Of a stretch of 64,000 nt of DNA, positions 1-64,000 are shown in pieces. The position numbers and the translations under genes are program-made. How positions within the stretch are numbered: position 1 is the first letter of the stretch; every line of letters starts with the position of its first letter. The DNA is taken from contig CAZAGH010000004.1 in NCBI GenBank assembly GCA_964484755.1, positions 28,170 through 92,169 of the forward strand. The letters are read 5' to 3'. The notes beneath the pieces are model-generated. The model saw only the letters and a program-made list of their open reading frames with translations. It made no database searches and was not told where the DNA came from. Origin of the DNA: an uncultured Melioribacter sp. GTDB taxonomy: Bacteria; Bacteroidota; Ignavibacteria; Kapaibacteriales; Kapaibacteriaceae.

Positions 1-349
1 CCACGAGGATTCCGCTCAGTTTTGCCCATCCTGTTTCGATGTTGGCCTGTATATCGTTAGGATACTTGATTCGTATAGGCACTTCCGGGAGATGCTCCCG
101 GACAACATCTACGACAGCTAAGGTTGGAAATGCCATGGCTGCTAGTAGGTATTCCTGCGCAACTGGGTGCACGTGACGGTATCCAAAGGAGATGTAAACA
201 TTAGCACCCGGATCCCCCAACCACGATTTACCATTGCGTCCACGACCCCCAGTCTGATGATCGGCTGATACGATTACAGCCTCGTAGTTCTCGAGAAGCG
301 CTTTTGCTACACTGCTTGTTGAATCGACTGTAGAAAGGTGCAGTACCAT
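1..349 (-). CDS. birA: biotin--[acetyl-CoA-carboxylase] ligase, N-terminal part (3' end lies beyond the window edge)
   Basis: Absent from the ORF track because it runs off the edge. Manual minus-strand translation from ATG (rc of 347-349) gives MVLHLSTVDSTSSVAKALLENYEAVIVSADHQTGGRGRNGKSWLGDPGANVYISF...IKYPNDI. GRGRxGxxW and K-x-PNDh are biotin-protein-ligase signatures. The protein starts directly in the catalytic domain, so there is no N-terminal HTH repressor domain. Confidence 0.8.
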   Translation of the reverse strand, partial: MVLHLSTVDSTSSVAKALLENYEAVIVSADHQTGGRGRNGKSWLGDPGANVYISFGYRHVHPVAQEYLLAAMAFPTLAVVDVVREHLPEVPIRIKYPNDIQANIETGWAKLSGILV

Positions 350-443
350 TGATGCTAAACTTGGTTATAAACAGGTTCATGTGAACACTTGAACTGCAAC
401 ATTACCGGAATTTTGTGGCACGGTTTTCTATTTTGTGCATTCC

Positions 444-1802
444 ATGGCAAACTCTACCGATACCATATGCGCTCTGGCCACACCGCCCGGATCTGCGGGG
501 CTCGCAGTTGTGCGTGTTAGCGGTCCGCTTGCGCTCCAGATATGCGGTAGCTTATTTACTGGTAACAAAAGCATTGCCGATGCTGCGTCGCATACAATCC
601 TGTATGGCTGGTTTCAGTGGAATGGCGCGCGTGTAGACAGCGTCACGGCTGGCGTGTTCCGCTCGCCCCATTCATACACGGGTGAGGATGTTGTCGAATT
701 GGGTTGCCACGGGGGTGTTTTCGTTACCGAACAGATTCTTGCTGCCCTGATCGAGCAAGGGGCTCGTTTTGCCCAACCGGGTGAGTTTACACGTCGAGCG
801 TTCCTAAACGGAAAGCTTGATCTAACACAGGTAGAAGCCGTAGCCGACATCATCCATGCCGAGACACGGATAGGTGCACAGACTGCAGCGCGACAACTTT
901 CGGGAGGGTTTACGCGAAAGCTATCTGCGATCCGTGAGCAGTTGCTCAGTATTATCGGGTTGTTAGAGTTAGAGCTAGATTTTTCCGAAGAGGATGTACA
1001 GTTTGTCGACCGTGAACATCTTCGATCACTCGTACAGGCTCTGTGTGATGATGTCGACTCCCTTGCCGACCAGGAACGATCAGCAGAGGTGCTCAGGACG
1101 GGTTACCATGTTGCTGTGGTAGGCTTTCCCAATGCTGGTAAGAGTTCGCTCTTCAACGCCCTACTTGATCGACCTAGAGCTATTGTAAGCGCTGTTGCGG
1201 GCACCACGCGAGATTACCTCCATGAGACTATTCTTCTTGATGGCTTCAGCATCCACCTTGTAGACACAGCAGGACTGCGGGACGCATCAGACAGCATCGA
1301 AGTACAAGGCATCTCCTTAACGGCTTCCGTTATGCAGGAGAGCAATCTCATCGTAGTCATCAATGATGTAAGTCAAGGAGAATACAATTCGCAAAGTCTC
1401 CTTGAGGATGTAAAGCAGAAGTACCCAGAGGCCAAACACTTGTTAGTGCAGAACAAGATTGACCTCGTGGGATCAACCCAACAATCCCTTGGTGATTGGA
1501 TCGTTTGTTCTGCCAATACAGGCCATGGGATAGAGAACTTAAAACTGGCGCTTATACGTTTTGCCAAAGAACACGGATCTTCCCCTGCCGATATGCTGGT
1601 CAACGCCCGTCAGGCGCAATTGCTCCGGAATATTGGAGCGAGTCTTCGATCCTGTCTTCAGGGTATGGACTCTGGCCTGACAAGTGAGTTCTTGGCTGTT
1701 GATCTCCGCACCTGTGTGCGTCTGCTTGGAGAGATCTCTGGGGAGACATGGAACCCCGACGTTTTAGACACTGTCTTTTCTCGATTCTGCATTGGAAAAT
1801 GA
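444..1802 (+). CDS. mnmE: tRNA uridine-5-carboxymethylaminomethyl(34) synthesis GTPase MnmE
   Basis: ORF 435..1802. N-terminus 'DTICALATPPG..AVVRVSG'. G1 'GFPNAGKSSLFNAL', G3 'DTAG', G4 'NKID'. Canonical C-terminal 'FCIGK'. ATG at 444 is preferred over GTG at 435. Confidence 0.95.
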   Translation: MANSTDTICALATPPGSAGLAVVRVSGPLALQICGSLFTGNKSIADAASHTILYGWFQWNGARVDSVTAGVFRSPHSYTGEDVVELGCHGGVFVTEQILAALIEQGARFAQPGEFTRRAFLNGKLDLTQVEAVADIIHAETRIGAQTAARQLSGGFTRKLSAIREQLLSIIGLLELELDFSEEDVQFVDREHLRSLVQALCDDVDSLADQERSAEVLRTGYHVAVVGFPNAGKSSLFNALLDRPRAIVSAVAGTTRDYLHETILLDGFSIHLVDTAGLRDASDSIEVQGISLTASVMQESNLIVVINDVSQGEYNSQSLLEDVKQKYPEAKHLLVQNKIDLVGSTQQSLGDWIVCSANTGHGIENLKLALIRFAKEHGSSPADMLVNARQAQLLRNIGASLRSCLQGMDSGLTSEFLAVDLRTCVRLLGEISGETWNPDVLDTVFSRFCIGK

Positions 1803-1803
1803 T

Positions 1804-2331
1804 ATGAGTTCCGACCTTATTATTCGTCCACTGGAGATAGAGGACTTCAACCAGTTCCTCGATATCCAAAGCGCAGCCCTCCTACAAGCACCAGAAGTGT
1901 TTGGCTCGGACTATGAATGGTTTGCGGGGCTTTCCATCTTGTCCAAAGAACAACGGTATGAGAAGTACATGAACTTCCCCTACCAGTATCTCTTGGGGGC
2001 TGTAGACTCTACTGGGGTGATCGTGGGTATGATTGGATACTCCAGCCAGGAGTCAACCAAGACACGACACAAAGGTAGTCTGTGGGGTCTTTTCGTCCGG
2101 GACGAGTATAGAGGTCAAGGAATCGCCTCTATTCTTATCAACTCTCTCGTCGAAACGGCTCGTGACGTACTAGATGTTGAGCAACTCCAGCTAAGCGTTA
2201 GTACTCAAAATCAAGCTTCTTACGGCTTGTACCTACGCCTGGGCTTCACGGTGTACGGAACAGAAATACACGCCATGAAGATCGGCGATTCGTATGTTGA
2301 CGAATACCTGATGGTAAAATTCCTCGCATAG
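1804..2331 (+). CDS. GNAT family N-acetyltransferase
   Basis: ORF 1792..2331. Acetyl-CoA binding block 'RGQGIASILINSLVETAR' (Q/RxxGxG/A) and a typical ~175 aa GNAT length. ATG at 1804 lies 1 nt after the mnmE stop. TTG at 1792 is an alternative start. Confidence 0.85.
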   Translation: MSSDLIIRPLEIEDFNQFLDIQSAALLQAPEVFGSDYEWFAGLSILSKEQRYEKYMNFPYQYLLGAVDSTGVIVGMIGYSSQESTKTRHKGSLWGLFVRDEYRGQGIASILINSLVETARDVLDVEQLQLSVSTQNQASYGLYLRLGFTVYGTEIHAMKIGDSYVDEYLMVKFLA

Positions 2332-2348
2332 TGTTTCACGTGAAACAC
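2331..2348. promoter_or_regulatory. perfect 18-bp palindrome GTGTTTCACGTGAAACAC (candidate operator or bidirectional hairpin)
   Basis: Read directly from the sequence. It overlaps the last base of the GNAT stop codon and is followed by TTTTCTTC. It is a self-complementary dyad with a CACGTG core. Confidence 0.45.
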
Positions 2349-2392
2349 TTTTCTTCGAATCTGCGTTTTTCAATTCTGTGAAGACACAAAAT

Positions 2393-2410
2393 GTGTTTCA
2401 CGTGAAACAT
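2393..2410. promoter_or_regulatory. second copy of the palindrome (GTGTTTCACGTGAAACAT; 16-bp perfect core TGTTTCACGTGAAACA at 2394-2409)
   Basis: Same 16-bp core, centre-to-centre 62 bp from the first copy. It ends 16 nt before the mnmG ATG (2426). Confidence 0.45.
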
Positions 2411-2425
2411 TAGCTTTCCAAAACC

Positions 2426-4273
2426 ATGTTTGACGTTCTCGTAATCGGTGGAGGTCATGCAGGAATAGAGGCTGCATTATCATCTGCCCGGATGGGTATG
2501 CGGGTGGGGTTTGTTACGATGGATCCTACCACAATGGGGCGCCTCTCTTGCAATCCTTCTATCGGTGGTAGTGCAAAAGGCCACTTGGCCAAAGAAATCG
2601 ATGCTTTAGGGGGTGCTATGCCCCGTATCGCTGATGCATCAGGAATACAGTTCAAGACACTAAACACATCCAAAGGCCCTGCCGTTTGGTCGCCTAGGTC
2701 ACAAAACGATAAAGACCTCTACCCCCTCTTTGCTCAGCAACTCGTTCGTTTACATCCAAGGATTACTGTGCTCCGCGAGGAGGTTGTAGGTGTTCTGGTA
2801 GTTCACGATCGGGTTGTTGGAGTAACGACTTCATCCAACAACGAGATCAAAGCAACAACTGTTATCCTGTGTGGCGGAACCTTTCTGAATGGGATCATGT
2901 GGACCGGCGAAACGGCCACTTCTGGTGGACGAGTTGGTGAATCAGCTGCAAACGGAATATCTGACATGCTGGCTGGTTATGGACTTGAGAAGGGGCGGCT
3001 CAAGACCGGAACTCCTCCCCGCATTCACAGGCAATCGATTGACTACCGGTACACGCAGCCACACAATGGCGACGACGAACCGGTCCCATTTTCGATCACG
3101 ACGCCTTCTGTGCGCAATCAACTAGCGTGCTTTGCTACGAGCACTACCTCTGAGACACACGACATATTGCGTGGGGGTTTCTCCCGATCCCCGATGTTTA
3201 CAGGTAGGATTCAAGGGGCAGGACCAAGGTACTGTCCGTCTATCGAAGATAAAATCGATCGCTTCGCTGATCGCGAGTCTCATGTTGTGGTCCTTGAACC
3301 AGAGGGCCTCTCCACAGATACGGTATACGTCAACGGCTTTTCGACAAGCCTACCATTTGATATTCAAGATTCTGGGCTTCGAACAATCCCGGGCCTTGCT
3401 AACGCTCAGGTTCTGCGGTATGGATATGCCGTCGAATACGACTTCTTCTACCCGTATCAGCTAACCCATGGACTTGAGACAAAAGCTATCAAGAACCTCT
3501 TCTTTGCTGGTCAAATCAACGGGACCTCTGGATACGAGGAGGCAGCATCACAGGGTTTGGTTGCAGGAATCAATGCCGCCCTGGCTGTAAGGGGCGAAGG
3601 GCAATTCCGACTCCAGCGATCCGAGTCGTATATAGGGGTGTTAATCGATGATCTTGTGAACAAGAACACCGACGAACCGTATCGGATCTTTACATCGCTG
3701 GCTGAGTATCGATTGTTGTTGCGCATCGATACGGCGTATGCTCGACTATCTGGGTATGGACGTTCGTTCGGACTGGTCGACGATGAGATGTGGCGAATTA
3801 TAGAGCGCAAACGAGCTCTTTCAGAAGATCTATCCGAACGGGTTAGTAGTGTGAAGATCACCCCAGATGCGATCAATGGTCACCTTGCATCCATAGGAGA
3901 GGATGGACTGCTAGAAACAAATACCGCGTACGCCGTAACGAAACGACCCAAGGTCTCCTTATACGATGTTCTACGCCTCACTGATGATGGTGTATCCTCC
4001 CTGCTGGAAGAACACCCAGACGTGATTCACAGTGTCGAGACAGAGATCAAGTACGAGGGATACATTGCCAAGCTTCATCGCGACATTGAACGATTCGCTG
4101 AACAGGAAAACATGGTCATTCCAGCAGGCTTCGACTATGGAAGGGTTAACAGCCTGTCGACAGAAGCACGCCAAAAACTACAGCGGATACAGCCGGCATC
4201 GTTAGGTCAAGCCTCCCGCATACCAGGTGTATCCGCTTCTGATGTGTCTATACTTGCGTTGTATATGCGTTAA
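2426..4273 (+). CDS. mnmG: tRNA uridine-5-carboxymethylaminomethyl(34) synthesis enzyme MnmG (GidA)
   Basis: 615 aa. N-terminal FAD fold 'FDVLVIGGGHAGIEAA', 'GPRYCPSIEDK', 'GQINGTSGYEEAA', and C-terminal 'IPGVSASDVSILALY'. Confidence 0.97.
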   Translation: MFDVLVIGGGHAGIEAALSSARMGMRVGFVTMDPTTMGRLSCNPSIGGSAKGHLAKEIDALGGAMPRIADASGIQFKTLNTSKGPAVWSPRSQNDKDLYPLFAQQLVRLHPRITVLREEVVGVLVVHDRVVGVTTSSNNEIKATTVILCGGTFLNGIMWTGETATSGGRVGESAANGISDMLAGYGLEKGRLKTGTPPRIHRQSIDYRYTQPHNGDDEPVPFSITTPSVRNQLACFATSTTSETHDILRGGFSRSPMFTGRIQGAGPRYCPSIEDKIDRFADRESHVVVLEPEGLSTDTVYVNGFSTSLPFDIQDSGLRTIPGLANAQVLRYGYAVEYDFFYPYQLTHGLETKAIKNLFFAGQINGTSGYEEAASQGLVAGINAALAVRGEGQFRLQRSESYIGVLIDDLVNKNTDEPYRIFTSLAEYRLLLRIDTAYARLSGYGRSFGLVDDEMWRIIERKRALSEDLSERVSSVKITPDAINGHLASIGEDGLLETNTAYAVTKRPKVSLYDVLRLTDDGVSSLLEEHPDVIHSVETEIKYEGYIAKLHRDIERFAEQENMVIPAGFDYGRVNSLSTEARQKLQRIQPASLGQASRIPGVSASDVSILALYMR

Positions 4274-6711
4274 CGTACTACAACAACGGGCTTTTGAATC
4301 GGTCCGTGTGACGTCTCGCAGCGGAGAGTATACGTTCCCTGAGCAACCCCAGAGAGATCAAGCATATCTCCAGTGCCTGTTACATTTTGATCTATGATCA
4401 TCATACCATCTGCCGCAAAAAGCATGATGCGGGTTATCGGAGTGTGGCCGCCTACGTAGAGAACATTAGATGCGGGATTGGGTCCAACAGTGATCGTTGG
4501 GGTTATAACGTCATTGTTGACTGAGGATGGTATGCCCCGGATCTCGATAGTAAAGGGCGTCTCTTGCACGAGTGAGTCAAGAGTTGCATCCATCGGAATG
4601 ATGCGGAGTTTATAGTCTGTCCCAACAGGAACACTTACAGGAACCTTCCAAAGAAAACCTTGTTGTTGGGCAGGAACGTTCTCTCGGATGAGGGCAACCG
4701 GCTGGTTATTCTTCACGAGTTCTAACTTCACAGGTACTGTGATGTTTGTGCTCCAAGACACGACATATGACGAGTCGTGGTACCAAACAGCAGCTGACTG
4801 GGGTTCTTTGATGCTCAGCTGCGGGTCCTCCACAATGAACGATTCAAGGGCAGTCCATTCAGAAACCGATGTACCATACCGCGAGCGCGCTCGCCAGTAG
4901 TATGTACCGGGATTCATTCCAGGCGCAATCTCTTTGTCTGTGAGTTTGTCAGTGCTTTCGATTAAGATGGTCTTTTTGTCGTCAAGAAAAATCTGATAAG
5001 TGATGAATTGTGTCTGGCCCTGAGGTGAAACAGACAATGTAAAAGTGCGCTGCTTTACTACAGATGCTCCTGCTATAGGAGCGATGAGTTTGGGCGCAGA
5101 AATGCTATCTGCTACTTCCTTCGTAGCGATACCAAAGCAGAACTCCCCTGTTCGCGCAGTGTCAACAACGAGTTCACGTGTGTTTGGGTTGTAGCGTGTC
5201 GGGAGCGGACGAAATGCGCGCGTTCCTATACTGTCGCGATAGTAGACAAGGGTGTTTGCTGGATCTGTGATACCAAGAACTTGTGTCGAGAATCGAAATT
5301 CTCCTGCATGATCTACCATACCCTCCTGCGTTAGAGTAACTCTGCAGGGATGTACAACATATGGAGCAAGTGTGCGAACAGGCTTTCCATCTACAATGCG
5401 TTCAAATCTTGGATTTTCCGGTGCCCACATATACCGGCGCGCGGTTGTGGTATTGTAGAAAAACGATACCAATGTGTGATAGGTTACCGTAAGTCCAACT
5501 GTGTCCTTCCCACGTGTGTAGGTATAAGTGTTTGTTGGAAGAATTTCATCGATCAACACATCTGCAGAATGACGACCAGTAGGATAAGGGGCTTTAACAG
5601 CCTTGTACGGATACATCATGTTTGGAAGTGACACTTCATAAACTTCCTTACCTTCTTCATTCACCTCAGTGATCACCGTCTGATTGTTCTGAAGTCCCGA
5701 CCCCCACGCAATAACACGATTACCATTCGGAAGTGTTTGCACTGCGCCCTGAACGCCAGCATAAATGTCTGGTGTATTTCTGTATTGCCATACCAACGTA
5801 CACGTCTTATTGACTTCATCAAGTTTGTACTCAACAGCTCGCGACCATTGTGGGGTGCGCTGCGTACCATTGTCAAACATCGTGATGTTACCATTTGGTA
5901 GACGTACAATATCGTGCTGATAAGAGAACACAGGATCGTCCGCTATACCATTCGCCGTGCTAAAGGTATACTGATTTAGCTTTCCGCCGAGCACCCACAA
6001 CACCTTACCTGTCTTACGGTGAATCTTAGCTATCAATGAAGAATGTCGCGCACTTATCAGGAAGTGTCCGTCCGTATCTACTGTTACAGCGTTCAAATGA
6101 AAATATCTGATTGTTGGTGCCGTCAGGTCTTCGTAACTCACGGTGACAGGAAAGTGATCAAGACTTCGCCATTGGAATATGATCTTTCCATCAACGTCAA
6201 TCTCCTGAAGCAGCATTTGTTGGACCGAAGCAGCGGGATTACCTTTTGGAAGGGTTTGACTCATGTCAATGGTCACATTTTCCTGCATAACTACCAAGCG
6301 GTTTCCATTCGGAAGAACATCAAATGTGTGCATCGCCAAATTGTAGGCATTAGACCCTTTAACAGAGTCAACGACGCGGAGATTTGTGTCGACGATGTAG
6401 ATACTCGATGATGCTCGAGCGCCAGAACCAGCTGATTGAAATACGGAGTACCCGAGGCGTCCATCTGCGAGGATGCGAAAATCAAAGGCAAACTCTGGAA
6501 TGAATGCCGAGGCTAGTGGCTTTCCATCTACCCCGACAACCATCAATGAAGGTGCGTATGGTGGAGAGGGTACCCTGCAGTTAGGAGCGATATATAGTGC
6601 CCCTTGAGCTGGGTTATCGGAAACTCCTACGGTGAGGGGGGTAAGGGTCTGTGAAATGGCAGAGAAAACTAATAACAGGAGTACTGCGAGAGAAAGGAGG
6701 GTTTTCTTCAT
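4270..6711 (-). CDS. secreted arylsulfotransferase (ASST)-family beta-propeller protein with FN3-like and Kre9/KNH-like modules and a T9SS C-terminal sorting domain
   Basis: ORF 4270..6765. The start is moved to ATG (rc 6709-6711), giving signal peptide MKKTLLSLAVLLLLVFSAIS|Q. ASST-family blocks: 'YFHLNAVTVDTDGHFLISARHSSLIAKIHRKTGKVLWVLGG' and 'YQHDIVRLPNGNITMFDNG'. FN3-like 'GTYYWRARSRYG..SEW'. Kre9/KNH-like 'VVSWSTNITVPVKLELV..FLWKVPVSVPVGTDYKLRI'. T9SS type-A tail 'VGPNPASNVLYV...GTYTLRCETSHGPIQKPVVVVR' (about nt 4273-4500). Confidence 0.7.
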   Translation of the reverse strand: MKKTLLSLAVLLLLVFSAISQTLTPLTVGVSDNPAQGALYIAPNCRVPSPPYAPSLMVVGVDGKPLASAFIPEFAFDFRILADGRLGYSVFQSAGSGARASSSIYIVDTNLRVVDSVKGSNAYNLAMHTFDVLPNGNRLVVMQENVTIDMSQTLPKGNPAASVQQMLLQEIDVDGKIIFQWRSLDHFPVTVSYEDLTAPTIRYFHLNAVTVDTDGHFLISARHSSLIAKIHRKTGKVLWVLGGKLNQYTFSTANGIADDPVFSYQHDIVRLPNGNITMFDNGTQRTPQWSRAVEYKLDEVNKTCTLVWQYRNTPDIYAGVQGAVQTLPNGNRVIAWGSGLQNNQTVITEVNEEGKEVYEVSLPNMMYPYKAVKAPYPTGRHSADVLIDEILPTNTYTYTRGKDTVGLTVTYHTLVSFFYNTTTARRYMWAPENPRFERIVDGKPVRTLAPYVVHPCRVTLTQEGMVDHAGEFRFSTQVLGITDPANTLVYYRDSIGTRAFRPLPTRYNPNTRELVVDTARTGEFCFGIATKEVADSISAPKLIAPIAGASVVKQRTFTLSVSPQGQTQFITYQIFLDDKKTILIESTDKLTDKEIAPGMNPGTYYWRARSRYGTSVSEWTALESFIVEDPQLSIKEPQSAAVWYHDSSYVVSWSTNITVPVKLELVKNNQPVALIRENVPAQQQGFLWKVPVSVPVGTDYKLRIIPMDATLDSLVQETPFTIEIRGIPSSVNNDVITPTITVGPNPASNVLYVGGHTPITRIMLFAADGMMIIDQNVTGTGDMLDLSGVAQGTYTLRCETSHGPIQKPVVVVR

Positions 6712-6795
6712 GCGCGTAAGAACCATGATTGAATGAAAACGTAACAAACTACGACCTGTAGGCAAATCATCTCTTCACCCTCGTAACTTTGCGTT

Positions 6796-8058
6796 ATGGT
6801 AGACATCAAGATTATCCGCGAAAACCCCGACCTTGTCAAAACGAACTGCATAAACAAGCATGATGGCAGTGATATTGACCATTTGCTAGAGCTTGATGTC
6901 CGTAGACGGACCATCATTCAGAGCGTCGAGGATCTGAAGAGCACACGCAATAGTGTGTCACAAGAGATATCGGCTATTAAAAAGAGTGGTGGGGATGCTT
7001 CGGATAAAATCGTTGCAATGCGGGAGGTCGGCGATACGATCAAGAACCTCGATGACGAGCTACGGTCTGTTGAGGCAGAGATATCTGAAATCATGCTCTT
7101 GATTCCCAACATTGCTCATCCAACCGTTCCGGTTGGGAAGGATGCAAACGATAACGTGGAGGTTCGCAGGCATGGTTCGTGTGAGGATCGAGCTCATCGG
7201 GTTGATCATATCGAGATATCACAACAACTAGGAATCCTAGATTTCGAAAGGGGTGCCAAGGTTACCGGCTCCGGCTTTGGTTTCTATGTAGGTAAGGGGG
7301 CTCGCCTGGAACGCGCCTTGATCAACTTCTTCCTAGATGTCAATACCAACGACAATGGATTCACGGAGATCATGACGCCGTTCGTAGTAAATGCGGACTC
7401 ATGCCGCGGTACGGGTCAGCTTCCGAAAAGTCAAGAGGATATGTATCACGTTGAACGTGATGATCTCTATCTGATCCCAACAGCAGAGGTTCCTATCACG
7501 AACTTCCATCGTGATGAGATTTTACCCTCTTCTTCTCTCCCGATCAAGTATGCAGGATATTCAGCGTGTTTCCGTCGAGAAGCCGGTAGTCATGGGAAAG
7601 AGACTCGTGGCTTCCAACGTGTACACCAATTCAACAAGGTAGAGTTGGTAAAATTCGTTCGACCAGAAACATCATACGATGAGCTAGAATCCCTAGTTGG
7701 TTCTGTCGAAAACATTCTTCAAAAGCTTGGCCTTACATACCGTGTGCTTTTGCTCTGCACAGGTGACATGACCTTTGGTGGGTCGAAGACATACGATCTT
7801 GAAGTTTGGTCACCGTATGAACAACGGTGGCTCGAAGTAAGCTCTTGCACGAACTTTGAATCCTTCCAGGCACGTCGTGCTAACATCCGTCATCGTCAGG
7901 ACCCAGGAAGCAAACCTGAGTTTGTTCATACGCTTAATGGGAGCGGTTTAGCTACATCACGGATCATGGTAGCTCTCCTTGAGCAGTATCAAACACCAGA
8001 AGGCCGTGTCCGTATACCAGAATGTCTGCAACAATACTGCGGATTTTCTGAAATCTAG
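6796..8058 (+). CDS. serS: serine--tRNA ligase
   Basis: 420 aa. N-terminal coiled-coil arm starting 'MVDIKIIRENPDLV'. Class II motifs 'FRREAGSHGKETRGFQRVHQFNKVE' and 'GSGLATSRIMVALLEQ'. Confidence 0.97.
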   Translation: MVDIKIIRENPDLVKTNCINKHDGSDIDHLLELDVRRRTIIQSVEDLKSTRNSVSQEISAIKKSGGDASDKIVAMREVGDTIKNLDDELRSVEAEISEIMLLIPNIAHPTVPVGKDANDNVEVRRHGSCEDRAHRVDHIEISQQLGILDFERGAKVTGSGFGFYVGKGARLERALINFFLDVNTNDNGFTEIMTPFVVNADSCRGTGQLPKSQEDMYHVERDDLYLIPTAEVPITNFHRDEILPSSSLPIKYAGYSACFRREAGSHGKETRGFQRVHQFNKVELVKFVRPETSYDELESLVGSVENILQKLGLTYRVLLLCTGDMTFGGSKTYDLEVWSPYEQRWLEVSSCTNFESFQARRANIRHRQDPGSKPEFVHTLNGSGLATSRIMVALLEQYQTPEGRVRIPECLQQYCGFSEI

Positions 8059-8518
8059 AATCGACACTTCTCTCTTATCATATTCATATGTGTATTCTCT
8101 TTGGGAGAAGAGAAGAAGACTATATGATGTATATGAGATGTGGAAACCGTGGAAAACCCTGTTTTATTTTCCTCGAAGTTGTTCTAAACCCCTTCAACTA
8201 TGACTCTTACGCAACAATCATATCGTTTTTCGAAGAAGTAGATAACAACTGGAAAGACCTCAAACACTGTTCTCAATACGTTGGATAGTTCTCCTTGTCT
8301 TCCACATACCCCACTCGAAGAATATCATTTTACATCTCTTGTGCACTCATCACGACCCATTTCGTGAATAACTCACAGAACAACATTGTTTGTAAAAACC
8401 AAATCCTTGTAAGTCGAGATAAACAGTGAAAACACGCAATGTGAATCGTGAATAACACGTGAACAATGCGGTAGATAACCCACCGATCTCAACCTAACGT
8501 AACCATACACCTTGTTGT

Positions 8519-10498
8519 GTGTTGTTTACGGTGATGTTTATCGCACTGCTCTTGGTATTGACCTCCCTGGTCGATAGAAATCCATTGATCGTCGAGTCTT
8601 CAGGGCTACAGGCCCCTGGATATTTCTTGATTAGTGGGGTCGATCAGGACAGCGTAGGATTGATCGATAACACGGGTAGGTTCATCTACCCGGTGTTTGC
8701 AGGACCTAATGTCAACCAACGTCCAACACCTTACGGCGGGTTCACATACTACGACGGTGCCCTTCAAGCGTATGTAACGGTCGATAACAGGCTTAGAACC
8801 ATAGATACGTTTTCCGTGCAAGCCCCCTATCAGACAGATTTTCATGAAGGGTATCAAACAACGGGCAGACGATACTTCGTGTTGGGCACAGAGACACGAA
8901 CGGTTAACATGTCAGAATTCATTCAAGGGGCTAGCGACAGTGCTCAGGTTATAGGCTGCGTTATTCAGGAGTTCGATCGTCGCGGGCGTCGAACATTTGA
9001 ATGGAAATCGCTCGACCATATTCCACCAACAGAAGCGACATACGAGATAGACTTAACCCACAACAGAATAGACTATATCCATGCGAATGCCATCATAGAG
9101 GACTCTTCGCGAAACATCATTCTATCGTGCCGTAACCTTGATCAGATCATCAAGATCGACAGAGCTTCCGGTTCGATCATATGGAGGTTAGGGGGCTCGG
9201 CAGCTCAACGCAACGATTTCACATTCGTGAACGACACCGTTGATGGATTTGTAGGTTTCTCCCACCAACACACACCCATTATCACCCGTAAGGGTGAGTT
9301 GCTGGTGTTCGATAACGGCAATCTGAAGACAAATCACGTGTCTCGTGTTGTTGCATATGCGTTGAATGAAACAACATTAACGGCAACAAAGACGTGGGAA
9401 TACACACATCCAACACCAACATTTTCGCCAACGATGGGCAGTATCCAAGAACTGCCCAATGGCAACATTCTCATTGGATGGGGAACAGCACAGAACGGAC
9501 TTGTGGCTAACGAAGTTGATCGTACAGGCACTATCCATTCAGAGGTTCGGACCCCGAGCCCCCTACCATATCCCTATCGAGTCTACAAAGCACCTATTGC
9601 CATGACGAGTATCGTCCGCAAGATATCGGGGTATGAGCAAGTGGACTTTTCGAATATGGACAGCACAACAAGGGTACGTATTCGACCCACCACCTACGAA
9701 GCTGATCATGAGGTGTCGATAGAGCGACACAACTATCCACCAATTGATATTGAGTCACGTGAACATCTCCCATGTCATGTGTTTCCCCAGCGCTGGGTCG
9801 TGCGATATCATCCAACCCAAAACATCTATGCCGCACAGTTTAATCTTGCGCGAACAATGGTAGAAGATGAACCATCTGCCGCAATGGTCTTGTATAGGCC
9901 AACCGAAGGAGTGGGGCCGTTCGTTGAACTACCGTCTCATCCCGTTGAGGCATCATCTCAAATTGAGATACTACACCTTGCACCGGGAGAGTATATCCTA
10001 GGCTCACGTCTGTGCAAAGAACCTTCACTTGTTTATCCAGGCAATTCGCAAGATGAACAAGCGCTGTTCGTTCCTCTGCGCTGGACGCCAGCGATAGGGG
10101 CAGACGGATATGAAGTTGAGATCTCAACCTCCCCCGACTTTACTGAAGACGTTCGGTTTCTGCGAACGCAACTACCCGACACAACAATCAGAAACCTCCA
10201 ACCTCAGAAGACCTACTACTGGCATGTGCGGGTGATCAGGCAACCAGAAGTTGGACCGTGGACACAAACATGGACATTTGATGTTATGACACCGTTAACA
10301 GTCTCTGACGATGGTGCAGCAACAGACTTACCGATAGGCACCAACCTCGTCGTATATGATGTTCTGGGCAACGAGATCGCAAGAGAAACAATCGTGCGTT
10401 CACAACAATACGTTGTGCCCGATATCCACGATAAACTACTTCTTATCGTGGCCACAACACCCTCTGGCGAAACCTATCGTAGGCTTCTTGCGCGTTAG
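8519..10498 (+). CDS. second ASST-family beta-propeller protein (paralog of 4270..6711) with an FN3-like module and a degenerate T9SS-like tail
   Basis: 659 aa with a hydrophobic N-terminus, MLFTVMFIALLLVLTSLV. It has the same blocks as the paralog: 'YIHANAIIEDSSRNIILSCRNLDQIIKIDRASGSIIWRLGG' and 'HQHTPIITRKGELLVFDNGN'. FN3-like 'QKTYYWHVRVIRQPEVGPW'. The C-terminus 'LVVYDVLGNEIARE...TTPSGETYRRLLAR' resembles a shortened sorting domain. The start (GTG 8519 or ATG 8534) is uncertain. Confidence 0.65.
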   Translation: MLFTVMFIALLLVLTSLVDRNPLIVESSGLQAPGYFLISGVDQDSVGLIDNTGRFIYPVFAGPNVNQRPTPYGGFTYYDGALQAYVTVDNRLRTIDTFSVQAPYQTDFHEGYQTTGRRYFVLGTETRTVNMSEFIQGASDSAQVIGCVIQEFDRRGRRTFEWKSLDHIPPTEATYEIDLTHNRIDYIHANAIIEDSSRNIILSCRNLDQIIKIDRASGSIIWRLGGSAAQRNDFTFVNDTVDGFVGFSHQHTPIITRKGELLVFDNGNLKTNHVSRVVAYALNETTLTATKTWEYTHPTPTFSPTMGSIQELPNGNILIGWGTAQNGLVANEVDRTGTIHSEVRTPSPLPYPYRVYKAPIAMTSIVRKISGYEQVDFSNMDSTTRVRIRPTTYEADHEVSIERHNYPPIDIESREHLPCHVFPQRWVVRYHPTQNIYAAQFNLARTMVEDEPSAAMVLYRPTEGVGPFVELPSHPVEASSQIEILHLAPGEYILGSRLCKEPSLVYPGNSQDEQALFVPLRWTPAIGADGYEVEISTSPDFTEDVRFLRTQLPDTTIRNLQPQKTYYWHVRVIRQPEVGPWTQTWTFDVMTPLTVSDDGAATDLPIGTNLVVYDVLGNEIARETIVRSQQYVVPDIHDKLLLIVATTPSGETYRRLLAR

Positions 10499-10501
10499 AT
10501 C

Positions 10502-11512
10502 TTAGTAGTGCTTGGATATCAGAGCCATACACAGATCAACCGTTGCTTGAATACCCTTGATATGGGTGCGCTCCATACCGTGGGAGGCGTGTACTCCAGG
10601 ACCGATCAATCCAACACGAACGTCTACCCCGGCGCGCCAAGCTGCTGTTCCATCGGAACTGTAGAATGGATACACATCGATTGCATGAGGAATGTTGTTT
10701 TCTGTGGCCAACTGAACAAGGGTGCGTCGGAAATCATAGTCATATGGTCCACCAGAATCCTTGGCACATATCGAACACGAAAACTCATTTCCCTCACACG
10801 CATCGCCCACAACACCCATGTCGATAACAAGCAAATCCTTAACGCTAGGACTTAGCATGGGTGCTCCACCGTGTCCAACCTCCTCGTACGTACTGAAGAA
10901 CAGTTCAACGGGAGCCCCCTTTCCAGAGGCTGCGATGTGGCGTGCAACCTCGAGGAGAACGTAACACCCCGCCTTGTTATCAAGGAAGTGACTCTTGATG
11001 AAACCATTTGGGAGTTGTTGATACTTTGGCTCAAACGCTATTATGTCACCAATTCGTATCCCAAGTGCGAGCACACCATCGCGAGTGGAGACCTCTTCAT
11101 CAATACGGACATGCATTACACCCGTAGAACGCTCCAGCGAAGAGGCTTTATTGTTGGCATGTGTGGATGGATCGTTGAGTAGAAGTGTTCCACTATGCAC
11201 ACGGTTATCCAACGTGTGGATACGAACATACCCTCCTTCAAAACTTGGTAGCAATGGTCCGCCTAGAAGCGAAAACTTCAACGTTCCATTGCTGTTGATA
11301 CCCGAAACAATAGCTCCAAGTGTATCTGTATGACCAGCAAGGGCCAACGTGGGATCATGACCAAGACTGCAACGCAGCGCCCCCTTTGTTGTCCGTGTGG
11401 GAGAGAAGCCGAACCCCCGCAGTGTTGATTCGATGTAGGTTATTGCCTTCTCGGTATACCCAGTGGGTGAATCGATGGCAATAAGGTCGGAAAGCATGTC
11501 AAGTGTGTTCAT
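10502..11512 (-). CDS. M42 family metallopeptidase (glutamyl aminopeptidase / FrvX-CelM type)
   Basis: ORF 10502..11542. Blocks 'GHTDTLG', 'FLDNKAGCYVLLEVAR' and 'STYEEVGHGGA' match M42 metal-ligand regions. The start is either M1 (11542) or M11 'MNTLDMLSDLIAIDSPTGY' (11512). Confidence 0.8.
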   Translation of the reverse strand: MNTLDMLSDLIAIDSPTGYTEKAITYIESTLRGFGFSPTRTTKGALRCSLGHDPTLALAGHTDTLGAIVSGINSNGTLKFSLLGGPLLPSFEGGYVRIHTLDNRVHSGTLLLNDPSTHANNKASSLERSTGVMHVRIDEEVSTRDGVLALGIRIGDIIAFEPKYQQLPNGFIKSHFLDNKAGCYVLLEVARHIAASGKGAPVELFFSTYEEVGHGGAPMLSPSVKDLLVIDMGVVGDACEGNEFSCSICAKDSGGPYDYDFRRTLVQLATENNIPHAIDVYPFYSSDGTAAWRAGVDVRVGLIGPGVHASHGMERTHIKGIQATVDLCMALISKHY

Positions 11513-11572
11513 AAGCGTAGGTTTGTAGGTACGCACAAACATAGTGTAAGAACTCTCGAGGTTGATTCAGGA

Positions 11573-12826
11573 ATGGCACACATAACCCCTTACGATATCA
11601 CACTGGCAAACGGTCTGCGCGTTGTGATCTGTCCGGACAACTCAGCACCGGTTGTCAATGTAACTGTGATGTATCGGGTTGGCTCGCACGACGAGCGAGT
11701 TGGAAAGACCGGTTTAGCGCACTTGTTCGAGCACCTCATGTTCGACAATGCCGCACCTGGCGTCGAAAAACAGTATGATGTCTACTGTACGAAGGCAGGG
11801 GGCACCAACAATGCCTACACAACATTCGATTACACAACCTATCATATCGATGTTCCTTCGCACAATCTAGAATTAGGCTTGTGGCTGGAATCCGAGCGAA
11901 TGCGTTCATTTCGCATCACAGATCATGCACTTCAAACACAGCGCAGCGTTGTGGTTGAAGAGATAAACCAGAACGTCTTCAATCAACCCTATGGTATTTG
12001 GCGCAAAGCACAACAGGAGATAGCCTACACAAATGATTCATCGTACTCATGGGATGTCTACGGTTCACCGGAAGATGTTGCCGGCGTCACGATGGATGAT
12101 GCAAAGGGCTTCTTTGACACCTACTACCACCCTTCGAATGCTGTCCTATGTGTGGCAGGAGATATAGACCTAGCGGTTGCGAAGGAATTGGTTGAGCGCC
12201 ACTTCGGATCAATTACCGACTCACGTGCCGTGATTGCACGGACATCGTTTTCCCCTTCTATGGCAAAACGCGGTACCGCGCTCAGTGTGCAGGACAATGT
12301 TCCTCTCACAGCTGTTTTTGCAAGTATTCACATGCCGGGCTTTACGACGAACGACCTACTTGATGCCGAGATAGCTTCGTCGATTATTGGTACTGGTAGA
12401 AGCTCTGTGCTCTATAAGTCACTGGTTTCTGATTTGCGCATCGCATCTGGTGTGGGGTGCTTTATTGACCGAAGAGCGCACGACTCGTTGTTAACGATGT
12501 ATGCCTATGCTTCCGAGGAAACGATCACAGCAGATCAACTTGCCAATGCTATGTCGGAGGCCCTCGCACAGACCACCGTCACCGAAAGCATGTTAGAATC
12601 AGCCGTCAATAAAATGAAGACGTCCCACGCCGCTGAGTTGCAGAAGGTAAGCGGAGTGGCCGATGTTGTTGCCTGGACCACGCTGTTTTGGAATGATCCG
12701 CTTTATGTGAACACAGCCCTCGATCGCTACGCATCAATCACACTTGAGGACTTACAGAGTATTGTCGATAGGAGTGCATCACAAGAGGAGATCATTCGAC
12801 TCGACATCGTACCAGTCGAAGTCTAG
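11573..12826 (+). CDS. M16 (pitrilysin/insulinase) family zinc peptidase
   Basis: 417 aa. Inverted zinc motif HxxEH in 'GLAHLFEHLMF' near the N-terminus. The two-lobed M16 length fits. Confidence 0.85.
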   Translation: MAHITPYDITLANGLRVVICPDNSAPVVNVTVMYRVGSHDERVGKTGLAHLFEHLMFDNAAPGVEKQYDVYCTKAGGTNNAYTTFDYTTYHIDVPSHNLELGLWLESERMRSFRITDHALQTQRSVVVEEINQNVFNQPYGIWRKAQQEIAYTNDSSYSWDVYGSPEDVAGVTMDDAKGFFDTYYHPSNAVLCVAGDIDLAVAKELVERHFGSITDSRAVIARTSFSPSMAKRGTALSVQDNVPLTAVFASIHMPGFTTNDLLDAEIASSIIGTGRSSVLYKSLVSDLRIASGVGCFIDRRAHDSLLTMYAYASEETITADQLANAMSEALAQTTVTESMLESAVNKMKTSHAAELQKVSGVADVVAWTTLFWNDPLYVNTALDRYASITLEDLQSIVDRSASQEEIIRLDIVPVEV

Positions 12827-13965
12827 ATAGACGATAACCGTTCTGCTGCCAGAAGTATCGTCTCTCTGGTCTTTGCAAAACAAACACGAACGAGTTTCTC
12901 GTGATAGTCTCCCGGTTCGTTGTAGAACGGCGATAATGGAATCGTCGCTACCCCGTGTTCGCGGGTTATTCGTTTTGCGAATTCTACGTCCGGCTCATCA
13001 GAGATATTCTCGTACCCAAGCAGTTGGAAATACGATCCTGAGCACTGTTTGAGCGTCCAAGACGAATCTTCCAGTTTCGAACGAAGAAGGTTTCTCTTCT
13101 CTGTGAACATCTCCGCAAGCCCCATGTAGCGGGATGGATCTTCCATGTATCGTGCCAGAGCAACCTGTGCTGGCGTGTTCACACAAAACGACAGGTATTG
13201 GTGAACTGCACGAAATGCTCTTGTCATGTTAGGGGGCGCGACACACACCCCAATCTTCCAACCTGTGATGTGGAAGGTCTTTCCAAACGACGTCACAACG
13301 AACGAGCGTTCACGCAGGCTGGGATGTGATAGTACTGTGTGATGGATGTTGTGATCAAACGTGATCAATTCGTACACTTCATCACTAAGAACGAGTAAGT
13401 CGTGTTCTTCTGCGATCGCAGCCAGCTCGTTGATGTCGTTGACTCCCAACACACTGCCACACGGATTGTGTGGTGTGTTGATGATGATCATGCGTGTGTT
13501 GTTGTTGATCAGTGATCGCACGTGTTGCCAGTCTGGCGTATACACTCCTGGTATCAACGGTGATGATCTAACCACGCCCCCATTTGCTGTGATTGCTGGG
13601 CCATAGGAATCATAGCTGGGGTCCATGACAACAACCTCATCACCAGGATGCACAACGCATGCAATCGCAGTATAGAGCGCGGCAGTAGCGCCGGGAGTAA
13701 TAGTTATCTCGCTGTCTGCGTGAATGCTACATCCGTGCACGAGACGATACTTCTCCGCGACAGCTTCACGTAATGCTAACAGACCGGGCATCGGGGCGTA
13801 TTGGTTGTGTCCGTCGCGTGCTGCTTGGTACAACAATTCAAACAACTCAGGGTCTGCAGGATAATCGGGGAACCCCTGTGAAACGTTGACAGCCCCCACC
13901 TCATTGGCAAGGGCTGTCATAACAGAAAAGATCGTTACTCCGTTTTCGGGTAGCTTATGCCGCAT
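12823..13965 (-). CDS. class I/II pyridoxal-phosphate aminotransferase (YbdL/KAT-like methionine/kynurenine aminotransferase type)
   Basis: ORF 12823..13998. Blocks 'INTPHNPCG' and 'SDEVYE', and PLP-lysine block 'SFGKTFHITGWKIG'. The start is probably 'MRHKLPENG' (13965), which overlaps the upstream NYN gene stop by 11 nt. 13977 and 13998 are alternatives. Confidence 0.85.
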   Translation of the reverse strand: MRHKLPENGVTIFSVMTALANEVGAVNVSQGFPDYPADPELFELLYQAARDGHNQYAPMPGLLALREAVAEKYRLVHGCSIHADSEITITPGATAALYTAIACVVHPGDEVVVMDPSYDSYGPAITANGGVVRSSPLIPGVYTPDWQHVRSLINNNTRMIIINTPHNPCGSVLGVNDINELAAIAEEHDLLVLSDEVYELITFDHNIHHTVLSHPSLRERSFVVTSFGKTFHITGWKIGVCVAPPNMTRAFRAVHQYLSFCVNTPAQVALARYMEDPSRYMGLAEMFTEKRNLLRSKLEDSSWTLKQCSGSYFQLLGYENISDEPDVEFAKRITREHGVATIPLSPFYNEPGDYHEKLVRVCFAKTRETILLAAERLSSI

Positions 13966-14941
13966 CGTCGGAATCATCGTCAAAGATGAGTTTAACACGC
14001 TTTGCTACCTCGTCGCCATCCCGGTTTAGTCCAAGAGAAAACTCTACCGGGTCTCCTTCGCGCAGATCCTGGAAGTCTGCATTGATCATATCAGATGCAT
14101 GGAAGAAGAGATTGTTGGGTGGATACTTGATAAAGCCATACCCATTCTTCATCGACAGGATATAGGATTCAAAACGCTCAGAGCCATCATCGACATCTTC
14201 CTCTTCAAATCGTGCGGCCCTCTGCTCGAGCATTTCCTGAAACTCTTTTGAGTCGCGAGGTGGACGCGGCTGTGCGTCGTCACGTCGAACGAAGAGATTC
14301 TGAATGATCTCATCGTCCCTCGTTGCCTTACTCTCAATCAGGTCGTGCATGTGAATCGGGTACGTAACCTCGCTCAGTAGTTCGTGCGACGTACGTGTAA
14401 CAACATGCTTGCCCTCGTTGTCTGTGAATTCAAAGTCCCACGACAACACCATGATGCGTGCGCCGAGGTTGTTCATCTTGCGAACAAGGGGAACGTAGTT
14501 GCCATCAGATGTTATCAACACAACAACATCGAACTTCTTCAGGAGTGTGAGTTCGTATGCTTCAAGAGCCATCCAAACGTCAATACCCTTCTCCTCGCGT
14601 CGTCCACCTGTGTTGCGAAGCGGCAAGTAGTGGGTGATCACACCCTCCCACATCAGGATATCCTCGAACACACGGTCGTAATACAACAGGTTACCCCGTT
14701 GTTGTGCTTCGTTGGCAGATATGCGGCCGCGGAAGAAGTGACTGTCGACGATCTGACACAAGTGCATCTCTGTGTCTTCGAGTGTTGAGACCTGATGACG
14801 AATAAAATCATGCAGGCCACGCAAGCTGATTCGACTGTTACGGAGGTGATTGAAGGCGTAGTAGTTGCTTACATGAAGGAAATAGTTTCCATCATAGAAC
14901 ACAGCGATACGCGTGAGCTTGGTGTTGTTGGAAAGGGGCAT
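13955..14941 (-). CDS. NYN (LabA-like, PIN-fold) domain protein fused to a C-terminal cold-shock domain
   Basis: 328 aa. NYN pattern: 'RIAVFYDGNYF', 'KGIDVWMALEAYE', 'DVVVLITSDGNYVPLVRKM'. Acidic linker 'RFEEEDVDDGSE'. CSD 'SMKNGYGFIKYPPNNLFFHASDM..LREGDPVEFSLG'. Acidic tail 'DDDSDDAA'. Confidence 0.8.
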   Translation of the reverse strand: MPLSNNTKLTRIAVFYDGNYFLHVSNYYAFNHLRNSRISLRGLHDFIRHQVSTLEDTEMHLCQIVDSHFFRGRISANEAQQRGNLLYYDRVFEDILMWEGVITHYLPLRNTGGRREEKGIDVWMALEAYELTLLKKFDVVVLITSDGNYVPLVRKMNNLGARIMVLSWDFEFTDNEGKHVVTRTSHELLSEVTYPIHMHDLIESKATRDDEIIQNLFVRRDDAQPRPPRDSKEFQEMLEQRAARFEEEDVDDGSERFESYILSMKNGYGFIKYPPNNLFFHASDMINADFQDLREGDPVEFSLGLNRDGDEVAKRVKLIFDDDSDDAA

Positions 14942-14949
14942 CTATAAAC

Positions 14950-14963
14950 CTGTAACGTTACAG
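14950..14963. promoter_or_regulatory. perfect 14-bp palindrome CTGTAACGTTACAG in the leader of the NYN-CSD gene
   Basis: Read directly from the sequence. It lies 9 nt upstream (minus-strand sense) of the NYN-CSD start codon. Its function is unknown. Confidence 0.3.
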
Positions 14964-15019
14964 CAGGGAATACTACACTTATACTACTTTTTTCACCAGC
15001 AAAACTATCACATTCGAAG

Positions 15020-15775
15020 TTAGTACTTGGCACCTGCTCGTTGAAGAAGTGAAATAATTGTCCATCTACGATTCATTCGTGCGTACGTCAAAGCACTCTT
15101 ACCACTGTAATCAACAATCGACAAGTCGGGTTTTCTACGTAACAGTATACGCAGCATTTCATCTTCGCCGAGTACGCTTAGGAGCATCGCAGCCGTGCGA
15201 CCCTGAACATCCCGTGCATCAACATAAGCCCCTTTCTCAAGAAGCTCTTCGAGTGCGCCAAGTTGACGATGTCCACAAGCTATCATGATCGGTGGATTTC
15301 CCTTTCGATCACGCAGATTGATGAATGCTCCGGCATCAACGAGTTGTGAGACAATGTTAGTAGCACCAACCTGGCAGGCAACATGCAGTGGTGTCTGCCC
15401 TCGATAATCGAGAACATTAGGTTTAGCGCCCGCAGCGATGATCAGTGAACAAAATCGGTCACGGTTATGAAAGGCAGCAAAGTGGAGGACGGTTACACCT
15501 TGCGGCGTAGCGGCGTTAGGGTTAGCGCCTGCATTGAGAAGTGTTTCAACCATCACGCTGTCGTTGGCAATGGTTGCAACCATCAAAGAGGTAAGGCCCT
15601 CACCATCAACCTCGTTGATATTGAAGGCCTTCTTCTTTTGACTGAGCAGTCTCTGAACAGCTTTGAGATTCCCTGTCTTGACGGTTTCGATAAGCGACTG
15701 TGCAGAAACCCCAAGTGCGCAGCAGCACCACGCGAGAATGATGACAACTAATCGCCGATAGGGAATCGTGCGCAT
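15020..15775 (-). CDS. exported ankyrin-repeat protein
   Basis: 251 aa. Signal peptide MRTIPYRRLVVIILAWCCCALGVSA|Q. About 6 ANK repeats, for example 'GVTVLHFAAFHNRDRFCSLIIAAGAKPN', 'GQTPLHVACQVGATNIVSQLVDAGAFIN' and 'GRTAAMLLSVLGEDEMLRILLRRKPDL'. Confidence 0.9.
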   Translation of the reverse strand: MRTIPYRRLVVIILAWCCCALGVSAQSLIETVKTGNLKAVQRLLSQKKKAFNINEVDGEGLTSLMVATIANDSVMVETLLNAGANPNAATPQGVTVLHFAAFHNRDRFCSLIIAAGAKPNVLDYRGQTPLHVACQVGATNIVSQLVDAGAFINLRDRKGNPPIMIACGHRQLGALEELLEKGAYVDARDVQGRTAAMLLSVLGEDEMLRILLRRKPDLSIVDYSGKSALTYARMNRRWTIISLLQRAGAKY

Positions 15776-16344
15776 CAGAATCCCTGCCGTTGTAGGAAGA
15801 TTCCCTTGTCGACCTTCGAAAAGAAGTCTTGGTAAAACTTCGGATCAGTGATGGCCGATACTTCAACAGGGTTGCCAGTGTTGTCGAGGATCTTTGCCTG
15901 GAAATTTGCCCGAACCTTGCACCGTCTACCCAGTTCGGAAACATTAACACTTACTTCAACCTGCTTGAACTTATTGTAGCGTGCATCCTGCGTGGTCCGA
16001 TTGCGACTACTTGAACCTCTCGTATCGAAGACGATATCGAGAGCATCCATCCAGTACTTATTGCTAGCACTCTTGTCGGCAAGTTGTACCTCTTTGGTTG
16101 CTGTAAGCAGACCAAGATCCGGAACTGCATTTTTGACGACAAAGCCATCGTCCTGCAGCACATTCAGCATGGCCTTCATAACAAGCTTCACGTCGTTGGT
16201 ATCAAACTCGCGCGTTTGATACTCGCGCGTTTGCAGCTGTGTCTGTGGCGTTCGCACCTGTTCTGGAAAACGAACCACAGTACATGCCGTACTGGCCAAC
16301 ACCAACAGTACAAGAGCGATGATGCGATTTCTGCTGATCGGCAT
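15775..16344 (-). CDS. lipoprotein of unknown function (possibly LpoB/TolB-N-like fold)
   Basis: 189 aa. Signal peptide plus Cys, 'ALVLLVLASTAC'. The start codon overlaps the upstream stop (TAATG) and the stop overlaps the ankyrin start (TGATG). The fold assignment is a weak guess from 'EFDTNDVKLVMKAMLNVLQDDGF'. Confidence 0.55.
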   Translation of the reverse strand: MPISRNRIIALVLLVLASTACTVVRFPEQVRTPQTQLQTREYQTREFDTNDVKLVMKAMLNVLQDDGFVVKNAVPDLGLLTATKEVQLADKSASNKYWMDALDIVFDTRGSSSRNRTTQDARYNKFKQVEVSVNVSELGRRCKVRANFQAKILDNTGNPVEVSAITDPKFYQDFFSKVDKGIFLQRQGF

Positions 16345-16757
16345 TAGAACTTGCTCTGATGGTATGTAAATGACTCTACCTTGCTCTCGGCATTAAACTT
16401 GATAACAACCGTGAGTGTGCGCTGTGTGGTGCTAGCAGCACCCGAGTTGTTCGAGAACCCGCCAAGAATCAAAAACATCCCGCTTTGGCTTTCTGAGTAC
16501 GATGCTTCTGTAGCGATTTTATCGTACACCCACGTTTCGCGGCTGTTCTCATCGAGTGTCGTGATGTTTGGCGAACCAAGTAGCTCGGCTACTTGTGCGC
16601 CCGACATGCCTTTTTTGATCTCTTTTTTCACGATGCCGGCTGTAAGCTCGCGCTCTCTTGTTGATGAGAGGTCGCGTTGGTTGTCCTGTACTGTTCTGCA
16701 TCCAGGTGCGAGAGAAATGATCAGTATGGCCGCAGCCGCCAAAAGAAGACGAATCAT
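16344..16757 (-). CDS. SmpA/OmlA (BamE)-like lipoprotein
   Basis: 137 aa. Lipobox 'ISLAPGC'. 'KKGMSGAQVAELLGSPN....ETWVYD' matches the BamE/SmpA_OmlA pattern (G-M-s-x-x-q-V-x-x-x-L-G-x-P ... W-x-Y). Confidence 0.55.
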   Translation of the reverse strand: MIRLLLAAAAILIISLAPGCRTVQDNQRDLSSTRERELTAGIVKKEIKKGMSGAQVAELLGSPNITTLDENSRETWVYDKIATEASYSESQSGMFLILGGFSNNSGAASTTQRTLTVVIKFNAESKVESFTYHQSKF

Positions 16758-16777
16758 GAAATCCTCAAATCAGGTGG

Positions 16778-17578
16778 TTAGAATTGAAAAACGAACCCAA
16801 TACGGAAGGTAACAACACGTGGAGTTTCCACAGGTTCCTCAATAATGCTGAAGCCTCGACTGTTCCCACCGTCAAGAACAGCATTGGGAATACCCGTACT
16901 TGTCCCCCATAGATAACGAAAACGCACGTCAATTAATGTGCGCCGAAGTTCAGAGGGGAGAGTGATCATATCGGCAAACTTTATCGCAAGACCCGCGCCT
17001 ATTCCGTAGTTCCAAACAACAGACCCTTCCCCAACTCTATCAACTATGGTGTCACCTCTGCAGATTTCTTCGGTGGTTACGGACGAAGAATAGATCGTGA
17101 TACCCCCAACACCCTCGGCATACGGAAACAGCCATGATTCGATATTGGGTTGAAAACGAGCATGTAGCAATATCGGTATCTGAGTATTTGATGCCGAAAC
17201 ATTGAACCTCGTGTTACAAAAGTCGTTTGCTCGCAACGACTTCGAATCGGCACCGTTGAAATACACACCCAACTCGCCCCCTACTGCTAGAGGAATTGGA
17301 TCAAAGTAATATCCTCCCTCCACGCCAAATCCATATCCCGTAGCTGGCGCTTCGAGTTTCTCGAAAGCCTCGCGCAGCTCTCCCTGTGATACGGCCTGCT
17401 GGTAGAAGAAGTTCCACTGATTATGCAATGCCTGCTGCTTGATGATGCGAATGGTCTCATCATCGGGCATTTTCATCGCTGGGTCGGGTGTTGGCTGCTC
17501 GAAGGGCTCGCCCGCGATCTGCGCATGGAGAGAATACGCACACAACAGGAGAACTATCGTAGAAAGGGTTGGCCGCAT
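16778..17578 (-). CDS. outer-membrane beta-barrel protein
   Basis: 266 aa. Signal peptide 'VLLLCAYSLHA|Q'. Alternating amphipathic strands rich in G/Y/F. C-terminal beta-signal 'FRIGFVFQF' with a terminal Phe. Confidence 0.6.
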   Translation of the reverse strand: MRPTLSTIVLLLCAYSLHAQIAGEPFEQPTPDPAMKMPDDETIRIIKQQALHNQWNFFYQQAVSQGELREAFEKLEAPATGYGFGVEGGYYFDPIPLAVGGELGVYFNGADSKSLRANDFCNTRFNVSASNTQIPILLHARFQPNIESWLFPYAEGVGGITIYSSSVTTEEICRGDTIVDRVGEGSVVWNYGIGAGLAIKFADMITLPSELRRTLIDVRFRYLWGTSTGIPNAVLDGGNSRGFSIIEEPVETPRVVTFRIGFVFQF

Positions 17579-17679
17579 GACTGCGAAGTTACCATCTGTT
17601 TACAACCAGATGATAACTCGGAGACGAAATCAATGCTCAGGAACTTGCATTCGCAGTCAAACAGGTAAGGGGGCTTACA

Positions 17680-18627
17680 ATGTCAGCACTAGGACGTCGT
17701 GAATTCGTCAAGACAACTCTACTGGCGAGCGGTCTGGTGATCACTTCTGCATCGTCGATATCTGCGGCATTGGCTGGCCCACAACCAGTGCTCGGCTCGG
17801 GTGCGTCGATTCTGCAGGACGCAGGGTCTGAGAATATCTGGGCATGTTGGGTGGGGCACTCGACGGTTTTGATCAAACTGGGCGAACGGTGGGTACTAAC
17901 AGATCCTGTCTTTGCGGATGTTGTAGGGCTGAACATCCTTGGTCTTCGGATTGGACCTCGCAGGATCCTACCGCCCGCATTAACACTCGAAGAACTTCCA
18001 CGTCCAGACATTGTATTGCTGTCGCACGCCCACATGGATCACATGGATATGTGGACACTTGAACGATTAACAACGATGTGGCCGAATCAGATTCACGTAC
18101 TCACAGCCACAAATACTGCTGATGTGATCAGCGATCTGGAATGGAGCTCGTGTAACGAGATAGACTGGGGTGAGCAAACCTGTGTTGCTGGAGTAACAAT
18201 TCGTGGACTCCAGGTACAACACAATGGATGGAGATTCCCCGGAGAGCGGTGTCGTAGCAATGGATACAAACGCACCGGGCGCAGCTACAACGGTTATGAG
18301 ATCATTTATGATGGTGCCCGCATCGTCTTTGGTGGTGATACCGCCTACACAAATGCCTTTCGAACGATCCAGCCAGATGTAGATCTGGCGATCATGCCGA
18401 TCGGTTCGTACGAAGGATACTCTGCCCTGCATTGCAGTCCGGAGGAGGCACTGGCAATGTCGGAGATGATGCGAGCCAGGGCGATCATGCCGATCCACCA
18501 CCTAACCTTCAAACAATCCCCTGAGCCGATACGCGAGCCCCTTGCCAGATTGTTGAAGGCTGCCGATACGAACAGATTGCATGTTGCGGCCCGTCTTCCA
18601 GGCAATACCTATCGCTACGCAACGTGA
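17680..18627 (+). CDS. Tat-exported MBL-fold metallo-hydrolase
   Basis: 315 aa. Twin-arginine signal 'MSALGRREFVKTTLLASGLVITSASSISAALA'. HxHxDH motif 'LLSHAHMDHMD'. Confidence 0.8.
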   Translation: MSALGRREFVKTTLLASGLVITSASSISAALAGPQPVLGSGASILQDAGSENIWACWVGHSTVLIKLGERWVLTDPVFADVVGLNILGLRIGPRRILPPALTLEELPRPDIVLLSHAHMDHMDMWTLERLTTMWPNQIHVLTATNTADVISDLEWSSCNEIDWGEQTCVAGVTIRGLQVQHNGWRFPGERCRSNGYKRTGRSYNGYEIIYDGARIVFGGDTAYTNAFRTIQPDVDLAIMPIGSYEGYSALHCSPEEALAMSEMMRARAIMPIHHLTFKQSPEPIREPLARLLKAADTNRLHVAARLPGNTYRYAT

Positions 18628-18662
18628 CCACGAATGCGCGGGCGTTGGTATCTTCATCGTAG

Positions 18663-19883
18663 ATGGAATCACTCTTTGATGATTTTTCGTCCCAAGCATC
18701 GAACGAATCACAGACGAATCAGTATCGTCCGCTTGCTGAACGTGTACGCCCAACATCGATTGATGATGTGGCCGGACAAGAGCACCTTCTAGGAGAAGGC
18801 GCACCGCTGCGGACATTTATTCAGCGGGGCGAACTCCCATCGATGATCTTGTGGGGTCCGCCCGGCACAGGTAAGACAACCCTAGCCCACATCCTAACAT
18901 CTGCCGTGGGCGCACACATTGAGCGCCTTAGTGCCGTTGATTCTGGTGTGAAGGAGCTACGCGATGTTCTTCGCAAGGCCGAGATACTCCGTTCAAAAGG
19001 TTCTCGTACGGTGGTATTCATCGATGAGATCCATCGGTTTACAACATCTCAGCAGGATGCACTCTTGCATGCCGTAGAGCGAGGATACATCACACTCATC
19101 GGCGCAACCACCGAAAACCCCTCGTTCAAGGTCAACAACGCGCTACTCTCCCGTTGTCAGGTATATCTGTTGAATCTGCTCGACGATGACGATTTGCGAC
19201 GAGTGATAGAGCGAGCAATCAACACGATTTCCACAAACCGTGGAGTAACGGTTATTGTCAACGATTGGCCGTCTCTTCTGCGCGTTGCCGCTGGTGATGC
19301 CCGCAAGGCACTCAATGTCTTGGAGACAATCACAATGTCGGCGGCGGATCAGCCCGATAACACTCTCTGCATCACAACAGATGCCATAGAACGTGCGATT
19401 CAAAAGCCCCTTGCCAGATACGATCGTGCTGGAGACTACCATTACGACACCATATCAGCTCTTATAAAGTCCATGAGAGGGGGCGATGCAAATGCTGCGT
19501 TGCTCTATTGCGCCGTCATGCTTGATGCCGGCGAAGACCCACTCTTCATAGCGCGACGACTTGTAATCTTCGCGAGTGAAGATATTGGTATCGCAGACGT
19601 AAACGCACTTCCACTTGCGGTGTCGGCGTATGAGGCACTGGAGCGCATTGGGATGCCCGAAGGACGTATCGTGATTGGGCATGTGGTCACGTACCTCACT
19701 CACGCGCCGAAGTCACGCGTCGTATACAACGCCATTAATGCCGCCTTGGCAACAGTCCGTGCCGAAACAACGATCGTTGTTCCGATGCACCTGCGCAACT
19801 ACCCTCCTACGAAGAATGATTCTGGGTATTCAGGATTTCTTCCAGATCGCTTGCGGGACGCTGACTTCTTCGACCATACGTAA
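18663..19883 (+). CDS. rarA: replication-associated recombination protein A (AAA+ ATPase RarA/MgsA)
   Basis: 406 aa. 'RPLAERVRPTSIDDVAGQEHLLG', Walker A 'GPPGTGKTTLA', Walker B 'VVFIDEIHRF', 'GATTENPSF', and the C-terminal MgsA domain 'DYHYDTISALIKSMRGGDANAALLY'. Confidence 0.93.
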   Translation: MESLFDDFSSQASNESQTNQYRPLAERVRPTSIDDVAGQEHLLGEGAPLRTFIQRGELPSMILWGPPGTGKTTLAHILTSAVGAHIERLSAVDSGVKELRDVLRKAEILRSKGSRTVVFIDEIHRFTTSQQDALLHAVERGYITLIGATTENPSFKVNNALLSRCQVYLLNLLDDDDLRRVIERAINTISTNRGVTVIVNDWPSLLRVAAGDARKALNVLETITMSAADQPDNTLCITTDAIERAIQKPLARYDRAGDYHYDTISALIKSMRGGDANAALLYCAVMLDAGEDPLFIARRLVIFASEDIGIADVNALPLAVSAYEALERIGMPEGRIVIGHVVTYLTHAPKSRVVYNAINAALATVRAETTIVVPMHLRNYPPTKNDSGYSGFLPDRLRDADFFDHT

Positions 19884-19895
19884 CACGCAATAACG

Positions 19896-21029
19896 TTAGT
19901 TGTTGTTCTCTGTTGCCTTTTGCTTTTCGTTTTCGAGGGCACGCTTCTTTGCAGCTTCTTTCTTTGCCCGCAACTTGTTGTAGTTGATCGACTCGCGCAA
20001 TGTTACCCCGTCCCGAATTATACCACGCTCGCGCAAGACACTATCGGCGGATATGTAACGCTTGATATTTCTTAGTGAGCCTCTACTGTCGTGCGGTACT
20101 TGGGAGATCGGAATGAGTGCCTCTTCAACCGACATGGGGTCGGTCGGGAGTTCGATAGACACATCTTGGTTGGACTCTAGCTCTAACCACGGTCCTCCGC
20201 GACGACGTGAGAAATCGAAGACATCAAGAACGATAACAGGTGTTCCGCTGAACGGGATTGGACGCTTCTTCACGGTGTCGTACTTGGCTTGTCGCACCCA
20301 CTTGAACAACCATTCTGCATCATGCATAAACTGACGGAAGCACGAATGGGAAACGGGTCTGCCAGGCATCTCAAATTGATGGAATGCGCTACCGGCATGC
20401 TGATGAATGTTCACCGTGTATGGAAGCTTCCAATCTTCGTTGAGCGACGAGATCCGAAGACGTTGTTTCCAATTCACAGCATAACGTCCAGGAAACGAGG
20501 GCTTTCGCTCTTCTCCAGAGTTTGTCGCAGCAAACCGCACCAGAACGCCATACTCGTAGCAGGCGTAGGATTGCCATTTAGGACTAACAACAACGATCTT
20601 CTTGATGGTATCTGCGCCCGGCCAGTATTGCGGGAATAGGGAATACGCTAGAATATCGGCGTGGTTGGTATCGGGCATCACCAACGTGTCGCCGACACGC
20701 ATAAACTGCAGATCCTTGCGGTTGAGTAGCGTGATGATCCGATACATTGTGAATGTTGAGTCGGTCTTTGCACACAGTGTCCGAAGACTGTCAAGTACGC
20801 GCAGTTCTGTGACAGCAACACGATGGTAGCCAATACGCGGAAAGCGTTTCATGATCGAGTCGATCCGGAGCTTTTTACGTTGCGCTAACTCTTGTTGCCT
20901 TGCAATACTGTCTTGTGACAACGACCCATCGCCCCCTTCAGCATTATTGCCGGAGCAGGCAACCAATGCCAAGCACATGCATACCAGTATTGCAGCGATC
21001 AACCAATGATGAACAGATCGAAACGACAT
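19896..21029 (-). CDS. lipoprotein with an L,D-transpeptidase (YkuD)-like catalytic block and a K/E-rich C-terminal tail
   Basis: ORF 19896..21179. The start is moved to ATG (rc 21027-21029), giving 'MSFRSVHHWLIAAILVCMCLALVAC|SG' (lipobox). 'IHQHAGSAFHQFEMPGRPVSHSCFRQ' resembles the YkuD His...S-H-G-C-h-R motif. Tail: 'KLRAKKEAAKKRALENEKQKATENNN'. Confidence 0.5.
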   Translation of the reverse strand: MSFRSVHHWLIAAILVCMCLALVACSGNNAEGGDGSLSQDSIARQQELAQRKKLRIDSIMKRFPRIGYHRVAVTELRVLDSLRTLCAKTDSTFTMYRIITLLNRKDLQFMRVGDTLVMPDTNHADILAYSLFPQYWPGADTIKKIVVVSPKWQSYACYEYGVLVRFAATNSGEERKPSFPGRYAVNWKQRLRISSLNEDWKLPYTVNIHQHAGSAFHQFEMPGRPVSHSCFRQFMHDAEWLFKWVRQAKYDTVKKRPIPFSGTPVIVLDVFDFSRRRGGPWLELESNQDVSIELPTDPMSVEEALIPISQVPHDSRGSLRNIKRYISADSVLRERGIIRDGVTLRESINYNKLRAKKEAAKKRALENEKQKATENNN

Positions 21030-21090
21030 ACCCTCACAACATGAAGTGGAATCTCGGTAGTTTCGTTCACACCCTACTACCACTCGAATT

Positions 21091-21903
21091 ATGGCCACGA
21101 ACCTACATAGACTTGTTCTCATAAGCACTCTCTGTGCCATCCTTTTCGGTTGCACGGAGAAGCCGCCATCAAACGACACTCCCCCAACATCCGATACACA
21201 GTCGCGTCCACCGGTTCAACAACTTACCTATTCGGTCATTCGACGTCTCCCCCACGACGCTGCCGCGTTTACACAGGGCTTAGAGATCTATCAGGGGGCT
21301 TTTTTGGAAAGCACGGGTCAGTATGGCTCGTCTACCGTCCGACGTGTCGATGTCACTACAGGCAAGGTTCTTCAGCGCACACCGATTGGTAGCAAGTACT
21401 TTGGTGAGGGTATAACGCAGCTAGATGGTAAGATCTATATGCTTACATGGCTGAATCAGGAGGGGTTGATCTTTGACGCCAAGACCCTGCGTCAGCAAGG
21501 TCGGTTTACCTATTCCGGAGAAGGTTGGGGTATAACCAATGATGGAATCAACCTCTATATGAGCAACGGCACGAGCGTTATCACGGTGCTCGATCCACGG
21601 ACGTGGACAGTTGTGCGGACCATTCCTGTTACGCTTGATGGTATGGCCGTATCGCAGCTCAATGAACTGGAGTGGATCAACGGTGAAATCTGGGCAAACG
21701 TGTGGCAGTCTGACAAAGTCGTAAAGATTTCGGCGCAGACAGGTTTTGTGACGGGTGTGCTTGATCTGACTGGGATATTGCCACCCAATGAGCGAACACC
21801 TTCTACCGATGTGCTAAACGGCCTTGCGTTTGACTCAACAACGAAAAAACTCTACGTAACAGGTAAGAATTGGCCGGCAATGTTTGCCCTTTCCGTGCAG
21901 TAA
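21091..21903 (+). CDS. glutaminyl-peptide cyclotransferase (beta-propeller, plant/bacterial type), lipoprotein
   Basis: 270 aa. Lipobox 'CAILFGC'. 'YSVIRRLPHDAAAFTQGLEIYQGAFLESTGQYGSSTVRRVDVTTGKV' and 'NELEWINGEIWANVW' match the Glu_cyclase_2-type family. Confidence 0.85.
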   Translation: MATNLHRLVLISTLCAILFGCTEKPPSNDTPPTSDTQSRPPVQQLTYSVIRRLPHDAAAFTQGLEIYQGAFLESTGQYGSSTVRRVDVTTGKVLQRTPIGSKYFGEGITQLDGKIYMLTWLNQEGLIFDAKTLRQQGRFTYSGEGWGITNDGINLYMSNGTSVITVLDPRTWTVVRTIPVTLDGMAVSQLNELEWINGEIWANVWQSDKVVKISAQTGFVTGVLDLTGILPPNERTPSTDVLNGLAFDSTTKKLYVTGKNWPAMFALSVQ

Positions 21904-22002
21904 CGTAGGGCCTGCTGTCACGTTTTACCCCGCAGAATACACAACAGCCACAGGGCGCTCTACTATGCGCCAATTGGCTTCTCTCATCTATGGAGGTTGT
22001 GT

Positions 22003-25000
22003 ATGCTACTGCGAGTTATCTGTGCACTTCTGCTCGCCCAAACCATGGCGATCGGACAGCAAGGGTGGACGGTTCAGTTTCCGTCCAATGGGCAGATCGG
22101 GATATCCCCCTCGGCACCAATTACTATCCACTCGTCGGTTCCTACCGATACGGCTGAGTGGAATCGGCAAGATGTTCCTTTCTTTGTTCTTCGCGACTCT
22201 ATAGCGCACGCCGTCGGACCCGAACGTAGGAAACAGTACCGCGTTGCGGGACAGTTTTCGTTCACAGACGAGTTCACATGTACCTGGACGCCACGCAGAC
22301 TTCTACCGAATACAGCATACCGCTGCATACTGGGCAATCAGGAATACGTGTATACAACAGCCCCAGACGTTCCCTCGGTCGTTAGCTGCAGCATGCCCTT
22401 TGGCGCAATGCGGTGTGATCAAACAATCTCGATTGTCATGACAAGCCCCCTTCCTCCGGGCTGTGTTCCAGATAGCGTGTTCATCGTTGAACAGCTACGT
22501 CAGGATGGATCGTGGGGCATTGCTCCCGAAGCGATTACCTTCGATGATCGCACGGCATATGTTACACCGATCGACCGATGGCAGCCGAATGCCCAATTGC
22601 GCCTACGCGTGCGATGCTCATGGTATGCAGGTGATGCTAGCCTAGACAGGACGTATGAATGCATGGTTCGAGGCGCAACAACGGTGGTTTGTAACGGACG
22701 CCTAACCTCGGGAGAACCCATCACAGATGAGTACGGCGCAGACCTGCATCGCAACAGCAGAGTCGGCACTTCCGGCGACACAATTCAACTGAATGTACCG
22801 CGCACGGTTGGTCCCAACCTCTATTTCTCACACTGGGAATCGCGAGACGTACCATCTATCAACGGCGACACAATGCCTGTGACACTGTTTCCGTTGTCGT
22901 GTGAGACAATGAATCGGTTCTGTGCCGTGACAGCGGTCTATCAGCGGCTTGATAGTGTACGCATTCGATGCACTGTCGACAGCGTTACAGGCCATGTGAT
23001 GCTCTACCGGATGTCGGGAGAACTTGTGCGCGAGATCACAGACAGCGCGATCGTCTCAGTTGCCCTGAATGATGGCCCCTTTATTTGCGTTGCCTCTTCA
23101 GCACAAACATCAATCTTGTCGGGTTGGGTGTATCAGGGCCAAAAGCTACAGACAGGTGCGATCGTGATTCCAACCAAACGCGCCGTCCCGATGAGCAATC
23201 TATCTGTAAACCCAAAGTTCCAGACACTTCAGCCCTCACTGCAGGATATCTACCGACTGCGGGGAAGTGTAACAGATGTCGATGCTGATCCTCTGTTCAA
23301 TGTTGCCGATGCGGTAAGGTTTACAACGCCCTATGAGTTCGAGTCATCCACGCCCGCAGCTCGCACGTTGTGTGTCACAGCCCAACGATGCTGGGAGATC
23401 ATTGGGTATCTGGATCATGCTGTTGGAGCACCGATATGGTTTGACAAGGGGCTTCAAGATTACTGCATCACGTCGGAGCTCTTGAAGCCTGAAAACCACG
23501 TCGTCTTTTTCGTCCGGCGTAAAGTGATCGACTTACGCGTTGAGTCTGTTTTGCTTGGATCTGAAGACCCTGCAGATGTTCTCAGAAATAGAGCACCGCA
23601 TCCAGAGACACGTATTGAGATCCAGCGCGAGCAGGATGTAGCTGGACAGCGAGAGTGGGTGTCGCTTGCATCAACAAACTGCATCATTGATGGTGTCTCC
23701 ACAACCCGATTTCAAGTTGCTTGTGGCGACAATCTGCGGATCGTTGTGCACCCTGCTACGCAGCGGGGTCAGCAGTGGCGATGGTGGAATGCACTGCCAG
23801 GGTACGTGGTTCCTGCTGGCAATGGCGGAACACAACCATCGCGATACACGCTGGTTGTGGATACTGACATTGCCGGTTTTGATGCCACAGATTGTGAGGG
23901 GGCGCAACTAGGCCACCGCGAGATACGCATCCAGGCAGCCTTCCGTCAGCAAATGGTAATCGAATCTATCGGACTGCGCGTGCGCGTCAATGCTCAAGGA
24001 GAACGGCAGCTTGCACGCTTCGAAGAACGCTGGTACGATCCGCTGACCTACTACGATTGTGATGCCGACGAACCCACGGACGGTAGGCACCTCGAATACA
24101 TAGCGCGACGTGGAACACCTATCCGTGTGCGCTTCTCTTTGCCACTTGATCCACTTTCTGTCTTTAACCGATCCGTCTCTGCCGAGAGCTTTGACAATAT
24201 CCTACTTACCGACCCCCATGCAGATGACCTAGATTTTCATGTGTATGCAGACACCAGCGGGAACACAAACCTTCTATCATCTACAGGACAGTTTTTGGAC
24301 GTTGTTGAGTTCTTTGTCTGCGAGCCCCATTCTCGTCCTCGCAAACAAGCCCTTCATACTGGTGCAATAGATCTTACTGTTCGATCATCAATTCAATCCT
24401 ACTCGGGAGATCCTTTACGCGCTACGCAGACCTTTGCGTTACGTCGAATGGAGATGCCGGGCTTTGGTATGAAGCTGAGATCTATGAAGCTGCACTCCGA
24501 CGGTGATTGGGACCTCTGGCCGTTCGTGAACCGCGGCGAGATCTATCAAGCCGCTTACGGAGGTAACCTTACTCCGAGACGTGCTCTCCTCACAGACCAC
24601 GGATTCACCCGTATGCCCTCGTGCGAAGAACAACAGGGATCATCGGGGGAATGTACCACGTTGCATGGCGACACAGATGGACCGCTCTCGTTTGGCGATC
24701 ACGCACTCTGGCTCCAAACATCGTGGATGGGGCTGGCGGATCTTTCCTGGGTGCGATTATCTACCTGGGATGAAGACTGCAAGGACGAGGACGACTGTCT
24801 CGTTAACCGTATGGGTGATGTCATAGACAGTCTTCGTGTGCGTGTAGCCAAGTATAACGTTCCAGTCGAGATGGCTGCGCTTGACTGGAAAGCCCTGATA
24901 CCTGATCTCATTAAAACAGGTGTCGACATCATCGATGCTCTTGTTGTCCCAGATGAACAGGATGACTTCCTGGCAGAGTGTACAGTACTCGAGGATAGTC

Positions 25001-25113
25001 AAACGCTTTGGGGTATGCGAAACCCGCAAGCCCCTTTCATGAACCGCTATCATGAAAATGCCGACTACGAGTTCCGTGGTCAGTGGTATACGGCCCGTGC
25101 GGCCGTTCGATAG
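22003..25113 (+). CDS. large exported Cys-rich protein of unknown function (Ig-like SbsA/Big_5-type segments possible)
   Basis: ORF 21997..25113. ATG at 22003 lies 6 nt after GGAGG (21992-21996). Signal peptide MLLRVICALLLA|Q. About 25 Cys in the mature chain. I recognise no catalytic motif and no T9SS tail. Confidence 0.7.
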   Translation: MLLRVICALLLAQTMAIGQQGWTVQFPSNGQIGISPSAPITIHSSVPTDTAEWNRQDVPFFVLRDSIAHAVGPERRKQYRVAGQFSFTDEFTCTWTPRRLLPNTAYRCILGNQEYVYTTAPDVPSVVSCSMPFGAMRCDQTISIVMTSPLPPGCVPDSVFIVEQLRQDGSWGIAPEAITFDDRTAYVTPIDRWQPNAQLRLRVRCSWYAGDASLDRTYECMVRGATTVVCNGRLTSGEPITDEYGADLHRNSRVGTSGDTIQLNVPRTVGPNLYFSHWESRDVPSINGDTMPVTLFPLSCETMNRFCAVTAVYQRLDSVRIRCTVDSVTGHVMLYRMSGELVREITDSAIVSVALNDGPFICVASSAQTSILSGWVYQGQKLQTGAIVIPTKRAVPMSNLSVNPKFQTLQPSLQDIYRLRGSVTDVDADPLFNVADAVRFTTPYEFESSTPAARTLCVTAQRCWEIIGYLDHAVGAPIWFDKGLQDYCITSELLKPENHVVFFVRRKVIDLRVESVLLGSEDPADVLRNRAPHPETRIEIQREQDVAGQREWVSLASTNCIIDGVSTTRFQVACGDNLRIVVHPATQRGQQWRWWNALPGYVVPAGNGGTQPSRYTLVVDTDIAGFDATDCEGAQLGHREIRIQAAFRQQMVIESIGLRVRVNAQGERQLARFEERWYDPLTYYDCDADEPTDGRHLEYIARRGTPIRVRFSLPLDPLSVFNRSVSAESFDNILLTDPHADDLDFHVYADTSGNTNLLSSTGQFLDVVEFFVCEPHSRPRKQALHTGAIDLTVRSSIQSYSGDPLRATQTFALRRMEMPGFGMKLRSMKLHSDGDWDLWPFVNRGEIYQAAYGGNLTPRRALLTDHGFTRMPSCEEQQGSSGECTTLHGDTDGPLSFGDHALWLQTSWMGLADLSWVRLSTWDEDCKDEDDCLVNRMGDVIDSLRVRVAKYNVPVEMAALDWKALIPDLIKTGVDIIDALVVPDEQDDFLAECTVLEDSQTLWGMRNPQAPFMNRYHENADYEFRGQWYTARAAVR

Positions 25114-25160
25114 AAGACACCTTCTCACACAACCAATACACCATTCAAAAGGAGCAGAAC

Positions 25161-25787
25161 ATGATCTACATCTTGATCCTCGCAGTTGCATTCACCACAC
25201 CGTTATTGGCAGGAGTATGGCCTGGTGGCGGAACATTGCCACGTCCGCTGCGTCAGGGCAGTGTTGTTGATATCTCGTGGGACAATACGTTACATGCAGA
25301 GCGGGTTGACATTGAGCTCTGGGATGGCGAGCGCCGACAATTCACGACCATCGCTTCCGGGCTACCAACGAGCGCGACACGCGTAGCATGGACGATACCC
25401 GCGACGGTGATTCCAGGAAGAATGTATCGCTTTGTTGTTCGTGACGCCGCCAAACGATCGCGCGCAGACTTCTCGACAGGGTTTCATGAAATCCACAAAG
25501 CGACGGGTTTTGTGACGACCGTTGAGGATCCTTTGAGTATGATAGATTCTTTGCTCGTGACCCCATTTCCCTCGCATGATCGCGCGCGTGTAGCATGGAC
25601 GAGCGCAGATGCTTCAACAATTGATGTTGTCGATCTGCAAGGCGTTGTGGTGATGCACATCAAGCCTGAGGTATCTACGAGAGCATGTGTCGTGAGCACC
25701 GGAAGTCTGCAAAGTGGACCCTACACGGTGGTTCTAACCCTTGCTAGCGGCAAGGTACATCGATCTCCACTTGTCGTTGCGCACTAA
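25161..25787 (+). CDS. small secreted protein with a Kre9/KNH-like domain and a T9SS C-terminal sorting domain
   Basis: ORF 25083..25787. ATG at 25161 is preceded by AAGGAG. Signal peptide MIYILILAVAFTTPLLA. 'VVDISWDNTLHAERVDIELWDG..RVAWTIPATVIPGRMYRFVVRD' is Kre9/KNH-like. Tail: 'LLVTPFPSHDRARVAW...IDVVDLQGVVV...GPYTVVLTLASGKVHRSPLVVAH'. Confidence 0.7.
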   Translation: MIYILILAVAFTTPLLAGVWPGGGTLPRPLRQGSVVDISWDNTLHAERVDIELWDGERRQFTTIASGLPTSATRVAWTIPATVIPGRMYRFVVRDAAKRSRADFSTGFHEIHKATGFVTTVEDPLSMIDSLLVTPFPSHDRARVAWTSADASTIDVVDLQGVVVMHIKPEVSTRACVVSTGSLQSGPYTVVLTLASGKVHRSPLVVAH

Positions 25788-25796
25788 ATGTAGCGT

Positions 25797-27176
25797 CTAG
25801 CCCAGCGTATAAACTGTGCCCATGCGCGGGATGATAATGCGCGCGTGCGGGAGTTGTTCGTGAAGTTCGAGAGCAAGACGTTCGCAGGCCTCGGTGTCCC
25901 CGTGTGTTATCACCACGGTTGACGGAGAAGTATCGACCGCCAACTCGATAAGATCTTCGCGCAGGGCATGTCCACTGAAGCGAAACCGTTCGATCTGACA
26001 CGTCCGAGAGACATTCTTGGCGCCGAAGACGAACGGTTTCCTCATTTCCGAGTGCATTAGTGCATAACCTGGGGTTGTCGGGTCTTGATACCCTACAAAG
26101 GCAATTCCGTAATTGGACAACCCCATCCACTGCAGAGCAAGTTGATGGGACATCGTACCTGTGTTCATCATCCCCGAGGGAGCAAGAACTATTGAGGGAT
26201 GTTTGAAGTAACCGCCTGTGTCGAGTTCGCTGCGGCGAAGGCGTTCCTGTGGGATGTCTGATACCTCGAATCCCGGACGTTTCATAGGGTCGCTGTAACA
26301 GTATTGGTCATAGATCTTATTGATCCGTACCCCCATGCCCCCTGTATAGATCGGCATGTGGGGAATACTCCCCCGCCTCATCAACCCATAGAGCAACGGG
26401 ATCATTTCCTGCAGCTTGCCGAGTGCGAAACATGGTATCAACACCGAGCCGTTGTTCTGAGAAATTCCATTGATGTACTTGGCAAGGCGTTTGGCCTCGT
26501 CGGGAAACGTTGGCGTGGTCTCAACAGCCGCATTCGTACACTCGGTGATCAAAACGTCTACATGAGACCGTGGCAGTTTGGCTTTCGGGAGCACCACCTG
26601 ATCGTCGAACTTTACGTCGGCAGTGTGCAGGATGCGAAATCCGTTGCATTCTATTCCAACGCTGGCTGAACCCAGAATATGACCAGACCAGTGGTAGGTC
26701 ATTGTCACGTTCGATCTGCCGGAGTACCCTCTGAAGGTAAGGGCCTCATCATAAGGCAACGCCTCGAAGGCGTACCGCAATTGTTCGACAACCTCTTTGT
26801 CGAAGAACTCTAACCATTGAGCAGGAAACGTGCGTCCAATCTCCGTACGAAGCAGTTTGGCCCCGTTATGCATCACCACATGACTGATATCACGTGTTGC
26901 CGGGGTCATGATAGGCCGCAGATAGGGCAGACGACGCATCACATACGGCAGAGCACCAATATGGTCTGTATGAGCATGGGTTATGGCAAGTACATCGGCT
27001 GGGTAGTTTTCCAGTAAGTCTATGTTAGGAAAAGCATTTATGCTGCGGTCGCGCGGGTGCAATCCGGCATCGATCAAGATGCCTGTACCATCGAGCTCGA
27101 GATAGCAACAATTGGCTCCGATCTCTTCGGCGCCCCCTAGTATGATACAGTTTGCTTGCACGCACAAACCTAACAC
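25797..27176 (-). CDS. MBL-fold / beta-CASP ribonuclease-like hydrolase
   Basis: ORF 25797..27233. '[13 protein letters not shown]' (HxHxDH). Beta-CASP/RNA-specificity C-terminus '[21 protein letters not shown]'. GTG at 27176 lies 8 nt after GGAGG and avoids overlapping the divergent IcmF gene. The start is uncertain. Confidence 0.8.
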
Positions 27177-27227
27177 GCGCCGAACCTCCGTAGTTTTGCC
27201 CGGTTGTCCACACCTCAGGTTACATTG

Positions 27228-28625
27228 ATGCATTCACCAGCACCATATACCCCAACAACGAAGGTTCGCGTTGTTACAGCTGCATCGTTGTTCGATGGAC
27301 ACGACGCAGCGATCAACGTGATGCGTCGCATTATCCAGGCCACAGGCTGCGAGGTCATTCACCTCGGACACAACAGATCTGTGCGCGAGGTTGTCGAGTG
27401 TGCGATCCAAGAGGACGCGCAGGCCATCGCCATGACATCCTACCAGGGCGGGCATGTGGAATACCTAACCTACATGCGACAGCTACTTGATGAGCGAGGC
27501 GCGCAGCACATCCGAATCTTCGCCGGTGGCGGTGGTACGATCCTGCCATCAGAGATCGACGAACTCCATGCAAATGGCATCACCCGTGTGTATTCACCGG
27601 ATGATGGCAGGGCAATGGGGCTGCAGGGGATGATCAACGACCTCGTACAGAAGAGCGACTTCATCTCGCCGGTTGCAGAGCCGTCATCATTGGCGACACG
27701 TGTTCGCGAAAAAGACCCTATGGCTATTGCCCAGGCCATCTCCTGCGCTGAGCGTGGTGAACACGGCGCGATAACATTTGCCGATGATGCTCGCAGGTCT
27801 CCGGTTCTTGGCATCACAGGCACTGGAGGCGCAGGCAAGTCATCGCTTACCGATGAATTGGTTCGCCGCTTTCTTCTTGACCACCCAGACAAGACAATCG
27901 CGGTTGTTAGTGTTGATCCATCGAAGCGTAAGACGGGTGGCGCCCTCCTCGGAGACCGCATCCGTATGAACGCTGTCAGCGATCGCAGAGTTTACATGCG
28001 CTCCTTTGCAACACGCGAGGCAAACGTTGCCCTTAATCCGCACGTACGGGATGCGATCAAGATCCTTTCGTATGCGCAGTATGATCTGATCATCGTCGAG
28101 ACAGCAGGTATTGGACAGAGCGACTCGCAGATCACAGAACTAGCTGATGTTGCCATGTATGTCATGACGCCTGAGTTTGGTGCCGCAACTCAGCTTGAGA
28201 AGATCGACATGATCGACTATGCAGATATCATTGCGTTGAACAAGTTCGATAAGCGTGGCGCATTGGATGCGCTACGCGATGTACGCAAACAATATCAACG
28301 CAGTCGACAGTTATTCTCGCGTTCGCTCGATGAGATGCCCGTCTACGGCACGATAGCGTCGCAGTTCAACGATCCCGGTGCGAACACGCTATATCGTGCA
28401 GTGAACGACCTGTTGGTGGAGAAGTGTTCGCTCTCATGGGAGTCATCCTATATGGTAACCGACGAAATGAGTGAGAAGATCTACATCATCCCACCAGACA
28501 GAACCCGCTACCTTGCAGAGATCGTCGAGAGTAATCGTCGCTACGATGCTTTCGTTGATGAACAATCAAACATCGCACGGTCGTTGTGGCAGGTTCGCGA
28601 AGCCATTGAGCAACTAAAGCAGTGA
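27228..28625 (+). CDS. IcmF N-terminal half: B12-binding domain fused to a MeaB-like G-protein chaperone
   Basis: ORF 27204..28625. '[40 protein letters not shown]' and '[13 protein letters not shown]' form the B12-binding domain of fused isobutyryl-CoA mutase. The GTPase has P-loop '[17 protein letters not shown]', 'ETAGIGQSD' and 'NKFD'. ATG at 27228 is preferred to TTG at 27204. Confidence 0.9.
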
Positions 28626-29968
28626 AAGCATTTTCAATCATACTTCTGCTGACTCTTGCAACAGCTCTTGTTGGCTGCGGCAGCAGTGATGCGGTTGCCC
28701 CTGATGCATCCAAAGCAACCATCCGATTTTATAACGGAAACACCGCCAGCGTTCGCGCAGAACTCAACAACAACGAACTTGTTGGTGTGCTGCTGGCCGG
28801 AGCGGTGAGCTCACGTGTCGATGTTGATCCAACAACAGACAGCGCGCTGTTTCGAGTGTTTGATGGTGCAACCAACGCGATTGTGGCTCAGCGAAGGGCT
28901 GCGATAGGCCCCCTGCCATACAGCCTTGTGCTATTTCCTGCTACCTCGGTGTTTGGTTGTGTTCGACGTCCAGAAGAATGCATTCTGCATGAAGATGCCT
29001 CACCACCTCCAGCTGGACGCGCCCGTATACGTGTGATCAATGCAACGACAGATGGCACGGAGTTTTCGTTGAAGATCGACGGTATGGAGGTACTGAAGAA
29101 TCAAGAGCTTGGTATTTGTGCGATATCGAACGTCGTAGATATCGAGGCCGGCGACCACGAAGTAACTCTCGTGCGTACGACCAACGAACAATATGCTGCA
29201 GCATATCGGATGGTTACGCTAAAGGCTGGTGTTTCCTATACATTGATGCTTTCGGGCTCCCTCTCCTTTGAAGATCGTTATGCGTTTCGTGCCCGCTTGT
29301 TTGCCGATGTCGTTGGAACGTCAGACGACGTAGATCTGTACATCCCACCGGATGTTGGGAAGTACCAGATCGTGAATGCCGTTGCTGGTTTGAAGGCGTT
29401 TGAGGTCAAGCTCGACGGTGTCGTGCGTCCTGAAACAGCAAAGGTACCGTTTGCGGAAAGCACCGGATATGTTGATCTCGAGATCGGAACACACACCACG
29501 GGTGTATTCGTCAATGGTACACCGCTCATCCAAGAAACACGAACAACGACCACGTTGCGCTCGCGCAAAACATTGTTTGTTACCGGTTCGATGGTTCCAC
29601 CGAATCTTGCTGGCATTGAAGTGGCAGATCTTGTTCAGCCCCTTTCATCAAACACCGCTACCGTGCGATTGATGAATCTCTCACCTGATGCCCCAGCGCT
29701 GGACTTCTACCGTGTCGCAAATGGGGTTGAAACCGTTATCGATGGTAGCGCGATGATGGAGTTCCGTCAGACAACGAAGACGGCAAATGGTGCAATGCAG
29801 TTCACAGAACTACCTGCCGGACGCGTGACGATTCTTGCCAAGAAAGCCAATACCTCTGTGGTGGTTCTACCTCCAACACAGGTGACACTTGTACCAGGAG
29901 AAATCTCAACGCTTTGGTTAGGGGGCTTGAGTGCCGCCGCACAACTTTACCATGTGAAACACAACTAG
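28622..29968 (+). CDS. DUF4397-repeat lipoprotein
   Basis: 448 aa. The GTG start overlaps the upstream stop (GTGA). Lipobox 'LATALVGC'. Four repeats of the DUF4397 pattern: 'ATIRFYNGN', '[21 protein letters not shown]', '[21 protein letters not shown]', '[18 protein letters not shown]'. Confidence 0.75.
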
Positions 29969-29975
29969 CAGACCA

Positions 29976-31967
29976 ATGACAACAGAGCAGACACAGACAG
30001 AAGTAGCGATCGCCGCCTTGGAGCAGCGCGCAGCTGAGCTCGAAGCAAAACTTCACCACGAAGTTCGTTCGTTGCTCGCCTCGTGGGAAGCAAAAAAGGC
30101 CGCCTACCAGGGTGAGCACTATACCTACGTGGTTCGTGGTAAAGAGATCAAAGTCAAGAATCACACCGAATCTCTAGCACACACACGTGTTCCGAAGATC
30201 GCCCTACCAAAGTTCAAAGACTGGGGAGAGATCGTCCGCTGGTGTATGCAGGAGAATGTGCCGGGCGAGTTTCCCTACACGGCCGGTGTATATCCATTCA
30301 AGCGAACCAATGAAGATCCAACACGCATGTTTGCTGGCGAGGGTGGACCCGAGCGCACGAACAAGAGGTTTCACTACTTGTCGCTTGGCATGCCGGCAGC
30401 ACGTTTGTCTACGGCCTTCGATAGCGTTACGCTCTATGGAGAAGATCCTGATTACCGCCCAGATATTTACGGCAAGATTGGTAACTCGGGCGTAAGCATT
30501 GCATCGCTCGATGATGCAAAGAAACTCTATTCCGGCTTCGATCTCTGCGCACCAACGACATCGGTATCGATGACGATCAATGGTCCAGCACCAATGCTCC
30601 TTGCATTCTTCATGAATGCCGCCATAGATCAGGAGTGCGAAAAAGTGATCCGTGAGCGCGGACTCGAACAAGAGGTTTCTGCTAAGATCGACGAGATCTA
30701 TGCTGCGAAGGGGCTTACTCGTCCCGTGTATCGTCATGGCGATGGCTCTACAGACCTACCAGAGGGCAATACTGGCCTAGGCCTCAAGCTGCTTGGTGTA
30801 ACGGGCGATCAAGTGCTCGATGCTGAGACCTACAACGCGTGTAAGCAACGTGCGCTGCAGAATGTTCGTGGAACCGTTCAGGCCGACATTCTCAAGGAAG
30901 ACCAGGCGCAGAACACCTGCATCTTTTCGACAGAGTTTGCCCTCCGCATGATGGGCGATGTTCAGAAGTACTTCATCGATGAAAGGGTTCGGAACTTCTA
31001 TTCGGTTTCGATCTCTGGCTATCATATCGCCGAGGCAGGTGCTAACCCGATCACACAGCTTGCATTCACGCTATCCAACGGATTTACCTACGTTGAGTAT
31101 TACCTCTCCCGTGGAATGCACATCGATGACTTTGCACCGAACCTTTCGTTCTTCTTCTCAAATGGCGTAGACCCAGAATACAGCGTGATCGGGCGCGTAG
31201 CACGGAAGATCTGGGCCAAGGCCATGAAGCACAAGTACGGTGGCAATGAGCGTTCTCAGATGTTGAAGTATCACATCCAAACATCAGGACGTTCACTGCA
31301 TGCTCAGGAGATCGACTTCAACGATATCCGTACGTCGCTGCAAGCTCTCTATGCCATCTACGATAATTGCAACTCGCTGCATACAAACGCGTATGATGAG
31401 GCGATCACAACACCAACAGAAGAGAGCGTACGTAGGGCGGTGGCCATCCAGCTCATCATCAATCGTGAGCTCGGACTTGCCAAGAATGAGAATCCAATCC
31501 AAGGCTCATTCATCATTGAAGAACTCACCGACCTTGTCGAAGAAGCAGTGTACATGGAGTTTCGACGCATCACAGATCGCGGTGGCGTGCTCGGTGCAAT
31601 GGAGAACATGTACCAACGCAACAAGATCCAAGAAGAGTCGCTTTACTACGAGACACTCAAGCATACAGGTGAGTATCCAATCGTTGGCGTTAATACCTTC
31701 CTGAGCTCAAAGGGAAGTCCGACCGTGATCCCAGCAGAGGTCATCCGTTCCACAACGGATGAAAAGGAACAGCAGATCAACAATGTGCGCGCTGTGCAAA
31801 CACGTAGTGGCGAGGCCACGACGCACGCTCTGAATACGTTGCGTCAGACGGCAATCCAGAATGGCAACATCTTCGAAGCGCTGATGGAAGCTGCTAAGGT
31901 GTGCTCGCTCGGACAGATGACGAATGCGCTGTATGAAGTAGGTGGACAGTATCGTCGGAACATGTAG
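29976..31967 (+). CDS. IcmF C-terminal half: acyl-CoA mutase substrate-binding (TIM-barrel) domain
   Basis: 663 aa. '[42 protein letters not shown]', '[17 protein letters not shown]' and '[27 protein letters not shown]' are typical of isobutyryl/methylmalonyl-CoA mutase large domains. Confidence 0.9.
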
Positions 31968-31978
31968 GCAAGGGGCTT

Positions 31979-32917
31979 GTGGTAACACTCGAACACATAC
32001 GCCAAGCGCACGAGCGCATACGTCCGTATGTGCATCAGACCCCTGTTCTGACGTCTCAGGCCATCAACAGCATGGTGGATGCTGACCTCCACTTCAAGTG
32101 TGAGAATCTTCAGAAAGTTGGTGCATTCAAAGCTCGTGGGGCGATGAACGCAGTTCTTCTTCTCGACGATGACATGGCGAACCGAGGTGTGGTTACCCAT
32201 TCAAGCGGAAATCATGCCCAAGCGTTGGCCTATGCTGCTAGGCTTCGCAACATTCCCTGTACGATCGTGATGCCAAACAACGCTCCGGCTGTCAAGCAGG
32301 ATGCCGTACGTGAGTATGGTGCCCAAGTCGTGTTGTGTGAGCCCACCCTTGCATCGCGCCTAGCAACCATGGAGCAGATCGTTGAGACAACAGGCGCACA
32401 CCCCGTTCCTCCGTACAACGACGAGCGTGTGATCGCTGGACAAGGAACACTGGCCCTTGAGCTGCTTGCGCAAGTCCCAACCGTAGAGGTCGTCATGGCC
32501 CCTGTTGGCGGTGGTGGATTGATGAGCGGTATCGCAACAGCAGTGCGTGGTGTGCGACCAGATACACGCATCATTGGCGCCGAGCCAGAGATTGCAGCAG
32601 ACGCATTGGAGTCAATGCAGACCGGCGTGCTCCAGCCCCCTGCCAATACCCTTACCATAGCAGACGGACTCCGTACGGGCTTGGGCGACATAACATTTGC
32701 ACATCTTCGCGCTGCCGATGTGGAGATCCTGACGGCATCGGAAGAAGCGATTCGCGAGGCAACCTACCGCATAATGGAGCGACTCAAGGTGGTGATCGAA
32801 CCCAGTGCCGCCGTAACGCTCGCCGTCCTGCTTGAACACCCCGGTATTGTGCGGGGTCGCACGGTTGCAGTTGTGTTATGCGGTGGAAACATCGATATAC
32901 GTCGATTGGCTATCTAA
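31979..32917 (+). CDS. PLP-dependent serine/threonine dehydratase family enzyme (no ACT regulatory domain)
   Basis: 312 aa with a GTG start. PLP-lysine block 'KCENLQKVGAFKARGA', 'SSGNHAQALAYAA', and glycine loop 'APVGGGGLMSG'. Confidence 0.85.
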   Translation: MVTLEHIRQAHERIRPYVHQTPVLTSQAINSMVDADLHFKCENLQKVGAFKARGAMNAVLLLDDDMANRGVVTHSSGNHAQALAYAARLRNIPCTIVMPNNAPAVKQDAVREYGAQVVLCEPTLASRLATMEQIVETTGAHPVPPYNDERVIAGQGTLALELLAQVPTVEVVMAPVGGGGLMSGIATAVRGVRPDTRIIGAEPEIAADALESMQTGVLQPPANTLTIADGLRTGLGDITFAHLRAADVEILTASEEAIREATYRIMERLKVVIEPSAAVTLAVLLEHPGIVRGRTVAVVLCGGNIDIRRLAI

Positions 32918-32980
32918 TTCGCCCTTCAACAGGCCGATTTTCCGTAGTTTTGACGTCCTTTGGACACGTACGGACACTTC

Positions 32981-34438
32981 ATGCACTCGGGCTACGAAGC
33001 AATCATTGGATTAGAGGTACACGCGCAGCTTACAACTGCGTCGAAGGCCTTTTGTTCCTGCCCCACTGAATACGGCGCCCAACCCAACGTGAACGTCTGC
33101 CCCATCTGTTTGGGGCATCCTGGTACACTTCCGGTGTTGAACGAGAATCTCGTTCGATTTGCCGTGAAAATGGGCCTTGCAACAAATTGCAGCATACGTG
33201 AACGCTCTACGTTTTCGCGGAAGAACTACTATTACCCTGACCTTCCAAAGGGCTACCAGATCACCCAGTTTGCAGACCCGATCTGTTACAAGGGGCATGT
33301 GGAGATTGAGACAGACGACGGGGTAAAGAGAATCGGAATCACGCGCATTCACATGGAAGAGGATTCTGGGAAGAGCATCCACGACCTTGATATCGACACC
33401 CTCGTGGATCTCAACCGTGCCGGCGTTCCCTTGATTGAGATCGTGAGTGAGCCGGACATCCGAACACCTCAAGAAGCCTATCTCTACCTTCAGCAGATGC
33501 GCCAGATACTGGTATATCTGGGGATATGCGACGGAAATCTTGAAGAAGGTAGCATGCGCTGCGACGCTAACATTTCTGTGCGTCCAGTTGGTCAGACCGC
33601 CTTTGGAACAAAACGAGAAGTGAAGAACCTTAACTCGTTCCGCAACGTCGAGAAGGCAATCGAATACGAGATCAACTCCCAGATTTCCACCTTAGAGTCG
33701 GGCGGAAGTATCACACAGCAAACGCTGATGTGGGACGCTGGAAACGGTCAGACCAAGGTAATGCGGTCAAAGGAACAGGCCCACGACTACCGCTACTTCC
33801 CGGAGCCAGACTTGGGGCCTGTTGTGGTATCGCAAGACTGGATGGAAGAGCTTCGCAATGAACTTCCCGAGCTCGCGCTCGATAAGAAGCGTCGGTTCAT
33901 CGCAGAGTACGGCCTACCCGCCTATGACGCCGCCATTCTGGTAGATGAAGCTTCTGTTGCATCATTCTACGAATCTGCTTGTACAGCCCTGAAGGCACCC
34001 TCCCAAGAGACTTGGAAGCTTGTAAGTAACTGGATTATGACAGAGTTACTGCGCATAAGGGGCGAGAAGAAGTGTGACATCAGTGAGGTTGGCATCTCCC
34101 CAGAGCAACTCGCATCATTAGTTGACGTGATTGCCGACGGAACGATCAGTAGTAAGACAGCAAAGGAGCTCTTTCCAGATATGCTCGGCAGCAATAAGCT
34201 TGCTGTCGAGTTCATCGAGGAACGGGGCTTGCGTCAGGTCTCTGATGTCTCAGTTCTGAAGGCCATGGTCGACGACGTGATTCGGGCTAATCCAGACAAC
34301 CTCAAAAAGTACCGCGACGGCAAAACGAACCTCCTAGGGTTCTTTGTTGGACAGGTTCTGAAGGCATCGGGGGGGTCGGCAAATCCATCCATCGTGACCG
34401 AGCTAATGAAGGAATCACTCGATGCAGTCGAGCTATAA
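32981..34438 (+). CDS. gatB: Asp-tRNA(Asn)/Glu-tRNA(Gln) amidotransferase subunit B
   Basis: ORF 32960..34438. 'YEAIIGLEVHAQL', 'CPICLGHPGTLPVLN', 'TRIHMEEDSGKS', 'RCDANISVR', and C-terminal YqeY-like 'GFFVGQVLKASGGSANP'. ATG at 32981 is preferred to TTG at 32960. Confidence 0.95.
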   Translation: MHSGYEAIIGLEVHAQLTTASKAFCSCPTEYGAQPNVNVCPICLGHPGTLPVLNENLVRFAVKMGLATNCSIRERSTFSRKNYYYPDLPKGYQITQFADPICYKGHVEIETDDGVKRIGITRIHMEEDSGKSIHDLDIDTLVDLNRAGVPLIEIVSEPDIRTPQEAYLYLQQMRQILVYLGICDGNLEEGSMRCDANISVRPVGQTAFGTKREVKNLNSFRNVEKAIEYEINSQISTLESGGSITQQTLMWDAGNGQTKVMRSKEQAHDYRYFPEPDLGPVVVSQDWMEELRNELPELALDKKRRFIAEYGLPAYDAAILVDEASVASFYESACTALKAPSQETWKLVSNWIMTELLRIRGEKKCDISEVGISPEQLASLVDVIADGTISSKTAKELFPDMLGSNKLAVEFIEERGLRQVSDVSVLKAMVDDVIRANPDNLKKYRDGKTNLLGFFVGQVLKASGGSANPSIVTELMKESLDAVEL

Positions 34439-34462
34439 TCAACGAATCAAGCGAGGTGCGTG

Positions 34463-35392
34463 ATGCCGATCACACCTACTAAGACCATCTGGAAGAACGG
34501 AACCTTTATCCCGTTCGAGAAGGCTACGATACACGTGCTCTCGCACGTTGTGCATTACGGCTCATCGTGGTTTGAGGGTATACGTTGTTACGATACAGAT
34601 CAAGGTCCAGCCATTTTTCGTCTGCATGAGCACATGCGCAGGCTGCATCACTCACTCAAGGTGTACCGGTCACAGCTTCCGTTCTCAGTTGATGAACTCT
34701 CCGAGGCGGCCGTAGACCTTGTAAAGCGCAACAAGCTAGGCCGTTGCTACATACGTCCGTTCGCCCTTCGCGGCTTTGGCGACATGGGAGTCTACGGACT
34801 TAGGTGTCCACTAGACGTATACATCGCCGCTTGGGAGTGGGGCGCTTACCTCGGTGACGATGCCGCTTCCAACGGTGTAGACGTCTGCGTCTCATCATGG
34901 GATCGCATAACGCCCAATGCCATGCCATCGCTTGCAAAGGCTGGCGGTAACTACATGAATTCACAGCTTGTGAAGATGGAGGCCGTTGAGAATGGATACG
35001 CCGAAGGCATCTGCCTAGACTCATACGGCAATGTGGCTGAGGGCTCCGGCGAGAACGTCTTTATTGTGATCGATAATGAACTCATCACGCCCCCTGCAGC
35101 AACCTCATTGTTGCCCGGCATCACGCGTGACACCGTGATTACTCTTGCGCAGGAGCTTGGCATCACGATTCGTGAACAAAACATCCCTCGTGCGATGTTG
35201 TACGTGGCTGATGAGATGTTTCTGACGGGAACTGCGAGTGAGATCGCCCCGGTTACGTCAGTTGATCGAATTGCAGTAGGTCGTGGAAAGGTCGGACCGA
35301 TGACGCGTGCGCTGCAGCAGGCATTCCACAACATCACCGTTGCCGGTGAGGATCCATACGGGTGGCTAACCTTCATCAAGAAGAGCCGATAA
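34463..35392 (+). CDS. ilvE: branched-chain-amino-acid aminotransferase
   Basis: About 309 aa. 'IWKNGTFIPFEKATIHVLSHVVHYGSSWFEGIRCY', 'KAGGNYMNSQL', 'GENVFIV', 'LPGITRDTVI', 'MFLTGTASEIAPV'. Confidence 0.93.
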   Translation: MPITPTKTIWKNGTFIPFEKATIHVLSHVVHYGSSWFEGIRCYDTDQGPAIFRLHEHMRRLHHSLKVYRSQLPFSVDELSEAAVDLVKRNKLGRCYIRPFALRGFGDMGVYGLRCPLDVYIAAWEWGAYLGDDAASNGVDVCVSSWDRITPNAMPSLAKAGGNYMNSQLVKMEAVENGYAEGICLDSYGNVAEGSGENVFIVIDNELITPPAATSLLPGITRDTVITLAQELGITIREQNIPRAMLYVADEMFLTGTASEIAPVTSVDRIAVGRGKVGPMTRALQQAFHNITVAGEDPYGWLTFIKKSR

Positions 35393-35428
35393 CAACGAAA
35401 TAACAATCGACGAAATCAGGAGAACACC

Positions 35429-37558
35429 ATGGCGAAGGCCAAGGCAAAAACACCACCAGCAAAGAAGTCCACACCAGCAAAAGCTCCGGCAAAGAATGCA
35501 CCTGCGGCACCACCGGTAGAGCTCTTCAACCTCAAGGGTATCAAGCCCGAGGTTCTGCTTGAGTGGTACAAGACCCAACATCTTGGGCGCAGGCTTGACG
35601 AAAAGGCTGCCAACTACCTTAAGATGGCCAAGGGCTGGTCGTATCATGCCCCGTTTGCCGGACACGACGGTATTCAGCTGGCGCTAGGGAAGGTGTTCCG
35701 TCCGGGTAAGGACTTCCTCTTCCCCTACTACCGCGACATGCTCACATCGCTGGCCGCTGGTGTAACAGTTGAGGAGATCATTGCTAATGGTCTTTCGAAG
35801 GATGCCGATGTAGCCGGTGGTGGACGCCACATGAGCAACCACTTCGCCAAGATCTCGATCAATCTCCAGAACTCATCTTCCTGTACAGGAAATCACTCAC
35901 AACAGGCTGTGGGTACGGCCCGTTCGATCAAGAAGTTCAAGGGTGATGAGGTGGTGTTCTGTTCAACAGGTGACAGCACAACATCCGAAGGATACTACTA
36001 CGAATCCGTCAATGGCGCAGACCGTGAGAAGCTTCCTGTTGTTTTTGTGATTCAAAACAACAAGTACGGCATCTCCGTACCACTTCATGAGCAGACAGCC
36101 AACCCCGTGGTTGCAGAGAACTTTAGCGGCTTTACAAACCTGAAGATCTTCTACTGCGACGGCCGTGATCCGGTTGACTCATACAAGACCATGGTCGCTG
36201 CCCGCGACTATGCCGCCAGCGGCAAGGGGCCAGCAATGGTCCACGCAGATTGCGATCGCATCGGATCGCACTCTAACTCGGACAACCACGAGCTGTATCG
36301 CACGAAAGAAGACATCGACGCGATGAAGCAGCGCGACCCGCTTCCGCGGATGCGTGCATCGCTGATCGCTGCCGGTATAGCAACAGACGCCGAGTTAACG
36401 GCCATGGAAGAAGCAAACAAGCAGGCCATTTTTGCTGCTGCAGATGCTGTAGAGCCCCTTCCAGATCCAGATCCAGCGTCGTACGTTGAATATCTGCTCC
36501 CTGAGGCAGTCGTTGGCTACAACGATGATTCGGAAGCTCGCGTAACACCGGCTCCAGACGCACCGATCGTGACGTTCCGCGAAGGAATTGTTAATGCCAT
36601 GCACGAGGAGTTCCGTCGTAACCCGAGCACATTTCTGTTTGGACAAGACGTTGCCTCGCACAAGAAGCAGGGCATTTTTAACGTTTGTAAAGGCATGCTT
36701 GACGAGTTCGGTAACGAACGCGTGTTCAATGCACCGATTGCTGAGGACTTCATCGTTGGTACGGCCAATGGTATGACGCGCTACCGTGATGATATCCGCG
36801 TGGTTGTCGAAGGAGCGGAGTTTGCCGACTACTTCTGGCCGGCCATGGAGCAGCTCATCGAGTGTACGCATGATTACTGGCGTACGCGTGGACAGTTTTC
36901 ACCGGCCGTTGTAATCCGTCTTGCGTCGGGTGGATACATCCAGGGTGGATTGTACCATTCGCAGAACTTGGAAGGTACATTCACAACCCTACCAGGCCTC
37001 CGTGTGGTTTGTCCGGCATTTGCCGATGACGCAGTTGGCCTAATGCGCAACGCTATTCGGTCGCGCGGCACCACAATGTATCTCGAACCAAAATTCCTCT
37101 ACAACTACCGTCCAACATCTGCCCCTATGCCGGCAGAAGACTTCATTATCCCGTTTGGCAAGGCAAAGATTCGCAGGGCTGGTAGCAGTCTTACCATCGT
37201 AAGCTATGGCACAGCCGTGCATTGGAGTCTGCAAGCTGCTGAACAACTTTCAGCAGAAGGAATTGACGTAGAAGTGATCGACTTGCGTTCGCTCGCCCCT
37301 TGGGACAAAGACATGGTCTTTGAAAGCGTCAAGCGAACCGGACGTTGTGTTGTGGCCCATGAAGACAAAAAGACTGGCGGTTTTGGTGGTGAGATTGCTT
37401 CTTCGATCAGCGAGGAACTCTTCCGCTATCTTGACGCACCTGTGGCCCGCATCGGATCCAAGGACACGCCTGTTGGCTTTGCGAAGAGCCTTGAACAAGC
37501 GATCCTTCTCAATGTGAATGATATTGTTTCGGCGGTTCGTACGACGATGTCGTTCTAA
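35429..37558 (+). CDS. fused E1 alpha/beta 2-oxoacid (branched-chain type) dehydrogenase, TPP-dependent, with a K/A/P-rich N-terminal tail
   Basis: 709 aa. AGGAGA lies 5 nt upstream of the ATG. Tail: 'MAKAKAKTPPAKKSTPAKAPAKNAPAAPP'. Alpha part TPP motif: 'GDSTTSEGYYYESVNGADREKLPVVFVIQNNKYGIS'. Beta part: 'NERVFNAPIAEDFIVGTANGM' and 'VIDLRSLAPWD'. Confidence 0.88.
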   Translation: MAKAKAKTPPAKKSTPAKAPAKNAPAAPPVELFNLKGIKPEVLLEWYKTQHLGRRLDEKAANYLKMAKGWSYHAPFAGHDGIQLALGKVFRPGKDFLFPYYRDMLTSLAAGVTVEEIIANGLSKDADVAGGGRHMSNHFAKISINLQNSSSCTGNHSQQAVGTARSIKKFKGDEVVFCSTGDSTTSEGYYYESVNGADREKLPVVFVIQNNKYGISVPLHEQTANPVVAENFSGFTNLKIFYCDGRDPVDSYKTMVAARDYAASGKGPAMVHADCDRIGSHSNSDNHELYRTKEDIDAMKQRDPLPRMRASLIAAGIATDAELTAMEEANKQAIFAAADAVEPLPDPDPASYVEYLLPEAVVGYNDDSEARVTPAPDAPIVTFREGIVNAMHEEFRRNPSTFLFGQDVASHKKQGIFNVCKGMLDEFGNERVFNAPIAEDFIVGTANGMTRYRDDIRVVVEGAEFADYFWPAMEQLIECTHDYWRTRGQFSPAVVIRLASGGYIQGGLYHSQNLEGTFTTLPGLRVVCPAFADDAVGLMRNAIRSRGTTMYLEPKFLYNYRPTSAPMPAEDFIIPFGKAKIRRAGSSLTIVSYGTAVHWSLQAAEQLSAEGIDVEVIDLRSLAPWDKDMVFESVKRTGRCVVAHEDKKTGGFGGEIASSISEELFRYLDAPVARIGSKDTPVGFAKSLEQAILLNVNDIVSAVRTTMSF

Positions 37559-37577
37559 GTATGTGAATAACACATAC
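37559..37577 (+). terminator. hairpin GTATGTG-AATAA-CACATAC immediately after the E1 stop (weak intrinsic terminator candidate)
   Basis: A 7-bp stem with a 5-nt loop, starting 1 nt after the TAA (37556-37558) and followed by GTTT. The T-tract is poor. Confidence 0.35.
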
Positions 37578-37805
37578 GTTTAGGGTGTGGATATCGTCTG
37601 TAACCCTAATTATTGAGAAAAGGTTACCACATATTTCGGTGTTCATATTTCCCTTTGGTGGGAATTCACCGATAACCTATATTTGCGAGTCTATCTCACT
37701 CCGCGGAGTGCGTACCGACGTGTGTACGCATGTTTGCGAGGAATGGACAGCATTGCTTTTTGGTCGTGGAACAGATCCAAGGCCAGTACAGAATTTGAGG
37801 AGTGC

Positions 37806-38519
37806 ATGAGCACACAAGACATAGACAACATCACTGAAGAGCCAGTATCTGCGGGGCCTGACGCCACAGATGCAGCGGCTGACTTCTTTTCAAGACAGTG
37901 GAAAGTTATCGCTGGAGTACTCGGTGTTGTAGTTGTCGTTGTTGCTGGATACTTCTACATGGAGTACCAAAACAGCGAGTTGAACATCGAGGGCCTTACA
38001 CACCTCTCACGTGTGAGGCTTGCCTATGACATGGGCCAATACGACATGGCGCTCACTGGACAAGGTTTGCCACCTATGGATGGTCAGCCTGTGAAGGGGC
38101 TTGTTGCAATCAGCGATGAGTACTCTGGAACAGCAGCTGGCGAGATGGCGGCGTTAATGGCAGGCAATGCCTACATCAACCTTGGCAAAGCTTCAGAGGC
38201 TACCACACAGTTTGAAAAGGCCTCATCTTCAGATGCTGGTGTTGTTCAAGTTGGTGCCTTGCAAGGACTTGCGGCGGCGCTCGAACTTGGTAAGAACTTC
38301 TCTGAAGCTGCTTCCAAGTACGAAGAAGCTGCGAAAAAGGCAGAGGACACAGGTCTGGAAGAGCAGTGCTACCTCAGCGCGGCAGCGTGTTACGAGGAAG
38401 CCAACAACAAGGATAAGGCGTCAGAATTGTACCGATTGATCGTGAAGAAGTTCGAAATGTCAGAGGTTGCGGCATCCGCAAAATCGGGTCTGGCGCGTCT
38501 TGGCACGGCAATTGATTAG
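37806..38519 (+). CDS. membrane-anchored TPR-like protein (YfgM-like architecture)
   Basis: ORF 37683..38519. ATG at 37806 lies 3 nt after GAGGAG. Acidic N-terminus, a single TM 'WKVIAGVLGVVVVVVAGYFYM', then an Ala-rich helical-repeat ectodomain ('AGEMAALMAGNAYINLGKASEATTQFEKA', 'ALQGLAAALELGKNFSEAASKYEEAAKKA'). Confidence 0.6.
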   Translation: MSTQDIDNITEEPVSAGPDATDAAADFFSRQWKVIAGVLGVVVVVVAGYFYMEYQNSELNIEGLTHLSRVRLAYDMGQYDMALTGQGLPPMDGQPVKGLVAISDEYSGTAAGEMAALMAGNAYINLGKASEATTQFEKASSSDAGVVQVGALQGLAAALELGKNFSEAASKYEEAAKKAEDTGLEEQCYLSAAACYEEANNKDKASELYRLIVKKFEMSEVAASAKSGLARLGTAID

Positions 38520-38609
38520 CAAAATCGGGCGGTTTCGCCATTTTTCTGTTTAGAGTAAATGAAAAGCGTGAAAAAATTAAAGTATAAGGTTTTTACAACT
38601 GGAGGTTGT

Positions 38610-41600
38610 ATGCAACGTTGGTTTCGTCTGAGCAGCTTGCTGCTTGTGCTAACCGCGGCATTTAACGTAGCCCAAGCGGCGTACGTTGAAGTCCGTGGTA
38701 GTCTTCCTCCGGGTGCGGTTCGCGTATTCGTACGTGATACCGTATATCGTATTAGTGGCACGTACACCGTTGGTGGTACGCTTCTGATCGAGCCCGGAAC
38801 AACAGTTGAGTTTATGCCAAACGGTCGTTTGGTTGACTCAACAGGTGGTCGAATCATTGCTGATGGTCGTGCGTCTGCGACGTACAATCCAACAGCGGTG
38901 AATCCACTGGTTCCGCCGTACACTGGTTATGACGACTTGTCATACTTCGGTGCTGCGGGAGTCGTCTCTTCGACGATCTCAACAGAACCTACGATTCACC
39001 CATCGAAGTATTCGACGATCTTTAACGTCGATCTTGGCACGAATGTCAACCTCCAAGGTTTGACACCTGCCCAGGCAATCATGTACAAGGCATCACGCCT
39101 TGAACTCGGATCGGTCATTTCGGCCATCCGTTTGAACCCATGGTTCCGCCCGACAGGTGCTGCTATCAACGTTACACCTGCTCGAATCACATTCAAGGCA
39201 GGTGACGTTAACACGTTCTCACGCGAGTGGGGCCACATCGTGGTTCTGCCGGGTGCACGTGCAGCGTTCTTCCGTGATGTTGACTTTGTCAACTTCCGCA
39301 AGGACACAACAGTAGATAACCGTCCTGTTTACCTTGCGAACAGCAATGGTCAAGCCTTCACGGCAGCGCAAGCAGAAACAGCGAACAATACGCTGCTTGA
39401 TGCAACAAACGGTGGTGGTGGTGCAATCACAACATTCTCGTCACGTACGTGGATTGTTGGATGTAACTTCCGCAACAACATGTCGCGTTATCGTGGTGGT
39501 GCTATCCAGATTCTACAAGCGCCATCTGACATCTATGCTGGAACAGCTCTTCAATTGTACCCGACAGTATCGGCTGCTACAATCAACGCTCTTCCAACAT
39601 ACCCAGCAACGGTCAACCCATTCATGACCGATCCGGTAACGGGTGCTCCAATCGCTTCAGGTCTTAGGATCACAGACTATGTATATGATGCTAACCCAGA
39701 GACAATGACAGATGCAGATCGTCAATCACTTGACGATGCTCGTCTTGCTCTTTACCTTGGTCGTATCCGTCAGTCACGATTCACCGGCAATCATGTATTG
39801 CTTGCAAATGTTGATACGGTCCGCGTAGGCGGTATCCGTGTTGTTACAGATGTAGCTGATCGTCCAGCTACGGTATTCGCGAACACGAATCGTTCACAGA
39901 AGAACGAAGCGTTCGGTGGAGCTATCTACGTTTCGGGTCGTACACCAATGATCGTCGGTATCGGTGTCAACGATTTCCAAGGCAAGGATACGATGGAGTT
40001 CAACAGCAACTATGTTGAAAACCGTCAACCAGCTACACCAAACGGTAATGCGGTATCGCAAGGTGCACGCGGTGGTGCCGTTTATGTTGGCAACCAGACA
40101 AGCGTAATCTTCGCAGGTCGCTACACAACAAACAAGACAGAGACACCATTTATCACAACACTCGCTTCGTCAGGTGCCGCTTCTGTTGGCAACTTCTCGA
40201 AGGGTGGAGCTATCTATGCATCAACGGGTGCATGGCAGATCCAAGTTCGTGGTAATCTTGACAATAACCCACCTACACACTTCCTTGGTAATAGCTCAGG
40301 ACGTGGTGGTGCTATCTTCGTTGAGAACGGTACAAACGACAACGCTGTATCACCTTGGATCGGTGGTTCAGACGGAATCATTACTGTCCGCAACTATGGT
40401 TTCAACATCAAGTTCCGCGACAACCGCGCAACAGTAGATGGTGGTGCTATCTACACAGCACGTAACATGTACATGTATGGTGCTGGTGGTTCATCGGGTC
40501 CACTTTGGATCTATGGCACGAACTATGGTGTAGAGTTCCAAAACAACACAGCCAACTTCTCGGGTGGTGCTATCAGCGTTCAGATTCCACAGAATCTTCC
40601 GATCGCTCGTCGCACACTCCGCTTTGTTCGTGGTCACTTCCTCAATAACCGTGTTGGCCAAGTAGCTGCAAGCCTTACTGGCGAAGTCCGCGGTGGTGGT
40701 GCTCTTTATACGATCAATGCAGACCTTAACGTAGTTAAGGGTGTTGAATTCCGTGCTAACAAGGTATGGAACGGTAATGGTGGTGCTATCGCTGTTGTCA
40801 CACCAGATACGCTTACACGTAAGCGCTTTATGGTTACAGACATGGACGATATCAACTTTGATGGTAACGGTGTAGCTACGGGTTACAACCCACGTAACGA
40901 CATCTTCACGTTCCAAACAGCTTCACCTCGTCCAGACGAGCGCATGCTTACACGTTTCTATGAAAACGAAGCATACGCAAACGCAGATCGTCAAGGTTCA
41001 GGCGCTACACAGCGTGGCGACATCAAGATCACACACCCAGGAACAACACTCCGTGAAAACGGTACAGGTCTTGGTGGTGCTCTTTACATCCTCGATAGCA
41101 TCCGCGTTCGTGTTGACACGTTCTCATTTGATCGTGTACGTATGCAGAACAACGTTGCTTTCAGCGGCGCTGGTATGTACTCAGACAATTATGATCTCAA
41201 GCTTGCTATGGCTCGTTGCTTGATTACAGGCAACAAGGCAACATCGACTATCGGTCGTACGCAAGATGTAGTAGATGGTCCATTGGTTGGCTCAGCAAAT
41301 CCTGCTTCAAGCGACCTTGCTGGTGCAGTATTGTTTGGTGAAGTTACTGGTCCTCTTCCATGGAAGACATACAGCAACGCATCAAACTCGATCTACGATA
41401 ACGATGCTCGCTATATCGTACGCCTTCCAGATGCACAAGACACCAAGGGTGTTCTAGCAGGAACAACTGGTATCGGTTTTGGTGGTGTCGATACTCTCCG
41501 TGGCAACTATTGGGGTCGCACCGAAGCGAACGTTAACACGATCCTTCCAAGCACACCTAACACATCTTCATTTGGTCGTGTTCAGGAAACATTCTTCATC

Positions 41601-44600
41601 GCTGGCAACGGTAAGACGCACATGCGTTTTGTTCGCCAGGGTGGTACAAACCCTACAGAACAAGGACCATTCGAATCAGACTGGCGTTATAACTATACTC
41701 CAGTTCCGATCGGTGTAGTTCCAGACACGCTCCTTCTTGCTGGTCGTATCTATGACATCTTCGATAAGGGTACAGACATCAAGACAGCTGATTATTCAAG
41801 CCGTCGCATGTCTCCTATTGAAGACTTCGCAGTAGGTATCCCTCCAACACTCAAGCTTTACAACGATCCTACGCAGCCATCATACGAGAAGTATGTGAAG
41901 CGCATGACTCGTAACCCGTTCGATGCTGACGTACATGCAGATATCGCAGCGGTTCAAACAGAGTTTGTTGGAAACCACCCTATTGGTTACCCAGTATTCC
42001 TTGAAGCACGTGTTGATTACAGTGGTACTGCCGAAGTAAGCAACAACGATGCACGCGCATTTAACGAGACAGTATTCTTCGTTGTTAACGAGCGCACAGG
42101 TGACTTCATCCGCGTTAACATGCAGCAGAAGACGTTGACAGACTCGATCTTCCGTTCACGTGTTGAACTCGTTCCAGATTCATCTAATGGCGGTGATCCT
42201 AACATCCGTCGTGCATATGAAGGTCTCGCAACGTATGGTACAGGCGCGACACTGTTGTCGTTCCTTGCTGACAATGCTATTGCAGAAGATTCATCAGCTC
42301 TTCAAGGTCGTCGTTGGGAAGGCTCAACACAACTTGGCGAACTTGGTGGTGCAAACTTCCGCCTCGGTAATCGTCCAGCGCTTCCTGTATCAAATAACGG
42401 CAGCGAAACATATTATGGCGGTGAGCGTTATCGCGCACTTCCTGTCCGTGATGGTGACCAAGTCACGATCGTTTCTCGTACGATTCTCTGGAAAGATGGC
42501 GTAGTTGAAGCTATCAAGGGTGCATTGAGTTTCACAGTTGGCAACAACACGAACCCACCTGTGTTTACTGGTTCAGCAGATACGCTTCCAACCTCGCCGC
42601 TTCTCCACCCAGAATACCGTAACCGTGTATTTGTTACAGAGAACCGTCTCTACACGCCTATCACTGCAGCTCAGTCACCACGTGGTGGCGGTCAGCCAAG
42701 CTGGTTCAACGAGCCACCTAGCTATCCATCAGACATCAACAACCAGCCAATCCCTGGTCGTGATCTCTTCGAGCGTGATTCGATCTTCTCGATCACAGCA
42801 GTAGATATCAACAAGTTCTATGATCCACGCGTAGTGCGTAATGCTGGCGACAATGCTCAGCTGTCATATTTCTGGGATATCAAGACTGGTAACAGTGGTC
42901 TTCGCTACTGGTTGCGTGATACGCTGATCCGCGCGAATGCTACGAACAACAACCCAAGCTGGGGTGCAGTCGGCTATCGTATGTTCCGTGGTCGTCCAAT
43001 CAATCCATACATCGTTCCAGGTGGTGAATTGGTTGAAGTGGTTGCCAAGAACTTCCCACCATCAGTTGAACTTGTTGACTCGCTTCGTAAGTCAAACTGG
43101 ACAGACGCAGACATCAGCCGCTGGATCTACACGTATCCATCGTACTTCCACGCACAGGAATACGACAACGATGCTATCCCAGCAGGTCAGCGCAATCCAT
43201 CTAACACGAATGCTCGCTTCTTGCAGCAGGACACAGTTAACTTCGGTTGGTTGGATTCAGTATCATATCAGTTCCGTATCCATGTTGTAGACTCGATGCC
43301 ACGCTTCATCTGGCGTCACAATGCAACGGGTGCAGCAGCTGTAACGTATCAAAACATGCTTCGTGGTGATGTAACGATTGTTCTCGATCCAACAACAACT
43401 GATCCAGATGCATACGATGCAACTACAGGTACATACCGTGATACACTGCGTTACACAACGACAACATCACGTGTAGGCCGCCGTTTCGTCGATACGCGTA
43501 CTAACCCGAATAACATTCTTAATGAAGAGTACAACAACCCTAACACGAACTACAACGATTCGTTGAACATTCACTGGGTTGCAAATCTTGCTGGTCTTCC
43601 AGGTCAAGACTCCCTTCGTTTCCGTGCTGACATCAATACAGACGATGAATTTGAAGATGCAGCAGCAGCTGATGCTAACCGCGCAGTTGTTAAGAAGTTC
43701 GGTGCATGGGACTTCCGCTATGGTAAGACAGCCTACGGTTTCGTTTCTACAGCCGTACGTGAAAACCCATCTGAGACTGTACTTGATAACATCGTACAAG
43801 CTCGTCCGAGCTGGATGGCTACACGTTACATGCGTCAGTACGAGAACCCAGGTCAACAGAGTTTGTTTGGTGCTGACTTCACAACGAAGGGTCAGATCGA
43901 CATTCGTATCGATCGTGCAAATGCACTCGAGCTCCTCAAGCCAGTTAATGACTTCGATCCAGGTAACCCAATCAATGGTGATCTGAACGTCGATACAGTC
44001 ATGACGGTTATCGTAAACGATGGTCACGGTGGCGTGAATACACTCACCCGTCGTCTCTTCGTTAACGTTCAGCCACGTCTGCTTGAAGCCAACCTCGAAG
44101 ATGCAATCGAAGACACAGACTATAATGTACAGTTGACGGATTCAGCACGTCGCATCAAGGTTTACGATCCTAACTTCGGTCAGGTTCAAAACTTCGAACT
44201 CATCTATGTAGATGAGCAGCGTGACAGTATCGCAGTTGACCCATACTTTACAGAAGCTGGTCAGATTGTATTTGATGCATCACGCAAGACAACTCCAGCA
44301 TGGTTGAAGATCAATCCAACAAGCGGTCTGCTTTACGGTAAGCCAACAGTTACAGATCTTCCATACTCAGACACAACAGTAAACGTGACGGTTCTGGTTA
44401 CTGATGCAGGTGGTCTTCGTGACATCCGCACATATACACTGAACGTTCGTGCAGTGAATCACAAGCCAAACCTACTCCAGTCACCAATTATTCGTTGTGT
44501 TGAAGCTGGCAAGGAATACACAGATAAGATCCGTGTGACAGACATTGATCTCAAGCGTAAGCAAGCAGGTAACGAAGAGCTGACATTCACAGTTCTTGAG

Positions 44601-45644
44601 CCAGCAGGTTCATGGACATTTGCACCAGCTAAGCTTTCTAGCCCAATTGCTGATACTCAAGAGGTTACTGTAAGTACATCAAACCTCCAGGGAACTATCG
44701 AAAACGGCCGCATCAAGGTCCGTATCGAAGTAACAGATCGTCAAGGTGAAAAGGATACTCTCACGTATTCAGTAGCGGTATCAGCACAAACACGTTTCTC
44801 AGCGGACATCCGCATCGAGAACGCAATCGGTGGATGGCAGACGCTCACATTCGGTGTCAGCGGAACAGAGATTGCGACACGCGGTGACGAAGCAGCTACT
44901 TTCGGTCGTCTTGATAGCAACTACTGCGAATATGAATTGCCTCCAGTACCATTCATCGATGTATTCGATGCCCGCTGGACAATCCCAACACGCAATGGTA
45001 TCATCCGTAACATCCATCCATATTCAAACACAGCCGGTGAGTCGATCTTCCAAGGTCGCTTCCAAGCTGGTGGTGAAAATGGCGTAAGCTCATCGTACTA
45101 CCCAGTCAAGCTTTCATGGTGCCGTACTCAGATCCCAGCACGTGATGCATCGAACCCAGGTTCATATTACATCCGTGATGACCAGTCAAATGGTGGTCTC
45201 TTTGCCTTCGACATGAAGACAGGCCAAGGCCGTTCGATCTCTTCTGTACAACACCGTGTCTCAGCTGCTGGCGATTGCGATACACTCGTTATCACGTCAA
45301 CCGCAATCGAAGGTTTCATCATTGTGTACGACTTCACAACAGATGTCGAAAACGGTGAAGAAGCTCCATCATCGCTTGCTATCACAGCAACAGCACCAAA
45401 TCCATTCACGACATCAACAAATATCAGCTTCGCTGTTCCGACACCGTCGATGGTAGCAGTTGAGATCTACGATGCAATTGGAAATCGCGTTGCTACTCTG
45501 ACAAATGATGTGTACAACGCCGGTATTCATTCAGTAGAATGGAATGGCGCTGCAAACGGTGTTGCACTTCCGAACGGTATCTACACGGTTCGTGTATCGG
45601 ACGGAACAAACTCGACTTCACAGCAGGTCGTACTCGTACGCTAA
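38610..45644 (+). CDS. giant (2344 aa) secreted adhesin-like protein: Pmp-type parallel beta-helix repeats, two cadherin-like/He_PIG Ig modules, T9SS C-terminal sorting domain
   Basis: ORF 38559..45644. ATG at 38610 lies 4 nt after GGAGG. Signal peptide MQRWFRLSSLLLVLTAAFNVA|QA. At least 10 GGA[ILV] motifs paired with FxxN (see the repeat feature). Ig module: 'TPAWLKINPTSGLLYGKPTVTDL..VTVLVTDAGGLRDIRTYTLNVRAVNHKP'. Tail: 'APNPFTTSTNISFAVPTPSMVAVEIYDAIGNRVATL...LPNGIYTVRVSDGTNSTSQQVVLVR'. Confidence 0.85.
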   Translation: MQRWFRLSSLLLVLTAAFNVAQAAYVEVRGSLPPGAVRVFVRDTVYRISGTYTVGGTLLIEPGTTVEFMPNGRLVDSTGGRIIADGRASATYNPTAVNPLVPPYTGYDDLSYFGAAGVVSSTISTEPTIHPSKYSTIFNVDLGTNVNLQGLTPAQAIMYKASRLELGSVISAIRLNPWFRPTGAAINVTPARITFKAGDVNTFSREWGHIVVLPGARAAFFRDVDFVNFRKDTTVDNRPVYLANSNGQAFTAAQAETANNTLLDATNGGGGAITTFSSRTWIVGCNFRNNMSRYRGGAIQILQAPSDIYAGTALQLYPTVSAATINALPTYPATVNPFMTDPVTGAPIASGLRITDYVYDANPETMTDADRQSLDDARLALYLGRIRQSRFTGNHVLLANVDTVRVGGIRVVTDVADRPATVFANTNRSQKNEAFGGAIYVSGRTPMIVGIGVNDFQGKDTMEFNSNYVENRQPATPNGNAVSQGARGGAVYVGNQTSVIFAGRYTTNKTETPFITTLASSGAASVGNFSKGGAIYASTGAWQIQVRGNLDNNPPTHFLGNSSGRGGAIFVENGTNDNAVSPWIGGSDGIITVRNYGFNIKFRDNRATVDGGAIYTARNMYMYGAGGSSGPLWIYGTNYGVEFQNNTANFSGGAISVQIPQNLPIARRTLRFVRGHFLNNRVGQVAASLTGEVRGGGALYTINADLNVVKGVEFRANKVWNGNGGAIAVVTPDTLTRKRFMVTDMDDINFDGNGVATGYNPRNDIFTFQTASPRPDERMLTRFYENEAYANADRQGSGATQRGDIKITHPGTTLRENGTGLGGALYILDSIRVRVDTFSFDRVRMQNNVAFSGAGMYSDNYDLKLAMARCLITGNKATSTIGRTQDVVDGPLVGSANPASSDLAGAVLFGEVTGPLPWKTYSNASNSIYDNDARYIVRLPDAQDTKGVLAGTTGIGFGGVDTLRGNYWGRTEANVNTILPSTPNTSSFGRVQETFFIAGNGKTHMRFVRQGGTNPTEQGPFESDWRYNYTPVPIGVVPDTLLLAGRIYDIFDKGTDIKTADYSSRRMSPIEDFAVGIPPTLKLYNDPTQPSYEKYVKRMTRNPFDADVHADIAAVQTEFVGNHPIGYPVFLEARVDYSGTAEVSNNDARAFNETVFFVVNERTGDFIRVNMQQKTLTDSIFRSRVELVPDSSNGGDPNIRRAYEGLATYGTGATLLSFLADNAIAEDSSALQGRRWEGSTQLGELGGANFRLGNRPALPVSNNGSETYYGGERYRALPVRDGDQVTIVSRTILWKDGVVEAIKGALSFTVGNNTNPPVFTGSADTLPTSPLLHPEYRNRVFVTENRLYTPITAAQSPRGGGQPSWFNEPPSYPSDINNQPIPGRDLFERDSIFSITAVDINKFYDPRVVRNAGDNAQLSYFWDIKTGNSGLRYWLRDTLIRANATNNNPSWGAVGYRMFRGRPINPYIVPGGELVEVVAKNFPPSVELVDSLRKSNWTDADISRWIYTYPSYFHAQEYDNDAIPAGQRNPSNTNARFLQQDTVNFGWLDSVSYQFRIHVVDSMPRFIWRHNATGAAAVTYQNMLRGDVTIVLDPTTTDPDAYDATTGTYRDTLRYTTTTSRVGRRFVDTRTNPNNILNEEYNNPNTNYNDSLNIHWVANLAGLPGQDSLRFRADINTDDEFEDAAAADANRAVVKKFGAWDFRYGKTAYGFVSTAVRENPSETVLDNIVQARPSWMATRYMRQYENPGQQSLFGADFTTKGQIDIRIDRANALELLKPVNDFDPGNPINGDLNVDTVMTVIVNDGHGGVNTLTRRLFVNVQPRLLEANLEDAIEDTDYNVQLTDSARRIKVYDPNFGQVQNFELIYVDEQRDSIAVDPYFTEAGQIVFDASRKTTPAWLKINPTSGLLYGKPTVTDLPYSDTTVNVTVLVTDAGGLRDIRTYTLNVRAVNHKPNLLQSPIIRCVEAGKEYTDKIRVTDIDLKRKQAGNEELTFTVLEPAGSWTFAPAKLSSPIADTQEVTVSTSNLQGTIENGRIKVRIEVTDRQGEKDTLTYSVAVSAQTRFSADIRIENAIGGWQTLTFGVSGTEIATRGDEAATFGRLDSNYCEYELPPVPFIDVFDARWTIPTRNGIIRNIHPYSNTAGESIFQGRFQAGGENGVSSSYYPVKLSWCRTQIPARDASNPGSYYIRDDQSNGGLFAFDMKTGQGRSISSVQHRVSAAGDCDTLVITSTAIEGFIIVYDFTTDVENGEEAPSSLAITATAPNPFTTSTNISFAVPTPSMVAVEIYDAIGNRVATLTNDVYNAGIHSVEWNGAANGVALPNGIYTVRVSDGTNSTSQQVVLVR
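39411..41190 (+). repeat. polymorphic-membrane-protein (Pmp)-type repeat region, GGA[ILV] / FxxN
   Basis: GGA[ILV] motifs: GGAITTF, GGAIQIL, GGAIYVS, GGAVYVG, GGAIYAS, GGAIFVE, GGAIYTA, GGAISVQ, GGALYTI, GGAIAVV, GGALYIL. They are interleaved with FRNN, FTGN, FNSN, FLGN, FRDN, FQNN, FLNN and FRAN. The 12-mer GGTGGTGCTATC occurs exactly at least 5 times (near 39494, 40305, 40440, 40563 and 40779). Confidence 0.8.
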
Positions 45645-45657
45645 ACGCTTATCTACA

Positions 45658-45685
45658 GGGCCGGTTTTCGGACCGGCCCTTGTTT
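45658..45685 (+). terminator. rho-independent terminator after the giant adhesin gene
   Basis: GGGCCGGT-TTTCGG-ACCGGCCC stem-loop (45658-45679), followed by TTGTTTG, 14 nt after the stop. Confidence 0.7.
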
Positions 45686-45724
45686 GAAACCGATTAAAAA
45701 AACACTGAAACTTTTGGAGTATTT

Positions 45725-47764
45725 ATGAAGAAACAGGTATTGATTGCCTCGGCGATTGTACTCTGTTCATTCGCGATCGGTGCAGTAGAGGGCGTGGCAC
45801 AGCAGATCTTTAATCAGTTCCGCCAGCCAAAGCTCGTAGTCGGTCTCCCATATAGGGATATCGATGCCTGCCCTACGTCGAGCCTGAACAAGACAGTTAT
45901 AGCTCCGTCGCAATTCACATTGCCGCCAACATTCGTGAATGATTTGGATGATGGTTATTCGTACATCCAGTTCCCGAATGGAATCACCTATAACTACAAC
46001 GGCCGCGTTTATAGCGGTGTGTATGTAAGTATCAACGGTTTCTTGACATTTGATAACACTAAGCTGGTTCCTGCAAAGCAGTCAATCGGTTTGTTTATCA
46101 ACTCGTCTTCATATCCTGATAACGTTGTTTCTCCATATTGGGGAGATCACCGTTACCGTACAGCGACAGACATCGCACAGGGCTTCATGCCGTCGCAGAT
46201 CTCTTGGGTTATTGATGTAGATCGTGATGAAAATTGCGATACAATCAAGCCTGTTCGTCGCTGCGTTATCGTTCAGTGGAAGAACCTTAACATCAATGAT
46301 GCTAGCATCAATTCCAGCGTTGGCAACTTCCAAGCACGCCTGTATCTGGGTGGCGCAGAGAAGAACAACCAAGGTGAAGTTGAATTTGCTTATGGTCAAG
46401 TTGGTGGAAATCCTTATACCAACAACACAACCGTCGTAACGCGCGGTGCAACAGTTGGTATCAAGGGTGACGGTGGCTTCCCTGGATTTTTGTCAGACTT
46501 CTGGAATGGTTTGATCTGGCAACCAAATGCTGGTTCAAACAGTCGTACGGACTCTACATCGGTTTGGCAGCCATCAGGTGGCCGCTCAGATGCCCGCATT
46601 CGCTTTGAGTCGATTGTTTATCTGACGTTTAGCGACTGGGGTTACGGTGATGCCGATACTTCTGGTGCAGCAGCAGAGCGTCATGCAGATCTTCCTCAGA
46701 ATCGTCGTGTAACAGTAAACGATGCGCGCACAATCATGCGTTCAATCGTTACACGCGTGCCACTTGATTCAGTATGGAAGCGTCAAGCATACCTTGCAGA
46801 TGTTAACCACAGTGGTCGTTACTACTACACGAAGCTCAAGAGAGATTTCTCTGGAGACTCAACTGTTGGAAATCAGATCATCATTTGGCGTCGTACAATC
46901 GACGTAGAACAATTCTTCCCAGGTCAGGGCGTTGGCCCGAACACTGGTAAGCAAGTTGTCCGCGTCATGTTTGAAGGCGATGGTCTCTATGGTGTTGACG
47001 GTAAGGCACCAGATGTTAGCAATCTCAACCAGATTTACTATGAGTGCAATGAATATGACGCAGGTCTCATCATGCGTTATATCTCAGGTCGTCTGCCATA
47101 CCTCCCATGGATCTATGACAACGATACACTCGGACCAGATTTTGGTAAGGTTGTTGAAGTACGTGAAGCTTCTAACGTAAAGTTTGGCTCACCGTCATCT
47201 ATCGGTAACGGTCTCGTTCGTGTACCAGTATACCTTAACGGCTTCCACAAGGGTGCAATTGGTGTGAGCTTCAGCACAGACGCGGAAGTGGTAGATGTTG
47301 TAAAGGCAAGCAATAGCGTTCTTGTTGATGCTTCCAAGGATGTTGTAGCTATCGCAGGTAATGGCGTTTTTGAAGCTGGTCAACCAGTTGCGTTTGTTAC
47401 CATGAAGGAATCAGCTATCGTAAAGATCTCTGACGTCCGTTTCAACGATGCAATTGCTCCTGGGCACACGATCAACATGATCGAATCCGACAATGCTTCA
47501 ATCGCTGTTTATCCTAATCCAGTATCATCGTCAATGAACCTTGCGTTCAATGTTGTAGAAGCTGGTACGGTTAACGTTTCCGTCTTTGATGCATTTGGCA
47601 AGCTTGTTGCTAACGTCGCTACAGAAAACGTAACTCCAGGTACATTCAGTGCTAATTGGGACGGAACAGATGTTAACGGCAATGCCGTAGCAGCTGGATC
47701 GTATCTTGTACGTATCGAAGGTGCCGGATTGAGCGCTTCGCAGATGTTCACGGTTGTCCGTTAA
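45725..47764 (+). CDS. secreted T9SS-sorted protein with NIDO-like, dockerin-like and cohesin-like segments
   Basis: 679 aa. GGAG lies upstream of the ATG. Signal peptide MKKQVLIASAIVLCSFAIGAVEGVA|QQ. NIDO-like: 'YNYNGRVYSGVYVSINGFLTFD...VVSPYWGDH'. Ca-loop-like 'GDADTSG' and 'ADVNHSG' with helices 'VNDARTIMRSIV' and 'EYDAGLIMRYISG'. Cohesin-like: 'LVRVPVYLNGFHKGAIGVSFSTDAEVVDVV'. Tail: 'IAVYPNPVSSSMNLAF..VSVFDAFGKLV...GSYLVRIEGAGLSASQMFTVVR' (47501-47761). Confidence 0.75.
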   Translation: MKKQVLIASAIVLCSFAIGAVEGVAQQIFNQFRQPKLVVGLPYRDIDACPTSSLNKTVIAPSQFTLPPTFVNDLDDGYSYIQFPNGITYNYNGRVYSGVYVSINGFLTFDNTKLVPAKQSIGLFINSSSYPDNVVSPYWGDHRYRTATDIAQGFMPSQISWVIDVDRDENCDTIKPVRRCVIVQWKNLNINDASINSSVGNFQARLYLGGAEKNNQGEVEFAYGQVGGNPYTNNTTVVTRGATVGIKGDGGFPGFLSDFWNGLIWQPNAGSNSRTDSTSVWQPSGGRSDARIRFESIVYLTFSDWGYGDADTSGAAAERHADLPQNRRVTVNDARTIMRSIVTRVPLDSVWKRQAYLADVNHSGRYYYTKLKRDFSGDSTVGNQIIIWRRTIDVEQFFPGQGVGPNTGKQVVRVMFEGDGLYGVDGKAPDVSNLNQIYYECNEYDAGLIMRYISGRLPYLPWIYDNDTLGPDFGKVVEVREASNVKFGSPSSIGNGLVRVPVYLNGFHKGAIGVSFSTDAEVVDVVKASNSVLVDASKDVVAIAGNGVFEAGQPVAFVTMKESAIVKISDVRFNDAIAPGHTINMIESDNASIAVYPNPVSSSMNLAFNVVEAGTVNVSVFDAFGKLVANVATENVTPGTFSANWDGTDVNGNAVAAGSYLVRIEGAGLSASQMFTVVR

Positions 47765-47779
47765 CAACTGCCGCTAAGA

Positions 47780-48910
47780 ATGAAATATTTGTTGTTAGTT
47801 GTGCTGGCCGTCTCTACGGCGGCCAGCACTCTGGCAGCAGCAGACACACTCTACATTCGGTCTTATCAAATAGTAGATGTGTGTTCGAATGATCGGCGTT
47901 GGCTGCTAGCCGTAGACCTTGGTAGAGTGCTTCCAAGCGACAGCCTAGTGTCCTTTGACATTACAATAGGATATGATCGAACAAAGCTTCGGCCAACCGA
48001 CGTTTTAAAAGAAGGGACGTTATCGGCAGGAATGTCCTACGCTCCTTTCCTCAACACAGTTGTGCCAAACGAGATGCGTATCGCAGGTGGTAACATCATC
48101 AAGACTGTTAGTGGAACGGAACCGTTAGTAGCTGTTACAGGCGACTTTCTTGGCGACTGCAACGATGTTGACACATTGGGTTATCCTTGGCCAGCTACGT
48201 TTAACTCGGAATTCAAGAAAAGGCTGACCGTTATACGCCGAGATAGTGTAATAGCAACAGCGAAAGCGAAGCAGAATCCAGAGTCTGGTATGTATGCTTT
48301 GGAACGTATCGTAACAGTCGGCCCAGACGAAAACACCTTCGAACTAAAGGTGAAGGGGGCTAAACTGAAATCCGATAGTTCACTACACCGCTTTACATTT
48401 ACAAGCTCAAAGGCGACTATGGATGTGGTTCAAGTTGGCGGGGTGAAGGGTATCACAGATGTTGATACGACTACATCAGACGAGGACATTGTTGTTACAG
48501 GTCGAGTTGTAGATGCCAGCCCAGAGTTTCTGGTAAGGTATAGAGTACAGAAAGACAATAGGCCCGATTCTGTTACAATCACGTTGCGTACAGAGAATCT
48601 TTCTGAGTGTAATTGTTCGAATCCGGCATTGCGCGACACAGTCGATATCAAGATCAGTCCTACTGTAAGTGTACCATCTTTTGATGAACACGTTGAAATT
48701 GTACAAATACACAACGATGTAGTTACTATTCAATGTGACCATGAAGAGATGAAAACGATACAGATCTTTTCAACGTACGGGCAGCTTGTACAAGCAACTG
48801 TTCTCTCTGCGGGAGATAAATCTGTATCAACATCGAATCTGGCCAACGGTAGTTTTTTTGTAAGAACCACCTGCGGCAAACGACAACACGTTAACATGAT
48901 TTTGAAATGA
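47780..48910 (+). CDS. secreted T9SS-sorted protein with an N-terminal cohesin-like module
   Basis: 376 aa. Signal peptide MKYLLLVVLAVSTAASTLAAA. 'RWLLAVDLGRVLPSDSLVSFDITIGYDRTKLRPTDVLKEGTL' fits the cohesin strand pattern. Tail: 'IQIFSTYGQLVQATVLSAGDKSVSTSNLANGSFFVRTTCGKRQHVNMILK'. Its codon usage differs from its neighbours (uses CGG, AGA, AGG, ATA). Confidence 0.7.
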   Translation: MKYLLLVVLAVSTAASTLAAADTLYIRSYQIVDVCSNDRRWLLAVDLGRVLPSDSLVSFDITIGYDRTKLRPTDVLKEGTLSAGMSYAPFLNTVVPNEMRIAGGNIIKTVSGTEPLVAVTGDFLGDCNDVDTLGYPWPATFNSEFKKRLTVIRRDSVIATAKAKQNPESGMYALERIVTVGPDENTFELKVKGAKLKSDSSLHRFTFTSSKATMDVVQVGGVKGITDVDTTTSDEDIVVTGRVVDASPEFLVRYRVQKDNRPDSVTITLRTENLSECNCSNPALRDTVDIKISPTVSVPSFDEHVEIVQIHNDVVTIQCDHEEMKTIQIFSTYGQLVQATVLSAGDKSVSTSNLANGSFFVRTTCGKRQHVNMILK

Positions 48911-48945
48911 ACAAACATCTGATCAACTCATCTGAGGAGTGTATT

Positions 48946-51900
48946 ATGAATCGTCGTTATGCTCTATGGGGCGGCGGTACCGCAATTGGTGCCGTACTCC
49001 TCCTTGCAGCATTAATCGGCATCGGTTCGACTGTGCTCATGGCACAGACGAACAAGCCTGAGCTGCCAACGCTCTCGTTAACTGGAGACGGAGCAAGTTG
49101 GAAAAGGGAAGTTTATCCTGATGGTCGTATCTGGTCATCAAGCCGCGGTCCCAATGGCGACCGTATGCTCCTCGTTCCAGTCTTCATCAAGAACTGCTGG
49201 CGCACAACGTCGCAGTACGAAGCTTTCCCTATTTACAGCTTCAAGTTCAAGGTACAGTACGATAGTTCTGCACTTGAATATGTTGGTGTAGAGAAGAATG
49301 GCCCACTTCGTGGACCACAATTGACACCGGTATCGTGCTTGGCGAAGGATTTTGAATTCACATCGCACGTAGCACGCGACGTTACTTTCCAGAGCGTTAT
49401 CAATGCTCCAACGCAAAACCGTCTGCGTGGTAAGCGCGTTCTCGTTACTGGTACGTCTTCAAAGGCACTTCCACAAACGGGTGATGTCACGCAGCCATGT
49501 GATCAGCGTCCATACGTAGAGCTTGTGTATTTGCGTTTCAAGGTTGTAGCTAACCCAGCTATCGATCCGGTAAGCTCACGTACACCTGTTATCCTCACGA
49601 ACGACACGTTGTTCTACAACGACTTCCAAGTTGGTAAGGAAATTGTATTCCCTGGTGATGTTGCTCCAGGTGAATTTGCAGGTCTTGGTGGTGTAGACAA
49701 CTACTTCCTCGACAACAACGGTCTCGAGCAGATCCGTGATCCACTTCGTCCATCAAAGCCAGGTATGATCTGGGTTGAAATCACGGATGCTACTCCACGT
49801 TTGTCATTCACAAACGTTGCTAACCCAGCTTTCCGTCTTGTTGACTCAGTAGATCAATCGAATGGTTCACAGTGGTACGTTGTAGATCCTATCACGGTTG
49901 ATTACCAAACACCATACGAAGATCAAGTAAACGGTATCGGTACACGTGACGTTGACGTTATCAATGCTAACGCCGGTACTCGCGCTTACGAGATCATGGT
50001 TCAATCTGATTCAAAGTGGCTCAAGTTCAAGTCGTTTCTCAAGGGTGGCGGCGGACAAACAGAATTGAATCCATTCCCGAATCCAGTACGTGAAGGTTAT
50101 ATCCAGTTTATGGATAAGGCCATCTTGGGCGCTATCGGCGATCCTCTTGGCAATCCTACGACTGGTCAGCGTGACTTGAACCTCCGCATCATTTGCGATC
50201 CAAACGAGCTTCCTAACGGTGATGAGCAAGAAGTTTGTGGTACGTATGTTGGTTACCTGACATTCAAGTCAGCTTCCCTCGAAGTACCTAACGTTCGCCT
50301 CAAGGTTACGTTCATCTACTTCCGTTCACCATATGAGCCAAACGTATTTGACGAGAACGACAACTGGAAGCGCAGCCAAGAGTTCCTTGGTCGTGGTATC
50401 ACACTTCAGGTTCGTAACTCTAACGTTCCAAACGATATCACATACATGGTCTTCGGTGTAGGTAACCGCGCTACAGACGCATGTGATACACTGTTTGGTG
50501 AAACAATCTATCCAAACGCACTGACTTCATTTGGTGCTCGTTGGTATCCAAAGAACGCTGATGGCTCATTCATCTACCAGAACGGTCTTGGAGACCTGTG
50601 GGCAGCTACAGCGCAACGTCCAAAGTCATCTTCACGTGATATTCGTTCTATCTACAGCGACACGACACTGGCTTACACATGCCGTTTCGACGCAGGTGGC
50701 GACATCAACTATCCAATCGTAGTTGCATGGGATACAGATGAGTTCTCACCAGGTTCAGAGCTCTTCATCCGCGACACACTGAACGGTTCACGCTTTAACA
50801 TCAACATGCGTGCCGGTACAGTTCTCGGTGGTACACGTCAGTCATACACAATTCGTGATGCCGACATCAAGGCGTTCGTTATTGAGTACACACTTCCAAA
50901 GGTTGCTCGCTTCCCAGTTATCAACAAGGGATGGAACCTCCTTTCAGTACCTGTAAACCCGTCGTCAAGCTACTGGCGTGATGTGTTCAAGAATGCCTTG
51001 AACATCCCTATTCGCTTTGCCCAGAACCTTTATCAGAACAACGAAACAAACCTCGCTCCAGGCGTTGGCTACTTCGTGAAGTACTCTGACGATGTAGATA
51101 AGACGATCGCTGGTTCACGCATCCGCGCGATCAACGAAGGCAGCTTCCCTACACGTCTCTATGATGGTTGGAACACAATTGGCTCACTTTCATTCCCAAC
51201 TTCAACACAGAATGTTAGCGTTACTGTCTTCGGTAACTCAGGCACATTCCCAGAGATCGTTGGCGACATCTATGGTTATGTAACTAACCGTGGTTATCAG
51301 GCAGTTACAGAGATCGAACCAGGTCTCGGATACTGGATGAAGGTTAAGGGTCAAGCTTACCTCAACATCGCTTCTGGTAAGGGTAGCATCAACAGCGCAG
51401 TTGTTCGTGAAAACGTTGAATCAAACGCAACACGTGTAACTGTAAGCGATGCAGAAAACAATGTTGGTACAGTATTCGTAGCAGCAAAGGGGCTTGTTGA
51501 CAACAAGATGATGTTCGAATTGCCACCAACGCCTCCAAACAATCTCTTCGACGTACGTTTCACAAGCCAAACGAGCGTAGAAGATGAAGCTAACCCAACG
51601 ATCCAGATCCAGGGTGTAACGTTCCCAGTAACGGTTGCGATCAACAATCCTAACCAGAATTACACGATCGTTAACCCAATCTCGGGTGCTGTTCTCGGCA
51701 CTGCTATCGCTGGCCGCGTGAACTCTGTAACAATCTCAGATGCACGTACACCGTACATCCGTCTGATGGGTCAGGAAGCAAATGTTGAAACACTCAGCGT
51801 AGTTGCTACACCAAACCCAGTTTCAGCAAACGGTGTTGTCAATGTTACAGTACCAGCTAACGGTCAAGTAACAGTCGGTCTCTATGATGCAGTTGGTACA

Positions 51901-52047
51901 CTGGTATCAACTCTCATGGATGAAGTAAAGACATCAGGTGTTTACGGTGTTGATCTCAATGCTGCAAACCTCGCACAAGGTCGTTACATCATCAAGGCCA
52001 CAGTTAATGGCGTTACAGCAACAACTGCAGTAACAGTCGTCCGCTAA
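48946..52047 (+). CDS. large (1033 aa) secreted T9SS-sorted protein with an N-terminal cohesin-like module
   Basis: ORF 48907..52047. ATG at 48946 lies 6 nt after GAGGAG. Signal peptide 'MNRRYALWGGGTAIGAVLLLAALIGIGSTVLMA|Q'. 'RMLLVPVFIKNCW...FPIYSFKFKVQYDSSALEYVGVEKNG'. Later, a 'GWNLLSVPVNP...PGVGYFVKY...GWNTIGSL...PGLGYWMKV' module. Tail: 'ATPNPVSANGVVNV..VGLYDAVGTLV...GRYIIKATVNGVTATTAVTVVR' (51793-52044). Confidence 0.75.
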   Translation: MNRRYALWGGGTAIGAVLLLAALIGIGSTVLMAQTNKPELPTLSLTGDGASWKREVYPDGRIWSSSRGPNGDRMLLVPVFIKNCWRTTSQYEAFPIYSFKFKVQYDSSALEYVGVEKNGPLRGPQLTPVSCLAKDFEFTSHVARDVTFQSVINAPTQNRLRGKRVLVTGTSSKALPQTGDVTQPCDQRPYVELVYLRFKVVANPAIDPVSSRTPVILTNDTLFYNDFQVGKEIVFPGDVAPGEFAGLGGVDNYFLDNNGLEQIRDPLRPSKPGMIWVEITDATPRLSFTNVANPAFRLVDSVDQSNGSQWYVVDPITVDYQTPYEDQVNGIGTRDVDVINANAGTRAYEIMVQSDSKWLKFKSFLKGGGGQTELNPFPNPVREGYIQFMDKAILGAIGDPLGNPTTGQRDLNLRIICDPNELPNGDEQEVCGTYVGYLTFKSASLEVPNVRLKVTFIYFRSPYEPNVFDENDNWKRSQEFLGRGITLQVRNSNVPNDITYMVFGVGNRATDACDTLFGETIYPNALTSFGARWYPKNADGSFIYQNGLGDLWAATAQRPKSSSRDIRSIYSDTTLAYTCRFDAGGDINYPIVVAWDTDEFSPGSELFIRDTLNGSRFNINMRAGTVLGGTRQSYTIRDADIKAFVIEYTLPKVARFPVINKGWNLLSVPVNPSSSYWRDVFKNALNIPIRFAQNLYQNNETNLAPGVGYFVKYSDDVDKTIAGSRIRAINEGSFPTRLYDGWNTIGSLSFPTSTQNVSVTVFGNSGTFPEIVGDIYGYVTNRGYQAVTEIEPGLGYWMKVKGQAYLNIASGKGSINSAVVRENVESNATRVTVSDAENNVGTVFVAAKGLVDNKMMFELPPTPPNNLFDVRFTSQTSVEDEANPTIQIQGVTFPVTVAINNPNQNYTIVNPISGAVLGTAIAGRVNSVTISDARTPYIRLMGQEANVETLSVVATPNPVSANGVVNVTVPANGQVTVGLYDAVGTLVSTLMDEVKTSGVYGVDLNAANLAQGRYIIKATVNGVTATTAVTVVR

Positions 52048-52070
52048 GCCTTATCGTCGAAAACAAAGAA

Positions 52071-52098
52071 GGGCAGCAGATTTCTGCTGCCCTTTTTT
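52071..52098 (+). terminator. strong rho-independent terminator
   Basis: GGGCAGCAG-ATTT-CTGCTGCCC stem-loop (52071-52092), followed by TTTTTT (52093-52098), 24 nt after the stop. Confidence 0.9.
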
Positions 52099-52120
52099 AT
52101 TCATAGAAGGATTGATTGCT

Positions 52121-52885
52121 ATGAAACATGTTCTCACCCTGCTCCTGATGTGTTCATTTGTTGCGAGAGCACAACAGGTGGAGATACCGATTGCTATTGC
52201 GAATACGGTGAATGATCAGACAAAGACAGCCGTTCTGACGGTTGCGGCACATCCCAAGGGAACGAACGAACTTGATACTGCTTTAGGAGAGCGTGAGATT
52301 CCTACTCTTCCTCCGCCAGCAGGCGTGTTCATTGCCTATACCATTCCTCCGAGTGCAGAGTATTTGTGGTTAAGCCCCTTAGACGTGCGAAAACTTGAAG
52401 TAGGTAAGCAACACCTCGTTGAGTACACAATTGGAATGACGTGGAACGCCGGCAAACTGGATGTTTCGTGGGGACCTATTCCGAATCTCGTGGACTCTGC
52501 ATATCTCGTTGATGTGGTTTCGGACTTTCCCGACAACTTTATCAAAGTCAAGCTCGAGCCCAATAAGACGTATTCAACCATAAACACAGCAATAACCAAG
52601 CTCAAACTCTTGGTTTGGTACAATGCTACATCGCTTAACGTCGCAGAGGATGCATCATCATTACGCTTGTATCCTGTGCCGTTTGACGAAGAGCTCATTG
52701 TTGAAGGGGCCAGTATTGGCTCAATTTTCAACGTGGTAGATGTTTCTGGTTCCGTAATTTTTACCGGTACCATAGACCAACAGCGACAGATAATTCGCAC
52801 AGCTGAGTTGCCAACTGGAATGTACGCGTTGCAATTGCGGAATCACGACGGCTCTGTCGTAACAAGAAAACTTCTACGCCGATAA
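52121..52885 (+). CDS. small secreted T9SS-sorted protein
   Basis: ORF 52112..52885, ATG at 52121. Signal peptide MKHVLTLLLMCSFVARA|QQ. Tail: 'LRLYPVPFDEELIVEG..FNVVDVSGSVIFTG...PTGMYALQLRNHDGSVVTRKLLRR' (52661-52882). Confidence 0.7.
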   Translation: MKHVLTLLLMCSFVARAQQVEIPIAIANTVNDQTKTAVLTVAAHPKGTNELDTALGEREIPTLPPPAGVFIAYTIPPSAEYLWLSPLDVRKLEVGKQHLVEYTIGMTWNAGKLDVSWGPIPNLVDSAYLVDVVSDFPDNFIKVKLEPNKTYSTINTAITKLKLLVWYNATSLNVAEDASSLRLYPVPFDEELIVEGASIGSIFNVVDVSGSVIFTGTIDQQRQIIRTAELPTGMYALQLRNHDGSVVTRKLLRR

Positions 52886-52903
52886 CTCGGCCATAATACT
52901 CCT

Positions 52904-53953
52904 ATGAGCGAAGAGAGAGAACAGCGGCCACGGTCGCAGAATCCACATAGAAGAAGACCTCCACATTGGCGTCCTTCTGGCAATCGACAAGAGCGCACCG
53001 AGTCATCGAGGAATGTATCCGGTTCTGTTTCCGTCGTCATTCCTCTCCTAAACGAGGAAGAGTCTCTACCAGAACTATCGCGTCAACTCGAGTCAGTACT
53101 CGAACGCATCGCGCGTGGACGCTATGAAGTGATTTTCATTGACGATGGATCGACCGATGGTTCATACAATGTGATCAAGGATATCCATGCTCGTAATAAG
53201 AGGTTCAAGGCAATCCGCTTTCGTACGAACCATGGGAAGTCAGCGGCACTCGCCGTAGGCTTCGAAGAGGCCTCGGGAGACTTCGTCATTACCATGGATG
53301 CGGACCTTCAGGACGACCCTAACGAGATACCTGCACTGATCGCAAAACTTGAAGAAGGGTATGATCTTGTTTCCGGTTGGAAACGCAAGAGATATGACCC
53401 ATGGCACAAGACGTTGCCCTCGAAGTTGTTCAATGCGGTAACGTCGAAGATGAGTGGACTCAAACTGCACGACTTCAATTGTGGATTGAAGGCATATCGC
53501 GGTGAGGTTACGAAGACTGTTCAAGTGTATGGCGAAATGCACCGATACATTCCAGCTCTCGCACACTGGGAAGGATTCCGTGTAACGGAGTTGCCCGTGC
53601 AGCACAAAGCCCGCCAATTTGGCGTGTCTAAGTTTGGGATGAGCCGTTTCCTCAAGGGCTATCTGGATTTATTGACGGTGATGTTCACAACGCGCTACAT
53701 CAAGCGTCCGCTACACTTTTTCGGGGCAGTGGGTTCGTTGTTTGCCGTCCTCGGTTTTTCAACCGATCTCTACCTGGTCATTGAAAAATGGGTGTTTCAA
53801 ACACCATTTAGCCAGCGACCATTTCTGTTGCTCTTTGGTATCGCGATGATCATAGTGGGCGTACAGCTCATTTCAATTGGCCTCGTTGGCGAATTGATCG
53901 TCAAGAACAACCTAAGTCAACAACGCTTTAGTATTCGTGAGCGACTTACGTAA
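52904..53953 (+). CDS. family 2 glycosyltransferase, polyprenyl-phosphate sugar transferase type (GtrB/ArnC/DPM1-like), with an Arg-rich N-terminal extension
   Basis: 349 aa. 'VSVVIPLLNEEESLPEL', 'FIDDGSTDGS', 'MDADLQDDP' (DxD). Two C-terminal TM helices, 'FFGAVGSLFAVLGF' and 'LLLFGIAMIIVGVQLISIGLVGELI'. N-terminal extension: 'MSEEREQRPRSQNPHRRRPPHWRPSGNRQERTE'. Confidence 0.85.
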   Translation: MSEEREQRPRSQNPHRRRPPHWRPSGNRQERTESSRNVSGSVSVVIPLLNEEESLPELSRQLESVLERIARGRYEVIFIDDGSTDGSYNVIKDIHARNKRFKAIRFRTNHGKSAALAVGFEEASGDFVITMDADLQDDPNEIPALIAKLEEGYDLVSGWKRKRYDPWHKTLPSKLFNAVTSKMSGLKLHDFNCGLKAYRGEVTKTVQVYGEMHRYIPALAHWEGFRVTELPVQHKARQFGVSKFGMSRFLKGYLDLLTVMFTTRYIKRPLHFFGAVGSLFAVLGFSTDLYLVIEKWVFQTPFSQRPFLLLFGIAMIIVGVQLISIGLVGELIVKNNLSQQRFSIRERLT

Positions 53954-53990
53954 CGAAAAGCCCCTTGCCGACTTTTTACCGGTAATACCT

Positions 53991-54764
53991 ATGAACACTC
54001 AGCGTATCACTCACTTCTTGACCCTTCTTGTAATCTTTGCTGTTGCAGCGTCAACATCAATGGCGCAGGTGCGATTTCGCATAGCCTCGGGATTGTCTAC
54101 CGACTGGATCACGAACGATAATCCTGCCGTGTATGCTCTTACAGGATCAACGGACACTACACAGGCGAACCGTCCTTTTGGCGGTGCGTTCGATGGCGCG
54201 CAAGTTGGCTGGGGACTACGCGGATATGTTGACCTTGATAAGCAGAAGACATTTCGCATTCCGGTTGGCGTTGATGTATTCTACTACAACGGCGCTCAAA
54301 GTGTTGTTGGACCCAACTACAAGTTCCGCGTCGAGCACTCAAACACACTGATCTCATCGTTCACAGGTTTTGAGTGGTCCTTCGTTGAGTTTCCCCTCGC
54401 TTTTGCCAGGGCCTATGTAGGGGGCGAGGCACGCTTTCTTTATGTCAATGCAAACACGATCACGTCTGAAGGCACCAACATCATCAATGGTGAAGCCTTT
54501 AACTACTCGAACTCATTTTCAGGTAAGTCTTCGGCATTTCGCGTAGGTGCGATGGCCCGACTGGGCATCGAAGGCGAGATCTATTATCCTGTGTTTCTGA
54601 ACACAAGTGTTGGATATGGTTTTATGAATCTCTTGGGCCGCGACAACCGATCAAGCGCTCAAGGTGGACGTGGCGAATTGCTAACTGCACGCCCCATCAA
54701 TGAAGCAGGAGAGGGCATGCTGACGCACCTCAACTTTGCATTCATGATTCAGATTCGCATCTGA
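53991..54764 (+). CDS. outer-membrane beta-barrel protein
   Basis: ORF 53937..54764, ATG at 53991. Signal peptide 'MNTQRITHFLTLLVIFAVAASTSMA|Q'. Alternating beta-strand pattern: 'GLRGYVDLD', 'FRIPVGVDVFYY', 'ARFLYVNA', 'FRVGAMARLGIEGEIYY'. Confidence 0.6.
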   Translation: MNTQRITHFLTLLVIFAVAASTSMAQVRFRIASGLSTDWITNDNPAVYALTGSTDTTQANRPFGGAFDGAQVGWGLRGYVDLDKQKTFRIPVGVDVFYYNGAQSVVGPNYKFRVEHSNTLISSFTGFEWSFVEFPLAFARAYVGGEARFLYVNANTITSEGTNIINGEAFNYSNSFSGKSSAFRVGAMARLGIEGEIYYPVFLNTSVGYGFMNLLGRDNRSSAQGGRGELLTARPINEAGEGMLTHLNFAFMIQIRI

Positions 54765-54783
54765 CGGCTACAACAACAATCCT

Positions 54784-55005
54784 ATGAGTGCAGACGAATC
54801 GTCAGAGTACAAACAATTCGAGCTTCACGACGAGGTGTGGAGACAGCATGGACTTGCTGCGCCCGCGCGTAGGGCGTTGGTTGGTGCCGGTATCTACAAC
54901 GAAAAGCACCTTCGCATGCACACACTTGATGAGCTGCGGTTGCTCCATGGGATCGGCAAAAAGGCGCTCGAACAGCTTGAGGCAATCATCAACCTCGCAA
55001 AGTAG
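54784..55005 (+). CDS. small stand-alone (HhH)2 protein resembling the RNA polymerase alpha C-terminal domain
   Basis: 73 aa. 'LAAPARRALVGAGIYNEKHLRMHTLDELRLLHGIGKKALEQLEAII' shows two helix-hairpin-helix units in the alpha-CTD arrangement (L-s-x-R-a-x-N-x-L...G-I-G-K-K-a-L-x-E-h). There is no clear SD. Competing out-of-frame ORFs look non-protein-like. Confidence 0.5.
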   Translation: MSADESSEYKQFELHDEVWRQHGLAAPARRALVGAGIYNEKHLRMHTLDELRLLHGIGKKALEQLEAIINLAK

Positions 55006-55010
55006 CAGAC

Positions 55011-56012
55011 CTACTTGTAGAGCGTGTTCTCAAAAGCCCCCTGCTCTGGCTTGTTGAGAATAATTCTCCAAATGATCCCCCGGATGAATCCCGTCCCGTA
55101 ACTGATCAGCTGCACATAGGCTGCAGCGATACATCGCAACCCGAGAAGGGGCGAGCGGTACTTAATACTGCCCTCTAAAAACACGCCAACAGTATAGACA
55201 CCCGGCACCAGCAGTGCGATCCAGCCATGCTCAACGGTGAGGGCCATATACGTAGCTATGACTAGTAACATTGTGAACGCGGCAGGGAAGAAGTGCGTGA
55301 GTTTAAGTGTGTTCGGGTGACGCAACGTGATGTTGATGCGGGCGATGCCGCTGTTATGCACCTGCTTGAAGAACTTCTTGAGATCCGTCCGACGCTTGTG
55401 ATAGACCCATGCGTCGGGTATGAGTTGGACATTGTATCCGCCCTTCATCATGCGGATAGAGAACTCAACGTCTTCACCGAAACGCATCTTCGAAAACCCG
55501 TCGGTGTCGTTGAAGATCTCGCGCGAGATTCCCATGTTGAATGAGCGGGGGTGAAACGCGCCCCCTACCCGAACCTTGCTGCCACGGATACCCCCAGTTG
55601 TCAACAACGAGGTCATGGCATAGCTGATGGCCTTCTGCGTTGGGGTAAACGACTCATGCTCTCTGTCGGGTCCACCAAATGCATCGAGCTTCTTGGACGT
55701 TACCGCATCGTCGATCGCCTGCATGTAGTGCGGAGGCACAGTGCAGTCGGAATCGATGAACATGAAATAGTCGCCTGATGCTCGGCGGCAGCCATAATTC
55801 CGTGACGGACCCGGACCTGAGTTGTCCTTTACGAAGTACGAAATGGCCAAGCGGCCTGAGTACTCACCACAAACAGACTTCGACGGAACAGTCGATCCGT
55901 CCTCAACGATCACGACCTCAAAATCCGTGAACGTCTGGGCAGTCAGGCTCTCGAGAAGCTCCCGCAATTCGTCGGGACGGTTGTAGACGGCAACTATGAT
56001 TGAGTACTTCAT
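55011..56012 (-). CDS. family 2 glycosyltransferase with a C-terminal membrane domain
   Basis: 333 aa. 'YSIIVAVYNRPDELRELLESL', 'VVIVEDGST', 'FIDSDC' (DxD). Hydrophobic C-terminal segments: 'FFPAAFTMLLVIATYMAL' and 'ALLVPGVYTVGVFL'. Confidence 0.85.
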   Translation of the reverse strand: MKYSIIVAVYNRPDELRELLESLTAQTFTDFEVVIVEDGSTVPSKSVCGEYSGRLAISYFVKDNSGPGPSRNYGCRRASGDYFMFIDSDCTVPPHYMQAIDDAVTSKKLDAFGGPDREHESFTPTQKAISYAMTSLLTTGGIRGSKVRVGGAFHPRSFNMGISREIFNDTDGFSKMRFGEDVEFSIRMMKGGYNVQLIPDAWVYHKRRTDLKKFFKQVHNSGIARINITLRHPNTLKLTHFFPAAFTMLLVIATYMALTVEHGWIALLVPGVYTVGVFLEGSIKYRSPLLGLRCIAAAYVQLISYGTGFIRGIIWRIILNKPEQGAFENTLYK

Positions 56013-56038
56013 GGGTAGGACACAAAGATACGCGTGAT

Positions 56039-56887
56039 ATGCGTGCTATTTTTGGACCGATGACTACTCCCGCTCAAGACCCCGTAGTGCGATCAGAGCA
56101 GATGGACCTGCTCCCACGCACAAAGCGAAACATTCGCATGCAATACAGATTAGCGCAACACACGCTGATCCCATGGCTGGAACAACTCAATGTTCTACCT
56201 GCCCACGCTCGTGTTTGCGAGATTGGATGCGCTGAAGGGGGCGTGTTGGCAGCATTCGCAGATTATGGTGCGTCGTACTCACTGGGTACCGATATCCAAG
56301 AACCTCTTCTGCGTCTAGTGAGTACACCAGTGTGGAATGATCTTGGGTATAACATCACGTTTACACAGCATGACGTGATCTACGACAGCATTCCTTTAGA
56401 ATGGCAGCAGCGATTTGATGTGGTGTTGCTACGTGACGTGATTGAACATCTCGACGATCCTGGTATTGCGCTGAAGAACATCGCACGTATCATGAAGCCA
56501 GGTGGAGTTGTTGTTGTAACGTTTCCTCCGTACACGTCGCCCTTCGGCGGACACCAGCAATTACTCGGCACAAAACTTGGCGGCTTGCCATTTGTTCACT
56601 TGCTGCCGTGGAGCATCTTCGGCGCGATGGTACGCAAGGGCGATCCCGTGAATCAGGAAGAAGTAGAACGACTTCACAAGATCCGCTGCTCAGCTCAAGG
56701 CGTCATAAATGCTGCAGGCCGTGCTGGAATGCAGGTTCTTGATCAACGCTACTTTGGACTGCGCCCAGTGTTTCGTTGGAAGTATGAACGGTCGATCCCA
56801 AGTATTGAACTTGGTGCCCTTGCAGCCATTCCGGGTATGAAGGCAATTGCCATGGAGGCAGCATTTGTGCTGCAGTTGCCCAAATGA
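56039..56887 (+). CDS. class I SAM-dependent methyltransferase
   Basis: ORF 56000..56887. Motif I 'VCEIGCAEGGVLAAF', 'VVLLRDVIEHLDDP', 'MKPGGVVVVTFP'. The start is uncertain (56039 or 56060). The 56000 start would overlap the divergent GT2 start. Confidence 0.8.
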   Translation: MRAIFGPMTTPAQDPVVRSEQMDLLPRTKRNIRMQYRLAQHTLIPWLEQLNVLPAHARVCEIGCAEGGVLAAFADYGASYSLGTDIQEPLLRLVSTPVWNDLGYNITFTQHDVIYDSIPLEWQQRFDVVLLRDVIEHLDDPGIALKNIARIMKPGGVVVVTFPPYTSPFGGHQQLLGTKLGGLPFVHLLPWSIFGAMVRKGDPVNQEEVERLHKIRCSAQGVINAAGRAGMQVLDQRYFGLRPVFRWKYERSIPSIELGALAAIPGMKAIAMEAAFVLQLPK

Positions 56888-58194
56888 AGACCGTTCTCAT
56901 CATCGCCTATCACTTCCCGCCAGGGGGCGGACCCGGCGTGCAGCGTGTGCTCAAGCACGTGACGTACCTGCGTGAGGCAGGGTGGCGTCCGATTGTGATG
57001 ACGGTTGAAAATGGCGACTTTCCTGCACGCGATGAATCGCTACTGTCGAAGATCCCTCCAGATGTTACCGTAGTGCGTGTACCTATCATCGAGCCGTACA
57101 CATTGTACCGGAAGTTCATGGGTGCCAAAGGTGCTGCGATCGACGTGAACGTAAACAAATCCAGCGATCAACGATCAGGATGGAAGGAACGTCTTGCAGA
57201 GTTCATTCGCGCAACGTTTTTCATCCCGGATGCACGTGTGGGCTGGCTTCTTACAGCCGTCAAGCGTGGTGTTGAACTCTGCAGTGAATACAATGTCGAT
57301 GCCATCTACAGCTCGGCACCGCCGTACACATGCGCGCTTATCGCACGATCCATAAAACGCAAAACCAAGCTGCCGTGGGTTGCAGGGTTTCGCGATCCGT
57401 GGACAGACTTTCTGACCACGCCCGACAGATGGTTTCTTCCAGCTGCCATCGACCGAGCCCTTGAACGCTCTGTGTTCAACGAGGCCGATGCCGTCGAATG
57501 CGCCTGGACGGGAATAGCAGATGATGCATTCAAGAAATATCCAACGCTCGATCGTTCGAAGTTCTATCACGTCCCCAATGGCTTTGACTCATCAGATTTC
57601 CCAAAGGTCGAATACCGGCGTAACGAGCGTTTTACAATCACATACACCGGCTCCATGTACGGACGCCGCACCCCAAGGGCCTTTCTAGAAGCGCTGGCGC
57701 GTTTGAATGATAAAGGGCTGGTATCACCCCAAGATGTCCATTTACGCTTCGTAGGACGGTTTGGCGACGAAATACATGCCATGATGGATGCGTCTGTGTT
57801 CGCCCCCTCGATTGAACGGATATCCTACGTTCCGCACGAGGAAAGTGTTGGCTACCTCATGCGGTCGGAGGCCTCGCTGTTGATCGTTGACGATACCAAG
57901 GAGAGTGCTGAGATCGTCCCCGGAAAGGTATACGAGTATCTTGGTGTCGGACGTCCTGTGATTGCCCTTGCTCCACGAGGTAGCGCCATAGCACGTCTGC
58001 TTGACGAAACGCAGGCAGGCCGCAGTGCACCGCTTGATGATATTGAAGGCATTGCTGATATCATCGGCACGTTTATTGACAGGTGGAAGAACGGCCTAGA
58101 ATGCACAACGCCGCTACATAATGCGATCTCGAACTACGAACGAAAAGAGTCGGCAAAGGAATTAGCCCGCATACTCACGAAAGTCTCAACATGA
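56884..58194 (+). CDS. GT-B fold glycosyltransferase (GT4-like)
   Basis: 436 aa. ATGA overlap with the methyltransferase stop. 'MKTVLIIAYHFPPGGGPGVQRV' N-terminus. C-terminal nucleotide-sugar block 'ESAEIVPGKVYEYLGVGRPVIAL'. Confidence 0.75.
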   Translation: MKTVLIIAYHFPPGGGPGVQRVLKHVTYLREAGWRPIVMTVENGDFPARDESLLSKIPPDVTVVRVPIIEPYTLYRKFMGAKGAAIDVNVNKSSDQRSGWKERLAEFIRATFFIPDARVGWLLTAVKRGVELCSEYNVDAIYSSAPPYTCALIARSIKRKTKLPWVAGFRDPWTDFLTTPDRWFLPAAIDRALERSVFNEADAVECAWTGIADDAFKKYPTLDRSKFYHVPNGFDSSDFPKVEYRRNERFTITYTGSMYGRRTPRAFLEALARLNDKGLVSPQDVHLRFVGRFGDEIHAMMDASVFAPSIERISYVPHEESVGYLMRSEASLLIVDDTKESAEIVPGKVYEYLGVGRPVIALAPRGSAIARLLDETQAGRSAPLDDIEGIADIIGTFIDRWKNGLECTTPLHNAISNYERKESAKELARILTKVST

Positions 58195-58382
58195 AACTTC
58201 TGAAGACCATTCTGATCGCTATGCTGGCGATCATCGCCGCTGTTGTGGTTTGGAACATTCTCGCCTTCATCATCGGCGTGGCTTTCAAAGTCACATTCTT
58301 CTTGCTAAAGGTATTTATCATCGGAATCATTGCACTGCCATTCTTTCTGTACCTGCGTCATAAACTTCTGTCATCGAAATGA
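58191..58382 (+). CDS. small hydrophobic membrane protein (63 aa, two TM segments)
   Basis: 'MKLLKTILIAMLAIIAAVVVWNILAFIIGVAFKVTFFLLKVFIIGIIALPFFLYLRHK'. ATGA overlaps on both flanks, which implies translational coupling. Confidence 0.6.
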   Translation: MKLLKTILIAMLAIIAAVVVWNILAFIIGVAFKVTFFLLKVFIIGIIALPFFLYLRHKLLSSK

Positions 58383-59695
58383 TACACCGTCTTCTCACTC
58401 TCGCTGTGTTCGCAACTGCTGCTGCGGTGCTTTATGCGCAGCCTAAGTACAACCCGCTTGCGGTTGATCTTACGCGCGTGATCCTCAAGGATGTTTTTGA
58501 GAGCAACGCCGTGCCGTTTGTGCAGCCAATGGTCAACACCATCAATGCCACGTCGAATGCCCGTTTTTACAGTAGTGCCTACGTTCCAAAGAAGGTCAAG
58601 AAGGCCTATGTACGGATCAGTGTCAACGGTATGGCAGGATTAATCAACGAGGATCTAAAGTGGTATACGCCAAGTCTTGATCTTGGTCCGCGAGAGGATG
58701 TTGCAACGGGGCTTGCCCGCTATGGTACCTTTAAGCTCGTGGACGGACGTCCAACGTATGTGATAGGCGGCACCTATTCCGATACACTCGGGCTATCAAC
58801 ACTGCTGATGAAAGAACTTCTTCGAGACGCTCAGACTGAAGGCTACTTCGGAATTCCCGAGCGTGCAGCCTCTCTTTTCGGGTATGCGCCAGGTAATGCA
58901 GTGGTGCTGCCAACGAAGGGTGATATCACAACGGTTCTGCAAAAGCGTCCAGAGTATCTCCTGCTCGACTCCGCCGGACGTGCCGGCATCGACGCATTGT
59001 TTCAGACGTTGTCCTTGCCCCCTGCCTTGACCCTTCCACCAGGTGCGAACTTATCCCGCTTGATAGCCGCAGTTCCCCAGATTGAGATTGGTTCAATCCT
59101 CGGCACTGAACTGCTTGTGCGATTCATTCCACCACTCGAGCTCGATACGAATGTTGGTGACTTTGCATTCTACGGTGTTGGTCTTCGACACAGCATCTCG
59201 CAGTACTTCCCGGAGCGTTGGTTCGACTGCTCAATTCAGGGTGTGTATCAGCACACAACACTTACAAACACGATTGGTCTTACGGAGTCAAAGCTCTCAG
59301 CAACGGCCAACATCATGAGTGCGAATCTCCAGATTGGTAAGCAGCTTGGACGTTACGTGGATGTATACGGCGGAGCCTCGTATGAGCACATCGATGTCAC
59401 ATCCACCTATACCTACACGCTTCCGCAGGAGACGCAGATTCAGCTTGGGTTGCTTCCCGAGCCCCCTCTTGGAGAAAAGGCAGTCCCAACTCCCGATCAG
59501 CCTGGTGATCAGCGTCCGCAGACATCGACCGTGCTTGCAGAGAACATCAATCTCAAGTACACAATTGGTATCAGTGCACACTATGGTCCGTGGCGCGCTG
59601 CGCTGGATATGAACTTCAGCAACTTCAACATCGCTTCGCTTGGCATCGCGTATACGATCAATCAGCCAGACGAATACGTTGACCCGAACGAGTGA
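58379..59695 (+). CDS. exported protein, probable outer-membrane beta-barrel
   Basis: 438 aa. Signal peptide 'MIHRLLTLAVFATAAAVLYA|Q'. The C-terminal half has amphipathic strands: 'FAFYGVGLRHS', 'CSIQGVYQHT', 'VDVYGGASYEH', 'YTIGISAHYGPWRAALDMNF', 'LGIAYTI'. Confidence 0.5.
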   Translation: MIHRLLTLAVFATAAAVLYAQPKYNPLAVDLTRVILKDVFESNAVPFVQPMVNTINATSNARFYSSAYVPKKVKKAYVRISVNGMAGLINEDLKWYTPSLDLGPREDVATGLARYGTFKLVDGRPTYVIGGTYSDTLGLSTLLMKELLRDAQTEGYFGIPERAASLFGYAPGNAVVLPTKGDITTVLQKRPEYLLLDSAGRAGIDALFQTLSLPPALTLPPGANLSRLIAAVPQIEIGSILGTELLVRFIPPLELDTNVGDFAFYGVGLRHSISQYFPERWFDCSIQGVYQHTTLTNTIGLTESKLSATANIMSANLQIGKQLGRYVDVYGGASYEHIDVTSTYTYTLPQETQIQLGLLPEPPLGEKAVPTPDQPGDQRPQTSTVLAENINLKYTIGISAHYGPWRAALDMNFSNFNIASLGIAYTINQPDEYVDPNE

Positions 59696-60542
59696 CCTGC
59701 TGGGCCCTTTCGAGTGCCTGCAGGATTGCTTCAAACCAATCACGCTCATCGCTAGAGTGCTCACCTAACACACGTGTGCAGAGAGCACGGACAGTGGTAG
59801 TGCATCCTGCGTCGATCCCGCGTAGCGCCTCGATGATACGTCCGCGCCAGAGCCGTTGCGGTTCGCCCCGAAAGGCGGGCTCAATCGACTTCTTTCGCTC
59901 TCCTGGCTGCATCACAAATGCAGACGGACAAAGATCAGACAGGGGGCATACATTACATGCTGGCTTCCGAGCTGTACAGATCGTTGCGCCAAGGTCCATC
60001 ACGGCATGATGCCACTGCGATGACCGACGTTCAGGAATAACGCGCAGCGCGAACTCATGCAGCACATCGTCATGCTCAACATCTAGCGTTGTTATTTGTC
60101 GAGACACGAGTCGTGAATAAACGCGCCGCACGTTCACATCGAGCACCACGACACGCTTGTTGTAGGCAAAACATGCAATAGCAGCCGATGTGTAGGGTCC
60201 AACGCCAGGAAGCTTGCGAAGTTCGTCGGGGTCGGATGGTATAATACCTTCGTGTAGGTCAACGATTGCCTTGGCCGCATCACGCAGACGCAGGGCGCGG
60301 GAGTTGTATCCCATACCCTGCCACTGACGCAGCATTGTGCCGTTGGAGGCTTGTGCCAAATGATAGACGCTCGGAAACACCTCGAGAAACGTCGGCAGAC
60401 GTTCAGCAACGCGCGATGCTTGTGTCTGCTGCAGCATGGTCTCGGAGATTAACACCACATACGGGTCGATACGCGATACTCGCCACGGAAAGGGGCGGGC
60501 ATTGTGTTTGTACCAATCAAGCAGTGTTTGTGTCAGTTCCAT
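59658..60542 (-). CDS. mutY: HhH-GPD / 4Fe-4S adenine DNA glycosylase (MutY-like, short form)
   Basis: ORF 59658..60629. The start is moved to 'MELTQTLLDWYKHNARPFPWR' (60542). 'ISETMLQQTQ'. HhH 'LRKLPGVGPYTSAAIACFAY'. 'VLDVNVRRV'. Cluster 'CTARKPACNVCPLSDLC'. Only about 87 aa follow the cluster. Confidence 0.8.
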   Translation of the reverse strand: MELTQTLLDWYKHNARPFPWRVSRIDPYVVLISETMLQQTQASRVAERLPTFLEVFPSVYHLAQASNGTMLRQWQGMGYNSRALRLRDAAKAIVDLHEGIIPSDPDELRKLPGVGPYTSAAIACFAYNKRVVVLDVNVRRVYSRLVSRQITTLDVEHDDVLHEFALRVIPERRSSQWHHAVMDLGATICTARKPACNVCPLSDLCPSAFVMQPGERKKSIEPAFRGEPQRLWRGRIIEALRGIDAGCTTTVRALCTRVLGEHSSDERDWFEAILQALERAQQVTRSGQRIRLAD

Positions 60543-60561
60543 ACAGTAGATTCGAAGCCAC

Positions 60562-60972
60562 ATGCAGCATACAACGTCACACGATCTGATCGAGCGCGCG
60601 ATAGCAGAAGCTATGCGAGTACGACTCAACGCCTATGCCCCCTACTCGAAGTTCCTTGTAGGTGCTGTGCTTGTTGACACAGACGGCAACATGTACGCAG
60701 GCTGCAATGTAGAGAACGCAAGTTACGGTCTCACAAACTGCGCCGAACGTGCTGCAGTTGCAGCAGCCACAGTTGCGGGCAGACGAGACATCGTCCTCTG
60801 CGTTGTGGTCACGGATACACCGCGAGCTGCTTCGCCGTGCGGTGCATGCAGGCAGGTCTTATCAGAGTGCAACCCAACTATGCAGGTTCTGTGTACGACG
60901 CCGCATCGGGATGATCACTGGTCGTCTCTCGACGAACTTCTTCCCCGCGCATTTGGTCCGAACGATCTCTAA
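60562..60972 (+). CDS. cdd: cytidine deaminase
   Basis: 136 aa. 'AYAPYSKFLVGAVL', zinc ligands 'CAERAAV' and 'PCGACRQVLSE'. Confidence 0.9.
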   Translation: MQHTTSHDLIERAIAEAMRVRLNAYAPYSKFLVGAVLVDTDGNMYAGCNVENASYGLTNCAERAAVAAATVAGRRDIVLCVVVTDTPRAASPCGACRQVLSECNPTMQVLCTTPHRDDHWSSLDELLPRAFGPNDL

Positions 60973-60987
60973 CCAACGGTTCTCACT

Positions 60988-62244
60988 ATGGCGATTGCAG
61001 CAAACAACAACGGCAAGGCGGCATCCGTATGGCTTACGGTGCTGGTCTGTGGCTTGGGGTACTTTGTTGATATCTATGATCTGATCTTGTTCAGCATTGT
61101 GCGACCAACCTCGCTGCGCGACATCGGTCTGGCAACTCCAGAACAGATCATGAATGCCAGCGAGTACATCCTTAACGCCCAGATGATCGGCATGCTCATT
61201 GGTGGCATCATCTTCGGCATCTTGGCAGATAAGCGTGGACGTCTTTCGGTGCTACTTGGCAGCATCTTGATGTATTCGCTCATGAACATCGTGAATGCCT
61301 TTGTAACCACCGTAGACATGTATGCCATGTGTCGGTTCTTCTCGGGTATTGGTCTGGCGGGAGAACTCGGTGTGGCAATCACGCTGGTGGCAGAGGTTAT
61401 GCCCAAGGAGACCCGTGGTATCGGGACCACGTTTGTGGCATCACTGGGTGTTCTTGGTGCGGTAGGTGCATACTTGGTTCATGAAATGACAGACTGGCGA
61501 GTGGCCTTTGTGATAGGTGGCGTCTTAGGCTTAGCACTTCTGGCTCTTCGCGTTGGTGTGCGTGAATCCACGATGTTCCATGCGCTTAACGAAAAAGCCG
61601 CCGCTCGGGGCAACTTCTTCATGCTTCTCAAACCGGAGCGTCTTCCACGATACATCAGCTCGATCTTGATCGGCCTGCCGGTATGGTTCGTGATCGGAAT
61701 CCTGGTAACGTTTTCTCCGGAGTTTACCAAGGAGCTAGGGGGCTCGCTGGACGTCAAAGCAGGCCAGGCCGTCATGTGGGCCTATGTTGGAATGGCAGCG
61801 GGAGATCTCGGAAGCGGTTTGCTGAGTCAGTATCTCAAGAGTAGACGGAAAACCGTACTCATCTTTATCACTCTCTGCGTTGGTATGTCGGCGTGGTTTC
61901 TATTCAGCCCGTCACGAACGACAACGGAGACCTACCTGCACACTGGACTCTTAGGCTTTGCTGCTGGTTTCTGGGCTGTGTTCGTGACCACGGCCGCTGA
62001 GCAGTTTGGAACGAACCTGCGCGCTACCGTCGCGACAACAGCCCCCAACTTTGTACGGGGCGCAATGTTCCCTGCGCTTGTAGCATTAAATGCTCTTCGG
62101 CACAGTGCCGCCCCCCTCATCGAGGGACGTCCACTCGTGTCTGCTGCCCTCATCGTGGGCGGCGTGATGCTTCTACTTGCCTTCATCGGCTGGGCAACAC
62201 TGAAAGAGACCTACGGAAAAGATCTCGATTACATTGAAACATAA
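60988..62244 (+). CDS. MFS transporter
   Basis: 418 aa with about 12 hydrophobic segments. The TM2-TM3 loop has signature '[10 protein letters not shown]'. Confidence 0.85.
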
Positions 62245-62288
62245 GCCCCCTTACAATTGCCTCGACATTGCTTGGTAGTTTTGCGTCC

Positions 62289-63830
62289 ATGACGCACAAC
62301 GAGCGAATTGTAATTCTCGATTTTGGATCGCAATACACGCAGATCATTGCACGCAAAGTGCGTGAAGTAGGTGTGTATGCAGAGATCCACCCCTACAGCA
62401 TTTCTCACGAGGCTCTTACAGCACTTGCGCCAAAGGGTATCATTCTCTCTGGTGGACCTTCCAGCGTGTACGCTGATGGTGCTCCGATACCGAGCGTTGA
62501 TGTCTTTTCATTTGGCGTGCCTGTGCTTGGTATCTGCTATGGTCTACAGCTGATTGCCTTTCAGTTAGGGGGCTCAGTAGACAAAGCCGCACGCCGTGAG
62601 TTTGGACGTGCCATGCTGCAGATCGACGATACATCGGACCTCTTTGCCGGCCTTGGCAACGAGACGCAGGTATGGATGAGTCATGGCGACCATTGCACAG
62701 CAATCCCCGCTGGCTTTGAACGTATTGGACATACCGAGAACGCTGAGATCTGCGCTGTGCGCAATGTCGAGCGCAAGATCTGGGGCGTGCAGTTCCACCC
62801 CGAAGTGCATCACAGCACCGAGGGTAAGACCATCCTCAAGAACTTCGTTGTCAATATCTGTGGATGCGCCGCTACGTGGAATGCATCGTCGTTCATCGAC
62901 AACGCCGTACGTGAGATTCGTGAACGTGTTGGTAATGGCGGAGTGATCTGTGCGCTCAGTGGCGGTGTTGATTCAACCGTTGCCGCAGTTCTGCTTCACA
63001 AGGCCATCGGTGATCAGCTTCATTGCATCCATATCGATAGCGGCTTGATGCGCAAGGGCGAGAGCGCGAATATCATCGAGATGTTCAAGACGCACTTCAG
63101 CATGAGTGTTGACCTTGTCAATGGAAGCGAGGCATTCCTCTCGCGACTTGAAGGCGTGAGCGATCCAGAGAAGAAGCGCAAGATCATCGGAAATACGTTC
63201 ATCGATCTCTTCGATATCGAAGCAGAGAAGTTCTCTGAAGCGAAGTTCTTGGCGCAGGGTACGCTCTATCCAGACGTTATCGAATCGGTAAGCATCAAGG
63301 GTCCGTCTGCTACCATCAAGACCCACCACAACGTAGGGGGCCTGCCAGAGAAGATGAATCTGCAGCTTATTGAGCCGTTTCGCGAACTCTTCAAAGACGA
63401 AGTGCGCCGGGTTGGACGCGAGCTGGGCATCCCCGAGTGGTTCATTGAACGTCACCCATTCCCGGGTCCGGGTCTTGCTATTCGTATCCCGGGTGCCATC
63501 ACACGTGAGAAGCTCGATATTCTGCGCGAGGCCGACGAAATTTATCTCGAAGAGATTCGCAAGGCCGGACTCTACAACGACATCTGGCAGGCATTTGCCG
63601 TGCTGTTGCCGGTGCAAACCGTAGGGGTAATGGGAGACGAACGCACGTATGAACACGTCTGTGGTGTTCGTGCTGTAACAAGCACCGATGGTATGACGGC
63701 CGACTGGTATCACATGCCCTACGACGTGCTTGCACGCATCAGTAATCGCATCATCAACGAAGTACGCGGCATCAATCGTGTTGTGTACGACATATCCTCA
63801 AAGCCCCCTGCAACGATAGAATGGGAGTAA
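62289..63830 (+). CDS. guaA: glutamine-hydrolysing GMP synthase
   Basis: ORF 62268..63830, ATG at 62289. '[20 protein letters not shown]', GATase Cys 'GICYGLQL', 'HPEVHHS', PP-loop '[10 protein letters not shown]', C-terminal 'KPPATIEWE'. Confidence 0.96.
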
Positions 63831-63833
63831 CCA

Positions 63834-64000
63834 ATGGACGGACTGCAACTGCACTTGCTCACGAACCATTTGCCAATCATTGGTACGATGGCTGCACTCT
63901 TGGTTGTCATACTTGGGATGTTGCGAAAGAATGATGGCGCGATCACAGCCGGACTCATCATCTATGTTGTGATGGCTGTAGCTGTCGTGCCTGCATATCT
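63834..64000 (+). CDS. membrane protein, N-terminal fragment (continues beyond the window)
   Basis: Manual translation gives MDGLQLHLLTNHLPIIGTMAALLVVILGMLRKNDGAITAGLIIYVVMAVAVVPAY... It contains two hydrophobic helices and begins 4 nt after the guaA stop. It is absent from the ORF track because it is truncated. Confidence 0.5.
   Translation, partial: MDGLQLHLLTNHLPIIGTMAALLVVILGMLRKNDGAITAGLIIYVVMAVAVVPAY

Follow-up and report, generated by a model that had tools for sequence, protein, structure and literature searches.

Isobutyryl-CoA mutase (IcmF) is a model for the loading and repair of the B12 cofactor by a G-protein chaperone, and the covalent fusion of chaperone and mutase is its defining trait. 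In the 64-kb stretch of DNA analyzed here (hereafter the window), two genes resembling the two parts of an IcmF are separated by a gene for an envelope lipoprotein of the DUF4397 family. Such an arrangement raises several questions: are the outer genes really the halves of an IcmF, was the enzyme split by the arrival of the middle gene, and does the lipoprotein serve the enzyme beside which it is encoded?

The upstream gene, or N-half (27228..28625, + strand), is composed in Pfam terms of a B12-binding and a MeaB domain, that is, a cobalamin (Cbl)-binding domain and a MeaB-type G-protein domain, followed by linker residues 1 to about 40. Its longest ORF opens at a TTG at 27204; the alternative ATG at 27228 is the likely start, as it is favored by database gene calls of 465 aa and by alignments of relatives. 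The downstream gene, or C-half (663 aa; 29976..31967, + strand), matches MM_CoA_mutase (PF01642) and carries the remaining linker together with the TIM barrel that binds the substrate. In the NCBIfam equivalog model for IcmF (NF045497), positions 2-465 are covered by the N-half (661.6 bits), and coverage by the C-half extends to position 1076 (1105.7 bits); neither half alone passes the 1500-bit cut-off, but their sum, 1767, lies above it. This model describes a single polypeptide, whereas there are two here. Residues 42-504 of the PDB 4xc6 chain align with the N-half (E 2e-150), residues 512-1113 with the C-half (E 2e-264), and other chains are much weaker in the same comparison (1e-31 for MeaB-type, 2e-78 for HcmA). 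As the matches to 4xc6 are far above those to MeaB, HCM and MCM chains, the preliminary description was right to see in these genes the halves of an IcmF and not IcmA/IcmB/MeaI-type genes. At the residue level, the axial His of the His-on cobalamin motif (SLFDGHDA), the P-loop GTGGAGKSS and NKFD of the N-half align with the IcmF of Cupriavidus metallidurans, GTGGAGKSS and NKFD being identical. In the C-half, an ICM-type Phe (PTRMFAGEG) and Gln (DQAQNT) align with Phe598 and Gln742 of the same enzyme; we take Phe and Gln at these positions to be the ICM substrate residues, which replace the Tyr and Arg of MCM.

Compared to the fused IcmF of C. metallidurans (PDB 4xc6/8ssl; NF045497), the halves have the same domain order and content and are collinear with it end to end. 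They differ in that one chain there corresponds to two polypeptides here, with the break some 40 residues into the linker, in that an unrelated gene lies between the halves, and in that the barrel of the C-half has an insertion of about 50 aa. In the IcmA/IcmB + MeaI (Streptomyces), HcmA/HcmB/MeaH and MCM/MeaB systems the small Cbl subunit and the G-protein are separate, whereas they are fused here; moreover, unlike in IcmA/IcmB/MeaI-type systems, parts of the IcmF linker are present in each half, and phylogeny nests the halves in fused IcmFs. Alignment places the break near native residue 484/492 of the C. metallidurans enzyme (a 20-residue tag offset being subtracted), and so inside the linker, as first described; published fragments of this enzyme (PMC10481361) divide it into Cbl + G, residues 22-442, and linker + substrate domain, residues 443-1093. 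One variable loop is the break site in every split genome, and fused relatives are shortest at that loop. This linker loop would be a permissive site.

The dN/dS values of the IcmF halves (0.012-0.05) and of the DUF4397 gene (0.05-0.16) indicate that all three genes are functional, and in the latter case point to purifying selection. The locus would encode a natural two-subunit IcmF, whose halves presumably assemble into an active enzyme. An intein or a programmed readthrough uniting the halves was also considered; frame 0 is stop-rich through the insert, which rules out both, and the middle gene lies in another frame and has its own Pfam family. An apparent open frame of 1597 aa proved to be only the sum of neighboring matches.

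How tightly are the three genes packed? Junction 1 reads caGTGAaa, the GTG start of the lipoprotein gene lying on the TGA stop of the N-half (28622..28625, + strand), an overlap that the sequence confirms. ATGA or GTGA is present at this junction in most of the genus, with TAATG in two genomes and a gap of 4-35 nt in three, and the start at 28622 is supported by close relatives that have ATGA at the same position. At junction 2, 7 nt (cagacca; 29969..29975, + strand) lie between a TAG and the ATG of the C-half: the close spacing reported earlier is real, but it measures 7 nt, not 8. In the genus this spacer is mostly 4-9 nt long, the extremes being 0 nt (G044) and 88 nt (contig P0119). Overlapping or near-abutting stops and starts, such as characterize coupled operons, are thus found here and conserved in relatives; the three-gene packing fits co-transcription and translational coupling, as far as overlaps and spacing can tell. 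There is no space for a promoter belonging to the DUF4397 gene, so that its expression is most likely from the IcmF operon transcript. Scans for sigma-70 promoters and intrinsic terminators gave counts at chance level, and the Bacteroidetes-type promoter TTTG...TAnnTTTG had no match in the operon; both results are weak evidence either way. An Rfam scan of the whole window matched no family, and hence no cobalamin riboswitch.

The middle gene (28622..29968, + strand) encodes 448 aa. PF14344 matches it in 3 stretches with 99.9 bits, above the Pfam gathering cut-off of 30.6 bits, and an AF2 model (pLDDT 79) has four beta-sandwich modules. A signal peptide with the lipobox LVGC (28622..28678, + strand) ends at Cys19 (codon 28676-28678); signal peptide and lipobox Cys are found in 20 of the 20 orthologs examined, and the Cys is nearly invariant in a protein alignment (A1). 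The earlier picture of a 448-aa exported-type lipoprotein with four repeats is borne out by these features, and we infer that the product is exported and lipidated. The best Foldseek matches of the model are to the extracellular Ig-like domains of PepT1/2, CBM41/26, pilins and adhesins, and the predicted fold is a generic Ig-like one. A near-invariant block in the third module (residues 282-328; 29465..29605, + strand) has invariant columns in A1 down to a 39%-identical homolog and is missing from a 23%-identical homolog in genome G030; it is probably the functional site of the lipoprotein. A PDB sequence search with the DUF4397 profile gave chance-level matches only, and a literature search on DUF4397 yielded none on function among the matches listed.

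PF14344 is a multi-copy family in every genome of the order, where its members are generally unlinked to B12 genes. With other envelope proteins of the family, the one studied here shares the tandem beta-sandwich repeats of about 100 aa; what sets it apart is its restriction to one genus, its form as a 448-aa lipoprotein, its private near-invariant motif and its fixed site in the IcmF operon. The homolog in G030, which belongs to family f7, is a collinear 448-aa four-repeat protein encoded in an ordinary envelope neighborhood, near neither IcmF half. At the insert itself, we found no GC anomaly, and searches for mobile-element footprints around it returned only short chance repeats.

The relatives tell in which order split and insert arose. 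Among 40 of them, 7 genomes have a fused IcmF and 7 have split halves that are unlinked or 5-15 kb apart. In most genomes of the window's genus the halves are about 1.35 kb apart, and in four congeners (G007, G011, G020, G022) they are split and adjacent, 11-14 nt apart, without an insert. At least six further families of the order share this linker break; their halves are unlinked or several kb apart, with no DUF4397 gene between them. Public data contain many standalone N-halves (465-475 aa). In an IcmF tree with, as outgroups, full-length fused representatives from a 50%-identity library, the split forms all fall in one clade (100/99) nested within fused-only diversity, so that fission is the derived state. 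Monophyly of the split forms is rejected (AU test, p 0.009), and on this tree fission occurred or reverted at least twice. The library itself is unfit for counts of split and fused forms, many of its matches being fragments and both forms sharing clusters at 50% identity because the barrel is highly conserved. Gene fission by insertion, one possibility raised in the preliminary description, conflicts with the break shared by at least six families and by four congeners without DUF4397 between the halves: the split predates the DUF4397 insert and was most likely not caused by it. A literature search for split IcmF found no paper describing it in the searchable library.

Other lineages have envelope genes in the same gap or after the N-half. 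Elsewhere, the gap holds genes for NlpC/P60 and giant T9SS proteins, or for IgGFc-binding-like proteins, and the recurrence in three lineages of envelope or secreted-protein genes beside or between the halves is suggestive.

When was the insert acquired? Of the 29 species of the genus, 24 have the DUF4397 gene at exactly this site, and its position is therefore fixed rather than variable across relatives, in keeping with the arrangement first reported. Its ortholog is confined to the genus (13 genera sampled), where it always lies between the halves; in the four congeners it is absent, not relocated. The topology of the DUF4397 tree follows that of the host tree, its branches being 5-10 times longer, and orthologs within the genus have diverged to 32-33% identity. 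In maximum likelihood (ML) trees of IcmF, of gatB and of concatenated sequences, the no-insert clade falls inside insert-bearing lineages; forcing the insert-bearers into one clade gave AU p values of 0.008 (IcmF), 0.117 (gatB) and 0.094 (concatenated). The insert was probably gained once in the ancestor of the genus and lost once in the four-species clade, to judge from these trees.

We consider it likely, taking all observations together, that the locus holds an old two-subunit IcmF, born of a derived fission independent of DUF4397, into which one passenger paralog was inserted later. A fused ancestor would have been broken at the permissive linker loop in this Kapabacteria-type order, leaving one subunit with the Cbl domain and the G-protein chaperone domain and another with the remaining linker and the substrate barrel; the two presumably join non-covalently into an equivalent of fused IcmF, which would interconvert isobutyryl-CoA and butyryl-CoA in a valine or branched-chain context. 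Most likely in the genus ancestor, a DUF4397 paralog would have entered the spacer of about 12 nt between the adjacent half-genes, to be inherited vertically thereafter, evolving fast under purifying selection, with one probable deletion in the four-species clade. The gene is most likely expressed via the IcmF transcript, by termination-reinitiation at ATGA/GTGA, its product then being exported and lipidated. We infer that this lipoprotein is a passenger of the operon with its own envelope function and not a partner of the enzyme. Its passenger status has been argued from the multi-copy nature of PF14344, the G030 homolog, the generic fold, the lack of an Rfam match or a GC anomaly, and the other envelope genes at the gap. 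Long retention at a fixed site, with a kept overlap and a near-invariant motif, could nonetheless reflect selected co-expression with IcmF, and the recurring envelope genes near the halves are unexplained by a purely neutral passenger.

A different history of the same passenger is a tentative possibility: the adjacent no-insert state could be ancestral in the genus, with one gain of the insert after the no-insert clade had split off, and no loss. It would be the most parsimonious course if the four-species clade were basal, and two of the three AU tests, those on gatB and on the concatenated sequences, do not reject it; however, the no-insert clade is nested among insert-bearers in each of the three ML trees, and the test on IcmF alone rejects the single gain.

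A functional partnership, in which the lipoprotein is co-expressed for the sake of IcmF physiology, for example for cobalamin capture or for uptake or sensing of branched- or short-chain substrates, is unlikely in our view. Bacteroidota use the surface lipoproteins BtuG and BtuH to capture B12, and the likeness lies in a Bacteroidota-related lipoprotein encoded beside B12-dependent genes; furthermore, site and start overlap were kept while the protein diverged to about 33% identity, and the gene combines purifying selection with a near-invariant motif. Against this, the tandem Ig-like modules are neither a BtuG-type propeller nor a periplasmic-binding fold, there is no adjacent TonB-dependent receptor, and, the Foldseek matches being Ig-like and Rfam having none, neither a cobalamin-binding fold nor a riboswitch-controlled btuB context was found. 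The lipoprotein is also dispensable, as four species and all other families keep a split IcmF without it, and its family is multi-copy and mostly unlinked to B12 genes. The link to cobalamin acquisition put forward earlier is accordingly disfavored by the window without riboswitch, by the generic fold and by the four species that retain both halves without the gene.

It is likewise unlikely that the gap between the halves is a long-lived growth point which repeatedly captures envelope or secreted-protein genes. If it were, either an insertion of this kind caused the original fission or selection favored expressing surface proteins along with the branched-chain/B12 operon, and the role of the DUF4397 lipoprotein would be tied to IcmF physiology. 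Very unlikely, finally, is fission by the insert itself, in which all split lineages descend from an ancestor whose fused icmF was hit in the linker by a DUF4397-type gene, and the other families later lost or replaced the insert while their halves drifted apart. The insert does lie precisely at the break, the place between or after the halves does hold genes for other envelope or secreted proteins in other families, and a collinear 448-aa DUF4397 homolog does exist in family f7. But that homolog is near neither half, only one genus-level clade of the 13 genera sampled has the ortholog, four congeners have clean adjacent halves, the IcmF tree needs at least two fission or fusion events without DUF4397, and at least five independent losses would be required. 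That an assembly or frameshift error in a 204-contig draft produced the split, or that the enzyme is an insertion-interrupted pseudogene, is scarcely conceivable, since the same structure recurs in 24 independent species assemblies and on further metagenome contigs, and both halves have low dN/dS, intact motifs and a start and stop of their own.

An old two-subunit IcmF, well conserved in a whole order and under strong purifying selection, offers a natural experiment on covalent fusion. The split shows where the linker tolerates a break, and the split halves are ready-made constructs for studies of domain opening and oligomerization; if they assemble as we suppose, a covalent linkage between G-protein and barrel would be dispensable. 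As for the intercalated lipoprotein gene, it provides a clear, datable case of a foreign gene placed between coupled enzyme genes and long kept there, which is informative for operon evolution but probably not a new mechanism.

Upstream of the three genes, a divergent gene for a beta-CASP / RNase J-like metallo-beta-lactamase (25797..27233, - strand; Pfam families assigned on an orthologous contig) keeps its position at all loci of the genus and is the upstream operon boundary. Downstream (31979..37558, + strand), ORFs for a PALP Thr/Ser dehydratase, gatB, ilvE and a fused E1 alpha/beta 2-oxoacid dehydrogenase follow; this order is kept throughout the genus, and gatB-ilvE-E1 order-wide. With ilvE and the 2-oxoacid dehydrogenase E1, they provide the branched-chain context of IcmF. 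A PG_binding_1 gene is variably present between the C-half and the dehydratase gene among relatives.

Three ORFs on one strand take up positions 27204-31967 in an ORF scan of the window. The first, here called the N-half, carries the Pfam B12-binding and MeaB domains and likely starts at the ATG at 27228, a choice supported by 465-aa database gene calls and by the alignments of relatives; the third, the C-half, has the Pfam MM_CoA_mutase domain. On the NCBIfam IcmF equivalog NF045497 (1076 positions), the N-half matches positions 2-465 (661.6 bits) and the C-half covers the remainder (1105.7 bits). The PDB chain 4xc6, a tagged Cupriavidus metallidurans IcmF of 1113 residues, is matched at residues 42-504 by the N-half (E 2e-150) and at 512-1113 by the C-half (E 2e-264); MeaB, HcmA/B and MCM chains score far below it for both halves. 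The 4xc6 alignments retain the motif with the axial His, the P-loop and NKFD, along with the Phe and Gln typical of ICM. These alignments bear out the proposal, made in the preliminary description, of an IcmF split in its linker. IcmF has been described as two rigid bodies, residues 22-442 (Cbl and G-protein domains) and 443-1093 (linker and substrate domain) (2023 JBC, PMC10481361). Once the 20-residue tag offset is subtracted, the break falls at native residue ~484/492, about 40 residues into the linker, in a variable loop that is broken in every split genome and is shortest in fused relatives. The C-half also has a ~50-aa insertion relative to the C. metallidurans enzyme (window 30669-30845, residues ~232-290 versus chain 731-740); since every relative, whether split or fused, has its match to the IcmF model interrupted near position 694, leaving two stretches, this insertion looks lineage-wide, inside the barrel region.

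A naturally two-chain IcmF is a new form of a known enzyme, and provides B12 enzymologists with a natural split point. No earlier description of it was found in the searchable literature; its halves are already in databases as separate gene calls.

The gene between the halves (28622-29968) encodes a signal peptide with lipobox LVGC followed by Pfam DUF4397 repeats. It is tightly packed: as first described, its GTG start overlaps the N-half TGA (caGTGAaa); the C-half ATG lies 7 nt past its end. An intein or readthrough is ruled out because stops fill the IcmF frame across it. Signal peptide and lipobox Cys are kept in 20 of 20 orthologs examined, and an alignment of 18 sequences has one block that is nearly invariant ([11 protein letters not shown]...[18 protein letters not shown]), still so where overall identity is down to 39%. 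Estimated from seven pairs of close species, dN/dS of the DUF4397 gene is 0.05-0.16; the values are 0.017-0.05 (N-half), 0.012-0.027 (C-half) and 0.046-0.10 (the downstream PALP gene, a Thr/Ser dehydratase). These data show a functional lipoprotein under selection, one that evolves at the ordinary pace of a non-core gene. Residues +2 to +6 past the lipobox Cys (window 28679-28693) read C-[SG]-[GS]-S-D throughout the window's subclade; an acidic residue so near the Cys resembles the export signal by which Bacteroidota lipoproteins become exposed at the surface.

Forty relatives were searched with the IcmF model, and the loci were then fetched and annotated. A fused IcmF occurs in seven genomes, which belong to four other families of the order, and a split one in at least six other families, with halves 5-15 kb apart or on separate contigs. 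The window's genus, examined in full (29 species genomes), strictly keeps a syntenic block: T9SS Kre9-like gene, beta-CASP gene (minus strand), N-half, optional DUF4397 gene, C-half, PALP dehydratase, gatB and ilvE. A single DUF4397 ortholog, invariably between the halves, is present in 24 of the 29; four species (G007, G011, G020, G022) have halves 11-14 nt apart and lack the ortholog genome-wide. G002 shows neither the IcmF halves nor a gatB match at E <= 1e-50, though the genome is rated 99% complete, possibly reflecting an assembly gap or else deletion of the whole block. The N-half-DUF4397-C-half order also occurs on two public contigs whose N-halves are more divergent, at 70% and 74% identity. 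Public data contain an abundance of standalone N-halves, 465-475 aa long and carrying both Pfam domains, under the labels of Kapabacteria, Ignavibacteria or Bacteroidetes MAG proteins. The 100%-complete genome G033 (family f10, locus L047) has an N-half (E 2.5e-200) and, among the matches listed, no IcmF-type C-half, only an MCM-like paralog; another barrel may serve there as partner of the N-half, or the C-half may have been missed. The order gatB-ilvE-E1(alpha/beta) (window 32960-37558; L055-L073) is kept in most sampled families of the order, wherever the IcmF halves sit.

To the IcmF tree of full-length sequences, fused representatives from an exhaustive library were added. In this tree the split forms all belong to a single clade (100/99) that lies deep within fused-only diversity, so the split is a derived state, reached by fission, and no relic from before the fusion. 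Four fused forms (G032, G037, G038, G028) group with the split G026 inside this clade, and the AU test rejects the split forms as a monophyletic group (p 0.009), so that the linker was broken or re-fused at least twice.

The DUF4397 tree has the same clades as the host tree, on branches longer by a factor of 5-10, which indicates one insertion followed by vertical inheritance. In all three ML trees (IcmF; gatB rooted on 11 outgroup families; their concatenation), the four species without the insert form one clade amid insert-bearing lineages. The AU test of the alternative in which all insert-bearers form one clade gave p 0.117 for gatB, 0.094 for the concatenation and 0.008 for IcmF, the last weakened by the groups having been named only after the first tree was seen. 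Gain at the genus base followed by one loss is favoured by these sequence comparisons, not proven. Under either history the split predates the insert, which a split IcmF does not require.

An ATGA or GTGA overlap joins the N-half stop to the lipoprotein start in most of the genus, with TAATG in two genomes and a gap of 4-35 nt in three; the lipoprotein stop mostly lies 4-9 nt before the C-half start, abutting it in G044 and 88 nt away on public contig P0119. Such tight junctions leave no space for a promoter or terminator in most genomes, and consensus scans for either gave chance-level matches only. The most economical reading would be a single transcript with termination-reinitiation at both junctions.

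The idea that the lipoprotein is functionally linked to IcmF or to cobalamin draws on the constancy of its site and overlap, kept though orthologs have diverged to 32-33% identity across the genus, and on the recurrence of envelope genes at the IcmF locus in other lineages. Against it, four congeners and all other families have a split IcmF without the gene, B12-uptake context is absent, and the fold is generic. AF2 predicts four beta-sandwich modules (pLDDT 79); the model's best Foldseek PDB matches are PepT1/2 extracellular Ig-like domains, CBM41/26 modules, pilins and putative adhesins, with no cobalamin binder or enzyme among them; the DUF4397 profile gave chance matches only against PDB sequences. 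Every genome of the order carries PF14344 in multiple copies, in the window's genome on three further contigs. A homolog in family f7, collinear, 448 aa long and with four repeats (23% identity, no invariant block), lies beside T9SS, ClpX-like and OmpA/VWA genes, far from both IcmF halves. The 64-kb window holds no Rfam element, cobalamin riboswitch included. The observation of a lipoprotein gene between the halves of a split IcmF thus stands, and its initial interpretation does so in part: nothing ties the insert to cobalamin acquisition, for which the gene's dispensability in four congeners also speaks against a role, and the insert is most unlikely to have caused the split, which is older and is found without it in those congeners and at least six families. 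We consider it improbable that the association was selected, or that insertion caused the fission. The locus is of use to studies of operon evolution and is probably not a new mechanism.

We take the recurrence of envelope genes mainly as a sign of an operon tolerant of passengers. In another lineage ("Bacteroidetes bacterium" MAGs), an NlpC/P60 gene (L076 7413-7982; L079 7410-7979) follows a standalone N-half, its start overlapping or 5 nt on, and has genes for giant GEVED/Ig T9SS proteins after it; the C-half does not adjoin them. The 15-kb gap between the halves of G034 holds three IgGFc-binding-like giant proteins and a lipocalin-like lipoprotein. Within the window's genus, a PG_binding_1 gene of ~255 aa is intermittently present between C-half and PALP gene (G005; L016 2218-2988), and on public contig P0131 (L074/L075 10810-11577) it begins directly at the C-half stop. 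Gaps of 742-816 nt after the C-half suggest its presence in G009, G041, G008 and G017; such a gap is absent from G044, the four insert-less species and the window's clade. PG_binding_1 would be a second envelope-related passenger of the IcmF operon.

Follow-up and report, generated by a model that had tools for sequence, protein, structure and literature searches.

Five consecutive genes, here called A to E, encode T9SS cargo proteins and constitute a lineage-wide operon of Kapabacteria (the Kapaibacterium lineage of Bacteroidota). One of these proteins, B, carries a diverged dockerin, and another, D, is predicted to carry a domain with a cohesin-type fold. Cohesins ("sockets") and dockerins ("plugs") are the modules that assemble cellulosomes. 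Lineage-wide co-inheritance, together with a diverged dockerin and at least one cohesin, makes a fixed, enzyme-free complex on the outer surface probable; we place the probability that all five cargo proteins together build a single such complex at about 0.5.

All five same-strand open reading frames (ORFs) that the first-pass annotation had listed are present where it placed them in the window (the entire 64,000-nt stretch of DNA that was analyzed), and orthologue N-termini bear out translation starts at 38610, 48946, and 52121. The features of the block and its flanks are as follows.

37683-38519, + strand: YfgM-like membrane-anchored TPR protein (Pfam TPR_2, TPR_14, and TPR_19; one TM segment by reading of the translation)
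38610-45644, + strand: gene A, 2344-aa T9SS cargo protein with a signal peptide, a Pmp-repeat (GGAI) region read as beta-helix, a He_PIG Ig domain (aa 1886-1946), a pre-CTD domain, and a CTD (aa 2263-2341)
44757-45395, + strand: pre-CTD "ELPPxP..FDxRW" domain of A (aa ~2050-2262)
45655-45683, + strand: terminator-like or attenuator-like hairpin between A and B (dG -20.2 kcal/mol, z -3.5), followed by UUGUUUG
45725-47764, + strand: gene B, 679-aa T9SS cargo protein with a NIDO-like N-domain (aa ~60-295), a dockerin-like module (aa 305-461), a beta-sandwich (aa ~480-585), and a CTD (aa 595-679)
46637-47107, + strand: split-loop ("stretched") dockerin-like module of B
47162-47479, + strand: beta-sandwich of B, LVRVPVYLNG..GAIGVSFSTDAEVVDVV (AF2 pLDDT about 82, all-beta)
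47780-48910, + strand: gene C, 376-aa, fast-evolving T9SS cargo protein; in a 31-orthologue alignment its N-terminal domain is followed by a middle domain with a CxC motif and a CTD (aa ~312-376)
47843-48289, + strand: N-terminal domain of C (aa ~22-170) with a cohesin-like strand motif and conserved Cys35/Cys127
48946-52047, + strand: gene D, 1033-aa T9SS cargo protein with a cohesin-like N-domain, ~600 aa that match no recognized family but are strongly conserved, the motif FELPPTPPNNLFDVRF (aa 856-875), and a CTD (aa 955-1033)
49051-49731, + strand: cohesin-like domain of D (aa 36-262), a predicted sandwich with insertions
52065-52098, + strand: intrinsic-terminator-like hairpin between D and E (11-15 bp stem, dG -24.7 kcal/mol, z -8.0), followed by a U run
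52121-52885, + strand: gene E, 254-aa T9SS cargo protein with a stand-alone copy of the A pre-CTD domain (aa 18-182) and a CTD (aa 183-254)
52904-53953, + strand: GT2 polyprenyl-phosphate sugar transferase, ArnC/PgfS/AglJ-like (Pfam Glycos_transf_2)
53991-54764, + strand: signal-peptide protein that, from a reading of its translation, has the look of an outer-membrane beta-barrel

Each of the five proteins bears the features of T9SS type-A cargo, as had been claimed. Sec signal peptides with a positive n-region, a hydrophobic core, and an AxA-type site were read by eye from all five translations. The C-terminal domains (CTDs) of A, B, D, and E match TIGR04183 with 33.4, 32.4, 24.6, and 30.5 bits, respectively, all above the cutoff of 23. 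The score of C is 19.3 bits, which is below this cutoff, and its assignment comes from its family: 25 of 31 C orthologues match Por_Secre_tail (PF18962), and a profile of this family matches solved T9SS CTDs (8glk_D, E 9.4e-7). As established for the T9SS, proteins with a signal peptide and a type-A CTD are exported by it, after which either the CTD is removed and the protein is anchored at the surface, or the protein is released. No SprA, PorV, PorU, or GldKLMN was found among the window ORFs scanned, nor was a PorP/SprF-type partner recognized. The block had been described as lacking a glycoside hydrolase or any other enzyme, and Pfam and NCBIfam indeed detect no enzyme domain in A-E; moreover, no catalytic or CBM domain is present in A-E or their orthologues, and the block is therefore not a cellulosome.

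A different explanation, which we consider rather unlikely, is that A-E act independently as T9SS surface proteins or adhesins, with nothing in common but location and regulation, and that their modules are relics or bind other ligands (carbohydrate, a host or prey surface, or Ca2+) instead of each other. Cohesin-like sandwiches and dockerin-like F-hands are common outside of cellulosomes and often have no known partner (Peer et al. 2009, as cited in PMC8542988), and the division of the block by two terminator-like hairpins also fits this explanation.

Failure of the five genes to co-occur in relatives had been named beforehand as a refutation of the proposed complex, and the opposite is clearly seen. 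Among the best 80 of 202 matching stretches in species-representative genomes, of which 79 loci were fetched, the order TPR-A-B-C-D-E-GT2-unknown gene is collinear in 79/79 wherever the contig reaches. Identity of B over these loci falls from 93% to 33%, that of A is 63-97% in a closer tier and about 40-47% in a distant tier, and collinearity is kept even in a remoter lineage (L084) where A, B, and D are 26-28% identical. The order of metabolic and housekeeping genes around the block is likewise conserved. Because the lineage conserves gene order generally, neighboring positions by themselves say little about physical association, and the synteny of A-E may mirror this tendency, as would be expected of independent proteins. 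Less easily reconciled with independence is the strict co-inheritance of plug and socket as far as the family can be traced, L084 included. Conservation of A, B, and D is also far above that of typical adhesins, with 63-77% identity where a housekeeping E1 dehydrogenase is 80-87% identical. Adhesins rarely evolve this slowly, and such a pace suits a structural machine.

The putative plug resides in B, where the motifs GDADTSG, ADVNHSG, and DAxxIMR are present as originally quoted. A dockerin comprises two tandem F-hand repeats, each with a 12-residue Ca loop whose ligands occupy positions 1, 3, 5, and 12, followed by a helix. The module of B is arranged as loop 1 (GDADTSG), a 14-aa insertion, the helix VTVNDARTIMRSIV, a linker, loop 2 (DVNHSGR), an insertion of ~75 aa, and the helix EYDAGLIMRYISGRLP; an amphipathic helix follows each loop, giving two F-hands. 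The predicted Ca ligands are D309, D311, S313, and D333 in loop 1 and D359, N361, S/N/T363, and D445 in loop 2, and these residues vary little or not at all among 69 orthologues and 88 cluster representatives, with loop positions 1 and 12 near-invariant in the 88 family representatives. Across the family, loop 1 carries 14 inserted residues and loop 2 from 12 to ~80, in each case between loop positions 6/7 and 8. The loops are accordingly not contiguous, and the module spans ~157 aa versus ~60-70 residues for a compact dockerin.

The native B region gives no match to Pfam Dockerin_1 (PF00404). With both insertions excised, the region from four orthologues matches model positions 1/2-56 of 57 (E 2e-7 to 2e-5), scoring 25.1-31.5 bits against a gathering score of 22.9, and the spliced L084 construct reaches 20.0 bits (E 8e-4). 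These matches are not due to chance because 2677 random three-segment splices peak at 9.8 bits, compared to 13.9-28.0 bits for the dockerin splices. In addition, a profile of the B region searched against 1.84e9 proteins matched 99, only three of them outside the family, and two of these three are Dockerin_1 repeat proteins aligned in register. The excised-insertion matches, the splice control, and the in-register profile matches bear out the "stretched dockerin" proposed for B, and support the view that aa 305-461 are a diverged dockerin in which both Ca-binding F-hand loops are interrupted after position 6/7.

The interrupted loops, which could prevent canonical Ca binding or the binding of a cohesin, and the uncertainty of AF2 in this region (pLDDT < 50 over most of it, the two helices excepted) are what independent proteins might be expected to show. 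Against this stands the near-invariance of the dockerin helices and Ca-ligand positions in the 88 cluster representatives, which argues for a binding function that has probably been maintained. The split dockerin is almost confined to B-type proteins, with a few variants, and this distribution suggests that each system has a single plug, in contrast to a tag carried by many different enzymes.

The socket side is less uniform. Three "cohesin-strand" strings are present as quoted, and of the cohesin-like modules claimed, that of D is borne out by its predicted fold, whereas those of C and B are suggestive only (hhalign 37% or less). Searches of native A-E and 126 orthologues (26 D, 31 C, and 69 B) yielded zero matches to Pfam Cohesin (PF00963) or Dockerin at E<=1, and profile searches of PDB sequences returned CTD and FlgD-Ig matches only. 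The CTD is the sole Pfam domain in the 100 D homologues, and the D family profile has no PDB sequence match. When the AF2 model of the D N-domain (mean pLDDT 92.1, pTM 0.89) is compared with the PDB by Foldseek, cohesins occupy every one of ranks 1-44 (E 5e-4 to 2e-2, probability 0.87-1.0), with modest E-values, target-normalized TM of 0.22-0.57, and large insertions. The cohesins matched include types I and II, the archaeal non-cellulosomal 2xdh, and cohesin-like domains of C. perfringens. The model therefore supports a cohesin-type jelly-roll fold for the N-domain of D, the only one of the modules for which such a fold is predicted.

For the N-domain of C, hhalign assigns cohesin likeness a probability of 4-29% (20-29% against the D N-domain), and the positional counterpart of C in L084 matches Pfam Cohesin at E 0.03 (14.9 bits versus a cutoff of 24.1, model 3-113 of 139). 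The B beta-sandwich aligns in register with three CipA cohesins (37% probability, p 4e-4); no Pfam Cohesin match was obtained for it in the 69 B orthologues, and no cohesin is found within the top 50 Foldseek matches of the whole-B AF2 model. For both domains, a cohesin-like nature is only suggestive. The Foldseek matches of whole B include the archaeal S-layer Ig arrays 7ptu and 7ptp, which are generic matches.

All 230 homologues of B are T9SS proteins of Kapabacteria/Ignavibacteria MAGs. The NIDO-like N-terminus proposed for B holds at a sub-threshold level only: 16 of 69 orthologues match NIDO (PF06119; best E 4.3e-4; P0269 22.4 bits versus a cutoff of 25), and the window protein has no match. 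Protein A matches Chlam_PMP (PF02415) with 34.3 bits against a cutoff of 20.6, as well as He_PIG and FlgD_ig, and Chlam_PMP was found in 13/13 A orthologues. The GGAI-type Pmp repeats of A are consistent with a parallel beta-helix adhesin. By hhalign, the N-domain of E aligns with aa 2050-2262 of A (97.5% probability, E 5e-12, 144 columns), and the FELPPTPPNNLFDVRF motif of D is common to the A pre-CTD domain (95.8%). As judged from these alignments, a pre-CTD domain is common to A and E and its core motif recurs in D, and such sharing among A, D, and E speaks against independent proteins.

The flanks are as first described, with the membrane TPR protein upstream and glycosyltransferases downstream (GT2, GT2, and GT4), the order past E being GT2, unknown gene, GT2, methyltransferase, and GT4. 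The TPR gene lies upstream of A in each locus extending that far (30-92% identity), and L084 has it as well. The first GT2 gene starts 18 nt past the end of E and is syntenic in all loci long enough (56-95% identity); the best NCBIfam matches of its product are ArnC-like (6e-64), PgfS, and AglJ, each under its own cutoff. We infer that this GT2 belongs to the A-E system. The protein encoded at 53991-54764, which has zero Pfam or NCBIfam matches and a counterpart at the same post-GT2 position across loci (26-83% identity), is a possible candidate for an anchor or partner. Of two terminators claimed at 45658 and 52071, the second corresponds to the strong D/E hairpin with its U run; the A/B hairpin is weaker and is absent from the output of a consensus terminator scan, and 0/200 shuffles fold equally well.

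It is quite improbable that the proteins instead form an S-layer-like or coat structure of T9SS cargo, presumably like that of Tannerella forsythia TfsA/TfsB, glycosylated via the adjacent polyprenyl-phosphate GT and held by Ig-like and beta-helix lattice contacts with at most a minor role for cohesin and dockerin: the strong conservation, the presence throughout the lineage, the closely spaced ArnC/AglJ/PgfS-like GT2 with more GTs downstream, and the generic matches of whole B to 7ptu and 7ptp are in keeping with such a structure, but A-E have zero sequence or fold likeness to known S-layer proteins beyond generic Ig domains, five distinct and very unequally sized proteins are atypical for an S-layer, and the GT association is positional only.

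In the fixed complex that we favor, the B dockerin would plug Ca-dependently into the cohesin-like domain of D. Further possible partners are the weaker cohesin candidates, namely the C N-domain and B's own module; should the dockerin bind the latter, B could be an adaptor or polymerize. Binding would tether the NIDO-like head of B and other proteins near the Pmp-type beta-helix protein A. Beside the attachment site, A, D, and E might be anchored or oligomerize in common through their pre-CTD domain, and glycosylation or anchoring of the complex may fall to the GT and the barrel-like protein encoded downstream. The assembly so formed would not be a cellulosome but an adhesive or coat-like structure on the cell surface.

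Large, repetitive CTD cargo that is encoded by clustered genes and retained on the surface is known from Flavobacterium (SprB/RemA) and Tannerella (TfsA/TfsB), where it is glycosylated in the latter. A-E resemble these systems in their CTD cargo and gene clustering. There is no detectable homology of A-E to SprB, RemA, or TfsA/B, with RemA/RemZ surfacing only as CTD matches, and cohesin or dockerin modules are not known from either system. Protein A shares GGAI-type repeats above the Pfam cutoff with chlamydial Pmps. However, Pmps are autotransporters with a C-terminal beta-barrel, whereas A lacks the barrel and has a T9SS CTD, He_PIG, and further domains.

The cohesins of clostridial type I pairs (such as C. 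thermocellum CipA with Xyn10B/CelD dockerins; 1ohz, 2ccl, and 1aoh) are the first PDB fold matches of the D model, and the Archaeoglobus fulgidus cohesin 2xdh and the Clostridium perfringens toxin-complex cohesins 2jh2 and 2vo8 are also among its matches. Like clostridial type I dockerins, B keeps the order loop-helix-linker-loop-helix and the Ca-ligand positions, and it matches Dockerin_1 after excision; unlike them, it carries insertions in both Ca-loops. The D domain is ~225 aa with insertions versus ~140 aa in clostridial cohesins, and the native A-E modules fall below Pfam detection, unlike the clostridial pairs. Furthermore, A-E are without the enzymes and the multi-cohesin scaffoldin of clostridial cellulosomes, and depend on Gram-negative T9SS export and CTD anchoring rather than SLH or sortase anchoring.

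The claim that such a complex would be a new use of these modules was overstated. Non-cellulosomal cohesin and dockerin modules are already known (Peer et al. 2009, as cited in PMC8542988), and a T9SS-CTD scaffoldin-like protein has been inferred in Cloacimonadota, where a cohesin protein of "Ca. Stygibacter" has been proposed to hold partners with dockerins at the cell surface (PMC8542988). This 3755-aa scaffoldin has tandem canonical cohesins and CBMs, and the dockerins are on chitinase, amylase, and peptidases (PMC8542988). Both systems belong to the FCB group and include a cohesin protein with a T9SS C-terminal domain, but theirs is degradative, whereas the modules of A-E are single and divergent, with just one dockerin and no catalytic domain. 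Other non-cellulosomal modules are seen by standard profiles and are mostly on enzymes or toxins; A-E, in contrast, are a dedicated, enzyme-free, five-gene T9SS operon that is lineage-conserved.

A bolder reading, which we offer tentatively, is that A-E are a lineage-defining, enzyme-free coat or adhesion apparatus of Kapabacteria, in which a previously unrecognized dockerin subtype plugs into highly diverged cohesins on neighboring cargo, the conserved insertions in both of its Ca-loops forming an extra subdomain. If true, the cohesin-dockerin pair would serve as a "construction kit" for cell-envelope architecture in a Gram-negative phylum.

Five neighbouring genes on the forward strand, here called A to E, form a block that was found exactly where the first-pass annotation had placed it. 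Two further genes follow on the same strand.

Genes of the block and the two genes behind it (window coordinates, strand, product)
38610-45644, +, gene A, 2344 aa
45725-47764, +, gene B, 679 aa
47780-48910, +, gene C, 376 aa
48946-52047, +, gene D, 1033 aa
52121-52885, +, gene E, 254 aa
52904-53953, +, GT2, polyprenyl-phosphate glycosyltransferase (ArnC/PgfS/AglJ-like), 18 nt 3' of E
53991-54764, +, 257-aa signal-peptide protein, alternating beta-strand pattern, hydrophobic C-terminus 'FAFMIQIRI'

All five translations begin with a charged-then-hydrophobic leader of the Sec type. At the other end, the TIGR04183 score exceeds the cut-off in A, B, D and E and lies slightly under it in C. A family profile of 31 C orthologues matches solved T9SS sorting domains (8glk_D, E 9.4e-7), and Por_Secre_tail matches 25 of these 31. 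Judged by these profiles, the C-terminus of all five proteins is a T9SS type-A sorting domain (CTD), as the annotation had claimed along with the signal peptides. Both terminators that it had proposed coincide with hairpins, one strong (52065-52098, dG -24.7 kcal/mol, z -8.0, with a U-tract 3' of it) and one moderate (45655-45683, dG -20.2 kcal/mol, z -3.5). The membrane TPR protein upstream and the glycosyltransferase cluster downstream are also present, and Pfam and NCBIfam scans detect no enzyme domain in A-E, in agreement with the description of the block as enzyme-free.

Two T9SS assignments were considered and rejected. The NCBIfam matches of B to PorU/PorZ concern only the CTD and fall far under their cut-offs, and a SprB/SprF-type system finds neither homology nor a PorP/SprF match. 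Elsewhere in the window, a pair of arylsulfotransferase (ASST)-like paralogues is encoded close together on opposite strands (4270-6765, -; 8519-10498, +), one of them with an additional Kre9/KNH-like Ig domain, and a 1038-aa ORF (21997-25113, +) matches nothing in Pfam or NCBIfam at E<=1e-5.

Homologues of B and D occur solely in MAGs labelled Kapabacteria/Kapaibacterium (Bacteroidota in NCBI taxonomy) or 'Ignavibacteria', or in obviously mislabelled bins. Among the loci from other genomes, L006, L010, L021, L025, L052, L079 and others come from MAGs labelled Patescibacteria, Didemnitutus, Chitinophaga pinensis, Hyphomicrobiales, Desulfobulbaceae and Chloroflexota; these labels are probably taxonomic errors in the records. 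Sampling one genome per GTDB species gave 202 stretches with B relatives, the best 80 of which represent 79 distinct loci. In 79 of these 79, as far as the contigs reach, the order E1 dehydrogenase, TPR, A, B, C, D, E, GT2, unknown is kept, with B identity running from 93% down to 33%. The prospect that the five genes might not co-occur in relatives is thereby decisively dispelled. In locus L011, A, B and D are 75, 72 and 72% identical, compared with 86% for the E1 dehydrogenase, and the fast-evolving C and E are 38 and 46% identical. The conservation of A, B and D is almost housekeeping-like.

A remote version of the block (L084; ENA ERZ25039529 contig_13287, 1-13978) was reached through one of only 11 fragments that a profile of the D N-domain found in a 5.8-billion-protein index. 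Its A, B and D are 26-28% identical, and the order TPR-A-B-C-D-E is kept, with A to E measuring 2125, 645, 256, 382+608 and 291 aa. The D homologue is divided between two ORFs by a frameshift or an assembly error. Three IgGFc_binding/CTD proteins follow this block on the opposite strand.

The HMM searches proposed in the first-pass annotation recover the CTDs but neither Pfam Cohesin nor Dockerin_1, for which there is no match at E<=1 in native A-E or in 126 orthologues (26 of D, 31 of C and 69 of B) scanned singly. A suggested NIDO domain at the B N-terminus receives sub-threshold matches, with E 4.3e-4 at best, in 16 of the 69 B orthologues. Family profiles of A, B, C and D match only CTD/FlgD-Ig domains when scored against all PDB sequences. 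With hhalign, the three cohesin-like candidates align in register but non-significantly with each other and with CipA cohesins (0.2-37% probability, the CipA alignment being a thin one of three sequences), and the native dockerin region of B reaches 2.6% against three dockerins.

The dockerin of B becomes recognizable when it is read as an interrupted domain. The orthologue alignment has the invariant pattern WG.GDAD.S ... H ... Q.R.VT.NDAR.IM.SI ... PLDSV..R.AY..DVNH.GR ... EYDA.LI..Y.S.RLP.LPW, which resolves into four parts.

Parts of the split-loop dockerin of B (residues, element)
D309, D311, S313, F-hand loop 1, then a 14-residue insertion
D333 onwards, exiting helix 1, beginning at the position-12 Asp, then a linker
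D359, N361, S363, G364, loop 2, then an insertion of ~75 residues
D445 onwards, second helix

The loop-2 insertion is ~75 residues long in B, ~45 in the distant tier of orthologues and ~12 in L084. Both insertions were excised in silico from four divergent B orthologues. The native 179-residue region does not match Pfam Dockerin_1, but the insertion-free constructs match it at model positions 1/2-56 of 57 (E 2e-7 to 2e-5), with 25.1-31.5 bits against a gathering score of 22.9 bits; the corresponding L084 construct gives E 8e-4. Because the splicing was hypothesis-driven, a control was run in which 2677 random splices, each of three collinear segments from A-D, were scored with an HMM of only three solved dockerins. 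The best of these attained 9.8 bits, compared with 13.9-28.0 bits for the real constructs.

Of 1.84 billion representative proteins, 99 matched a profile of B residues 298-476, almost all of them with B-type architecture. Three matches are not family members. One, P0326, is a repeat protein without a Pfam dockerin domain; the other two, P0327 and P0328, consist purely of Dockerin_1 repeats by Pfam (E 4e-34 and 3e-59) and align to B in register through helix 1, linker and loop 2, plus the helix 'QVTSYDAALVMQYLSG'. A further database protein, P0279 (1772 aa), has the split dockerin behind choice-of-anchor I and Big_5 domains, and its C-terminal tail matches the T9SS sorting domain at a sub-threshold level; the split dockerin has therefore occasionally been shuffled onto another N-terminal head.

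Among 88 family cluster representatives, the helix residues hardly vary, and neither do Ca-ligand positions 1 and 12. Within the insertions, H320, Q325 and W388 are invariant in 69 of 69 closer orthologues and R413 and L421 are invariant or nearly so; the insertions are therefore more than simple spacers. We conclude that B holds a genuine but novel 'split-loop' dockerin, with the caveat that AlphaFold2 pLDDT is <50 across the region except in the two helices. The 'stretched dockerin' of the earlier reading was correct.

The same reading had placed cohesin-like modules in three neighbours, and for D this is upheld by fold. A model of residues 36-262 built on 73 aligned sequences (mean pLDDT 92.1, pTM 0.89) matches exclusively cohesins at ranks 1-44 of a Foldseek search of the PDB, the first non-cohesin being rank 45. 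Among the matches are cellulosomal cohesins of types I and II, the Archaeoglobus cohesin 2xdh, which is non-cellulosomal, and C. perfringens cohesin-like modules. Scores are modest (E 5e-4 to 2e-2, probability 0.87-1.0, target-normalised TM up to 0.57) because the domain is ~85 residues longer than a cohesin. On this model, the N-terminal module of D is cohesin-like in fold.

For C and B, the signals are in register but weak and non-significant. The C N-domain has the same strand motif (DSLxSFDITIGYD..L.P) and aligns with the D domain at 20-29% probability, and its positional counterpart in L084 matches Pfam Cohesin at E 0.03 (model positions 3-113 of 139); it possibly has a cohesin fold, on weaker evidence than D. 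In C, Cys35, Cys127 and Cys277-x-Cys279 are invariant despite its fast evolution (16-73% identity among orthologues), which suggests disulfides or a metal site. The B sandwich (480-585) is all-beta by AF2 (pLDDT ~82) and aligns with three CipA cohesins at 37% probability (p 4e-4). So many generic tandem-Ig structures matched the whole-B model in Foldseek that the search was uninformative on the sandwich, which possibly has a cohesin fold as well.

Further domains link the proteins. The N-domain of E and the pre-CTD domain of A are homologues (hhalign 97.5%, E 5e-12, 144 columns), and the core motif of this shared domain, FELPPxPP..FDVRF, recurs in D (95.8%). Protein A has a He_PIG Ig domain and Pmp-type beta-helix repeats, the latter shared by every orthologue. 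Longer orthologues of 2660-2760 aa (L001, L053 and L062 among them, distant tier) exceed it by ~320 aa and contain a PSII_BNR/Sortilin-Vps10 beta-propeller insertion (Pfam best E 8.7e-36), which A of the window lacks. Downstream, GT2 (56-95% identity in syntenic loci) best matches ArnC-like (6e-64), PgfS and AglJ, all under curated cut-offs, which would fit a role in glycosylating surface proteins or the LPS anchor. The protein at 53991-54764 belongs to no Pfam or NCBIfam family and follows GT2 in every locus of sufficient length (26-83% identity). By appearance an outer-membrane beta-barrel, it could anchor the T9SS block or act as its partner; GT2 and this protein may serve a complex through glycosylation or anchoring.

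T9SS cargo crosses the outer membrane, its CTD is removed, and many cargos become attached to the cell surface. The block provides five co-inherited cargos, one with a dockerin, one with a cohesin fold and possibly two more, and three of the five (A and E, and D by its core motif) have a common membrane-proximal domain. We propose that the B dockerin would bind the D cohesin-like domain in a Ca-dependent manner, and perhaps also the modules of C or of B itself. The result would be a defined enzyme-free complex around the beta-helix protein A, acting in adhesion or as a coat structure; we give this putative assembly of A-E a probability of about 0.5. A structural complex is favoured over a cellulosome-like recruitment platform because there is one dockerin per system, because A, B and D evolve slowly, and because the split dockerin is absent from enzymes. 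That the proteins are independent adhesins in which the modules are relics seems to us unlikely, and an S-layer-like coat in which the modules are marginal is more improbable still. A cellulosome is rejected, as the block has neither enzymes nor CBMs.

Cohesin- and dockerin-like modules have been found outside cellulosomes in all three domains of life (Peer et al. 2009, as cited in PMC8542988), and in Cloacimonadota a scaffoldin-like cohesin protein with a T9SS CTD and dockerin-bearing enzymes have been inferred (PMC8542988). The dockerins of that system reside on enzymes, whereas the Kapabacteria block is enzyme-free. The modules described here are distant members or variants of these families: in native form they match neither profile, the dockerin matches once its insertions are excised, and the D domain belongs by fold. 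The concept is therefore not new in kind, and the first-pass annotation, sound on modules and synteny, overstated its novelty. What is new is the interrupted-loop architecture of the dockerin, the extreme divergence of the modules together with the absence of enzymes, and the strict conservation of the five-gene operon over a whole lineage. Our literature search found no paper connecting Kapabacteria T9SS cargo with cohesin or dockerin modules.

Once the insertions were cut out of the suspected interrupted domain, a hunch based on motifs became an over-threshold profile match. Since standard profiles miss the split-loop dockerin, other such modules may hide in sequence databases. If the modules bind each other, cohesin-dockerin assembly would reach past polysaccharide degradation in Firmicutes to the structural assembly of T9SS cargo at the Gram-negative outer membrane. 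Large, highly conserved 'hypothetical T9SS proteins' also gain a concrete, testable role from this analysis. With B relatives at 202 places in species-representative genomes, proteins of the A-E type appear to be a signature of this uncultured but widespread lineage.

Follow-up and report, generated by a model that had tools for sequence, protein, structure and literature searches.

A giant predicted beta-helix protein with a T9SS type A tail, conserved in Kapabacteria together with four neighbouring cargo genes

TfsA and TfsB of Tannerella forsythia are large, abundant S-layer proteins that have a C-terminal T9SS domain and are exported by the T9SS, encoded by adjacent genes and deposited as the outermost coat of the cell; both are Ig-like-domain proteins and have no long beta-helix head. 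SprB of Flavobacterium and GhpA of Aureispira (PDB 9flp) are giant T9SS-associated surface filaments; the shaft of each is built from Ig-like domains in a row. The Pmp proteins of chlamydiae, type Va autotransporters that form a polymorphic family of 9 to 21 members, combine GGA[ILV] and FxxN repeats in a predicted parallel beta-helix with a middle domain and a beta-barrel translocator; their C-terminal end is the anchor and the helix points outward. The motifs are common to many unrelated beta-helix proteins (PMC10715098, PMC11166332): over 100 species outside the chlamydiae have members of the corresponding Pfam family, PF02415, with archaea, Phycisphaerae and Trichomonas among them (PMC10715098), and chlamydiae account for less than one third of its UniProt members (PMC11166332). 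The motif pair is a generic beta-helix repeat.

We analysed a window of 64,000 nucleotides from Kapabacteria, a widespread, uncultured freshwater and sediment lineage, in which one giant gene combines these repeats with a T9SS tail. Its features are as follows.

38601–38605, plus strand: Shine-Dalgarno sequence GGAGG, 4 nt 5' of the start codon, invariant in 55/55 orthologs
38610–45644, plus strand: precursor gene, 2,344 aa, from a conserved Met; full-length orthologs have 2,320–2,390 aa
38610–38678, plus strand: Sec signal peptide MQRWFRLSSLLLVLTAAFNVAQA, predicted cleavage past AQA, read from the sequence and kept in orthologs
38679–41423, plus strand: predicted N-terminal beta-helix (solenoid) head, aa ~41–955, from AF2 and Foldseek
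39417–41084, plus strand: Pmp-type repeat zone with 11 GGA[ILV] and paired FxxN, from motif count, profile matches and orthologs
41424–43988, plus strand: conserved middle region of predicted mixed alpha/beta domains, aa ~956–1810, from the conservation profile and AF2
43989–44858, plus strand: Ig-like beta-sandwich string with two He_PIG, aa ~1811–2100, from Pfam, AF2 and Foldseek
45036–45338, plus strand: predicted beta-sandwich domain before the sorting tail, aa ~2160–2260, from AF2 strands and BLAST to the neighbours
45396–45644, plus strand: T9SS type A C-terminal sorting domain, aa 2280–2358, plus the stop codon, from TIGR04183 and FlgD_ig

The reading frame is open without interruption from 38559 to 45644 on the plus strand (2361 codons, stop to stop), and its true start lies at 38610, where an earlier note on this DNA had placed it; the Met at this position is kept in all 55 orthologs, always behind the GGAGG. 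Judged by eye, the signal peptide begins with basic residues, continues with a hydrophobic core and ends in the AQA cleavage motif; it is conserved in the 55 orthologs. The C-terminal peptide from which the same note had read a type A sorting tail is present, and NCBIfam TIGR04183 matches the protein with 33.4 bits (cut-off 23; 40.3 bits in the genome scan), FlgD_ig with 36.5 bits (cut-off 27) and Por_Secre_tail PF18962 with 24.2 bits, slightly below its cut-off of 27. NCBI already annotates the orthologs as 'T9SS type A sorting domain-containing protein'. The same genome encodes the SprA translocon (a single 2,264-aa frame with 642 + 201 + 49 bits, 893 summed) and the PorU sortase (833 bits, cut-off 420), along with about 95 open reading frames that bear the TIGR04183 tag. 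No autotransporter beta-barrel (PF03797) was found in the giant protein at E ≤ 1 or across the 2.39-Mb genome, in keeping with the earlier view that the C-terminus is not a barrel.

Within the head, 11 GGA[ILV] motifs lie between residues 287 and 839 and 11 FxxN motifs in the same zone, all in one intact frame, and most follow the order FxxN, 5–20 residues, GGA[ILV]. The interleaved pair that had been noticed by eye is borne out by the family models, since Pfam Chlam_PMP (PF02415) scores 33.6 bits (cut-off 20.6) and NCBIfam TIGR01376 21.1 bits (cut-off 15). The beta-helix expected from these repeats is also what AF2 predicts from a 47-sequence alignment, a beta-solenoid of short regular strands with a pLDDT of ~90 over aa 43–955 and a pTM of 0.78. 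AF2 may over-predict solenoids in repeat proteins (bioRxiv 10.1101/2024.10.30.621056), a worry that is smaller here because the repeats are degenerate and a real alignment stands behind the model. Foldseek comparison of the head model with the PDB returned right-handed beta-helix proteins as all of its top matches, at non-significant values (best E 0.027, TM 0.17/0.28), and the viral library BFVD gave beta-helix matches that are likewise non-significant (best E 5.5e-3). Among these matches no specific enzyme or adhesin could be named as a relative of the head. Pmp motifs have been modelled inside the beta-helix, away from binding surfaces (PMC10715098), and we infer that GGA[ILV] and FxxN serve a structural purpose in the interior of the rungs and are no mark of chlamydial descent.

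In the whole protein, Pfam finds no families at E ≤ 1 other than FlgD_ig, Chlam_PMP, He_PIG and Por_Secre_tail; separate scans of the N-terminal 267 aa and of two middle segments gave no credible family, and sequence and profile searches of both protein halves against the PDB matched only FlgD Ig, at the tail. The middle region, ~850 aa in length, includes the most conserved stretch of the protein (aa ~1035–1090), has no Pfam match and no PDB sequence match, and is modelled by AF2 with low to moderate confidence; the true function of the protein could lie here, in an activity of catalysis or binding. Ig-like modules had been proposed between the repeats and the tail and are confirmed by He_PIG at 28.2 bits (cut-off 24; best match aa 1903–1963, nt 44265–44447), and when the Ig segment is scanned alone two He_PIG stretches appear (E 4.6e-10). 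The model of the C-terminal half matches cadherin, titin, the GhpA neck and the S-layer protein SbsB in Foldseek with E values of 1e-12 to 1e-8. This list is dominated by generic Ig strings. The likeness to GhpA lies in size and in the Ig-like shaft; the neck match goes no further than the shared Ig fold (TM 0.12–0.14), and nothing in it points to motility or predation.

How far, then, is the protein a chlamydial passenger that was re-plumbed onto another secretion system, as the earlier note proposed? It shares with chlamydial Pmp the GGA[ILV] and FxxN repeats and the predicted parallel beta-helix, and would also share the arrangement in which the C-terminal end is the anchor and the helix points outward. 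This part of the 'Chlamydia-type' label stands. The label goes too far in tying a generic repeat family to chlamydiae, and the giant protein, unlike Pmp, lacks the barrel and the Pmp middle domain (PF07548 was found neither in the whole-protein scan at E ≤ 1 nor in the segment scans), has a predicted T9SS export route, is encoded by one gene per genome instead of a multi-member family, and is strongly conserved with fixed motif positions where Pmp is polymorphic. Moreover, among non-orthologous PF02415 open reading frames with intact C-termini in a sample of 300 Bacteroidota genomes, all from other families of the phylum, 9/9 carry a TIGR04183 tail and 8/9 match NCBIfam NF041518 'choice-of-anchor Q'. 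With these 9/9 tails, the combination of a Pmp-type beta-helix with a T9SS tail is routine in the phylum; it is already catalogued, and the idea of a passenger moved to a new secretion system fails as a discovery. The giant protein resembles these Bacteroidota cargos in its signal peptide, its GGA/FxxN-type rungs and its C-terminal TIGR04183 domain. It differs in having no NF041518 match at E ≤ 1, in being far longer (2,344 aa) with ~850 aa of unassigned conserved sequence, and in being single-copy, order-wide and part of a fixed five-cargo block, and not a lineage-variable paralog. The kind of protein is an ordinary one; its family is uncharacterised.

What the locus does offer is an uncharacterised protein of ~2,350 residues, near-universal in its sampled order and probably very abundant, whose gene heads a fixed block of five genes for predicted secreted proteins in Kapabacteria. 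Orthologs are single-copy per genome in 47/151 genomes of the class and occur in 16 of the 17 sampled genomes of its own order. Close relatives were binned from the Lake Mendota time series, and a distant form of the ortholog, with a Ycf48-like insert, lies on a 5.46-Mb contig. The source genome has one PF02415 locus. The PF02415 model spans just 19 positions and is insensitive when whole genomes are scanned with it: sister genomes have orthologs that it failed to pick up, and its count of 20/301 genomes is a lower bound. Our literature search found no study of this protein family or of T9SS cargo in Kapabacteria. The neighbouring genes are the following.

37683–38519, plus strand: gene of a TPR protein, next to the giant gene at almost every locus
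45725–47764, plus strand: second T9SS cargo gene, 679 aa, syntenic, high codon adaptation
47780–48910, plus strand: third T9SS cargo gene, 376 aa, syntenic, fast-evolving, low codon adaptation
48907–52047, plus strand: fourth T9SS cargo gene, 1046 aa, syntenic, matching the giant gene in conservation and codon adaptation
52112–52885, plus strand: fifth T9SS cargo gene, 257 aa, fast-evolving, low codon adaptation

The order TPR, giant, 679, 376, 1046, 257, GT2 is retained in ~55 loci, down to 36% identity. By BLAST the five cargos are mutually alike only in the tail and in a few residues that precede it; the similarity of the giant protein to the pre-tail parts of its 679-aa and 1046-aa neighbours begins upstream of the tail. 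With their tails removed, the four neighbouring cargos match no credible Pfam family. The giant gene is as conserved as the neighbouring housekeeping enzymes: identity to the closest relative is 96% for the giant protein, 97% for the E1 dehydrogenase and 99% for the 1046-aa cargo, with 71% for the 376-aa and 87% for the 257-aa cargo. By codon adaptation index it ranks 8th of 1,333 genes, beside EF-Tu, GroEL, RpoC, EF-G and AtpD, and the 1046-aa and 679-aa cargos rank 10th and 41st. Judged by codon usage alone, the giant protein is probably abundant.

Taken with its single copy, fixed length, housekeeping-level conservation, EF-Tu/GroEL-like codons and the four cargo genes that always lie 3' of it, the giant protein is probably a T9SS cargo, made in large amounts, with a structural place in a surface coat or complex common to the whole lineage, and not a variable adhesin. 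By analogy with known T9SS biology (PMC11285876), the precursor would be exported by Sec with removal of the 23-residue signal peptide, the type A C-terminal domain would bring the folded protein to the SprA translocon, and PorU would cut the tail and probably attach the C-terminus so exposed to lipopolysaccharide as its anchor in the outer membrane. In this state the protein would sit on the cell surface with its tail end proximal, and a stalk of ~1,300 aa, made of Ig-like and uncharacterised domains, would present the rigid ~900-aa beta-helix outward. More tentatively, the giant protein and the other cargos, above all those of 679 and 1046 aa, may form one highly expressed, T9SS-exported surface structure of Kapabacteria, such as an S-layer-like coat or fibril, with the beta-helix outermost, possible help from the TPR protein, and the 376-aa and 257-aa proteins as exchangeable accessories. 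TfsA/TfsB would be the functional analogy for this putative coat. If the block does build an outer coat, it would shape the contact of these cells with particles, phages and grazers, and would be a beta-helix-based addition to the few known T9SS-assembled surface layers.

A Pmp-like variable adhesin, in which the beta-helix binds host or particle surfaces, as has been proposed for chlamydial Pmp, and GGAI-coding 12-mers let rungs come and go, would read the same repeats differently. The motif pair and its PF02415/TIGR01376 matches are real, and the 12-mer that the earlier note saw at least 5 times, GGTGGTGCTATC, has exactly 5 copies in the window, each of them in frame and within the giant gene, against 0.01 occurrences expected from shuffles; its use at 5 or more of 8 sites is somewhat above what codon usage alone predicts (P = 0.005). 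Yet the exact 12-mer is retained at only 2 of 7 GGAI sites even in a 97%-identical ortholog, Tandem Repeats Finder detected no tandem DNA repeats in the gene, and a direct-repeat search of it found nothing longer than the motif codons; the similarity, which we ascribe to codon bias, ends at 12–14 nt. All 11 motif positions are conserved across the 55 orthologs, down to 37% identity, and the repeat zone measures 617–627 aa in every ortholog with at least 63% identity. The comparison of orthologs thus gives no variation in motif number or position, and the suggestion of in-frame repeat expansion and contraction is refuted. The variation that an adhesin of this type would need is largely refuted with it, and the single-copy gene, which belongs to no paralog family, its conservation on a par with housekeeping neighbours and the modelling of the motifs within the helix, not on binding surfaces (PMC10715098), also speak against this reading, which we consider highly improbable. 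The locus is a clean negative example, in that short repeated codon strings for a structural motif do not imply a contingency locus.

Bacteroidota T9SS cargoes are often glycan-degrading enzymes, and the protein could be a T9SS-tethered lyase or hydrolase, akin to pectate lyases or tailspikes, with which the cell feeds on exopolysaccharide from algae or bacteria. The top Foldseek matches of the head do include capsule and alginate lyases, phage depolymerases, a pectin methylesterase and a carrageenase, and the helix has numerous invariant Asp, Arg, Lys and His residues over its length; the matches are non-significant, however (E ≥ 0.027, TM ≤ 0.28), reflect a shared fold and include the adhesins Ag43, EspP and EtpA, and no catalytic family in Pfam or NCBIfam matches the protein at E ≤ 1. 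EF-Tu-level codon adaptation and near-universal presence in the sampled order suit a structural protein better, and an enzyme seems unlikely. The tail might also serve for export only, with the protein shed to the medium or to outer-membrane vesicles, for instance as a matrix or aggregation factor. After cleavage by PorU, T9SS cargo is either anchored or released (PMC11285876), and the sequence favours neither fate; anchored surface proteins usually have a long Ig-like stalk adjoining the tail, as here, and an assembled structure is suggested by the four other tagged proteins that are conserved along with this one. On these indirect grounds we give release little weight, and prefer the anchored structural protein.

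A promoter scan for the sigma-70 type gave fewer matches than shuffled sequence and is uninformative. The 30-nt leader of the giant gene is near-identical among relatives with at least 63% amino acid identity. A small hairpin followed by a T-run lies at 38528–38545, 3' of the TPR gene, and the strongest terminator-like hairpin of the block lies at 52069–52094, past the 1046-aa gene.

The giant gene is one uninterrupted frame on the plus strand (38559-45644). An alignment of 55 full-length orthologs leaves the Met at 38610 as the sole conserved start, the one chosen in the earlier note, and thus sets the precursor at 2,344 aa. A GGAGG ahead of this start (38601-38605) is invariant in 55 of 55 orthologs. 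The 30-nt leader TAAGGTTTTTACAACTGGAGGTTGTATG (window 38580-38612), near-identical across orthologs of at least 63% protein identity, is a candidate conserved region for translation initiation, or else an element close to the promoter, of a gene expressed at high level. With amino acid positions counted from 38559, the features of the precursor are:

N-terminus of the precursor: typical signal peptide, MQRWFRLSSLLLVLTAAFNVAQA
39417-41084, plus strand (aa 287-839): 11 GGA[ILV] motifs

Eleven FxxN motifs lie in the same zone, and the order is mostly FxxN, then 5-20 residues, then GGA[ILV], as in the Pfam model. Profile matches include the Pmp repeat models Chlam_PMP (PF02415; 33.6 bits, cut-off 20.6) and TIGR01376 (21.1 bits, cut-off 15), He_PIG (28.2 bits, cut-off 24, with two matching stretches in a scan of the segment by itself), FlgD_ig (36.5 bits) and the type A sorting tail of the type IX secretion system (T9SS), TIGR04183 (33.4 bits, cut-off 23); the Pfam T9SS tail model gave 24.2 bits, slightly under its cut-off of 27. 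Neither an autotransporter barrel nor a Pmp middle domain was found in the protein by profile scan at E<=1. The 12-mer GGTGGTGCTATC has exactly five copies, every one within the giant gene. Curated models and motif counts therefore agree in full with what had been observed by eye, namely the motif pair, Ig modules and T9SS tail without a barrel, and the recurring 12-mer.

We used two 47-sequence alignments, built from window and locus DNA, to model each half of the protein separately with AF2. The model of residues 24-1200 (pTM 0.78) has a pLDDT of about 90 over aa ~43 to ~955, across which a regular pattern of short strands is consistent with a solenoid. Its top PDB matches in Foldseek are all right-handed beta-helix proteins, none of them significant (best E 0.027); the list comprises the Klebsiella K1 capsule lyase, tailspikes, PL6 alginate lyases, Ag43, EspP, pectin methylesterase and rhombotarget A. 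No close structural relative of this half was found in the PDB by Foldseek, and a viral library gave nothing further. The model and these matches support the predicted assignment of the head to the beta-helix fold class. The model of residues 1162-2361 (mean pLDDT 74) passes from mixed alpha/beta domains through several Ig-like sandwiches and another sandwich to the tail; its Foldseek matches (E 1e-12 to 1e-8), to cadherin and titin strings, the neck of the Aureispira grappling-hook protein and the S-layer protein SbsB, are a generic Ig-string signal. The region aa ~956-1810 (about 850 aa) has no Pfam family or PDB sequence match. A stretch at aa ~1035-1090 (window ~41660-41830), EQGPFES...DIFDKGTDIKTADYSSRRMSPIEDF, modeled poorly by AF2 (pLDDT only 30-45), lies within this region and is among the most conserved of the protein; its invariant residues are plentiful, and it may bind a partner protein or a metal.

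The combination of Pmp repeats with a T9SS tail is not special. PF02415 is not specific to Chlamydia, which contributes less than one third of its UniProt members (PMC11166332), and the motif pair is known from the beta-helices of over 100 non-chlamydial species, archaea, Phycisphaerae and Trichomonas among them, where it is buried within the helix and not placed at a binding surface (PMC10715098). An evenly drawn sample of 300 genomes of the phylum, scanned with PF02415, yielded nine non-orthologous ORFs with intact C-termini. TIGR04183 is above cut-off in all nine and TIGR01376 in seven, whereas NCBIfam 'choice-of-anchor Q' is matched by eight (five above cut-off). In public records, orthologs of the giant protein already bear the label of a T9SS type A sorting domain protein and a precomputed PF02415 annotation. 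The architecture proposed in the earlier note thus stands, but its novelty and chlamydial ancestry do not, given that unrelated Bacteroidota ORFs carry the same tail and that PF02415 is mostly non-chlamydial. Of the four features defining chlamydial Pmps the giant protein has only the repeat motifs; it has neither the middle domain nor the barrel and belongs to no polymorphic paralog family, and we rejected filing it as a Pmp. It is an uncharacterised protein of a known, common kind.

The window belongs to a 2.39-Mb genome bin that is 94% complete; its close relatives are bins from freshwater metagenomes that bear the names Candidatus Kapaibacterium, Kapabacteria or Ignavibacteria. The genome encodes both the SprA translocon and the PorU sortase together with about 95 TIGR04183-tailed ORFs, roughly one per 25 kb, and a genome scan found no autotransporter barrel anywhere in its 2.39 Mb. 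T9SS is evidently this organism's standard route to the surface, so a T9SS tail is expected on any surface beta-helix. The pathway is established as Sec export, tail-directed passage, tail removal by PorU, and release or lipid anchoring (PMC11285876). By this route the giant precursor would leave the cytoplasm by Sec, its C-terminal tail would direct it through T9SS, and PorU would cut off the tail, after which the protein would be released or lipid-anchored. Several other T9SS cargos (e.g. C37:712-2043 and C3:14271-18989) also rank among the genome's most codon-adapted genes.

The suggestion that the 12-mer offers a substrate for repeat expansion or contraction is refuted. All 11 GGA[ILV] positions are kept in 55 orthologs with identities as low as 37%, and the repeat zone measures 617-627 aa in every ortholog that is at least 63% identical, those at 97, 92, 91 and 89% among them. 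Tandem Repeats Finder found no relevant tandem repeats in the giant gene, and direct repeats are confined to 12-14 nt encoding GGAI. Because GGT makes up 73% of Gly codons, ATC 80% of Ile and GCT 39% of Ala, the chance of the exact 12-mer per GGAI site is 0.17, and its presence at five of the eight sites mildly exceeds the codon-usage expectation (P = 0.005). Across orthologs it is the most frequent among numerous synonymous spellings (62 of 262 sites), and in the 97%-identical ortholog only two of seven sites carry it. The 12-mer recurs as a side effect of strong codon bias together with a conserved peptide motif.

The giant gene is single-copy in 47 of the 151 genomes of the class, in all sampled genomes bar one of the window's own order and also in two further families. 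Gene order (TPR protein, giant gene, the 679-, 376-, 1046- and 257-aa cargos, all four T9SS-tailed, then a GT2 glycosyltransferase) is held in about 55 loci, with identities as low as 36%. In comparison with the nearest species, the giant protein (96% identical) and the 1046-aa cargo (99%) are conserved like the neighbouring E1 dehydrogenase (97%), whereas the 376-aa (47780-48910; 71%) and 257-aa (52112-52885; 87%) cargos drift and evolve fast among block neighbours that are 93-99% identical. Principal component analysis of codon usage across the genome's ORFs places the giant and 1046-aa genes at the extreme with EF-Tu, GroEL, RpoC, EF-G and the ATP synthase beta subunit. With these housekeeping genes as the codon adaptation reference, the giant gene ranks 8th, the 1046-aa cargo 10th and the 679-aa cargo 41st of 1,333 ORFs; the 376- and 257-aa cargos are near the bottom (1291 and 1298).

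Distribution, synteny with conservation, and codon usage are three pointers to an abundant structural protein rather than a variable adhesin. Our best reading of the sequence is an outer-membrane-tethered protein, probably expressed at high level, in which an Ig-like stalk carries the beta-helix head and which would belong to a conserved surface coat or complex made up of several proteins. The ~850 aa that match no family give room for the less likely readings of a glycan-active enzyme, a plain adhesin or a shed matrix protein. If the surface-coat reading is true, the surface layer of the Kapabacteria lineage would be the product of this conserved five-gene block with its apparently high expression, and the interest rests on that possibility.

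The block's strongest terminator-like hairpin sits 3' of the 1046-aa gene. A small conserved hairpin with a T-run (window 38528-38545), directly after the TPR stop codon and before the giant gene, suggests a terminator or attenuator between the two; it is kept in orthologs though stem sequences differ. The GT2 gene (window 52904-53953; 116.9 bits) comes immediately after the fifth cargo gene and keeps its synteny with the block in most loci; glycosylation of the cargos or synthesis of their anchor are possible roles for its product. Finally, distant orthologs of 2,650-2,900 aa (loci L049 10028-15106 and L056 10052-14887; proteins P0088-P0121) carry within the beta-helix region a ~370-aa insert that matches Ycf48/BNR-propeller models (PF14870, PF15902).
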